A DNA stretch of 32,000 bases. It comes from an uncultured Erysipelotrichaceae bacterium (GTDB lineage: Bacteria; Bacillota_I; Bacilli_A; Erysipelotrichales; Erysipelotrichaceae). Positions 1 through 32,000 of this stretch are shown here, one piece after another (within the stretch, counting starts at the first letter, position 1; each line of letters starts with the position of its first letter). The notes beneath the pieces were generated by a model. It made no database searches and was not told where the DNA came from. It saw only the letters and a program-made list of their open reading frames with translations. A program made the translations under genes and the position numbers. The DNA lies in contig OW818668.1 of the NCBI GenBank assembly GCA_942493105.1, positions 270,001 to 302,000 on the forward strand, written 5' to 3'.

Positions 1-531
1 GGTTTGACGTTCCCCTTTATACCATAGGTAAGCCATGACGACGAGTCGGATATCTTCGCTTTCTTCGAGGTAATGTCCAATGAAGCCTAAGAGTTGTTCA
101 CGATCTTGAGAAGCCAAGAATTGAAATAAATCAAAATACTTATCATTGTTGATTTCAGTAATGAGCTCTTTAAGTACCAAGTCTTCTTCATTCTCTTCAT
201 CGATATCTGCATCATTGAAGTGATATTCACTGCTTTTGATCGATTTAGGATCAAACCCTTTGTCAACCAAAAGCTGTAAAAGACTGGCTGCAGTATGTTT
301 GCATAGACCTACACCGCGATATGGACAGTCACAATGGGTAAATACGACTTCTTCATCACGAAAACGGATCTCGACACGATAGATCCCTCCTCGGTTGTTT
401 TGGACATGACTTTGAGCATGATCTTCATCATGATCTAGAAGCAATACCCCTTGATGATCGACCAAATCGATGGCTCTTTGTAGAACCAAAGCTCTGGTAC
501 GCGCTGTGAAGTTTCTAAGTTTAAAGGGCAT
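1..531 (-). CDS. SWIM zinc-finger domain protein (N-terminal 177 aa; C-terminus lies beyond the window start)
   Basis: Absent from the ORF track because it runs off the window. Manual reverse translation from ATG at 531-529 gives MPFKLRNFTARTRALVLQRAIDLVDHQ...EVVFTHCDCPYRGVGLCKHTAASLLQLL... and stays open to position 1. CxC-x7-CxH matches the SWIM zinc-finger signature. It starts 29 nt downstream of msrB on the same strand. Confidence 0.6.
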   Translation of the reverse strand, partial: MPFKLRNFTARTRALVLQRAIDLVDHQGVLLLDHDEDHAQSHVQNNRGGIYRVEIRFRDEEVVFTHCDCPYRGVGLCKHTAASLLQLLVDKGFDPKSIKSSEYHFNDADIDEENEEDLVLKELITEINNDKYFDLFQFLASQDREQLLGFIGHYLEESEDIRLVVMAYLWYKGERQT

Positions 532-560
532 GGTTTTACCTTGCCCTTATTTTAGCATAT

Positions 561-977
561 TTATTCAAAGAGTGCCTTGTATTGGCCATATCCTTGTTCC
601 TCAAGCTGTTCTTTGGGAATGAAACGCAAAGATGCCCCATTGATACAAAAGCGAGGTAATCCCCGAGGACCATCATCAAAGACATGACCTAAATGACTAT
701 CCGCTTCTTTAGATCTCACTTCAACCCGAATCATCCCAAAAGAAACATCGCGTTTGGATACAACTTGAGCAGGATCGATGGGTTTTGTAAAACTTGGCCA
801 TCCGCAACCGCTGTCAAATTTATCTTTGGATGAAAAGAGCGCTTCTCCCGAAACGATATCCACATAGATCCCATCTTTGAAAAGATGATCATATGGATTT
901 GAAAAGGGTCTTTCGGTTGCCCCTTTTTGGGTTACTTCATACTGTAAAGGCGTTAGTTGACTTAGATCAAATTTCAT
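561..977 (-). CDS. msrB: peptide-methionine (R)-S-oxide reductase MsrB
   Basis: [25 protein letters not shown]...SGCGWPSF...[21 protein letters not shown]...[11 protein letters not shown] carries the typical MsrB (SelR) motifs. I start at the internal ATG (977, residue 39 of the track ORF), preceded by AAAGGTAGG. The upstream 38 codons look non-coding. Confidence 0.9.
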
Positions 978-1230
978 AGGGATTAACCTACCTTTCAATA
1001 AATGTTTATGGAAACAATCACAACTCATCTTTTGACTCAGCATATGAATCATTTTGATCTTCGATGATATAAAGACACAGATCATGATCATTTAAGCTCA
1101 AAAGATTTGTGTGACTATCCTATCATGAACTCTTTAATGGGTAAACATAAATGCACATAAATGCTCAGCAGAAACTCATCAAATAATTTCTCTGCTCAAG
1201 TTCATATATCAGCTATTTTTTTACAGCTCA

Positions 1231-1260
1231 TAAAAAAGCCGATCTGCTTGAGATCGGCTT
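1231..1260 (-). terminator. rho-independent terminator downstream of the CoA-disulfide reductase-family gene
   Basis: AAGCCGATCT (1236-1245) / loop GCTTG / AGATCGGCTT (1251-1260) forms a perfect 10-bp stem. On the minus strand it is followed by a run of Ts (plus-strand A run 1232-1237). Confidence 0.7.
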
Positions 1261-1279
1261 ATAAAATTATTTACATCAC

Positions 1280-3766
1280 TTAGATAAATAGGGTTGTCCC
1301 AACGTTTTCGTTGTGGGAGATGTAGGTCCCTACGCCACCCAATTCTACCCCATCGATCAATTCTGCAGCTTTGATGCCCATAAGATCCATACTCATTGTA
1401 CAGGCAATGAACTTGACCCCTAGATCAGCACAGCTCTTCATCATCAAATCCAATGAATCTACATTCTTTTGTTTCATGATCATCTTGATCATTTCAGGAC
1501 CCATACCCATCATATTCATACTGGATAAAGGTAAGTGCTTGGTTCCACGAGGCATCATGAATCCAAACATCTTCTCAATGAAATTTTTCTTGACTGAGAC
1601 ATGAGTTGATTTACGTAAAACATTTAATCCCCAGAAGGTGAAGAAGATGGTGACTTTTTTGCCTTGAGCAGCTGCACCTTGGGCAATGATCATGGATGCC
1701 AATGCTTTATCCAGTTCGCCTGAGAATAAGACGATGGTTGCATTTTCTTGATTCAAAGCACCTGTGCTTAATTTTGCTTGGGATTTTTGTCCCTTCACGA
1801 TTTCAGCGATGTATTTGTTGCCTTCAAGATTGAGGGAAACTAAAGTATGACCATTACTCTTACACCAATTTTCAACATCACTGGAGAAGCCTGGATCGGT
1901 TGCGATGATACGTACACCATCGCCCTCATTGGCATTCTGAATAGCTTTATAAAGCGATAATAAAGGTCCTGGGCATTGCATCCCTGTTACGTCGACTACT
2001 GTGAAATTGCCTTTAGGAGCCACAGTCTTAGCTTGGCCTGTTGTTTCATCGACTTTGTCTGCACTGATCGATGTCCGATTGGCTGAATTCAAAACATACT
2101 TATATGATTTATAGGTGCTGTATCCACCAGAAACATTATACAGATTGGTAAATCCATGGGCTCTTAAGATTCGAATCGCGATGTAAGCACGTAATCCAAC
2201 TTGGCAATTGACATGGATCGGAGTATCTTTAGATACAGTGATTTCACCTAGACGATCTCTCAATTCATCGACTTCGATGTTTAAGGCATTTCCGATATGA
2301 CCTGTACTATATTCAATCGGTGTACGAACATCCAGGAAGAAAGCATCTTGTTTGACCAGTTCATCGATTTGAGCTGGATAAGTTACTTTATAATCCCCTG
2401 ATATAACGTTTTCCGCTATATAACCCAGGATATTGACTGGATCTTTTGCAGAAGAGAACGGAGGTGCATAAGCCAATTCTAAATCAGATAAATCAGTGAC
2501 CTTGGCTTTACATTTAATTGCGGTCGCAATGACATCGATTCTTTTTTCTGTGCCATCCTGTCCTACTGCTTGAGCTCCAACGATTTCTAAAGTATCCGTG
2601 TTATATATCAACTTTAGGGATATGTTGGTTGCATTTGGATAATATGAAGCATGATTATTTCTGTGGGCATGAATGGATTGAACTGGGATCTTTCTCATTT
2701 CAGCCAAACGTTGATTGTTGCCTGTTGCGGCGACAGTTAGATTAAAGACTTTGAGCACAGAAGTTCCAAGTGAACCTTTATATTCAACATCGGCACCATG
2801 GATGATATCGGCAACCAAACGTCCTTGACGATTGGCTGGCCATGCTAAAGCAATGGCAGTATCAACATTCGCAACGACATCATTGACTTGAATCGCATCA
2901 CCGATGGCATAGATGCCTTCAACGATTGCATTGGTTTTAGCGTCCATGACTTGAAGTTTTGATGTTGTGGCGATATGACCACGAGGGCCAACCAATAGTT
3001 CTGCTTTTTTAGCTAATGTATTTTCAGGAACAACCCCAATAGCTAAAATGATCAAATCGGTCTCAATGGTTTTACCTGATTCTAAGTTAACATTCTTACC
3101 TTGATTAGAGAAATTCAATAAACCATCACCTAAAACCAACTTTACACCATGGGTATTGAGTTCTTGATGAACCAATTGAGCCAATTCAAAATCGATCGGC
3201 GCCATGACTTGCGGCATTTTTTCAACGATGGTGACTTCAATTCCACGTTCAACAAGATTTTCAGCCATTTCTACACCAATGAAACCACCACCTACAACGA
3301 CAGCCTTTTTAGGTTGTTTTGTTTCGATGAAACGGAAAATCGCATCGGTATCCGGGATATTTCTTAGTGTGAAAAGATTGGTAGCTTCTTTAAGACCTTC
3401 CAGAGGAGGAACAATCGGTTTGGCTCCTGGAGATAAAATCAAAACATCATAGGATTCAGTATAGATTTCGCCTGTCTTTGTCTTTTTGACACTGACAGTC
3501 TTGTCTGCACGGTTGATATCAACGACTTCAGAGAAATTTCGGATGTCCATATTGAAACGTTCGGTCATCCCATCAACGGTTTGAACCAACAAATCGTCGC
3601 GATCTGTAATCACTTTACCGATGTAGTAAGGCAGTCCGCAATTCGCAAAACTGATATACTCATCTCTTTCAAACATAATGATCTGATCTTCTTCACTTAA
3701 ACGGCGTAATCTGGCAGCTGCGGTTGCACCACCAGCGACACCTCCAACAATAAGAATTTTTTTCAT
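1280..3766 (-). CDS. CoA-disulfide reductase / NADH-dependent persulfide reductase family flavoprotein fused to rhodanese, TusA(SirA)-like and DsrE/DsrF-like domains
   Basis: N-terminal GGVAGGATAA FAD fold with redox Cys in SFANCGLPYY (CoADR/Nox family). Rhodanese active-site loop is VNCQVGLRAY, the TusA motif is GMQCPGPLL, and the C-terminal DsrE-like region is ATIVLFSGELDKA...FFTFWGLN...KFIACTMSMD. Single 828-aa ORF. Confidence 0.85.
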   Translation of the reverse strand: MKKILIVGGVAGGATAAARLRRLSEEDQIIMFERDEYISFANCGLPYYIGKVITDRDDLLVQTVDGMTERFNMDIRNFSEVVDINRADKTVSVKKTKTGEIYTESYDVLILSPGAKPIVPPLEGLKEATNLFTLRNIPDTDAIFRFIETKQPKKAVVVGGGFIGVEMAENLVERGIEVTIVEKMPQVMAPIDFELAQLVHQELNTHGVKLVLGDGLLNFSNQGKNVNLESGKTIETDLIILAIGVVPENTLAKKAELLVGPRGHIATTSKLQVMDAKTNAIVEGIYAIGDAIQVNDVVANVDTAIALAWPANRQGRLVADIIHGADVEYKGSLGTSVLKVFNLTVAATGNNQRLAEMRKIPVQSIHAHRNNHASYYPNATNISLKLIYNTDTLEIVGAQAVGQDGTEKRIDVIATAIKCKAKVTDLSDLELAYAPPFSSAKDPVNILGYIAENVISGDYKVTYPAQIDELVKQDAFFLDVRTPIEYSTGHIGNALNIEVDELRDRLGEITVSKDTPIHVNCQVGLRAYIAIRILRAHGFTNLYNVSGGYSTYKSYKYVLNSANRTSISADKVDETTGQAKTVAPKGNFTVVDVTGMQCPGPLLSLYKAIQNANEGDGVRIIATDPGFSSDVENWCKSNGHTLVSLNLEGNKYIAEIVKGQKSQAKLSTGALNQENATIVLFSGELDKALASMIIAQGAAAQGKKVTIFFTFWGLNVLRKSTHVSVKKNFIEKMFGFMMPRGTKHLPLSSMNMMGMGPEMIKMIMKQKNVDSLDLMMKSCADLGVKFIACTMSMDLMGIKAAELIDGVELGGVGTYISHNENVGTTLFI

Positions 3767-3963
3767 TTAAGGGTCCTTTCCTTAAGATTGTCCAATGACA
3801 GTTTAGTCACTTTATGTGTGAACATCAAGTATAAAATCCTAAAAACTCTAAAATATGTGAATTATCTCCAAACTTTATAATATTTCTTGTTTTTTCACAT
3901 GAATAGACCACATTAAGTCCTTTTATGGTGAAAAGAATAGAATATTTTACATGGAAAATAGTA

Positions 3964-3991
3964 TAAAAAACTCGATTGTAAATTCGAGTTT
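3964..3991 (-). terminator. rho-independent terminator after the WYL / DprA-like operon
   Basis: AAACTCGA (3968-3975) pairs with TCGAGTTT (3984-3991) around an 8-nt loop. On the minus strand the hairpin is followed by a T run (plus-strand A run 3965-3970). It lies 38 nt past the stop at 4029. Confidence 0.6.
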
Positions 3992-4028
3992 AGTTAAATG
4001 AATATAGATACAAGAATTTGCCAAATTT

Positions 4029-4913
4029 CTATTTCTGTATATAATACAGAAACATTGCATCTATGTTTTTTCGGATATCCAAACGATTCATCGGTAAGAT
4101 CAACTCATGGCGAGCATAATCAAAAAACGGAACGATCAAAGGCTTGTGTGAAGAAAGACAACGCAAGCAACCTTCAAGTCTTAAATCAGTTGCTTGTTCA
4201 CTCAACAAGATACCTGCTTTAGAGATTGAGATCGCCATCGCATCGGTGATGACTTGCATTTGATCTAGATTGGTTTCATCTGGTGAGATCGCAGAAATCA
4301 GCAGATGCTTGACTTTTGATTGATTACACGGAAAAAAGGTTGATTTAAAAATAGACTTGTTTAAAGAATTATTGACCAAAACAATACTGGAGACCTCTAA
4401 AGTATGAATCTTCGCATACAAGATATGATTGAGAGGCGTTTGTTGAGACAACACAAGAACTTCTCTGGAGCCGTCAAATTGATTCAGTATCTCTAATGAA
4501 GCTTGTATCAATCGATCGGCTTGGCCCACATTACTGATCAGTGCTAACTTAGGTAATCTGCGTTCCAGTAAATCTGTGTCACCGCAAGTATAGATAAATA
4601 ACGGCGCATCAGTTCCTAAATCGTTGATGAAGCTGCTTGGATACTCAATCTCATAGCGATGATAGATCCTGATGCGTGGTTTTAATCGAGCAAAAGCAGC
4701 TTCTGTTTCCCTTCTTAAAAGCTGATAAATCACAGGAAAGAATTCTACGAATTTGGTTGCCTCAAAATGAGTATGATAAAAAGTCTGGACATCCAATAGG
4801 TCCATAAGATTATCTTTGGTGATAAGTTTAGACACTGCCCTTTCATCTTGAACCAATTTCTTTAAGATTGCGTAGTTGATGGCTAAATGTCGATTGAGTT
4901 GGTTTTGATTCAT
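4029..4913 (-). CDS. hypothetical protein with divergent DprA/Smf-like (SLOG-superfamily Rossmann) pattern
   Basis: 294 aa. APLFIYTCGDTDLLERRLPKLALISNVG... then EVLVLSQQTPLN... then HLLISAISPDE...MAISISKAGILLSEQ...HKPLIVP runs parallel by eye to the DprA blocks (LYxxGNxxLL, vaIVGSR, vSGxAxGID, liSEyPP, RNRiiaGLS..vlVvEA, reVfavP). The GxAxGID motif is not conserved. Start overlaps the upstream stop (ATGA). Confidence 0.45.
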   Translation of the reverse strand: MNQNQLNRHLAINYAILKKLVQDERAVSKLITKDNLMDLLDVQTFYHTHFEATKFVEFFPVIYQLLRRETEAAFARLKPRIRIYHRYEIEYPSSFINDLGTDAPLFIYTCGDTDLLERRLPKLALISNVGQADRLIQASLEILNQFDGSREVLVLSQQTPLNHILYAKIHTLEVSSIVLVNNSLNKSIFKSTFFPCNQSKVKHLLISAISPDETNLDQMQVITDAMAISISKAGILLSEQATDLRLEGCLRCLSSHKPLIVPFFDYARHELILPMNRLDIRKNIDAMFLYYIQK

Positions 4914-5941
4914 GTGTGATTCTTTAGATTGAGTTCAAGCCTATGTTTATAATCTTGGATAACGTGGTTAGGAGATAAGATCTTGATTTGGTCACCGAAA
5001 GTAAAGATCCAGGCATAAAAAGTGGGGCTAGTTTGCACATTCAGTTTTACACTGAAATGTTTATCGTCATAAGGAATGACCTCGATCTGACGTCCATAAT
5101 GATCGATCACGGCTCCAATCAAATCATTCTTGATTTTTAACGTTACTATTTCTTGTTGTCCAGAAAACATATCAAATATCCCCTCAATATGTTTTTGCAG
5201 ATTCAAGGTTGAAGGGACAGGGATTACCTTGAATTCAGTTGAAGATACCTGTTCCATTTTATCAATACGATACGTTATAAATTCTTTGTGTTTATCATGA
5301 TAGGCAACCATATAATATTTATCATCATCCCATATTAAACAAACAGGATTAGCTGTATAAAAACCCCCGCTTTTTCTAAATACTTTTTCTTTTATCAAAC
5401 CGATATCATAGTATTTAAATTTGATTTGTACTTTATCGCTTATGGCTTGATGAATCGTATTGACTGAGACATATATTTTTTCATTATCTGTTTTTGGACG
5501 CTTTGTGATTAAAACCTGCTGTTGTAACTTTTGAGCCTCATAGACACTAACATTAGATGTGACCAGTTTACCAATCAGTTCTTGGCTTTTCTTTTCTGTG
5601 ATGAATTTTGCGGCCAATACAGCGTCTACCAGTAACTTTAGTTCAGGCAATTCGAATTGACGATTCCCGATGGAATATTGATTTTGCTTGGCACGATTGG
5701 TAATGATGTCGACGCCTGTGCTTTCCAAGAGCTTGATGTATTGATAAATGCTTTTTCGTTCAGTTGAAATGCCTTCTGTTGAAAGTTTGTTCATAATGTC
5801 TTTAACACTAAGCTGATGATTATCATCACTGTACTTCAATAAAATATCATAAACTTTTAAAAGCTTAAGTTGATTTTTACCTACATTACTTTGATGATAC
5901 TGATCATCTTCTTGATCTAAATTGCTATCTAGTGGTTCCAT
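4910..5941 (-). CDS. HTH + WYL domain transcriptional regulator (PafBC/BrxR/CapW-like architecture)
   Basis: 343 aa. N-terminal winged-HTH-like LKVYDILLKYSDDNHQLSVKDIMNKL...ERKSIYQYIKLLE. Central WYL-type region IKFKYYD...ANPVCLIWDDDKYYMVAYH...ITYRIDKM. C-terminal extension (WCX-like) ...FYAWIFTFGDQIKILSP. Confidence 0.8.
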   Translation of the reverse strand: MEPLDSNLDQEDDQYHQSNVGKNQLKLLKVYDILLKYSDDNHQLSVKDIMNKLSTEGISTERKSIYQYIKLLESTGVDIITNRAKQNQYSIGNRQFELPELKLLVDAVLAAKFITEKKSQELIGKLVTSNVSVYEAQKLQQQVLITKRPKTDNEKIYVSVNTIHQAISDKVQIKFKYYDIGLIKEKVFRKSGGFYTANPVCLIWDDDKYYMVAYHDKHKEFITYRIDKMEQVSSTEFKVIPVPSTLNLQKHIEGIFDMFSGQQEIVTLKIKNDLIGAVIDHYGRQIEVIPYDDKHFSVKLNVQTSPTFYAWIFTFGDQIKILSPNHVIQDYKHRLELNLKNHT

Positions 5942-6065
5942 AAGTGACCTCGCGTGATGTTTCTATTGTACAACCCTTTGGACAGATAAACAAGGAAGCT
6001 TGGATGAAAAGACTTTTAATAGACCCGCTTTTCTTCTATAATAAAGGCAATGAAATGAGGCTCAT

Positions 6066-7292
6066 ATGGAAACCCTATTAGAACGTTTTATCCGTTATGC
6101 AAAAATAAACACCAGGTCTGATGAAAGCAGTCAAACTGTCCCTTCAACATTAAACCAAGTAGAGTTCGCTAAGATGCTGGAAAATGACTTAAAAGGCTTA
6201 GGCCTCAGTGATGTTAAAATACATCCAGTAAATGGATTTGTTTGTGCAACATTGCCTTCCAATACAGATAAAGCAGTTGATCCTATAGGATTCATAGCTC
6301 ATATCGATACAGCAGATTTCAATTCTGAAAACATTCAGCCACAAGTGGTCACCAACTATGATGGATTGGATATCGTCCTTAATAAAGACCAAAACATGAT
6401 CTTGTCTCCAACTCTTTTTCCTGCATTACTGGATTTAAAAGGCCACACGTTGATTACGACAGATGGTACGACACTACTTGGTGCTGATGATAAAGCTGGT
6501 GTCTGCGAAATCATTGAAGCCATGATCCATTTGTTAAAACATCCTGAAATCAAACATGGAGAAATCAAGATTGCCTTTGGACCTGATGAAGAAATTGGAA
6601 GAGGCGCAGATTTATTTGATGTAAAAGATTTTAATACTGCTTTTGCCTATACGATGGATGGCTCTGTCTTAGGTGAATTGGAATATGAAAGTTTCAATGC
6701 TGCTAAGGCTTTGGTTAAACTTCATGGGGTCTCTGTTCATCCAGGTGGCGCAAAAGATAAGATGATTTCTACAAGTAAACTTGCCTTTGAATTTGATAGC
6801 CTGTTGCCTCAAAACGAAGTTCCAGAGCATACTGAAGGCAAAGAAGGCTTCTATTTCTTATCAAGTATGAAAACAGAAGTTGAAGAAGGCGAGATGCACT
6901 ACATCATCAGAGATCATGATAAAGCTAAGTTTCTTTTAAGAAAAGAACAGATACAAAAGAATGCAGCGTATCTTAATGATAAATATGGTGCCAATCGTTT
7001 TGAAGTCATCCTAAATGACCAATACTACAATATGAAAGATGTCATTCAAAATGACATGCGTTCAGTAAACTTAGCTCTTAAAGCCATGGAAAACTTAGGC
7101 ATTGAATCCAAAATTTCTGCCATCCGCGGAGGTACAGATGGATCCAAGATCTCCTTCATGGGGATACCGACCCCTAACCTCTTTACAGGCGGAGGCAATT
7201 ATCATGGGAAGTATGAATATGTCTCTTATGAAGTGATGTTGAAGGCTGTTGATACCATCGTTGAGATCGCAAGGCTCCACGCTGCTTCTTAA
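6066..7292 (+). CDS. pepT: peptidase T (tripeptide aminopeptidase, M20B)
   Basis: LERFIRYAKINTRSDESS...IGFIAHIDTADF...TTLLGADDKAGV...FGPDEEIG...IRGGTDGS... are hallmark PepT blocks over the full 408 aa. RBS-like GAGG lies upstream of the ATG. Confidence 0.92.
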   Translation: METLLERFIRYAKINTRSDESSQTVPSTLNQVEFAKMLENDLKGLGLSDVKIHPVNGFVCATLPSNTDKAVDPIGFIAHIDTADFNSENIQPQVVTNYDGLDIVLNKDQNMILSPTLFPALLDLKGHTLITTDGTTLLGADDKAGVCEIIEAMIHLLKHPEIKHGEIKIAFGPDEEIGRGADLFDVKDFNTAFAYTMDGSVLGELEYESFNAAKALVKLHGVSVHPGGAKDKMISTSKLAFEFDSLLPQNEVPEHTEGKEGFYFLSSMKTEVEEGEMHYIIRDHDKAKFLLRKEQIQKNAAYLNDKYGANRFEVILNDQYYNMKDVIQNDMRSVNLALKAMENLGIESKISAIRGGTDGSKISFMGIPTPNLFTGGGNYHGKYEYVSYEVMLKAVDTIVEIARLHAAS

Positions 7293-7300
7293 ATTCATTT

Positions 7301-7327
7301 AAAAGCTGAGATTTCTCAGCTTTTTTA
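7301..7327. terminator. bidirectional rho-independent terminator between convergent pepT and the radical SAM gene
   Basis: AAAAGCTGAG-ATTT-CTCAGCTTTT (7301-7324) followed by TTT, with A/T runs on both sides. The TAA of the minus-strand gene (7325-7327) lies in the T tract. Confidence 0.75.
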
Positions 7328-8149
7328 TACATTCCCTAAATAAACGTGTTTTAAATAAACATCAGCAATGGATTTTAGTCTTACCAATGTCGCTAAAGGA
7401 GTTGGTTTTAAATTGCTCCATAAATGATTGGGAAAGAATCGTGTGATATGTAAAGGCAGTTCTGGATCGATCGATGCTAACCATTTTGCCTCCGCTTCCA
7501 TATCTTCGTAACTGTCATTTTTACCAGGGATAATGAGGGTTGTGACTTCTACATGGGCAAACTTTTGAGCAGTTTTAATGTTGGTTTTAACATTCTCTAA
7601 ATCACCGCATAATTGTTTATAAAAGTCTGAATTGAATCCCTTCAGATCAATATTATAAGCATCTATAACAGGTAATAGGTGGTTCAGTATCTCAGGTTCA
7701 ACCGTTCCATTGGTGACTAGTACGGTCTTTAAACCTTCTGCCTTGGCAAGTCTTGAGGTCTCCAAAACATATTCATAATTGATTAGGGGTTCATTATATG
7801 TAAAGGCAATCCCAATGTTGCCTTGGCTTTTCATTTTGATTGCCAAGTCTACCACATCCTTTGGCATCATTGTTTGCATAGACAACTCATCTGGTTTTGC
7901 CATTGAAATTGAATGATTCTGACAAAGTGGACACTTGAGATTACAACCGGCAGAACCAATCGATAAGATTTTTGTGCCGGGATAAAATCTTAGAAGAGGC
8001 TTCTTTTCTATTGGGTCTAGTGCGATTGAACTTATTTTCCCATAGTTTAAGGGAACATTTTTTCTTTTATCATTTTTTCTGCCTTGGCAAAATCCAATCT
8101 GTCCTTCTTCAAGATGACAATGATGAAAACATACCATGCATTCAATCAT
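7325..8149 (-). CDS. AmmeMemoRadiSam system radical SAM enzyme
   Basis: MIECMVCFHHCHLEEGQIGFCQGR...ALDPIEKKPL...GSAGCNLKCPLCQNH (CX3CX2C)...FTYNEPL...VLVTNG... are typical of the family. I start at ATG 8149 (8-nt overlap with the upstream stop); ATG 8137 is an alternative. The track ORF extension to 8308 overlaps the upstream gene and is rejected. Confidence 0.85.
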   Translation of the reverse strand: MIECMVCFHHCHLEEGQIGFCQGRKNDKRKNVPLNYGKISSIALDPIEKKPLLRFYPGTKILSIGSAGCNLKCPLCQNHSISMAKPDELSMQTMMPKDVVDLAIKMKSQGNIGIAFTYNEPLINYEYVLETSRLAKAEGLKTVLVTNGTVEPEILNHLLPVIDAYNIDLKGFNSDFYKQLCGDLENVKTNIKTAQKFAHVEVTTLIIPGKNDSYEDMEAEAKWLASIDPELPLHITRFFPNHLWSNLKPTPLATLVRLKSIADVYLKHVYLGNV

Positions 8150-9437
8150 GATGACGAATGACCTCGAATCGCTGAAGAAGATAATCTTCATGGTCTGATA
8201 TTCCACCTTTTTGAAGGGCAATCGATATTTGTTGTTGAACTGATTCAACCCCATCAAGATCTGGAAGCAATAAACCTTTACGATGTCCTTTAGATACGAT
8301 GACACCATAACGTTTTGGATCTAATTGTTCTGGACCATCTATATTCTCAGCAGGTCCTAAGACATCAACATGTATTTCAAGTTGATCTAATTCATCACTC
8401 CTGATGGGACTAAAACGATAATCCTCTGTAGATGCCCAAATCGCACAGTTGATGATTTCCTGGGCAACATTTTGTTTGGTTGCACTGATGGTTCCAATGC
8501 AGCCTCTTAATCGGCCTTGTTTGTGAATCGAGACAAAGACTCCTGCTTTCTTATTTAGTAACTCTTTTGGAGTGTTGATGGGCACTTCAAGCACAACTTG
8601 ATCAAGGATGATGCTTCTTATGGCTTGTTTTGCCAAATCAACATACGCATCTTTCTTCGTGATAAAGGAAGCACAGGCATACCCTACCCCAAAGACATCT
8701 TCATATGACTCCAGTTTTGATGTATATTCTAATCCTTTTAAAACACCACTCATAATCAGTAGTGAACGAAAGCCGCATTCTGCCGCTTCATCACAGAGCT
8801 TTGAATCTAAATATGATAAACCTTCTAGATCTCCTTTACTTAATAAATCTGTGATCTCATGATCAAATCTTGGACCTGAAGGATGAAATCCATAAGGCCC
8901 ATCTACTTTTAATCGATGTGATAAATCTCCGCTTGCGATATAGACAATGCGTTTATTCAGTGTTTGGGCAAGGGATTGGATTTGATGGCCCAATTGAATG
9001 TGTGTTTGACGATCCAATCCAGAAAGTCCAAGTCTTACAAAAGTGAAGTCTTGTATTTCTTTGAGAATAAAACTAAGTGGAACTATGGTACCGTGATCTA
9101 AAGGAGTTGGGGTATTGATCCTTTTAACCCGATCATTGACTTTACATAGCGCTTCAATAAATTCGTGATCGCTCTTTATTTTTATGTGAATCTGTTTCGC
9201 TCCAAATTGAGCAAGATCACCTTCTTCACTTTCATTTGATGTGATAAAGAAATGATCACTTAAGAATGGAGCATGTGGTGAACTTAAAATGATGGTATCT
9301 GGTTTTAGTCGTCCGATCATTTTCGCAATCGCTTGGAAACTTTCAATGGTTTTATTTATGGTTTTTTCTTCGCCATGACCAATGTCATGGAGAATGATGG
9401 GAGGATGAGGCAATACAAAACACCCAATGATGCTCAT
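8142..9437 (-). CDS. fusion protein: class III extradiol dioxygenase (LigB)/Memo-like domain + AMMECR1 domain (AmmeMemoRadiSam system components B-like and A)
   Basis: N-terminal ~270 aa: FVLPHPPII...IILSSPHAP...PLDHGTIVPL...YIASGDLSHRL...FDHEITDLL are LigB/Memo-fold blocks. C-terminal ~170 aa: AGVFVSIHKQGRLRGCIGTI...STEDYRFSP...YGVIVSKGHRKGLLLPDL is a canonical AMMECR1 pattern. Confidence 0.8.
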   Translation of the reverse strand: MSIIGCFVLPHPPIILHDIGHGEEKTINKTIESFQAIAKMIGRLKPDTIILSSPHAPFLSDHFFITSNESEEGDLAQFGAKQIHIKIKSDHEFIEALCKVNDRVKRINTPTPLDHGTIVPLSFILKEIQDFTFVRLGLSGLDRQTHIQLGHQIQSLAQTLNKRIVYIASGDLSHRLKVDGPYGFHPSGPRFDHEITDLLSKGDLEGLSYLDSKLCDEAAECGFRSLLIMSGVLKGLEYTSKLESYEDVFGVGYACASFITKKDAYVDLAKQAIRSIILDQVVLEVPINTPKELLNKKAGVFVSIHKQGRLRGCIGTISATKQNVAQEIINCAIWASTEDYRFSPIRSDELDQLEIHVDVLGPAENIDGPEQLDPKRYGVIVSKGHRKGLLLPDLDGVESVQQQISIALQKGGISDHEDYLLQRFEVIRHHD

Positions 9438-9484
9438 AATGTTCTCCTTGCTTAAGATACTTTTAGTATAGACCTTTTTAAGAT

Positions 9485-9512
9485 AAAGAAAAACCCGTCT
9501 TAATTAACGGGT
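9485..9512 (-). terminator. rho-independent terminator after the GGDEF/HD-GYP gene
   Basis: ACCCGT (9493-9498) / 8-nt loop containing the TAA stop / ACGGGT (9507-9512). On the minus strand it is followed by TTTTTCTTT. Confidence 0.6.
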
Positions 9513-12064
9513 CTTTCGAGGAAACTATCGATGGTATATATATTAGTACGCGTTGGCTCAACGATGATCTTACCACTAGTGATGAGTTCAATGAAGATGT
9601 CAGTGAGTTCAGGATCAAACTGAGTTCCTGCATTTCGCTTGATTTCATTAAGTGCATAATCGATGTCTTGATTCATCTTATACTGACGATCTGAGGTAAT
9701 CGCATCGAAGGCATCTGCCAGAGCAATACATCTAGCACCGAAAGGAATACTTTCGCCAGCGATCTTACGGGGATAACCTTTTCCATCCCAACGTTCATGG
9801 TGACCAATAACACTTGGGATAACTTTAGAGAATGAAGGCAAATACTTTATGATGGTGATGGATAGATCCACATGTTTCTTCATGGTTTCATATTCATCTG
9901 TGGTTAAACGGCTTGTCTTAGTCAATACATTCTCAGGAACTCCAATTTTACCAATGTCATGAAGCAAAGAAGCCAGTCGTATGATTTCAACTTCAGAAGG
10001 TTTAGCGCCTGATGCTTCAGCAACAGCAGTGGCATATTTTGCAACACGTTGAGAGTGACCAAAAGTAACATGGTCTTTCGCATCGATGGTTGCAGTCAAG
10101 GCATAAACTGTAGCCAATTGATTTTCATCCAAAGCAATGCCTTCTTTAGAGTCTTCATTGATGGCTGAATTGAAGAGCACCGTCTTATTACGACCGCCTC
10201 GTTTAGCTTCAATCAAAGCCAAACCGGCATTCTTCAGCAACAATTTATCATCTGCAGCTTGCGAAGGATAGGTACATAATCCACAACTGACCGTCAGTTG
10301 TCGAGCTGGTTCATCAGGTGCAGAAACAGATGTTTGTTCAATGACGACACGTATCTTTTCCATGAGGTCATACGCTTTTTTAGTGTCTGTATTAGGTAAA
10401 ACCACCGCGAAGATATCTCCAACATAACGGCAAACTAAACCATTGTCTCCAACGACTTGCTTGATCTTAGCAGCAAGTTTTGTTAAAGCGGTATCTCCTG
10501 CATAGTGTCCATATAAATCATTGTATACATTAAACATGTCGATTCCAGTCAAAGCTAGAGATACATTATTGGTCTTGGATTGACTTGTGATACCTATCAA
10601 GTAATCCATGAAATAACGATGATTATAGGTATTGGTCAAAGCATCGATCGTGGCTTCTTCACGTGCTTTTTCAAACAAAATAGCATTAGCGATCGCAATA
10701 GAAGCAGTCATACATACCATGTTGATCTGATCTGTATGAGGAATATCACGAATGGAATGAGTATCTTTATGACACATCAAGACTAAACCAATCAGCTTTC
10801 CATTAGATTTCAATGGAACAGCAGTTTCAAACAAGATACCATTTAAAGCTCTGCGATCTTGGTCCCAAATGGTTTTAAAGAAGGCATTGGTATCAAGTGA
10901 TTTTCCATAGATCAATTCATCATATTGCTTAAACCACAACACAAACGGATGATTAACACTGATTTCAAATGAAACACTTTCTAGTTTACGAGACGAAGCA
11001 TAGAAAGCATAGTTCCCACTGACATCATCTTTTAAGAACAGATAGTTACGGGCATTACCACTCACATCAGATACAGCACTCATTAAACTATCGATGATCT
11101 TATTGAGTTCCAAGTTATTGGCAATCTGACGAGTAAAACTGGCAATACGTTCTTCTCTGACTTGTTCTTCTTTATAGAATATGTTGTTGACCAAAGTATA
11201 GATCACTTTAAACAAAGGTTGGAAGATCAACAAAGATACAAAGGTAACGATTAAGATAAACAAGTTGTTGTCTAGTCCAGTATTGAGTTGATTGAAGAAT
11301 GTAATCAAACCATTGACGGCAAAAATACTCCCAATGGTGATTGCAGTTAGTAACATGGTAAATATAACAGCTTTGGTGATAACAAACTTCAACTCAAGAA
11401 CACGGTTACGATAAATCGCATACATCATAAACAAGGATGCAATACTTCCCGCAAAGAAGTCAATAGGCCACTTCCCTATGACAGGTATTAAGTTAGCACC
11501 TATCCCAATGAAGATGATAAACAATGCGACCATGATGTTCTTTAGGCCACCCAAATATCTTGATTTACGATATTCTCGTTGCGCCAAGAACAAACAAGAC
11601 AACAATAAGGCGAAAATCAATACATAAGAGATATAGGCACCAATGCCCAAGGAATAGTTTAATTCAATAAAAGGTGACACTGGTATCTTGACCATGACTG
11701 CTGAGATGGTGGTAAAACCCATGATGTTGACGATTTGCATCGCAACTTCTAATATTCCCCACAATAATAATGAGAAATAACGCTTCATATGAATGAACAC
11801 GGTAAAGAAAATATAACCTGTGTACGGGATCATCATCAAAGCCGCAACCATTGTACGCTGCCAGAATAAGGTTCCTGGTGTTACATTAAGTTTCATCATC
11901 AAGGTTGAGAAGGACCATACAGTCATCGATGCCATCATCAGCATAAATGTTTTAATGGTCAAATCTTTTTTAGACAAAGCTAAAATAACGAAAATCGAGA
12001 ACGAGAAAATTAAGGATAGAATTGGGATACCCCAATAGATGGTCACATAGATTTGATCCATCAT
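9500..12064 (-). CDS. membrane sensor protein: multi-pass TM domain + GAF-like + degenerate GGDEF + HD-GYP (c-di-GMP phosphodiesterase type)
   Basis: About 290 aa of hydrophobic helices, then a GAF-like segment. The GGDEF-domain blocks are ALTNTYNHRYF, GIDMFNVYNDLYGHYAGD and RYVGDIFAVVLP, so the signature reads VGDIF instead of GGDEF. HD-GYP is intact: HDIGKIGVP and HHERWDGKGYP. Confidence 0.85.
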   Translation of the reverse strand: MMDQIYVTIYWGIPILSLIFSFSIFVILALSKKDLTIKTFMLMMASMTVWSFSTLMMKLNVTPGTLFWQRTMVAALMMIPYTGYIFFTVFIHMKRYFSLLLWGILEVAMQIVNIMGFTTISAVMVKIPVSPFIELNYSLGIGAYISYVLIFALLLSCLFLAQREYRKSRYLGGLKNIMVALFIIFIGIGANLIPVIGKWPIDFFAGSIASLFMMYAIYRNRVLELKFVITKAVIFTMLLTAITIGSIFAVNGLITFFNQLNTGLDNNLFILIVTFVSLLIFQPLFKVIYTLVNNIFYKEEQVREERIASFTRQIANNLELNKIIDSLMSAVSDVSGNARNYLFLKDDVSGNYAFYASSRKLESVSFEISVNHPFVLWFKQYDELIYGKSLDTNAFFKTIWDQDRRALNGILFETAVPLKSNGKLIGLVLMCHKDTHSIRDIPHTDQINMVCMTASIAIANAILFEKAREEATIDALTNTYNHRYFMDYLIGITSQSKTNNVSLALTGIDMFNVYNDLYGHYAGDTALTKLAAKIKQVVGDNGLVCRYVGDIFAVVLPNTDTKKAYDLMEKIRVVIEQTSVSAPDEPARQLTVSCGLCTYPSQAADDKLLLKNAGLALIEAKRGGRNKTVLFNSAINEDSKEGIALDENQLATVYALTATIDAKDHVTFGHSQRVAKYATAVAEASGAKPSEVEIIRLASLLHDIGKIGVPENVLTKTSRLTTDEYETMKKHVDLSITIIKYLPSFSKVIPSVIGHHERWDGKGYPRKIAGESIPFGARCIALADAFDAITSDRQYKMNQDIDYALNEIKRNAGTQFDPELTDIFIELITSGKIIVEPTRTNIYTIDSFLERPVN

Positions 12065-13671
12065 GAGCGTGATCCTTGTCCAAAAGCGAGTTTCATGACT
12101 TCAACTTCATCGAAATGGTTAGGGTTGACCTTTTGCATCGGATGAGAAATGGTTGCTTGATACTTTTCTAAAGTACCTGAAGGTATGATCGTTACTTTCA
12201 AGGGTTCAATCCCTAGCATTTTATATAGATTGGCGTAATCACTATCGATGTATTTAAAGTAGATTTCGAGTTGTTCTTTGATCAAATCCGCATTGTCAAT
12301 GCCAGGTTCATTTTGAGGATGATTGATTTCACAGGTCAAATTGATATATGGACGAGCTTGAGAGTCATAACATTTGCGCGCAAACCATGCATCGATGTGT
12401 AAATGAGATAAAGTAATGGCTTCACGAATCGTGGCTTCCGTAATACGGGTAAATCCTGCCAAATCAATGACTGGATCAACGCGATCAATATATCTAAAAT
12501 GTGGTAAGACGACCCCGTCGTTCTTTTGGGATCCAATTTCATACTTGAAGATATCACCTACACGATAACGCGCAAAAGCACCGCCCTTAAAGGTAGTAAT
12601 GACGAGTTCATAGTATTCGTCTTCTTTGATTTCATCTAAAGTATAGGTTTTACACTGATGATTAGGATTCTCTAGATTCTTGTAGAATTCACTCATCGGG
12701 ATAAATTCATAGAAGCATACATTAGGCAATAAAATCAAACCATCTTTGACCCAAGATTCAATCGCGATACAAGTGACTTCAGTTCCACCAAACACTTCTA
12801 GTGGACGAATGCCCCAGTATTGTTCAATTTTCTTTTTAAAATGTAAGGTATCTGTTCCTATACAAACAAAACCTTTAAGATTGAATACATCTTTTGGATA
12901 TACAGGACGATTTTGTGCTTTAGCAATCATTTTTGCTTTGGTATAAGTAGCTAAGCGACTTAGTTTAAAATTCCCAAGTTTAACTTTAGAAGAGCCCTTA
13001 TTGCCTTCTATGAATTGCTCACTCATCCTAACGATGACACTGGACAAACCATAAAAAAGATCAAGACCTTGTTGAAGACCCATCTTAAAGCCTTCTTTAT
13101 TACGCTGACTAAAGCCCATCGCATTGCCTTCTTTAGCCGGCGGAAAGAAATTGACACTGTACTCACCAGCCAAGACATCCGGTAATAAACCTGTAAGATA
13201 AGGTAGGGGGGCCATTCCATTCAAGAAATTCATACCGACCTGCAAATCAAATTGTCCTCTAGCTTTACTAGAAGCTAAAATGATACATGCTAAACAAGCA
13301 TCTTTATAGTTCTCTACCATGCCTTCAGAATACGGGGCGACTTTTACAGGCGCTTTTCCGCCTTCCCAAGTTGTTTCGATCCAAACAACAGGTTTAGCTG
13401 GTAGCATTTTTTCATCTTTACTCAACAAGATATCCGCATAATCATCATAATCCGTTAAAGGACACATCTGCCTGAATTCAGCGATGGTTCTAGGATGTTT
13501 TCCCTTTAAGATCTTCTTACCCAATTCACTCTTACTGAAAAGACCGATTTGTTCCATCAGTAAACTGTTTTGGATGTCCATGAATCCTTGGACCGACAAG
13601 TCTAAGAACCCGCAATAGCGAGCCCATATTTCATCATGTTTTTTGGCTTTCAACAACTCGTCAAAATTCAT
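12061..13671 (-). CDS. GH3-like / ANL-superfamily adenylate-forming enzyme (acyl-acid amido synthetase-like)
   Basis: 536 aa. The overall pattern recalls bacterial GH3 family proteins: N-terminal ...QNSLLMEQI...GKK...EFRQMCPLTDYDDY, a phosphate-loop position TTWEGGKAPVKVAP, then VFGGTE and RYRVGDIF. Family call made by eye only. ATGA overlaps at both ends. Confidence 0.5.
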   Translation of the reverse strand: MNFDELLKAKKHDEIWARYCGFLDLSVQGFMDIQNSLLMEQIGLFSKSELGKKILKGKHPRTIAEFRQMCPLTDYDDYADILLSKDEKMLPAKPVVWIETTWEGGKAPVKVAPYSEGMVENYKDACLACIILASSKARGQFDLQVGMNFLNGMAPLPYLTGLLPDVLAGEYSVNFFPPAKEGNAMGFSQRNKEGFKMGLQQGLDLFYGLSSVIVRMSEQFIEGNKGSSKVKLGNFKLSRLATYTKAKMIAKAQNRPVYPKDVFNLKGFVCIGTDTLHFKKKIEQYWGIRPLEVFGGTEVTCIAIESWVKDGLILLPNVCFYEFIPMSEFYKNLENPNHQCKTYTLDEIKEDEYYELVITTFKGGAFARYRVGDIFKYEIGSQKNDGVVLPHFRYIDRVDPVIDLAGFTRITEATIREAITLSHLHIDAWFARKCYDSQARPYINLTCEINHPQNEPGIDNADLIKEQLEIYFKYIDSDYANLYKMLGIEPLKVTIIPSGTLEKYQATISHPMQKVNPNHFDEVEVMKLAFGQGSRS

Positions 13672-14237
13672 GTTTTCTCTTTCCCCAGCGTACTGAAGGT
13701 CCTTCTAAGTTCTTTGGTTCCAAAAAACAGAAAGGGAGTCGTCTCCTTATATCGAGTATATCCTTGGAGTGTCTTGACGAAAAATACCTTATCTTGTACA
13801 TAAACATGCAGGATATCCATCAATGTCCAAACCATAGCGGCTACCAATAATGTTCCATTGCCTAAAGCTAAAGCTCCAAACAAGGTGGCCAGAAAGAAAC
13901 CCCAAACCCCAGGATGACGACAAAGTGCATAAAGACCAGTGGTCACGATCTGGGAAGTTTCTGTTGTTTTTACATAGGTCTTCCCAAAAGGCAAAGCGAA
14001 GAATAAAGCATAAACCATCTCTATCAAACCAAGTATGGAAATGATCCAAAACAGGGGTTGAGCATTAAAGGAAAATAAAGGCGTTTCATCGCTAATGATC
14101 AGAGCGGTCGCGATGATCAGGGTGATGATCCCAACTGCAAACAATCCATTCAAAAGAGGGTGAAGCATTTTAAGCTTATTGAAGTCAAACAAGGTCAATA
14201 TGAAGAAGGCAAAAACACCTAACAAAATTGGACTCAT
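13668..14237 (-). CDS. membrane methyltransferase family protein (isoprenylcysteine carboxyl / phospholipid methyltransferase-like)
   Basis: 189 aa with 4-5 TM helices. VTTGLYALCRHPGVWGFFLATL resembles the ICMT/PEMT motif (tsGxYxxxRHPxYxG). RBS GAGGGG lies upstream. Confidence 0.6.
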   Translation of the reverse strand: MSPILLGVFAFFILTLFDFNKLKMLHPLLNGLFAVGIITLIIATALIISDETPLFSFNAQPLFWIISILGLIEMVYALFFALPFGKTYVKTTETSQIVTTGLYALCRHPGVWGFFLATLFGALALGNGTLLVAAMVWTLMDILHVYVQDKVFFVKTLQGYTRYKETTPFLFFGTKELRRTFSTLGKEKT

Positions 14238-14444
14238 GAGTTCCCCTCAAAGTGTGTATTTTTATTATACACCCCTTCTGAAACACAATACAATAGGATT
14301 TTCATAACATTTACATCAAAAAACGCTTAATTTAAAAGAGATTATGAAGCTCTCATAGACAACGCTGATGATTGTGTCATATTTCATTGTCTTGATCAAT
14401 AAGAATTTGATCAAAGAGTCATAACACTTCATACGCAATCAGAC

Positions 14445-14483
14445 ATAAAAAACCCAGATCTTTCATCATCAGATTCTGGGTTT
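14445..14483 (-). terminator. rho-independent terminator after the flippase gene
   Basis: AAACCCAGATC (14450-14460) pairs imperfectly with GATTCTGGGTTT (14472-14483). On the minus strand it is followed by TTTTTTATG. Confidence 0.7.
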
Positions 14484-14488
14484 ATCGA

Positions 14489-16027
14489 TTAATGTTTCTT
14501 ACTTCTGATCCCAAAGATAGACAAGATATGTTTGCGTTCCTCATGGGTGAAATAAACGAAATAGATAAGTGCAACACTGGCTAATCCTAAGATACCACAT
14601 GAGATGATCAATTCAATCCATGTGGTCGGCATGAGGATCATACTCATCCCAAATCCAAAGGCAACCAAGGTTCCAAAGGTAATCAAACTACGAAACATGA
14701 TCGGAAAGAATGCAAACCTTGGCAGCTCTAAACAATAAGCGCCATAAGGCATTAAAAATACAAAGGGTAATAGTAATCCATAGAAGGTTGATACACCTGC
14801 AATAGCATAGATACCAAAATCAGTGAAATACAGAAATAATAAGGTCGTAATTGTAGAAATCGACCCATAGACCAAGGCAGCCAACGCATTTACTTTTAAA
14901 TGATTGGTCACTGTGAAAATTGAATTTAATGGAAACATCAAGCCATTCATAACCAAAACCAATGCGGTTGTCACAGACAAGACATAAATCAACTGGACGT
15001 CTTGAGCAGGTATCCATAGTTTATAGAAAGGGAGCCCATAAACAATCAAAATGACATTGGGCAACATGGTCACTGTTCCCAATACTTTGATCCCGCGTTT
15101 AACTTGAACAACCAAATGATTCATATTTCTTTGGGCATATAATTTCGTAAAGATCACGATAAATGATCCTGTCGCCAAAGACAAGAAACTCTGCATGGCT
15201 TTTGGCAAGATCTTTGCGATAGCCAATTGTCCCATAGCCAACTCAGATATAAAGGTGTTGGCAAATAACAAATCCAAGCCCACCAATAAGATCCCACTAA
15301 ATTGTTTGACCATGAAATAGAAACCTGTACTAATCAATTCCTTAAGTTTATCCATTTTGACATGTTTGATTCTGATTTCAACATAAGGTACAAATCGTTT
15401 CATCATGGCATAGTCATAAATCAAGGTCAAACCCGATATCACAACAGCTGAGATCCCCAAATAGTAGATTTTGGGTTCAAAGAAGATATATAAACTCAAT
15501 AAGAGCGTGGTTTCAAGAATAACCGCAAAAAAGTCGCGGATAGAAATAAGATATATCTTATTGACCATTTGAGTCCCTGTTCTAAAAATCAAGAAGAAAG
15601 TGTTAAAAACGAAGTTGATGAACAGTAAAACAAACAACAATTTAACATCATTGACAATAACTGGGTTGACCTTAATAAAATCTTGCAGACGATAAATCGC
15701 ATACGCTACTGGAATGATCAAAGAAATTAAGTAAATTAAGGTCGAGAAAAAAGAATTCGAATAAAAGGAATTCACATCTTCTTGTCTCTTTTGCGTATGC
15801 GCAATCATGACAAATCTGAATAATGTTCCAGCTGTCATAAAGGTGACAATGTCTAAATACGAGATAAAATTCTGACCTAAACCCATATATCCGTATGTCG
15901 CAGCACCTAAGGCTGTGACGATATAAGGGGTAAGAAAGAAATTGGCTCCTAGATTGATGGTATACGAGATAAATCTTGAGCCTATGTTGATGGCCAACAT
16001 GCGCTGTTCTGTCATTTTGAATTTCAT
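14489..16027 (-). CDS. MOP-superfamily oligosaccharide/polysaccharide flippase (Wzx/MurJ-like)
   Basis: 512 aa with about 14 predicted TM helices. Length and hydrophobic periodicity are typical of polysaccharide biosynthesis flippases. No specific family motif verified. Confidence 0.6.
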   Translation of the reverse strand: MKFKMTEQRMLAINIGSRFISYTINLGANFFLTPYIVTALGAATYGYMGLGQNFISYLDIVTFMTAGTLFRFVMIAHTQKRQEDVNSFYSNSFFSTLIYLISLIIPVAYAIYRLQDFIKVNPVIVNDVKLLFVLLFINFVFNTFFLIFRTGTQMVNKIYLISIRDFFAVILETTLLLSLYIFFEPKIYYLGISAVVISGLTLIYDYAMMKRFVPYVEIRIKHVKMDKLKELISTGFYFMVKQFSGILLVGLDLLFANTFISELAMGQLAIAKILPKAMQSFLSLATGSFIVIFTKLYAQRNMNHLVVQVKRGIKVLGTVTMLPNVILIVYGLPFYKLWIPAQDVQLIYVLSVTTALVLVMNGLMFPLNSIFTVTNHLKVNALAALVYGSISTITTLLFLYFTDFGIYAIAGVSTFYGLLLPFVFLMPYGAYCLELPRFAFFPIMFRSLITFGTLVAFGFGMSMILMPTTWIELIISCGILGLASVALIYFVYFTHEERKHILSIFGIRSKKH

Positions 16028-16124
16028 ACCACATTATTATAGCGTATAGAACTAAAATCAGCACACAACTCATGATAAACACGTGTGAAGAAATTGCTTT
16101 GATGATCATCGTGACCGATGAGTT

Positions 16125-16152
16125 TTTCAATTGGTGCTTTATCCTATATAAT
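16125..16152 (+). promoter_or_regulatory. putative sigma-A promoter of the lrp-aminotransferase operon
   Basis: TATAAT at 16147-16152 with TTTCAA at 16125-16130 (16-nt spacer), 26 nt upstream of the ATG at 16178. Confidence 0.35.
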
Positions 16153-16177
16153 ATAGACAGAATAAGTGAGGTCCAAA

Positions 16178-16663
16178 ATGGATAAGATCTTAAGTCTATT
16201 GAGAAATAATGCTCGTTTAAGTCATCGGGAATTAGGGGTCATGCTGGGCATCAGTGAAGCCGAAGCAGCTTCCAGAATCAAAAAGCTTGAAGAAGATGGT
16301 ATCATCAAAGGCTACTTAACGATATGTAATGAATCTAAGATCGAACAAGCACCTGTTCATGCGATGATCGAACTTAAAGTGGTGCCTATGAAAGAATTTG
16401 GCTTTCAAGATATCGCCAATCGGGTCGTGGCTTTAGAAGCCGTTGACAGTGTCTATCTTATGGCTGGAGATTATGATTTGGCCGTCTTCGTCAAAGGCAA
16501 GACAATGCAAGAAGTGGCTACCTTTGTCGCCAAACGTTTAGCGACTTTAGACTCTGTCATATCGACCAATACTCATTTTATCTTAAATAAATATAAGGAA
16601 GACGGCATCATCCTTGAAGATGGCAGTATTCAAGATATCCGTTCTACCCTAAAAAGCGAATGA
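16178..16663 (+). CDS. Lrp/AsnC family transcriptional regulator
   Basis: MDKILSLLRNNARLSHRELGVMLGISEAEAASRIKKLEEDGIIKGY is an HTH_AsnC type N-terminus followed by a RAM-like C-terminal domain. ATG 16178 sits 6 nt after AAGTGAGGT; the track start is GTG at 16166. Confidence 0.85.
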   Translation: MDKILSLLRNNARLSHRELGVMLGISEAEAASRIKKLEEDGIIKGYLTICNESKIEQAPVHAMIELKVVPMKEFGFQDIANRVVALEAVDSVYLMAGDYDLAVFVKGKTMQEVATFVAKRLATLDSVISTNTHFILNKYKEDGIILEDGSIQDIRSTLKSE

Positions 16664-17835
16664 GTCCCATCACTTTCAACAGAAGGCTGTCACAGATACC
16701 TGAAGGCGTGCTGCACAAATACCTTGAGTTAGCGACAGATCCTACGATTCTTTCATTGAGTGTCGGTGAACCTGATTTCCCTACCCCTTTTCATATCCGT
16801 CAAGCAGCGATCGATTCCATTCAACAAGGCAAGACTTTTTATACTCCTTCTAAAGGTCTTTTAACCTTAAGAAAAGAAATCTCAGCAACCATGAGCCGTA
16901 AGCATCATTTAGAATATGACCCAGTCACCGAAATCATGGTGACCGTTGGCGCATCAGAAGCACTTGAAGCCGCTTTTGTCGCAATACTGAATCCGGGCGA
17001 TGAAGTCATTTTGATCACACCGGCCTATATTACTTATGTCCCCTTGATCATCATGTGTGGTGCTATTACAGTGCCCATTAAAACAACCGCAGATAACGGC
17101 TTTAAACTCACTGCTGAAGCACTGAGTGCTGTCATCACCGATAAGACAAAAGTCTTGGTGCTCAATTATCCAAGCAATCCAACCGGTGGTATCATGACGC
17201 ATGAAGATTATGAAGCCATCGCTTGTGTTTTACGTGATAAAGATATTCTTGTAATATCGGATGAGATCTATAGTGAACTGATCTATGGGATCAAACATGC
17301 CTCCATTGCCCAATGTGCTGGTATGAAAGATAAAACGATTCTGATCAATGGTTTCTCTAAGGCCTATGCTATGACAGGATGGCGTTTAGGTTTTGTATGT
17401 TCAAGTCCTGAAATCATTAAAAATATGGCGGTTTATCATGCCAATGCGATTCTTTGTCCACAAACGATATCTCAGTTTGCAGGCATTGAAGCCCTTAAAA
17501 ATGGAGATGAAGACATCAAGCATATGCGTGATCAATACGACATGAGACGAAGACTTGTCGTTGATCGACTTAATAAAATGGGTTTGCCTTGCGCAACTCC
17601 TTTAGGTGCTTTCTATGCTTTCCCAGACATCAGTTCCTCTGGTTTAAGTTCCATGGATTTCTGCAGCACTTTACTTCAAGAAAAGAAAGTAGCCGTTATT
17701 CCAGGCAATGCCTTTGGGGCAGCTGGAGAAGGCTATGTTCGCTTCTCTTATTCATATTCCCTGCAACACATCAAAGAAGCCCTCGATCGTATCGAAGCCT
17801 TCATGGATGAAATCAAAAAAACAAATAAGCGCTAA
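16660..17835 (+). CDS. pyridoxal phosphate-dependent aminotransferase (class I/II, aspartate aminotransferase-like)
   Basis: LSVGEPDFPTP...NYPSNPTG...DEIYSEL...NGFSKAYAMTGWRLG (PLP lysine)...RFSY. ATGA overlap with the lrp stop. Confidence 0.9.
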   Translation: MSPITFNRRLSQIPEGVLHKYLELATDPTILSLSVGEPDFPTPFHIRQAAIDSIQQGKTFYTPSKGLLTLRKEISATMSRKHHLEYDPVTEIMVTVGASEALEAAFVAILNPGDEVILITPAYITYVPLIIMCGAITVPIKTTADNGFKLTAEALSAVITDKTKVLVLNYPSNPTGGIMTHEDYEAIACVLRDKDILVISDEIYSELIYGIKHASIAQCAGMKDKTILINGFSKAYAMTGWRLGFVCSSPEIIKNMAVYHANAILCPQTISQFAGIEALKNGDEDIKHMRDQYDMRRRLVVDRLNKMGLPCATPLGAFYAFPDISSSGLSSMDFCSTLLQEKKVAVIPGNAFGAAGEGYVRFSYSYSLQHIKEALDRIEAFMDEIKKTNKR

Positions 17836-17845
17836 GCGCTTATTT
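17823..17845. terminator. bidirectional terminator hairpin formed by the 3' ends of two convergent genes
   Basis: AAATAAGCGC (17823-17832) / loop TAA (the aminotransferase stop) / GCGCTTATTT (17836-17845, containing the minus-gene stop at 17840-17842). A/T-rich runs flank both sides. Confidence 0.65.
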
Positions 17846-18646
17846 TATGAGATTCTGTTTTTGATAGTTTCTTAAGATGGATACGGTTTGAATCAATGAA
17901 GCCTTGGTTTTAACTTCAATGACTGCACGTATTGCACTTTGAGCTGCGAAATTGAGTTCAGCAGGGATATTTAGATCACCATCCCCAAAGGATTGATGAT
18001 CAGATTTTCCTTTACAATCATGGACATGCATATGACGAATTCGATCCACATGTTTCTGTATAAAGTCCCAATCGACATGATCATAGCGATGATTGTGTCC
18101 ACAATCATAAGTCAACCCAAAGGCAGGACTTTCTAATAAAAGCTCTATGCCTTCTCTCATATAAGGTTCAAAACCAGCCACATTTTCGATGTTGATACTG
18201 ATCTTTTCATCTTGGATGGCTGTCGTAATACGATCTCTAAAGATCCGCATTCTATCTAAATAATAATCTTTATATTTTTCATACACATACACTTTTTTAT
18301 GGGGCAAAGTAAACACGACCCCACTTAGTAAATGTAGTGTCAAGCTTTCAATCTTGGCTTGCTTGGCAAACTCAATAGAATCAAGCACACATTGAATATA
18401 GGCTTCGGATATTTTACGATTAGGATCTGTGATCGACATCATCTCATCTAGATGAAAGGTAAAAGTCAACCCAGTTTGTGAAGTAATGTCACGCAATATT
18501 TGTGGATCCATCTGATCGACTTGAAACTCTGGTACATTACAATTGATTTCAATAAAACTCAAGCCCAGTTCTTTGGCTAATTTTACATTACCTTGTAGAT
18601 CCAACTCCAATAAAGTCGGCATTCCATATTCCATAGTGTTCTCCAT
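17840..18646 (-). CDS. sugar phosphate isomerase/epimerase family protein (xylose isomerase-like TIM barrel)
   Basis: 268 aa. LSFIEIN..., FTFHL, LTLHL, NIENV, YDCGHNH, IRHMHVHDC and IEVKT are the characteristic beta-strand-end metal ligand blocks of the AP endonuclease 2 / xylose isomerase-like fold. Confidence 0.7.
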   Translation of the reverse strand: MENTMEYGMPTLLELDLQGNVKLAKELGLSFIEINCNVPEFQVDQMDPQILRDITSQTGLTFTFHLDEMMSITDPNRKISEAYIQCVLDSIEFAKQAKIESLTLHLLSGVVFTLPHKKVYVYEKYKDYYLDRMRIFRDRITTAIQDEKISINIENVAGFEPYMREGIELLLESPAFGLTYDCGHNHRYDHVDWDFIQKHVDRIRHMHVHDCKGKSDHQSFGDGDLNIPAELNFAAQSAIRAVIEVKTKASLIQTVSILRNYQKQNLIK

Positions 18647-18681
18647 GTTTCAAATATTTGCTTAACTCAAACCCCTAAGTC

Positions 18682-18706
18682 AAGAAAGAACGCATAAGCG
18701 TTCTCT
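18682..18706 (-). terminator. weak rho-independent terminator after degV
   Basis: AGAACGC (18687-18693) / ATAA / GCGTTCT (18698-18704). The minus-strand trailing sequence TTCTTG is only a weak U tract. Confidence 0.45.
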
Positions 18707-19536
18707 TAATCTCGGTCATCTTTTAAAATATACTGTACTGCAACACAACCTGGTCCGCCTTGCGTGACCATAACTGGTGATAAAGCCAAGACTTCAATAT
18801 CGATCTTATCAAATTGTTTCTTAATGCGATCCACCATCAATTGGGCAATATCACCATTTAAGGCATGGGATACATAAATTTTGTGTGTTAAGCCTACACC
18901 TTGTTTGATCATGTGTGCAACGATATCATCTGCAGCATGACGCCACGTTCTCGCAACGCCAAATTTTTCAAGTTTCTGTGAACCTTCAACTTGTGTTACG
19001 ATCGGCTTAAGATGTAAGAAACCACTTAATGTGGCAGCCATTGGACTTAGTCTTCCACCACGTTTTAAGAAATTAAAGTCTACCGGTACTAAAAATGATT
19101 GGCACGATGCCACACACGCTTCCATCCGGTCAACAATTTCTTTGACATTGTGTTTCTGTGATAAACGGACTGCCAGTTCAACCAGATATTTCTGTGTTCC
19201 AGCTAACGTTTTAGAGTTAAATAAGGTAATATGCTGAGCATTCATTTGATTCCATACACCCAAAGCAGAATCATAGGTCGAACTTAGACCTTTGGTCATC
19301 GCAATGTGCAATGCTTCTTGTGGTTTCTCATATTCAGCCATGACTTCACCAATGGCTGGTTGTGAAGAATTAGGAACAGCTGAGCGAATCATCTCAACAA
19401 ATTCTTCAGTTTTTAATTCAAAATAATCACGAAAATTCTTTCCGTTGACTTCAACCTGAAGTGGAAGTAGCGTAATATTTAATGATTTTGCCTGTTCTAT
19501 ACTCATTAATGAGCCTGTGTCAGTAATTATTCTCAT
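18706..19536 (-). CDS. DegV family fatty acid-binding protein
   Basis: MRIITDTGSLMSIEQAKSLNITLLPLQVEVNGKNFRD...SSQPAIGE...GLSSTY...VPVDFNFLKRGGRLS...GPGCVAVQY match DegV blocks across the full length. Confidence 0.9.
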   Translation of the reverse strand: MRIITDTGSLMSIEQAKSLNITLLPLQVEVNGKNFRDYFELKTEEFVEMIRSAVPNSSQPAIGEVMAEYEKPQEALHIAMTKGLSSTYDSALGVWNQMNAQHITLFNSKTLAGTQKYLVELAVRLSQKHNVKEIVDRMEACVASCQSFLVPVDFNFLKRGGRLSPMAATLSGFLHLKPIVTQVEGSQKLEKFGVARTWRHAADDIVAHMIKQGVGLTHKIYVSHALNGDIAQLMVDRIKKQFDKIDIEVLALSPVMVTQGGPGCVAVQYILKDDRD

Positions 19537-19598
19537 GGGGTACCTCTTCCATATTGTATCATGCTTAAATTTGTGAAGATTTTATTATACATAAAACG

Positions 19599-19997
19599 TT
19601 AAAGTCTCATCAGAATCAGCATACTCAAAGTGCTGACAATTACAGATAGACTGACACCCCAAGCTAAATCGACAATGGTGATGATCAAAGGCCAATCTTT
19701 TAGGGTTGCCAAATTGGTCAAATCATAGGTTGCATAAGTTACCAAACCAAAGAGCGCTGCCATGATGACCGCTTGTTTCAAAGATTCTGCAGCCAATGCA
19801 GGTTGAATGACAAACACCAATAATCCTAAGATAAAAATCAAGTAAAACACAAGGGCTGCTCCCCAATTGACTTTAGGAGCCATTAAGAAACCCAAGGTTT
19901 TCGCATAAAAGTCCTTTGCGATAAAGCCCAACCAAACAATATCAATCGCAAAGAATATCACCAAAACGATCCCATACTGCAGCAAAAATTTAGACAT
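19599..19997 (-). CDS. small integral membrane protein (DUF2177-like)
   Basis: 132 aa with 4 TM helices. ...IDIVWLGFIAKDFY...TYATYDLTNLATLKDWP... is recalled as DUF2177-like. RBS AGGAGG lies upstream. Confidence 0.5.
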   Translation of the reverse strand: MSKFLLQYGIVLVIFFAIDIVWLGFIAKDFYAKTLGFLMAPKVNWGAALVFYLIFILGLLVFVIQPALAAESLKQAVIMAALFGLVTYATYDLTNLATLKDWPLIITIVDLAWGVSLSVIVSTLSMLILMRL

Positions 19998-20085
19998 TAT
20001 ATCCTCCTAAGCAACATATCGTCGCTTACCTTTCCACTATTCTATTACCCAATACACATTTATTCACTTTAGATGACTGATGAGT

Positions 20086-20781
20086 CTAATCGTTGGTGAT
20101 GTCTCCATCAGAATCTAAAGATATGGGATCTCCCAAATAAGTCGGTTTTGGGTTGACCATGACGTAAAAGAAATCTTTCGTTCGCGCTAAAAATTCTCGT
20201 AGATCTCGCGCTAATTGACCGCTATAGTTGCGTGAATCAGCAGCGACCCCAACCGCTTCTAGTCCTAAAGTTCTGGCGATATATAAAGCTCTGGGCAAAT
20301 GTTCTTTTTGAGATACAATAATCACTTTCTTGACTCCAAAGACTTTCTTTGCTCTAACGATGCTTTCAAATGTTGAAAAACCCGCGTGATCCATAAAGAT
20401 ATCTGATGAACTTAATCCTTGATCAATCGCATACTTTTTCATCACATTGACTTCATCATAATCATCTTGACCATGATCCCCGCTCATCAGCAAAGTGCTT
20501 TGTATCCCTGCCTTGGATATTTGAATTGCTTTATCCAAGCGATCTTGAAGCATTGGGCTTGGAAGATTGTTGGCCCATACCCCTGCCCCTAGAACCAAAA
20601 CACAATCTGAATCAAAGTCATCCAAATCGCTGATCTCAAAGATCTGTGATTTAGCCTCATCAATCATCCAAGTATTGATCAAAAAAGAACCAACACTCAT
20701 TAATACACCTAAAACTAGGCTCAACTTAAATGCATTCATCAAATACTTCTTGACTTTATTTCTCACGATTTTAAGATCCAC
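20086..20781 (-). CDS. SanA/YdcF (DUF218) family protein
   Basis: N-terminal TM anchor, then CVLVLGAGVW...PSPMLQDRLDKAI...LLMSGDHG...YDEVNVMKKYA...IFMDHAGFSTFESI...IVSQKEHLPRALYIA, matching the SanA/ElyC-type DUF218 pattern. Confidence 0.8.
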   Translation of the reverse strand: MDLKIVRNKVKKYLMNAFKLSLVLGVLMSVGSFLINTWMIDEAKSQIFEISDLDDFDSDCVLVLGAGVWANNLPSPMLQDRLDKAIQISKAGIQSTLLMSGDHGQDDYDEVNVMKKYAIDQGLSSSDIFMDHAGFSTFESIVRAKKVFGVKKVIIVSQKEHLPRALYIARTLGLEAVGVAADSRNYSGQLARDLREFLARTKDFFYVMVNPKPTYLGDPISLDSDGDITND

Positions 20782-20827
20782 TCATTTTCTTATCCTTATT
20801 ATACGCTATAGGATCCTCTGAGCCATT

Positions 20828-20851
20828 ATAGAAAAGCACCTTTTGGTGCTT
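20828..20851 (-). terminator. rho-independent terminator after the MFS gene
   Basis: AAGCACC (20834-20840) / TTTT / GGTGCTT (20845-20851). On the minus strand a short T run follows. The stem overlaps the stop codon (20850-20852). Confidence 0.55.
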
Positions 20852-22109
20852 ATTGAGTTTGATCTTGAATTGGTTTTGGATCTTCTTGAGACATGATCTT
20901 CCATATCCCTTTATTGAAAAATATGGGGATGATCGCAAATAAAGCCAAAGTAGTACCAATAATGGCCAAGACACTCAAGTCATAGACCTCAGCAAGAAAA
21001 CCATAGCTCAACATCGACAAGGCAACTCCAGCAATTGAGAAAGAAGAAACAAAACCAAAGACAGTCGCTCTTTTATCTCTTGGGATTGCCAACATCATTG
21101 TGGCATTCAGCAAAGCATTTCCAATGACCATCATAAAGTCTCCTAAAAAGAAAAATACAGTCAGCCAAATAAAACCTTGGCCAAGTAATCCTGCGATCAC
21201 AAAGATCGTATTCAAAATAAAGGCACCAATAAAGATCGGCATCTTATGTTTAGGTTTGATTTTAAAGAATCCCAAAATTGCCAATGCCAATACAGCAGCC
21301 AACGAACTTAAGCCAATGAACAACCCATACTCTGTTAAGTTCATTCCTTTCATAGTCGCCAAAGGTAACATAAGTGCTGAATAACCCGATCCTACGAAAT
21401 TCGCAACCAACGCAGAAATCAACAACACATTCAAGCCTGGTGTCGCAATGGCATCTCTGGCGCCTTGGGCAACATCACCCAAGATCCGTTTAACAGTAAT
21501 CGTTTGGTTTAGTTCTTGTTTCAATGTTTTAGGCACATTGATGAATGTCTCTGTAAAGGCCGAAATTATGAAGGACAACCCATTAAGCAAAATCATGGGG
21601 CCAACTCCAAAGAAGGTCAACAAAGCTCCAGAAATACCCTTCCCAACGAAATCGATCAGGCTCATAGTGCCATGCGTCAATGATTGAGCACGAACCAAAT
21701 CGGAAGCAGGGACCAAATCAACGAAAACAGTTGTAGTTGCTGGTCGAAACATGACATTGCATATTGCAGCTACAAAAGCTGTAAACAAAACCATTTCTAC
21801 ACTCAAGTGACCTTGGAGGGCGACGAAACCAACAATCAGCATCAAGACTCCCCTAAAAGCATCCATTCCCACAATGACATTTTTCCGATTGATCCGGTCA
21901 ACAATGGCCCCAGTAAAAGGATTCAAAAACATCGCGACAAACATACTGATGGAAGACATGGTCCCCATGAGTGCGGTTGAACCAGTCTCGCGATACACCC
22001 AATAGCCAATCGCGATACTGTATAAAACATCCCCAAAAACACTGACCGCAGTTCCTTGCCACAGTAAGATAAAGTCTTTATTCCATAGTTTTTTAGGAGT
22101 TTGAGTCAT
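20850..22109 (-). CDS. MFS transporter (macrolide-efflux / EntS-like subgroup)
   Basis: 419 aa with 12 TM helices. N-terminal WNKDFILLWQGTAVSVFGD and loop GAIVDRINRKNV (the MFS D-R-x-x-R-R-like motif between TM2 and TM3). Confidence 0.85.
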   Translation of the reverse strand: MTQTPKKLWNKDFILLWQGTAVSVFGDVLYSIAIGYWVYRETGSTALMGTMSSISMFVAMFLNPFTGAIVDRINRKNVIVGMDAFRGVLMLIVGFVALQGHLSVEMVLFTAFVAAICNVMFRPATTTVFVDLVPASDLVRAQSLTHGTMSLIDFVGKGISGALLTFFGVGPMILLNGLSFIISAFTETFINVPKTLKQELNQTITVKRILGDVAQGARDAIATPGLNVLLISALVANFVGSGYSALMLPLATMKGMNLTEYGLFIGLSSLAAVLALAILGFFKIKPKHKMPIFIGAFILNTIFVIAGLLGQGFIWLTVFFFLGDFMMVIGNALLNATMMLAIPRDKRATVFGFVSSFSIAGVALSMLSYGFLAEVYDLSVLAIIGTTLALFAIIPIFFNKGIWKIMSQEDPKPIQDQTQ

Positions 22110-22480
22110 TTTTCGTTACCTTCGATCATTTAAACATAAATATAGTTAAATATTATAATAATATATTAATATTGTCAATATATTTATAAATATTATTAAT
22201 ATATTTATTCATTTATTTAAATTCATATTTCTAAATTCTTCATTATTATCTTACAATATCAATTATAAACCAAAAGATCGCTGCTGCAACGTCTCTGTTT
22301 GCACAATACAACTTATCGTGTGCAAACATTGGGTTCGCTCTTTTTGTCCTTTTTTATGGACGATATAATTTTTCACCTTTGTTTATCGTGTAACTTGTTA
22401 ATTGTATTGAAATTGGTATAAAAGACATCGATTTTAGTCCTTAAAAGTATAAAAACATCCTAAAAATCGGCTTGTTTCTA

Positions 22481-22507
22481 TTGCCAATATTGAAATAGTG
22501 CTATAAT
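22481..22507 (+). promoter_or_regulatory. putative extended -10 promoter of the pilus operon
   Basis: TGcTATAAT at 22499-22507. The best -35-like hexamer, TTGCCA at 22481-22486, has only a 15-nt spacer. It sits ~20 nt upstream of the riboswitch-like element. Confidence 0.4.
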
Positions 22508-22523
22508 AATTTTAGATTAGTTA

Positions 22524-22620
22524 ATATTCTGGTAAACCAGTTCGAAAGACTGGGGCACAAAGTTCGACATCTAAAGTTCTTCGGAACCATGATCGGTCAA
22601 TTGCGTAATTGAGTTTCTTT
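22524..22620 (+). promoter_or_regulatory. candidate c-di-GMP-I (GEMM-I) riboswitch with downstream weak hairpin / U-rich tract
   Basis: GGTAAACCAGTTC-GAAA-GACTGGGGCACAAAGTTCGACATCTAAAGTTC-TTCG-GAACCATGATCGG. Helix 22537-22543/22548-22553 is capped by a GNRA loop. The CACAAAG junction and a second helix (22565-22570/22589-22595) with a CUAAA bulge parallel the V. cholerae Vc2 aptamer as I recall it. Hairpin TCAATT-GCGT-AATTGA (22597-22612) is followed by GTTTCTTT. No covariance-model search was run. Confidence 0.55.
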
Positions 22621-22656
22621 ATCCTATAAGGAAAGGTTCTGGGTTTACATGATCTC

Positions 22657-23079
22657 ATGATCAAAACGAAGTTGGGGATGACCTTTGTTGAAGTGATTGT
22701 GGCGATGGCGATTTTCGCCATTTTAGTCGTTGCAATATTCCCTGCTTTCATGTTAGGCATCAAGCTTAATGCTGTATCAAAAGTTCAAGTTGAAACCGCA
22801 ACGGTTTCTCAAAATATAATGGAAGAAGTTTATTCATATTCGTTGACCAGTAATCTATCAACCACGATTACTGCTCTTTCAGCAACTTATCCAAGTCCAG
22901 TTACAGTTGGTTCTGTAACGACCTTAACAAGAACGACAGCTGACTATACGATCGTTATTGTATTTACAGCAAATTCACCACAAAATGGTATGACTAAAAC
23001 AAAAGTAACAGTTACCAAACTAAACAATCCTTATGGAGCTTTACCAGGGCAGGCTGAAACAATCCTGATTTTTAGGTAA
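22657..23079 (+). CDS. prepilin-type N-terminal cleavage/methylation domain protein (minor pilin)
   Basis: MIKTKLG|MTFVEVIVAMAIFAILVV has a short basic leader, Gly-1, Glu+5 and a hydrophobic helix. 140 aa, first gene of the pilus operon. Confidence 0.75.
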   Translation: MIKTKLGMTFVEVIVAMAIFAILVVAIFPAFMLGIKLNAVSKVQVETATVSQNIMEEVYSYSLTSNLSTTITALSATYPSPVTVGSVTTLTRTTADYTIVIVFTANSPQNGMTKTKVTVTKLNNPYGALPGQAETILIFR

Positions 23080-23082
23080 AAT

Positions 23083-23517
23083 ATGAAAAATAAAAAAGGA
23101 TTTACACTTATTGAATTAATTCTAGTAATGGCGGTCACGACAATCCTTTTAGGTACAATCGTTGCGATCTTCTTACAGAGCATAGATATGTATAAAACTG
23201 ATGAAACAAAATCAGCCAATCAATCCAGTTTGAACATGGTTTCCACAAGACTAGATGCATCTCTTAGAAAAGCTTCTGATGTGTATGTGGATGGTGATGG
23301 ATGTCATATTGTACACAGCACCTCTGAAGAAGTGTTCAATATCAACACCACCACAAAAACCATTTCGATTAATGGAGCTCATTTGACTGATCGTATCGCT
23401 GAGTTCACATGTTCAAATACCGCTAATGTGATTACCGTCTTTGTCAGGACCATCAATGACAGTAAGGGAAGTTCATTGACTTATAATTCGACCATCGTCC
23501 TTAGACAAGGAGAATAA
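23083..23517 (+). CDS. prepilin-type N-terminal cleavage/methylation domain protein (minor pilin)
   Basis: MKNKKG|FTLIELILVMAVTTILLG is a canonical class III signal. 144 aa, starting 3 nt after the previous stop. Confidence 0.8.
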   Translation: MKNKKGFTLIELILVMAVTTILLGTIVAIFLQSIDMYKTDETKSANQSSLNMVSTRLDASLRKASDVYVDGDGCHIVHSTSEEVFNINTTTKTISINGAHLTDRIAEFTCSNTANVITVFVRTINDSKGSSLTYNSTIVLRQGE

Positions 23518-23519
23518 AC

Positions 23520-25076
23520 ATGAAAACATTAAAGGAAAGATTAACACTTAATAAATCTGGCGTCGTATTGATGTCCGTTATGATCATTTTGTTGGTCATG
23601 ACCATCATCATATCTGGTGTCGTATTTATCACCGTAGCCAATCTTGAGAATTCTCAAAAAACAGCTTCTCATACAGAAACATTTTATGTTGCGGAAGGTG
23701 GAGTCAACTATCTGACCCAAACCTTTGAAAACTTCTATGCAACAGTTCCAACCACAACTTCAACCTCATTCTTTACTGCAATCGATAATTTTGCTGCGAC
23801 TTATCCAGTCAGCAATAAGCAAGTGGTTTCATTCTCAAACAACAAAGGTAAAACATCTGAAGCAAGAATTTGGATCACCCCATTAACGGTTACTGACCCT
23901 AGCGTCCATCGCTATCAGATCTTCTCTGATGGCTATATTGGCAACGTTAAACGCACATTATCAAGAATCATGGAAGTCAGCTATATCAATGGTGGATTGG
24001 CTTTCAAAGACGCTGTTTTAGCTGTAGGTAAACTAGCAGTTGGAGGAGCATATATTGATGGCAGTATTCAAACAACTTCAACCGCTACTCCTGCCATTAC
24101 CTTTTTAGGTGGTACAGTTGACGCAGTCTATATTCCAAGCGGAACTGTTCCGACGGATGTTGTCGATTCTTCAAACTATAACAACTCAATTCCAGGACTT
24201 GGGACTGCCGGGATTTATCAACAAGACCCGCCGACACTAAATCCGATAATTGTATTAACTGCTCCAGTGACAACTACCAAGTTAAAGAATTTCACTTTCA
24301 CAAGCGGCGGTAAAAGTTATCAAATCATTAATAATGGAAATTTCTCAATTACTTCTACAACCAATTTAAGTGTTCCAACAGTATATAATCTTGGAAATGA
24401 AAATCCAGGACAGTCAGTTTTCTATGTGCCCAATCTAAAAGTAACAGCATTAGCGCCTAATTTTACACTAGAAATCAACCGTGATATTACCTTAGTAACA
24501 GATACATTATGGTTAAATAATCAATTTAAAGTTACTGGCACAGGCAAACTAACGATATTTGTTAAACCTAGTGGCAGTACTTCATCAACGAATACAAAGT
24601 TACAAATCAATGCCAGTGGTATCGTAGGCAATCAATCAGATTCTACTAAGATGTCGATTTATGTAGGGGCTTTAACTTATAAGAGTGGTAGCTCACAATT
24701 GCCGTGGACACTTACATTAGGATCTGGCAGTTATTACTTCAGTTTGATTTGTGCCAATTTAAATATTGATTTGGCAGACTCCACACTAAGAGGAGCAGTG
24801 GCTACAAATGGCGCTAAAGTCTTTATCGGACCAAGCTCCGCTTCATCCGCTATCCTTCTGTATGCTCCATTGGCTGAAGTTCAAATGAAGTCATCATCTT
24901 CGAGTTTCTATGGGGCTATTGTTGCCGGAAGTTTTGTGAGTAGCACAGGTAACAGTCATCCTACTATTGTTTATTCACCGGCGGTGAACACATATATTCC
25001 AGTTGATGTTATCGATTTAACGGGTATAAATTCGCCACCAACCATAACCGTTGTAAAATCCCCTACTCAAGAATAA
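23520..25076 (+). CDS. large PilX/PilK-like pilus-associated protein (putative minor pilin or tip/adhesin subunit)
   Basis: 518 aa. N-terminus ...NKSGVVLMSVMIILLVMTIIISGVVFITVANLENSQKTA...FYVAEGG resembles the PilX N-terminal domain, with a Gly then a hydrophobic helix but no Glu+5. The rest is Ser/Thr/Asn/Val-rich. It lies directly after two minor pilin genes. Confidence 0.55.
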   Translation: MKTLKERLTLNKSGVVLMSVMIILLVMTIIISGVVFITVANLENSQKTASHTETFYVAEGGVNYLTQTFENFYATVPTTTSTSFFTAIDNFAATYPVSNKQVVSFSNNKGKTSEARIWITPLTVTDPSVHRYQIFSDGYIGNVKRTLSRIMEVSYINGGLAFKDAVLAVGKLAVGGAYIDGSIQTTSTATPAITFLGGTVDAVYIPSGTVPTDVVDSSNYNNSIPGLGTAGIYQQDPPTLNPIIVLTAPVTTTKLKNFTFTSGGKSYQIINNGNFSITSTTNLSVPTVYNLGNENPGQSVFYVPNLKVTALAPNFTLEINRDITLVTDTLWLNNQFKVTGTGKLTIFVKPSGSTSSTNTKLQINASGIVGNQSDSTKMSIYVGALTYKSGSSQLPWTLTLGSGSYYFSLICANLNIDLADSTLRGAVATNGAKVFIGPSSASSAILLYAPLAEVQMKSSSSSFYGAIVAGSFVSSTGNSHPTIVYSPAVNTYIPVDVIDLTGINSPPTITVVKSPTQE

Positions 25077-25106
25077 ATTCTGCTCAAGAAGAAAGGAGCT
25101 CATTAT

Positions 25107-26303
25107 ATGCCTTCTAAATTCCGGTTTACAGCTGTAGATGCTTCAGGAAACTCCGTCAGTGATACGCTTACTGCAGACTCCCCTGGACATCTCATGTCTC
25201 AGATTCATGCCAAGAACTTATTCTGTTTGGAATATGAAGAACTTGGTGTAAACAATGCTGTCGCAAGTAAGTTGAAGTTGAAGAGTTTGGTTATCTTCTG
25301 CCGACAGTTAGGAACCATGCTGAATGCCGGGATCCCAATCTCACAGGCTTTGAAGATGATTCAAGATAAGGCTGATAGTCCACGAGCCCGAAAAGTCTTC
25401 TCACAGCTCTATGAAGACGTTCAAAAAGGTAATTCGTTGTCTTTGGCAATGCAACTTCAACCTGGTATGTTCCCATCCTTGCTGGTCAATATGATCTTGG
25501 CTGGTGAAGCAGGTGGAACATTAGATTCAGCCATGAATCGTATGGCTGATCATTTCGATAAAGAAATGAAACTATCCAATAAAGTCAAAGCTGCTTTGGT
25601 TTATCCAATCATCTTGTCTGTATTAGCGGTATCCGTCGTCTTGATTCTAGTTACATTCGTCTTACCTACCATCACAAATATGTTTCCGGCAGAAGATATG
25701 CCAGCTACTACGCGTGTTTTGTTGGCGTTTAGTGACTTTGTGATCAATCAGTGGTATATCATTGTGATCTTCTTAATCGTATTCTTTGTGGGGGGAAGAT
25801 TTGCCCTTCAAATTCCTTCTGTTAAATATGAAGTGGATCGTTTCATGTTGACAATGCCCATCATAGGCAAACTGAATCGGACCATTTATTCTGCACGCTG
25901 CGCTCGTACCTTTGCTTCGCTTTACCTAAGCGGTGTACAAGCTCTCGATATGATTGAAATAACAGGCAAAGTTTTAGGAAACACCTACTTGGTTCGACGT
26001 TTTGATGAGGTCATCTCACTGGTCAGCCGTGGTGAATTCATCTCTAAAGCCATCTCGAATACTGAAGCTTTTGACCCCATGTTGGGATCGATGCTCTATA
26101 TTGGGGAAGAGTCTGGCTCATTAGGAGACATTTTACTTAAAACTGCTGATTATTTCGATGGGGAATCGGAAACAGCCCTGCAGCGTATGGTCGCATTGAT
26201 TGAACCCGTTATGTTGGTCGTCATGGGCATCATTATTGCCTTTGTCGTCATCTCGATCATGCAGCCGATCTTTACAATGTATAACTCTGTCGGGAATGTT
26301 TAG
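25107..26303 (+). CDS. pilC: type IV pilus platform protein PilC (GspF family)
   Basis: 398 aa with duplicated GspF-type domains: FCRQLGTMLNAGIPISQAL...LILAGEAGGTLD and FASLYLSGVQALDMIE...GEESGSLGDIL. Three TM segments. RBS AAAGGAG. Confidence 0.92.
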   Translation: MPSKFRFTAVDASGNSVSDTLTADSPGHLMSQIHAKNLFCLEYEELGVNNAVASKLKLKSLVIFCRQLGTMLNAGIPISQALKMIQDKADSPRARKVFSQLYEDVQKGNSLSLAMQLQPGMFPSLLVNMILAGEAGGTLDSAMNRMADHFDKEMKLSNKVKAALVYPIILSVLAVSVVLILVTFVLPTITNMFPAEDMPATTRVLLAFSDFVINQWYIIVIFLIVFFVGGRFALQIPSVKYEVDRFMLTMPIIGKLNRTIYSARCARTFASLYLSGVQALDMIEITGKVLGNTYLVRRFDEVISLVSRGEFISKAISNTEAFDPMLGSMLYIGEESGSLGDILLKTADYFDGESETALQRMVALIEPVMLVVMGIIIAFVVISIMQPIFTMYNSVGNV

Positions 26304-26326
26304 GAAAAGGAAAGAAGGAGCACTCT

Positions 26327-27226
26327 ATGCCACTATCTATTGAGATTCGTTTGAAACAGATGCAAGTAGTTCAGACCGCAGTGACTAAGAACCGGATCCA
26401 CTATAAGAAAACTTGTAGTGTCCCTCTGGAAGACGGTTGGATCGATGCTAAGGGGATTGCTGATCCAGCTGCTGTTACTTTTGCGCTTAATAAAGCACTT
26501 GAAGATAATGGCATCAAAGAAAAGAAATGTACTTTATGTATCAATAATCCCTCTGTTATATATCGTGAGTTGACCATCCCTAAAGTTGATGATAAACGTG
26601 TTGCTTTCGTCATAAGAAGCGAAATGATCGCTACATTAGACTTAACTCATGATTATATCGTAGACTTCGTCATTCTTGATGAAACAACTGAGGCACACAA
26701 GACACATGTTAGAGTTTTAGCGGTTGCTATTTCTGAAAAAGCACTCGCAAGCTACATTGATGTCTGTACCAAAGTTGGTTTGAAGGTAGATGTAGTTGAA
26801 ACCGCAACCACATCCGTTATAAAATTAGTAAGCAAATCTGATGTTTGCGAAGGAAATGATCCCACTCTCGTTGCCGATATCGAAAACGACATCATGAAAC
26901 TTTATTTATTTGAAAATAAGAGTTATATCTTGCTTCGTAATACAAAACTCAATAATGTCGATTCCAAGAATAATATTGAATGGATCTCAAACATTGAAGA
27001 TGACATCAATAAAATGATGCAGTTTCAATTCACCCGTCCTTCACACATTGGAATTAAACGCATTGTCATCTTTGGAGATCATCCATTGATTCCACAAATT
27101 AAAAATGCTGTTTCAGAAAGTTTGTCTGTAGAAACCTTGCTTTACCCAAAACCCGACTTTCTAAGTGGGAGAGAGGAAAGTTATCTGCCCTATCTTAATG
27201 CGATTGGCGCGGCGCTGAGGAAATAA
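26327..27226 (+). CDS. pilM: type IV pilus assembly protein PilM (actin-like ATPase fold)
   Basis: 299 aa cytoplasmic protein directly upstream of pilN/pilO. It has a PilM-like layout (...VLAVAISEKALASYIDVCTKVGLKV..VETATTS...). RBS AAGGAG. Call relies partly on position. Confidence 0.7.
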   Translation: MPLSIEIRLKQMQVVQTAVTKNRIHYKKTCSVPLEDGWIDAKGIADPAAVTFALNKALEDNGIKEKKCTLCINNPSVIYRELTIPKVDDKRVAFVIRSEMIATLDLTHDYIVDFVILDETTEAHKTHVRVLAVAISEKALASYIDVCTKVGLKVDVVETATTSVIKLVSKSDVCEGNDPTLVADIENDIMKLYLFENKSYILLRNTKLNNVDSKNNIEWISNIEDDINKMMQFQFTRPSHIGIKRIVIFGDHPLIPQIKNAVSESLSVETLLYPKPDFLSGREESYLPYLNAIGAALRK

Positions 27227-27228
27227 TC

Positions 27229-27792
27229 ATGAAAAAAGACAACATTAATCTACTTGATAATTATCTGCTATCAGAAAAGAAACGTAAAAATCAGGGTTCT
27301 AAATCATTGAATATCATTGCCGTCTTCTTGGTGACCGTTCTATTGCTGTCTGCTTACTCGTTATCCTTATTCCTTCAAGACAAGACACTAAAGGATACCA
27401 ATAATGAACTTGAAGCTTATGTAACCAATCCTTCGACTCTAGCTCAAATAAAAGACATTACTGTTAAGCAAAGACAGTTGACCGATCTTAAAGAAATCTT
27501 GGTTGAACTTAAATCTTTGAATGCTGCTTTCGGAGCTATGCCTGAGATTAACTCTGTCGTCATCGGTAAAATCAACTCAAGTTTACCTCCAGACACAAAA
27601 ATCTTAACCATCGATTTTGATGGACAATGGTTTACACTAAAAACGATTTCTGTGAATTACTTAAGACCTTCTGAATTTGCTCGCAATTTAAGAAACACAG
27701 GTTTCTTTGAAGAAGTTAATTACTATGGATATGACGAAGAAAACGGTAAATACATCGGCAATGTTTTAGTTGCGATGAAGGTAGGAGAATAA
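27229..27792 (+). CDS. pilN: type IV pilus assembly protein PilN
   Basis: N-terminal INLL motif (MKKDNINLLDNY) that in PilN binds PilM, a single TM helix (IIAVFLVTVLLLSAYSLSLFL) and a periplasmic-type alpha/beta domain. 187 aa. Confidence 0.7.
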   Translation: MKKDNINLLDNYLLSEKKRKNQGSKSLNIIAVFLVTVLLLSAYSLSLFLQDKTLKDTNNELEAYVTNPSTLAQIKDITVKQRQLTDLKEILVELKSLNAAFGAMPEINSVVIGKINSSLPPDTKILTIDFDGQWFTLKTISVNYLRPSEFARNLRNTGFFEEVNYYGYDEENGKYIGNVLVAMKVGE

Positions 27793-27793
27793 T

Positions 27794-28429
27794 ATGAAGG
27801 TAACAAGACGTGAAAGAAATTTATTAGCATTCTTGTTGTTGATTGGATCGATTGCTTTGGTCTATGTATTTGTCATCACACCTCTTCAAAATTCAATCGA
27901 TACACAGAAAAATTTAAACGCTAGTTTACAAGATCAAAAAACATTGATTGACGCTCAGCTTTTAGCTGGAACAGGTTTAAGTGCTAAAGTTCAAAAAGCC
28001 TTGGATGATGTAAATGTTGAATTCGCTAAGATTGAAGCACCAATCTCATCAGAAGAATTTGAATTGAGATTGCAGCCGATCTTGGTCATCAATGACATCA
28101 ATATTATTTCTTGGATCGTTAATGATCCCATCATCACAACTCCTAATCTTCCAACTTATGAAAATAATGGTTATGCATATAAACTTAAAGAACTTGTTAA
28201 TAATTACAATGGTAAAGGGACTCCGACCTCAACGATCCCTTCTTCCAATTCTGAATTGGTCATGACAACAGTCATCTTTACATTCAGCAGTTCATATGCA
28301 GACTATGTAGAAGTACTAGATGCCATAGTCGGTTGGAATTCCACTGTATTTGTATCTGCCACCAGCCGTGATAATACCACAGGCGAAGCAGTTATAGCGA
28401 TTGATTTCTATTCCATTGAAAAGCCATAA
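27794..28429 (+). CDS. pilO: type IV pilus assembly protein PilO-like
   Basis: 211 aa. N-terminal TM helix (LLAFLLLIGSIALVYVFVI), then a coiled-coil-like segment and a C-terminal domain. It sits after pilN with a 1-nt gap. The call is mostly positional. Confidence 0.55.
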   Translation: MKVTRRERNLLAFLLLIGSIALVYVFVITPLQNSIDTQKNLNASLQDQKTLIDAQLLAGTGLSAKVQKALDDVNVEFAKIEAPISSEEFELRLQPILVINDINIISWIVNDPIITTPNLPTYENNGYAYKLKELVNNYNGKGTPTSTIPSSNSELVMTTVIFTFSSSYADYVEVLDAIVGWNSTVFVSATSRDNTTGEAVIAIDFYSIEKP

Positions 28430-28493
28430 ACACCAGACATAAGAATTTATTCCACTAAGCATGGCAGACACAAATGTACAAGGAGCAATCATC

Positions 28494-30182
28494 GTGAAAT
28501 CATTACCCTTAGGTCAAATCTTACTTGAAGAAAAGGTCATTACTGAACAAGAACTGAACCAAGCCTTGGAACAACAAAAAGTATCCAAGAAACGTTTAGG
28601 GGCGGTCATTATCGACATGGGCATCGTAGAAGAAGTTGACATTATGAAAGCGTTGGCAAGACGCTTAAAAGTCGATTTCTTAGAAAACCCTCTGTTTTCC
28701 ATTGATTTAGAAACCGTTAAGTTGGTTCCTGAATCATTTGCGAGAAAACATAAAATCGTTCCTCTGAATATTCGTGAAGGACATTTAAACATTGTCACCA
28801 ACGATCCACTGAACTTTACCTGTTTTGAAGACATCAGTATGATCACGTCGATGGAAGTTCAAACTGTTTTATCGACAGAAACTGAAATCGACAAATGTAT
28901 CGACAGAGTGTATTCAAAACGAAATGCGGATGAAATCATCGAAGATATTCGTTCTGAATATGGTGAAATCAACATTGAAATCAATCCTGAACGAGATGAT
29001 CAAGCTGCGATCGTAGAACGCGTAGATTCTGCACCAATCGTAAAACTGGTCAATTCATTGGTTCAAGAAGCCTATCAAGAAAATGCATCAGATATCCATA
29101 TTGAACCTGAAGAAAGCCATACCAGAGTTCGTTTTAGAATCGATGGAGACTTGGTTGAACATTCAACTTTCTCAAAAGACATTCATGGTTTATTAACGAC
29201 CCGCATTAAAATCATCAGCGGAATGAACATCGCTGAAAAACGTTTACCTCAAGACGGAAGCTTCAATGTCCGTACAGACTATATTCATGTCGATATGCGT
29301 GTTTCCAGTTTACCTACACCTTATGGTGAAAAAATCGTTATGCGTCTGTTGGGAGCCAACAGAGCCATAGATTATGATATGAGAGCTTTGGGTTTATCCA
29401 ATCATACATTGAATCTACTTGAAAAATCCTTGCATATCCCTAATGGGATCATATTGGTTACAGGTCCTACCGGTTCTGGTAAAACAACGACCTTGTATTC
29501 GATGTTGTCCAGCATCACCAAACCTACCCTCAATATCGTAACTGTAGAAGATCCTATTGAACGTCGTTTCCAAAATATCACTCAAGTTCAAGTCAATCCA
29601 CGTGCTGGTTTGACCTTCGCATCTGGCTTAAGATCCATCCTTCGTCAAGATCCGGATGTCATCATGGTTGGGGAAATTCGAGATGCTGAAACAGCCGAAA
29701 TCGCCATCAGAGCCGCTATTACTGGTCACTTGGTCTTATCCACTGTCCATACCAATGATGCCTTATCTACGATCGTTAGATTGACAGATATGGGCATTGA
29801 ACCGTATTTGGTTGCTTCATCCGTCAAATGTGTCGTATCTCAACGTTTAGTCAAACGGATCTGTCCGCATTGTAAAGAAAAGACAGAAGCCAGTCATAGT
29901 GATAATCTCTTGCTTCAAACTCAATTGACTCATGTCTATGCCGGTAAAGGTTGTCAACAATGCAAATTCACAGGCTATATGGGACGTACTCCAGTTCATG
30001 AAGTCATGATCGTAGATTCACACTTCGAAGATCTCATCACACACAGAGCTTCTATGGAAGATCTAAGAGCCTATGCCAAAGAAAAGAAGATGAGAATGCT
30101 TAAAGATGAAGTCTCTGATTTGATTGAAACAGGAGTGACGACCGTCGAAGAAGGCTTACGCATTCTGTATTCTGTCGATTAA
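28494..30182 (+). CDS. pilB: type IV pilus extension ATPase PilB (GspE family) with N-terminal MshEN/T2SSE_N-type domain
   Basis: Walker A GPTGSGKTTT, Asp/His boxes, Walker B ILRQDPDVIMVGEIRD, and a tetracysteine CPHC...CQQC. I prefer GTG 28494 (8 nt after AAGGAG at 28480-28485) over the track ATG at 28461, which has no RBS. Confidence 0.92.
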   Translation: MKSLPLGQILLEEKVITEQELNQALEQQKVSKKRLGAVIIDMGIVEEVDIMKALARRLKVDFLENPLFSIDLETVKLVPESFARKHKIVPLNIREGHLNIVTNDPLNFTCFEDISMITSMEVQTVLSTETEIDKCIDRVYSKRNADEIIEDIRSEYGEINIEINPERDDQAAIVERVDSAPIVKLVNSLVQEAYQENASDIHIEPEESHTRVRFRIDGDLVEHSTFSKDIHGLLTTRIKIISGMNIAEKRLPQDGSFNVRTDYIHVDMRVSSLPTPYGEKIVMRLLGANRAIDYDMRALGLSNHTLNLLEKSLHIPNGIILVTGPTGSGKTTTLYSMLSSITKPTLNIVTVEDPIERRFQNITQVQVNPRAGLTFASGLRSILRQDPDVIMVGEIRDAETAEIAIRAAITGHLVLSTVHTNDALSTIVRLTDMGIEPYLVASSVKCVVSQRLVKRICPHCKEKTEASHSDNLLLQTQLTHVYAGKGCQQCKFTGYMGRTPVHEVMIVDSHFEDLITHRASMEDLRAYAKEKKMRMLKDEVSDLIETGVTTVEEGLRILYSVD

Positions 30183-30190
30183 GGGGACCC

Positions 30191-31243
30191 ATGCTTCAAG
30201 AGATCCTAATAAAGGCACAAAAAGAGTCTTGTTCAGACATTCATATCTCAGGAAATGAGAAGGTCTTATTCAGAAAAGATGGACGTCTCCTATCCTATTC
30301 AAGTGATATAATAAGTTCAGAGCAGGCTCTATCCGTAGTTCACGAATTGTTAAGTACGGAAGCCTTTGAAACCTATACAAAAGGTCATGATATCGATGCT
30401 GCTTATACAGATTCAGAAATGAATCGATATCGACTCAACATCTACCGTCAGCGCGGTGTACCCGCAATAGCGATCCGTTTACTTAGAAAAACGATCCCGA
30501 CGCTTGAAGAACTCAAGCTTCCTGAAGTCCTAAGTACATTGGCAATGCTTCCAAGAGGCCTCGTATTACTCACAGGTCCTACCGGAAGCGGTAAGTCCAC
30601 CACCCTAGCCGCTATGATTGATCATATCAATCGTAATAGATCTGTTCACATTTTAACTCTAGAGGATCCTGTAGAATACATTCATACTCCCAAAATGGGT
30701 ATGATCCATCAACGAGAGATCCATACAGACGTAACCGACTTCGCGTCAGCCTTACGTTCTGCACTTAGAGAAGACCCGGATGTGATCTTGGTAGGAGAAA
30801 TGCGCGATCATGAAACGATCGCCTTGGCTCTGACTGCCGCGGAAACCGGGCACCTCGTATTGTCCACCCTACACACTACCGGGGCTGCCAGTACGATCGA
30901 TCGTATTATTGATGTATTCCCACCCCACCAACAAGGGCAAATCAGAACTCAATTGGCATCATCCCTACAGGGTGTTGTCTCTCAAGATCTGGTTCCACTC
31001 GAAGGTGGCGGTCGAATTGCCGCACATGAGATCATGATCATGACTGATGCGATAGGCAATTTGATCCGCGAAAACAAAATCGTTCAGATCAACTCTGCGA
31101 TTCAAACCGGCATGCGGATGGGCATGTGCACCCTGGACGGATCCCTGGCTAACTTGATCCGAAAAAATCTGATCTCTGTGGATACAGCATTGGAGTACAC
31201 CAACAATCCTGAGGCGTTGAAACGTTTACTCCACAACTACTAA
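30191..31243 (+). CDS. pilT: type IV pilus retraction ATPase PilT
   Basis: 350 aa. SDIHI..., RYRLNIYRQRG, LLTGPTGSGKSTT, ILTLEDPVEY, LREDPDVILVGEMRD, GHLVLSTLHT and the AIRNLIRE-like GNLIRENK block match PilT rather than PilB, with no N-terminal domain and no Zn motif. Confidence 0.92.
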   Translation: MLQEILIKAQKESCSDIHISGNEKVLFRKDGRLLSYSSDIISSEQALSVVHELLSTEAFETYTKGHDIDAAYTDSEMNRYRLNIYRQRGVPAIAIRLLRKTIPTLEELKLPEVLSTLAMLPRGLVLLTGPTGSGKSTTLAAMIDHINRNRSVHILTLEDPVEYIHTPKMGMIHQREIHTDVTDFASALRSALREDPDVILVGEMRDHETIALALTAAETGHLVLSTLHTTGAASTIDRIIDVFPPHQQGQIRTQLASSLQGVVSQDLVPLEGGGRIAAHEIMIMTDAIGNLIRENKIVQINSAIQTGMRMGMCTLDGSLANLIRKNLISVDTALEYTNNPEALKRLLHNY

Positions 31244-31280
31244 TCCTAGAATCACAATTAAACTTCAAAAAGGAGAACAA

Positions 31281-31631
31281 ATGAAGAAATTAAACAAAAA
31301 AGGGTTTACACTTATTGAATTGATCGTCGTTATCGCTATCTTGGCTATCTTGGCTGCGATCTTGATTCCTGCGATTACTGGTTATATTACAAAGGCTGAA
31401 CAAGGCAGAGATTCTGCTAACTGCCGCTCATCCTACTCGCAAGCAGCAATGTCAGTTATGCTTGAAGCCGATCCATTAGTACCTGCTTCAGGTGCTGTAG
31501 TTAGTGGATTAACAATTACATATACTGTTGATACAACCAACAATGTTATTAATGCTGGTTTCAAATGTGTTGGTGCTACTGGTACATATACCGCTCCAGA
31601 CTTTAAACGCACTGCTACACCAGCTCCTTGA
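31281..31631 (+). CDS. pilA: type IV major pilin
   Basis: MKKLNKKG|FTLIELIVVIAILAILAAILIP is a canonical prepilin signal. 116 aa with two Cys (ANC, FKC) that could form the C-terminal disulfide. Strong RBS AAAGGAG, followed by a terminator. Confidence 0.85.
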   Translation: MKKLNKKGFTLIELIVVIAILAILAAILIPAITGYITKAEQGRDSANCRSSYSQAAMSVMLEADPLVPASGAVVSGLTITYTVDTTNNVINAGFKCVGATGTYTAPDFKRTATPAP

Positions 31632-31665
31632 TTATTCTTTTAGCAACTCGTACAAAAATAATATT

Positions 31666-31692
31666 AAAACGGTTCCTCAGGGCCGTTTTTTT
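31666..31692 (+). terminator. rho-independent terminator of the pilus operon
   Basis: AAAACGG (31666-31672) ... CCGTTTT (31683-31689) with inner CCT/AGG pairs, followed by a T run to 31692. Confidence 0.7.
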
Positions 31693-31737
31693 ATGGTCAT
31701 AATAAAAGGCATCAACTCATTGTTGATGCCTTTGTGT

Positions 31738-32000
31738 TCATTTACCTAAGAAGAATTCTGTTTCAGTCTTTGAGGTATATGCTGCTTTTAGAATGTATAG
31801 AGCTGTGGCTAAACTACCTGTAACCATAAGTAGAATAAACCAACCTACCCGAGCTCCTAATCCCTTCTCTCTTTTAAAGATCCATAGATAGAATAGAATA
31901 AATCCTATATAGAGATCTACCATACTCATCTGACCCCATACATTGCTTAAGAGTGCTGCTCCATCTACCGCAAAGTCACCTGTCACGATTGAGAAGATGA
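31738..32000 (-). CDS. small membrane protein (partial; N-terminus beyond the window end)
   Basis: The frame stays open past the track GTG start (31986) to the window edge. Hydrophobic helices ...DLYIGFILFYLWIF...VGWFILLMVTGSLATALYIL. Family not recognised with confidence. Confidence 0.45.
   Translation of the reverse strand, partial: IFSIVTGDFAVDGAALLSNVWGQMSMVDLYIGFILFYLWIFKREKGLGARVGWFILLMVTGSLATALYILKAAYTSKTETEFFLGK

Follow-up and report, generated by a model that had tools for sequence, protein, structure and literature searches.

The window, by which we mean the whole 32,000-nucleotide stretch of uncultured Erysipelotrichaceae DNA analysed here, contains three consecutive genes on the minus strand, named genes 1 to 3 in the order of their reading (Table 1). 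Direct reading of the two intergenic junctions shows that both consist of the tetranucleotide ATGA, in which the upstream stop codon overlaps the next start codon, as a preliminary description of this DNA had claimed. The terminator that it had placed after gene 3, at 9485-9512, is also present, with the hairpin located at 9517-9488 ahead of the T-run and the stem overlapping the gene 3 stop codon. A GAGGGG ribosome-binding site (14248-14243) precedes gene 1, and further upstream lies a putative promoter with a perfect -10 element (TATAAT, 14269-14264), an 18-nt spacer and a weak -35 element (TTGTAT, 14293-14288), which falls below the -35 threshold of the scan tool and was picked out from the sequence by eye. 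The leader matches no Rfam family and its folding stability does not exceed that of shuffled sequence; a pair of TTGATCAA palindromes within it is a possible operator. Since the trio has its own TATAAT element and ribosome-binding site, and the Wzx-like gene upstream is separately terminated by a hairpin and T-run at about 14480-14447, the three genes appear to form a separate unit, and junction geometry, promoter and terminator are consistent with a single transcript. ATGA overlaps are commonplace in operons, so the case for a linkage beyond chance comes from conservation across genomes.

Table 1 Features of the three-gene locus (positions in the window).
Feature	Position	Strand	Evidence
Gene 1: 189-aa polytopic membrane protein, divergent ICMT/PEMT/SRD5A superfamily; putative SAM-dependent membrane methyltransferase	13668..14237	-	Pfam, profile, AF2/Foldseek
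Gene 2: 536-aa soluble GH3-family (ANL-superfamily) adenylate-forming acyl-acid amido synthetase-like enzyme	12061..13671	-	Pfam, profile, AF2/Foldseek
Gene 3: complete reading frame	9500..12064	-	
Gene 3: HisKA_7TM membrane sensor region, about residues 1-285	11210..12064	-	Pfam HisKA_7TM (PF16927), 32.3 bits vs cutoff 28.6
Gene 3: GAF domain, residues 319-459	10688..11110	-	GAF_2 E=0.03 in window copy, full-length profile span
Gene 3: GGDEF domain, degenerate signature	10184..10654	-	Pfam GGDEF, 112 bits
Gene 3: HD-GYP (HD_5) c-di-GMP phosphodiesterase domain	9605..10087	-	Pfam HD_5, 123 bits; HD_5/HD above cutoff
Putative sigma-70-type promoter	14264..14293	-	Read directly from sequence
Two TTGATCAA palindromes, 7 nt apart, in leader; possible operator	14392..14414	-	Read directly from sequence
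Intrinsic terminator: 12-bp stem, 6-nt loop, T-run	9478..9517	-	Hairpin followed by T-run

The first gene can be placed at the level of the ICMT superfamily, as a borderline assignment. Its Pfam score for ICMT lies just under the cutoff (23.7 versus 24 bits), that for PEMT is 21.1 versus 25 bits, and the NCBIfam isoprenylcysteine methyltransferase model reaches 19 bits against a cutoff of 160; precomputed PF04191 matches are present in some of its orthologues. A profile of the family matches Ma-ICMT (4A2N) with E=6e-4 over residues 29-175, nearly the full length, and a Foldseek search with the AF2 model (pLDDT 89.7) is led, weakly, by 4A2N (ICMT), 7C83 (SRD5A) and 5V7P (ICMT), with E values of 0.1-0.3 and TM scores of 0.37-0.46. 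RHPG, which opens the motif RHPGVWG (residues 107-113), is invariant in the family, as are D149, Y160, Y163 and P168-F169. Compared with the ICMT cofactor motifs (RHPxY and EExxLxxxFGxxYxxY), however, the Tyr after RHP is absent and EE is replaced by QD. This substitution, together with the sub-cutoff Pfam score and a TM score of about 0.4, makes competence as a methyltransferase uncertain, and we treat this role as putative.

The assignment of the second gene is firmer. Its Pfam score for GH3_M (PF23571) is well above the cutoff (52.6 versus 23.6 bits), and the GH3 N-domain (PF03321), which is below it in the window copy (20.3 versus 23.6 bits), is recorded in most orthologues. Searched against the PDB, the family profile recovers plant GH3 structures only (E about 1e-8). 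The AF2 model (pLDDT 85.4) points to a two-domain ANL-type adenylating fold nearest to solved GH3 structures, with GH3.15, OsGH3-8, PBS3, GH3.6 and JAR1 leading the Foldseek search (E 1e-19 to 1e-21, TM about 0.6) and PaaK-type ligases ranking after the plant enzymes. Using published definitions of the GH3 nucleotide-binding motifs (PMC12493201), we find an invariant FGGTE at motif 2 (canonical YGSSE) and KGGAFARYRVGD at motif 3, where GAFARYRVGD is invariant (canonical GLYRYRLGD). The slot of motif 1 holds an invariant WIETTWEGGKAPVK, in which TTWEGGxxPxK replaces SSGTSxGxxK, so that TT...G..P.K is kept and SGT is lost; since this motif is non-canonical (TTWEGG versus SSGTSxG), the use of ATP could differ.

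Gene 3 begins with seven hydrophobic segments, as judged by hydropathy analysis, which coincide with a match to HisKA_7TM, a domain catalogued only as a sensor and with no known ligand (PMC5847659, PMC6944256). The GAF domain that follows is weakly matched in the window copy, and GAF_2 hits occur in 18 of 20 orthologues, at E values down to 1.3e-9. The GGDEF domain reads RYVGDIF where GG[D/E]EF is expected and has no RxxD I-site; in a census of 66 orthologues the signature is GGEEF in the Clostridia-type members and degenerate in Erysipelotrichales, so the domain is predicted to be non-catalytic in the lineage of the window. The HD-GYP motifs, LHDIGK and HHERWDGKGYP, are intact, and HD and HHExxDGxGYP are invariant in 66/66 orthologues. 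With its GGDEF site degenerate (VGDIF) and its HD-GYP site intact, the window copy is probably a c-di-GMP phosphodiesterase only. Taken together, the domain calls of the preliminary description have fared well, with qualifications: its GH3 call is borne out by both profile and fold searches; its ICMT or phospholipid methyltransferase call, based on RHPGVWG, stands at superfamily level but is borderline and under the Pfam cutoff; and its reading of gene 3 as a multi-TM, GAF, GGDEF-like and HD-GYP protein agrees with the HisKA_7TM, GGDEF and HD matches above cutoff and with the GAF domain seen through orthologues, the GGDEF signature being degenerate. Its statement that bacterial GH3 homologues are functionally uncharacterised is outdated, since OlsH was reported in 2025 to make N-acyl-ornithine (PMC12493201).

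A close relative of gene 2 is encoded in 518 species genomes. We surveyed the neighbourhoods of the best 80 species-representative loci, which span Erysipelotrichales, Syntrophomonadaceae, Pelotomaculum/Desulfotomaculaceae, Oscillospiraceae, Anoxynatronum, Tindallia and Peptococcaceae, counting each partner among the loci that were testable for it. A sensor gene lies directly downstream of the GH3-like gene, on the same strand and within 400 nt, at 75 of 75 such loci, and an ICMT-like gene lies upstream within 1.7 kb at 65 of 67, with locus L063 among those lacking one. The three genes are all that the loci have in common, their flanks being unrelated, and ICMT-like homologues keep their place in the trio even at the greatest divergence (about 35% identity). 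The three-gene linkage proposed in the preliminary description is thus conserved almost throughout, across Bacillota orders.

An exhaustive search with the sensor region recovered 314 clusters at E<=1e-10, with a wide variety of output domains. In a small, hand-picked sample of seven distant 7TM-GAF sensors from this set, a GH3-family gene lies immediately upstream in all seven, although their outputs comprise HD-GYP only, GGDEF-EAL, a HisKA_3 kinase with a GerE regulator, PAS hybrid kinases and multi-GAF GGDEF proteins. A methyltransferase precedes the GH3 gene in six of the seven, three being ICMT-like and three soluble class-I enzymes; the seventh, L088, has none beside it. Enzyme and receptor genes are therefore co-inherited as a unit in the surveyed species loci (75/75 and 65/67) and in the distant sensors (7/7), and the evolutionarily conserved unit is a methyltransferase or methyltransferase-like gene, a GH3-like enzyme and a HisKA_7TM-GAF sensor with variable output. 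That a non-homologous methyltransferase has been swapped in argues that the conserved requirement is methylation chemistry, while L063 and L088 indicate that methylation may be dispensable. The suggestion that two carboxylate-modifying enzymes are tied to a c-di-GMP enzyme accordingly holds as far as the linkage goes, but the partner of the GH3 enzyme is the 7TM-GAF sensor rather than c-di-GMP turnover as such, given the histidine-kinase, EAL and HD-GYP-only outputs.

These observations bear on whether the genes are functionally connected at all. A close subfamily could in principle inherit one ancestral arrangement vertically, without any functional connection, but the arrangement holds over a range of GH3 identities between 98% and about 33%, in different orders and between unrelated flanks, and it is kept where the methyltransferase has been inserted or replaced and the output domains of the sensor exchanged wholesale. 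Adjacency by descent only is therefore scarcely credible. It is also improbable that the enzymes serve bulk membrane-lipid biosynthesis, making an N-acyl amino-acid or aminolipid in the manner of OlsH and OlsG, with the signalling protein merely co-expressed so that envelope remodelling and a change of lifestyle occur together. Such a role would suit an integral membrane protein whose family includes phospholipid methyltransferases, as the PEMT match of gene 1 recalls, and it has a precedent in OlsH, the sole bacterial GH3 characterised, which produces a lipid precursor and shares its operon with a methyltransferase acting on lipids (PMC12493201). However, the trio is not accompanied by a conserved O-acyltransferase (OlsI- or OlsA-like) or by any other conserved gene for lipids, and the GH3 gene follows the sensor through seven output architectures, often translationally coupled, which would be unexpected for a housekeeping lipid pathway. 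A survey of OlsH homologues at a threshold of at least 30% identity lists no order of Bacillota (PMC12971839), which suggests that the GH3 enzyme of the trio belongs to a separate clade.

We propose instead, with a probability of about 0.5, that the trio is one operon encoding a self-contained signalling cassette, in which genes 1 and 2 supply the sensor with its ligand, a lipophilic amide or methyl ester, by synthesis or conversion. The soluble GH3-like enzyme would adenylate a carboxylic acid with ATP, most likely a hydrophobic one by analogy with OlsH and its free fatty acids, and couple it through an amide bond to an amine or amino acid. The ICMT-like integral membrane protein would next methylate the product with SAM, its place being taken or its action supplemented in other lineages by a soluble UbiE/BioC-like class-I methyltransferase. 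Methylation would most plausibly esterify the carboxylate that is left, in the way that ICMT acts on lipidated cysteine, and yield an uncharged amide or methyl ester that partitions into the membrane. The 7TM-GAF module may perceive this product, or the balance of precursor and product, and set the output, which in the window copy, with GGDEF dead and HD-GYP intact, would be c-di-GMP hydrolysis. The resulting change could reach c-di-GMP effectors, for instance the c-di-GMP-I riboswitch that heads a type IV pilus operon 8 kb from the trio. The molecule could serve within the cell as a metabolic cue or be secreted as an autoinducer. The earlier notion of a small-molecule modification and sensing module is strengthened by the conservation data, and is still one that we infer.

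A broader form of this proposal is more tentative, and we regard it as rather doubtful: that the cassette represents a widespread new family of bacterial signalling, cell-to-cell or membrane-lipid, in which the signal, an AHL-like N-acyl amino acid (methyl ester), comes from a GH3-type synthetase and a methyltransferase, and HisKA_7TM-GAF is the dedicated receptor, wired to c-di-GMP turnover or to two-component phosphorelays depending on the lineage.

The same co-occurrence data would also fit the reverse process, in which the sensor responds to a carboxylic acid of environmental or metabolic origin, for example one of the free fatty, aromatic or indole acids abundant in the anaerobic niches of the carriers, and the enzymes neutralise it by amidation and esterification, resetting or tuning the signal. 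The closest structural relatives of gene 2 are plant GH3 enzymes, which together with carboxyl methyltransferases act on one carboxylate (auxin, jasmonate), and many carriers, in Syntrophomonadaceae and Pelotomaculum, are syntrophs that oxidise fatty acids or propionate. The amide conjugate and the methyl ester of one carboxylate are, however, mutually exclusive, so that a strictly conserved pair of enzymes is explained at least equally well by a sequential pathway, and the direction of information flow cannot be distinguished from sequence; we consider such ligand inactivation or homeostasis unlikely. Modification of the receptor itself is very improbable. Both enzyme classes turn carboxylates into neutral derivatives, proteins are the natural substrates of ICMT, and a near 1:1 genomic, often translational, coupling to the receptor would suit a stoichiometric partner that amidates and methyl-esterifies the sensor's own carboxylates, comparable to CheR methylation and Gln/Glu amidation of chemoreceptors. 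Against this, we know of no GH3 or ANL enzyme that amidates protein side chains, the C-terminus of the sensor shows no conservation in the consensus of orthologues, and an interchange of ICMT-like and UbiE-like enzymes is easier with a small diffusible substrate. Adjacency as such cannot separate ligand synthesis, ligand removal and receptor modification, and beyond co-occurrence and family assignment we infer every step of the proposed cassette from sequence.

We found no earlier description in the literature of a cassette combining a methyltransferase, a GH3-like enzyme and a 7TM-GAF sensor. For HisKA_7TM, having an obligate enzymatic neighbour opens a first concrete route to de-orphanisation. 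If the signalling model is true, it would give bacterial GH3-type enzymes a role in signalling, beyond the single lipid-biosynthetic case of OlsH, and would echo the logic of plants, where GH3 enzymes create or destroy receptor ligands; in the organism of the window, the cassette would connect c-di-GMP, and plausibly the type IV pili under riboswitch control, with a chemical cue. Since cultured carriers exist, namely Pelotomaculum propionicicum, Anoxynatronum spp., Yanshouia hominis and an Oscillospiraceae isolate, the hypothesis is directly testable.

Among known systems, the OlsH-OlsG-OlsI ornithine-lipid operon of Singulisphaera acidiphila, in which OlsH forms N-acyl-ornithine from free fatty acid and ATP beside the methyltransferase OlsG, resembles the cassette in combining an ATP-dependent amide-forming GH3 enzyme with a SAM methyltransferase for a lipophilic product (PMC12493201), both activities being predicted ones in the cassette. 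The two GH3 proteins each have recognisable motifs 2 and 3, whereas motif 1 is TSGTTQG in OlsH and TTWEGG in the cassette. Unlike the OlsH operon, which is found in Planctomycetes and the FCB group, the cassette occurs in Bacillota, lacks an alpha/beta-hydrolase O-acyltransferase, and is always in operon with a 7TM-GAF signalling protein. The counterpart of OlsG in the cassette is either an integral membrane protein of the ICMT superfamily or a UbiE-like enzyme.

The plant GH3 enzymes JAR1/GH3.11, GH3.5, GH3.6 and PBS3 are the best structural and profile matches to gene 2, at a sequence identity of about 15%. Together with the hormone carboxyl methyltransferases they share with the cassette, as we propose it, the logic of converting a carboxylate to a form that a receptor does or does not perceive, JA-Ile, perceived by COI1, being an instance of a GH3 product as receptor ligand. 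The plant methyltransferases (SABATH family) are, in contrast, soluble and unrelated to ICMT, and in plants the receptor is neither fused to the enzymes nor in an operon with them. Gene 1 itself shares with Ste14/ICMT a polytopic helical architecture, a length of about 190 aa, the RHP motif and a C-terminal Y..Y..P, with Ma-ICMT as its leading profile and Foldseek match, but differs in its sub-cutoff Pfam score, the change of EE to QD and of RHPxY to RHPGV, and a TM score of about 0.4. To our knowledge no CaaX prenylation system is expected in the bacteria that carry the cassette, so the substrate of gene 1 must differ from that of ICMT.

N-acylation by a GH3-type enzyme and subsequent methylation of the carboxyl group would give a product of exactly the class of the NAME compounds, whose producers are Alphaproteobacteria unrelated to the carriers and for which we know of no synthase genes. 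The phcBSR system of Ralstonia is a further parallel, as the methyltransferase PhcB makes methyl 3-hydroxymyristate, which is sensed by the co-operonic membrane kinase PhcS (PMC11960443). A SAM methyltransferase, a methyl-esterified lipophilic signal and a membrane sensor in the same operon are thus shared with the cassette as we picture its chemistry, but phcBSR lacks a GH3-type step of amide formation, the sensor domain of PhcS is a different one, and the system is proteobacterial and experimentally demonstrated, while the signalling role of the cassette is putative. In the Rpf system, a fatty-acid signal acts through RpfC on the HD-GYP phosphodiesterase RpfG, with RpfF/RpfR as the Burkholderia counterpart. 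There, the lipid-like signal DSF binds RpfC (PMC5391125), and the adjoining genes for synthesis and sensing and the hydrolysis of c-di-GMP by HD-GYP (or EAL) match what we propose for the cassette. The synthase RpfF, however, is an unrelated crotonase and the sensing domains differ; Rpf is a two-component relay, whereas the cassette in the window unites sensor and HD-GYP domain in one polypeptide.

Three minus-strand genes of the window, encoding an ICMT-like membrane protein (gene 1), a GH3-like enzyme (gene 2) and a 7TM-GAF sensor with c-di-GMP domains (gene 3), lie in a tightly coupled trio. The reading frames and junctions are present as the preliminary description had them, with the stop codon of the upstream gene overlapping the start of the next in an ATGA at both junctions. 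Since the trio has its own terminator, a TATAAT element and a ribosome-binding site, and a separate hairpin lies upstream of it, it constitutes, by sequence criteria, a self-contained transcription unit. Neither the Wzx-like flippase gene upstream nor the AMMECR1/LigB-radical SAM pair downstream was accepted as a further member, since a terminator separates each from the trio and conservation extends only to the closest relatives. A riboswitch or structured leader ahead of the trio was ruled out, as the leader matched no Rfam family at gathering or permissive threshold and showed no unusually stable fold (fold z-score -0.73). The palindrome TTGATCAA occurs twice, 7 nt apart (window 14392-14414), upstream of the putative promoter, and this pair could be a regulator binding site.

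Features of the trio, its borders and the pilus operon in the window
Feature	Position	Strand	Description
Gene 1	14237-13668	-	ORF, 189 aa
Gene 2	13671-12061	-	ORF, 536 aa
Gene 3	12064-9500	-	ORF, 854 aa
Terminator of trio	9517-9478	-	12-bp hairpin, then T-run; overlaps gene 3 stop codon
Putative -10 of trio	14269-14264	-	Perfect TATAAT
Ribosome-binding site of gene 1	14248-14243	-	GAGGGG
Wzx-like gene upstream of trio	16027-14489	-	Pfam Polysacc_synt
Terminator of Wzx-like gene	~14480-14447	-	Own hairpin and T-run
LigB/Memo-like + AMMECR1 fusion	9437-8142	-	Directly downstream of trio's terminator
Radical-SAM activase-like gene	8308-7325	-	Overlaps LigB/AMMECR1 gene
c-di-GMP-I riboswitch	22521-22608	+	Rfam RF01051, 58.7 bits vs gathering score 35
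Nine-gene type IV pilus operon	22657-31243	+	Headed by c-di-GMP-I riboswitch, 8 kb from trio

The downstream genes look like an AmmeMemoRadiSam-type pair, and of the loci examined, L001, L008 and L012 alone, the closest relatives, have the LigB/AMMECR1 gene beside the trio. Elsewhere in the window, an 828-aa fusion (1280-3766, minus strand) combines pyridine-nucleotide disulfide oxidoreductase, rhodanese, TusA and DsrE domains, and is probably a multidomain protein of the sulfur-trafficking or CoA-persulfide reductase type. A WYL/WCX-domain regulator (4910-5941, minus strand) overlaps a 294-aa ORF (4029-4913, minus strand) that has no Pfam match; the same pair occurs in the 92%-identity relative L001.

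Close GH3-like relatives are encoded by 518 species-representative genomes, the nearest being that of an Erysipelotrichaceae MAG (98% identical). Partner genes were located by tblastn and ORF calling in the best 80 loci (48-98% GH3-like identity), drawn from Erysipelotrichales, Syntrophomonadaceae, Pelotomaculum/Desulfotomaculaceae, Peptococcaceae, Oscillospiraceae, Anoxynatronum and Tindallia. A sensor gene starts <400 nt downstream of the GH3-like gene, on the same strand, in 75/75 loci with enough sequence, usually overlapping it or spaced by <40 nt, and 65/67 testable loci carry an ICMT-like gene upstream in the same orientation. The ICMT-like gene directly adjoins the GH3-like gene in 62 loci; it is 250-980 nt upstream in 12 further loci, mostly with a class-I SAM methyltransferase gene between the two. 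When neighbouring ORFs were clustered, these three were the only widely common genes (85, 78 and 72 of 85 loci) and the flanking genes were unrelated between lineages, while even the most divergent detectable ICMT-like proteins (~35% identity) still sit within the trio. The linkage noticed in the window is therefore conserved in other genomes, and the explanation that no functional link exists among the three genes is effectively excluded. A ThiF-family gene found upstream in eight loci was rejected as a fourth member: it occurs only in a few loci of Syntrophomonadaceae type and seems to be part of an adjacent operon. At one relative's locus, L063, a ThiF/E1-family gene (8665-9495) fills the usual ICMT-like slot and no ICMT-like gene lies within 10 kb.

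Gene 2 passes Pfam GH3_M (52.6 bits), plant GH3 structures are the sole matches of its family profile, and its AF2 model (pLDDT 85.4) best matches plant GH3s (E 1e-19 to 1e-21, TM ~0.6), followed by PaaK-type ligases, so the GH3 assignment first made from sequence survives both profile search and fold comparison. Throughout the gene 2 family, GH3 nucleotide-binding motifs 2 (FGGTE) and 3 (KGGAFARYRVGD) are retained without variation, and WIETTWEGGxxPxK, no less invariant, stands in place of motif 1. One GH3-like homologue, P0037 (685 aa), has a duplicated C-terminal domain, in which a region of ~150 aa is repeated.

For gene 1, the earlier ICMT/PEMT assignment is borderline and applies at the superfamily level: the Pfam ICMT match falls just under the cutoff (23.7 bits against 24), with PEMT lower. 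A family profile built from 45 members had a single PDB-sequence match, the archaeal ICMT 4A2N (E=6e-4, residues 29-175), and Foldseek with the AF2 model (pLDDT 89.7) returned as top matches, all weak (E 0.1-0.3, TM ~0.4), 4A2N, 7C83 (a related steroid 5-alpha-reductase) and 5V7P (a eukaryotic ICMT). RHPG, D149, Y160, Y163 and P168-F169 are invariant in the family, and the EE motif of ICMT is QD. We conclude that the product of gene 1 belongs, as a divergent protein, to the ICMT/PEMT superfamily; it may plausibly act as a methyltransferase.

Gene 3 has the multi-TM, GAF, GGDEF-like and HD-GYP architecture recognised previously, in the order HisKA_7TM (seven hydrophobic segments), GAF, GGDEF and HD-GYP; GAF scores weakly in the window protein but is detected in 18/20 orthologues. 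Across 66 full-length orthologues from the relatives' loci (L001-L085), HD and HHExxDGxGYP are kept unchanged in 66/66, and the GGDEF signature is GGEEF in Clostridia-type proteins and degenerate in Erysipelotrichales (VGDIF, AGDIF, GGDVF or GEDTF). Because the window protein carries the degenerate VGDIF alongside invariant HD-GYP motifs, it most likely acts as a c-di-GMP phosphodiesterase, with a GGDEF domain that has lost c-di-GMP synthesis. The distribution of signatures suggests an apparent Erysipelotrichales-specific shift from bifunctional to phosphodiesterase-only orthologues. A conserved C-terminal motif of the sensor serving as an ICMT-type protein substrate was ruled out, as the C-terminus is not conserved.

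More distant sensors were collected by exhaustive phmmer with the sensor region (residues 1-465), which gave 1116 clusters at E<=1e-3 and 314 at E<=1e-10; a word-indexed homologue search (residues 1-468) had given just 2 matches. In a sample of ten matches of differing length, the 7TM-GAF module was joined to GGDEF alone, GGDEF-EAL, HD-GYP alone, HisKA or HisKA_3 kinases, hybrid kinases and multi-GAF GGDEF outputs. Each of the seven distant sensors examined (20-27% identity to the window sensor) has a GH3-family gene directly upstream in the same orientation, and since bacterial genomes rarely carry GH3 genes, this adjacency cannot be chance. A methyltransferase gene precedes the GH3 gene in six of these seven loci. 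It encodes a true homologue of the ICMT-like protein in L090 and L093 (33-34% identity) and in L095 (hhalign probability 99.9%), and a soluble UbiE/BioC-like class-I methyltransferase, with no specific function from NCBIfam, in L091, L094 and L096; in L088, a MEDS + HD-GYP protein (90-1406) occupies the position instead. In L090, metK, encoding S-adenosylmethionine synthetase (5057-6241), lies immediately downstream of the GH3-linked 7TM-GAF-GGDEF-EAL gene, as would fit a cassette that consumes SAM at one step. Judged from gene order, the evolutionary unit is a methyltransferase of either type, a GH3-like enzyme and a 7TM-GAF sensor, with a freely exchangeable output. The previously proposed tie between GH3 and a c-di-GMP enzyme is thus real but was drawn too narrowly, as GH3 tracks the 7TM-GAF sensor across outputs.

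Co-inheritance and family assignments are observed; beyond them, we infer a mechanism. Because the GH3-like enzyme tracks the sensory cassette and not the output, its role is most economically placed at the input, where it would make or convert the molecule read by the 7TM-GAF module. That two non-homologous methyltransferases fill one slot argues for methylation of a common small substrate as the conserved requirement. The same interchange of ICMT-like and class-I enzymes speaks against a CheR-type covalent modification of the receptor, an explanation further disfavoured because GH3 enzymes are not known to act on proteins. The minimal ICMT substrate is a lipidated amino-acid carboxylate. Bacterial GH3s, formerly described as uncharacterised, now include OlsH of the Singulisphaera acidiphila ornithine-lipid operon, which uses free fatty acid and ATP to form an N-acyl amino acid and needs neither CoA nor ACP (PMC12493201). 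Bulk aminolipid synthesis by genes 1 and 2 is disfavoured, as the trio has no conserved acyltransferase partner and it is sensors that the GH3 gene follows. A sequential path would join an acid and an amino acid into an amide, which would then be methylated to an ester; the product would be neutral and membrane-partitioning, suited to a 7TM sensor. A methyl-ester lipid signal with a membrane sensor in the same operon is known from Ralstonia PhcB/PhcS (PMC11960443). The alternative that the enzymes inactivate the ligand or keep its homeostasis, as in plant GH3 logic, draws on the same sequence evidence as ligand synthesis and remains alongside it.

In the window, a ligand-derived signal would tune the activity of HD-GYP and, through it, c-di-GMP. 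The riboswitch-headed pilus operon, which encodes two N_methyl pilins, a DUF7305 protein, PilC, PilM, PilN, a PilO/T2SSM-like protein, PilB with a c-di-GMP-binding MshEN domain, and PilT, is a plausible downstream target of the c-di-GMP level so set. Overall, the earlier reading of the trio as a small-molecule modification and sensing module is partly supported, having been strengthened and corrected in scope.

HisKA_7TM has been catalogued solely as a sensor domain, with no ligand (PMC5847659, PMC6944256), and the papers on OlsH report no Bacillota members and no sensor linkage (PMC12493201, PMC12971839), the methyltransferase of the same operon, OlsG (Sinac_1600), being called 'related to phospholipid N-methyltransferases' in reviews (PMC12971839). 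Our literature search found no published account of GH3 linked to c-di-GMP, HD-GYP or ICMT, nor to a histidine kinase or quorum sensing. The association is strong and occurs widely, and there are cultured carriers, among them Yanshouia hominis BX1, Anoxynatronum sibiricum Z-7981, Pelotomaculum propionicicum C1 and Oscillospiraceae LBM23126. The cassette offers a direct experimental handle on both an orphan sensor domain and bacterial GH3 function. Its parts all fall into known families, subject to the caveats on assignment given above, and in placing small-molecule enzyme genes beside a receptor gene the cassette is of the same kind as phcBSR, Rpf/DSF and LuxI/R; what appears new is the coupling of a GH3-type amido synthetase and a methyltransferase to an orphan HisKA_7TM-GAF sensor.

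Follow-up and report, generated by a model that had tools for sequence, protein, structure and literature searches.

GEMM RNAs combine a 2-bp and a 6-bp stem around a 3-nt loop with a GNRA loop, an AAA linker and, if the tetraloop is GAAA, a receptor for it (PMC1950547). The gene families associated with them have included pilM, pilO, pilQ and pulF since 2007 (PMC1950547); therefore, the occurrence of GEMM-I beside pilus-assembly genes is not a new association. The GEMM-Ib switch before the Geobacter pilM gene has been well studied (PMC9262584). In Geobacter metallireducens the aptamer and the terminator are mutually exclusive because the competing stem takes the 3' part of the aptamer together with the ligand-pairing C (PMC9262584). 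In 78 of 322 GEMM instances a terminator stem extends into the 3' side of the second hairpin, which is the arrangement of an ON switch, with an intrinsic terminator taken to be a strong G+C-rich hairpin followed directly by at least four U residues (PMC1950547). In Clostridioides difficile, the binding of c-di-GMP by the riboswitch Cdi-2-4 allows read-through and raises pilus expression (PMC6200980).

In the Vibrio cholerae aptamer Vc2, G20 recognises G-alpha by the Watson-Crick edge and C92 forms a Watson-Crick pair with G-beta (PMC6140456, PMC4744006). A47 also contacts the ligand, and the interhelical pair C44:G83 is conserved universally (PMC4744006, PMC6140456). GEMM-Ib aptamers that sense cGAMP carry an A instead of the G at Vc2 position 20 (PMC6140456).

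The type IV pilus operon and its c-di-GMP context

The DNA analysed here is a 32,000-nt stretch, hereafter the window, from an uncultured Erysipelotrichaceae bacterium (GCA_942493105.1, contig OW818668.1, positions 270,001-302,000 of the forward strand). An initial annotation, made by reading the sequence, had proposed that the leader of a type IV pilus operon contains a class I c-di-GMP riboswitch. As a whole this proposal is upheld by the match to the Rfam family RF01051, by the pilus genes downstream and by compensatory changes in every leader recovered.

Based on open reading frames and Pfam domains, the type IV pilus operon lies 3' of the riboswitch at 22657-31631 on the forward strand, and all of its genes are encoded on that strand. 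Three prepilin-like genes (22657-23079, 23083-23517 and 23520-25076) are followed by those for PilC (25107-26303), PilM (26327-27226) and PilN (27229-27792), a PilO-like gene (27794-28429), PilB with an MshEN domain (28461-30182), PilT (30191-31243) and a pilin as the last gene of the operon (31281-31631). The Pfam domains across the operon (N_methyl, PilX_N, T2SSF, PilM_2, PilN, T2SSM, MshEN with T2SSE, and T2SSE) bear out its earlier identification as a pilus operon, from the prepilin-like genes, PilC, PilM, PilN and the PilO-like gene to PilB, PilT and the pilin.

Read from the sequence, the promoter has an extended -10 element, TGcTATAAT (22499-22507, forward strand), from which transcription is predicted to start at about position 22514. 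This element, and the placement of the aptamer 5' of the first pilin gene, agree in their coordinates with what had been annotated. The -35-like TTGCCA at 22481-22486 is situated only 15 nt upstream, which is a non-canonical spacing. All 13 orthologous leaders described below have TGnTATAAT with AAAT(A/G)G 5' of the element. The leader is compact, with about 135 nt from promoter to AUG, and the aptamer is placed between the conserved promoter and the first gene of the pilus operon, that is, in the 5'-UTR, as expected of a class found ahead of environment, membrane or motility genes.

Other genes in the window also point to c-di-GMP. A 7TM-GGDEF-HD-GYP protein is encoded on the reverse strand about 10 kb upstream of the riboswitch (9500-12064). 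When scored against the published motif (PMC5013675), the MshEN domain of PilB contains two 24-residue motifs with a 5-residue spacer between them; the second is an exact fit to the relaxed published motif and the first misses only at [GAS] (PMC5013675). Given the GGDEF-HD-GYP protein and the MshEN domain of PilB, the organism probably makes and degrades c-di-GMP and probably has a protein-level receptor for it inside the same pilus machine. The gene context agrees with c-di-GMP control of the pilus operon. It suggests that c-di-GMP acts on this operon at two levels, on the RNA by way of the riboswitch and on the protein by way of the MshEN domain of PilB.

Identification of a GEMM-I aptamer

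The whole 32-kb window was scanned with 4227 Rfam families at their curated thresholds, and RF01051 (c-di-GMP-I, GEMM-I) was the sole family above threshold. The covariance model matches the forward strand at 22521-22608, with a functional core at about 22531-22604. The match covers model positions 1-87 of 87, contains no non-canonical pairs and reaches 58.7 bits, where the gathering score is 35. Its E value for the whole window and all 4227 families is 3.3e-9, far from what chance would give, and RF01051 is the top-scoring member of its clan at the site. The GEMM-I call of the initial annotation is thus supported by a full-length Infernal match 24 bits above the curated threshold, and the aptamer sequence that it quoted is present where it had been placed. 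Searched with permissive filters, 22100-22720 contains no match to the c-di-GMP-II model (RF01786) at E<=10, and the window has none at the gathering threshold of this model, which is consistent with the class I call. A permissive scan of 22100-22720 (E<=10) for any other Rfam family at the site added just two weak, unrelated matches.

The site is almost certainly a genuine GEMM-I aptamer. By every sequence-level criterion, save the P1 helix that the Rfam model omits, it is a member of RF01051.

Conservation among Erysipelotrichaceae

With the PilC of the window as query, six loci were found in uncultured Erysipelotrichaceae MAGs (54-95% identity), and the first prepilin gene gave 18 further protein clusters. 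Contigs were retrieved for most of these clusters. RF01051 scores above its gathering threshold in 20 of the 20 related loci that contain the leader (42-69 bits). The 20 loci, from Erysipelotrichaceae MAGs and metagenomes, represent 13 different leaders, and in all of them the aptamer ends 44-49 nt before the AUG of the first prepilin gene. A pattern scan of metagenomes returned one locus, the leader of which is identical to that of other loci in the set, and three other look-ups yielded nothing beyond close or truncated leaders.

On a plain MAFFT alignment of the 13 leaders, RNAalifold recovered both aptamer helices without guidance and found no conserved structure 3' of the aptamer. Within the aptamer, 98.6% of the cells are standard pairs and six pairs are changed on both sides. 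None of 500 shuffles reached the covariation score or the count of both-side changes, and in slid-register controls pairing falls to 15-44%.

Aptamer structure

The first hairpin (P2 in the crystal nomenclature; 22532-22558, forward strand) is given by the covariance-model alignment and was found unaided by RNAalifold. Its base is a 2-bp stem of G22532:C22558 and U22533:A22557, separated by an AAA internal loop (22534-22536) from a 6-bp stem, CCAG(u)UC-GAAA-GACUGG at 22537-22553, which includes an inserted U (U22541) and a GAAA tetraloop (22544-22547). The succession GU / AAA / CCAG(u)UC-GAAA-GACUGG / AC across 22532-22558 corresponds to the GEMM definition of this hairpin, and four of the six inner pairs change on both sides across orthologs. 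Positions 22553-22562 read GGGCACAAAG, with a junction of GGC-AC-AAAG, and CACAAAG (22556-22562) is invariant among the 13 leaders.

The second hairpin (P3; 22561-22602, forward strand), also placed by the covariance-model alignment, pairs 22561-22564 and 22566-22571 with 22591-22593 and 22596-22602. It contains a tetraloop-receptor-like bulge, formed by UAAA (22572-22575) opposite CAU (22588-22590), and an inner hairpin, GUUC-UUCG-GAAC, at 22576-22587. Around the bulge, UCUAAAG...CCAUGA aligns to the RF01051 consensus guCUAAgg...cuAuGa. Two P3 pairs are compensated across the 13 leaders.

Most of this anatomy had been recognised in the initial annotation. The hairpin with a bulged T and a GAAA loop, the CAAAG junction and the inner TTCG hairpin are right according to the model alignment. 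The second helix also exists, but it had been drawn too short and in the wrong register. The pair U22533:A22557 had been read as a compensatory change from C:G, and the two positions are indeed paired in the model, where they replace a consensus C:G; within the set of orthologs, on the other hand, there is no change at this pair. Since U:A is found in 13 of 13 leaders, we regard it as a trait of the lineage and not as a compensation visible in the set.

Ligand-contact positions and specificity

The Vc2 residues were mapped to the window through the RF01051 consensus alignment and the published numbering, not by a direct alignment with Vc2. The equivalent of G20 is G22531, an unpaired position (model position 11) directly before the paired GC. 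C22556 and G22595 are, by model alignment, the equivalents of C44 and G83. A22559, the first A of CAAAG, corresponds to A47 and follows C22558, the equivalent of C46. The equivalent of C92 is C22604, the first C of the consensus gCC, which comes nine positions after G83, as in Vc2. The equivalents of A47, C92, C44 and G83 are invariant in the 13 leaders, and that of G20 is a G in 12 of them and an A in the remaining one (L010). The initial annotation had been unable to place C92 or to draw a P1 helix. The former caveat is lifted by the model alignment, whereas the latter stands.

As aligned, the triad of G22531, A22559 and C22604 is of the c-di-GMP type. A GEMM-I fold that recognises a different cyclic dinucleotide (e.g. 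3',3'-cGAMP), or that is bispecific, as a consequence of the pocket-adjacent U:A pair, appears very unlikely. This reading would draw on the presence of U22533:A22557 in place of a highly conserved C:G in all 13 leaders, and on the GEMM-Ib signature, an A at the G20 position, in L010. However, L010, which is known from one short-read assembly, scores only 42 bits, and the window and the other 12 leaders lack the signature, carrying G at this position with the A47 and C92 equivalents intact. Wild-type Vc2, which has G20, discriminates against cGAMP (PMC6140456). Moreover, the best clan score at the site belongs to RF01051 itself, and genes for a GGDEF enzyme and an MshEN receptor are found nearby.

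The P1 helix

P1 is seen in crystal structures and is reportedly unstable by nature in natural members of the class (PMC9262584); it is not part of the RF01051 model. When the 5' leader was paired with the first 12 nt or the first 40 nt after C22604, the duplexes were no better than those of shuffled leaders (mean z +0.45 and +0.51). No closing helix exceeds the shuffled controls, in accordance with the remark in the initial annotation that no P1 could be drawn convincingly. By inspection, just one flanking pair is possible, in 10 of the 13 leaders. Several P1 pairings were found by eye, and none of them held across orthologs.

The lack of a P1, together with the weakness of the expression platform (see below) and the case of L003, which keeps the aptamer though the three pilin genes behind it are lost, might point to an aptamer-like relic or to a match by chance, in either case without regulatory function. 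We consider this extremely unlikely: the match has an E value of 3e-9, both helices are kept by compensatory changes, the contact residues are invariant, and the position and spacing of the aptamer are fixed in every ortholog. The best overall explanation, and a likely one, is a class I c-di-GMP riboswitch in the leader of the pilus operon, transcribed from the promoter at 22499-22507. The predicted riboswitch is probably functional and would place the pilus operon under c-di-GMP-responsive control.

Predicted switching mechanism

The aptamer has a single conserved competitor, a strand-swap hairpin, UCAAUU-GCGU-AAUUGA (22597-22612, forward strand), which unconstrained folds and conservation make the candidate attenuator stem. 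Because this hairpin takes its 5' arm from the 3' strand of P3 and has C22604 in the loop, it excludes the aptamer. A U-rich run, UUUCUUUAU (22614-22622, forward strand), starts 1 nt after it and is read as a candidate terminator U-tract. All 13 leaders have UU at 22619-22620, and T22618 is almost invariant; 3-7 U residues fall within the 9 nt that follow the stem, and in five leaders the run begins 4-5 nt after it.

Most minimum-energy folds without constraints contain the strand-swap hairpin. Its register is preserved in the 13 leaders, where 94.9% of cells pair and one pair is compensated, by a change from U:A to C:G in L003, which keeps the base of the hairpin as CC..GG. Its six pairs are mostly A-U, with one G-C pair in the window, and its free energy ranges from -1.5 to -3.5 kcal/mol across leaders (about -2.6 kcal/mol in the window). 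In nascent RNA that ends at the 3' side of the hairpin, the aptamer and hairpin folds differ by about 0.4-4.6 kcal/mol in 12 of the 13 leaders (the exception is L010). Thus, the nascent folds are near-isoenergetic, which is the balance that a ligand-tipped switch needs. In individual sequences the complementarity of the tail to P3 exceeds that of shuffled tails only modestly (z about -1.4), and 3-36% of the shuffles are as good; the case for the hairpin comes mostly from its conservation among related sequences.

Compared with an intrinsic terminator, the region 22597-22622 fits in geometry but not in strength, and a consensus terminator scan did not call the strand-swap hairpin. The scan also found no separate downstream terminator, which an OFF switch would need. 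An extended terminator stem that includes CGG (22594-22596) was considered and rejected, with a best free energy of only -0.5 to -3.4 kcal/mol.

In the mechanism that we propose, c-di-GMP would lock the second helix (22561-22602) and C22604 within the aptamer. Without ligand, the tail AAUUGA (22607-22612) would capture UCAAUU (22597-22602), the 3' strand of P3, and the resulting small hairpin with the U-rich run at 22614-22622 would attenuate transcription before the first pilin gene. The outcome would be an ON switch, in which high c-di-GMP gives more pilus transcripts. As a conserved layout of a published style is set here against a hairpin that is weak and was not called, we give an ON switch through the strand-swap hairpin and the U-run a nearly even chance. 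The ON direction agrees with the MshEN domain on PilB of the same operon.

A narrower form of the ON switch is more speculative, and we put it forward only tentatively. It would be a minimalist class I switch without P1, in which the 6-bp, A-U-rich strand-swap hairpin is too weak to terminate alone. If this is true, it would imply factor-assisted attenuation (NusA/NusG-type) or an unrecognised read-out via the U-run and the GAAAGG hairpin described below. Together with the MshEN domain of PilB, such a switch would let c-di-GMP govern, within a single operon, both the expression of the pilus genes and the assembly of the pilus.

The 3' part of the leader raises a different possibility, that a real c-di-GMP-I riboswitch acts on translation or on the fate of the mRNA, possibly as an OFF switch. 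The ligand could free the tail and the U-run to occlude the ribosome-binding site, or the effect could be on RNA stability or Rho access. This reading is favoured by the short and fixed distance between aptamer and AUG (44-49 nt), by the lack of a credible strong terminator and by the C. difficile class I switches, all of which are OFF among those tested (PMC6200980). In addition, the U-run can pair with a Shine-Dalgarno-like element, AAGGAAAGG (22628-22636, forward strand), and folds place this pairing in a second small hairpin, UUUCUUUAU-CCU-AUAAGGAAA (22614-22634, forward strand). Both partners are conserved, with GAAAGG present in 13 of 13 leaders.

Nevertheless, the 18-22 nt between GAAAGG and the AUG exceed the spacing used by the other genes in the window, which have AAGGAG 6-9 nt before their starts. 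Partition-function modelling of the 13 leaders in free and aptamer-locked states showed no consistent change in the accessibility of the Shine-Dalgarno-like element or the AUG, and GAAAGG can pair with the U-run in both modelled states. A role of the tail as an anti-ribosome-binding site looked appealing by eye in several leaders; its complementarity to the region before the AUG is at the level of shuffles (mean z -0.16). An OFF sign would also oppose the MshEN input on PilB. We therefore regard an action on translation or mRNA fate as somewhat unlikely, and prefer the ON switch by attenuation.

Alternative starts were also considered. No conserved in-frame start after GAAAGG exists across the leaders. 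An upstream start or coupled mini-ORF, AUG AUC UCA UGA (22649-22660), overlaps the pilin AUG and is not conserved (e.g. in L006).

Comparison with known riboswitches

Like Vc2 of V. cholerae, the type example of RF01051, the RNA in the window has two adjacent hairpins, the first of which has 2-bp and 6-bp stems around an AAA loop. They share the GAAA tetraloop, the CAAAG junction, a receptor-like CUAA...AUGA bulge in the second hairpin, and the equivalents of G20, A47, C92 and C44:G83 (PMC1950547, PMC4744006, PMC6140456). Unlike Vc2, the window has U:A where the first hairpin has a conserved C:G at its base, an inserted U in the 6-bp stem, an outer second helix rich in A-U and G-U, and no detectable P1.

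The G. metallireducens pilM switch, a GEMM-Ib RNA that responds to 3',3'-cGAMP and is transcriptional ON, resembles the window in having the same fold before pilus assembly genes (PMC9262584). Its platform, too, is short, and the competing stem takes in the 3' part of the aptamer along with the ligand-pairing C (PMC9262584). In contrast to this system, the window has G and not A at the specificity position, its competing hairpin is far weaker (about -2.5 kcal/mol) with a predicted function, and its host belongs to the Gram-positive-lineage Erysipelotrichaceae.

In C. difficile, also a Firmicute, the leader of a type IV pilus cluster likewise contains a c-di-GMP riboswitch, Cdi-2-4, which lies before pilA1 (PMC6200980). 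The initial annotation had described pilA1 control as exerted by a class II aptamer, in agreement with PMC6200980; this aptamer has an unrelated fold, and the window is without a class II match. The class I riboswitches of C. difficile (e.g. Cd1/Cdi-1-3 before flgB) share the aptamer class and come from a related phylum. In these OFF switches a terminator, separate and farther downstream, is combined with an antiterminator (PMC6200980, PMC9262584), whereas no such terminator is present here.

The aptamer class, the ligand and the link to pili are already known; therefore, the finding is confirmatory rather than surprising. Within the literature library searched, no paper was found that links Erysipelotrichaceae to c-di-GMP riboswitches. 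What is new here is the host lineage, the combination of a class I aptamer with type IV pili in a relative of the Firmicutes, and an unusually minimal platform. The locus adds type IV pili as a well-supported predicted target of c-di-GMP in Erysipelotrichaceae. With its compact leader, its unusually weak competing hairpin and no evident P1, it could serve to test how little an expression platform needs.

c-di-GMP-related proteins encoded near the riboswitch

The pilus operon that follows the c-di-GMP-I riboswitch also encodes a protein with a predicted capacity to bind the same ligand. The PilB gene (window 28461-30182, + strand) encodes an MshEN domain at residues 16-68, in which a spacer of 5 residues lies between two c-di-GMP-binding motifs of 24 residues each, PLGQILLEEKVITEQELNQALEQQ and RLGAVIIDMGIVEEVDIMKALARR. 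Thus, c-di-GMP may act on a single pilus operon at two levels, through the RNA leader and through a protein. About 10 kb away from the riboswitch, a gene on the - strand (window 9500-12064) encodes an 854-amino-acid protein that combines a 7TM region at its N terminus with a GGDEF domain and an HD_5 domain of the HD-GYP type. This protein is a candidate c-di-GMP synthase/phosphodiesterase.

Promoter and translation signals of the pilus operon

The promoter stretch AAAT(A/G)GTGnTATAAT (window 22481-22507) is conserved among orthologs. The -10 element is preceded by a -35-like TTGNNN hexamer at a spacing of only 14-15 nt, shorter than the canonical 17 nt. Approximately 140 nt 5' of the promoter, the intergenic region between the divergent MFS transporter and pilus genes contains an inverted repeat, TGTCC-N8-GGAC(G/A) (window 22345-22363), a candidate operator or small hairpin. 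Its arms are retained at three related loci (L004, L006 and L023) and its loop is variable. Immediately 5' of the MFS gene, the window and L006 share an extremely A+T-rich block that contains repeated AATATTATTAATAT-like units (window 22130-22260).

Between the aptamer and the first prepilin gene, a Shine-Dalgarno-like GAAAGG (window 22628-22636) is kept in all 13 orthologous leaders, 18-22 nt 5' of the pilin AUG, whereas other genes here have AAGGAG at a spacing of 6-9 nt. The GAAAGG can base-pair with the conserved U-run, forming a small hairpin (window 22614-22634). The stop codon of a mini-ORF, AUG AUC UCA UGA (window 22649-22660), overlaps the start codon of the pilin gene (AUGA). This mini-ORF is probably fortuitous, because it is not conserved: in L006, CAG replaces its AUG.

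Divergent riboswitch loci

At the related locus L003 (JAAXXT010000014.1, 5629-6002) the aptamer is intact (63 bits) and the three prepilin genes are absent behind it. Downstream of the aptamer, the 5' end of the pilin gene survives as a remnant with a broken reading frame; a terminator-like GCGAAGGUUUUUCGC-UUUUUU comes next, at about 5806-5826, and pilC lies beyond it.

A second related leader, L010 (Logan SRR30681629, 1383-1470), has an aptamer score of only 42 bits, and UCGAAAG replaces UCUAAAG in the tetraloop-receptor-like bulge. It also carries A (CCUUAGUAAAC) at the ligand-contacting G20 position (Vc2 numbering). This leader could be a decaying copy, an assembly error or a natural specificity variant; an A at the G20 position is the signature of the cGAMP-sensing GEMM-Ib riboswitches.
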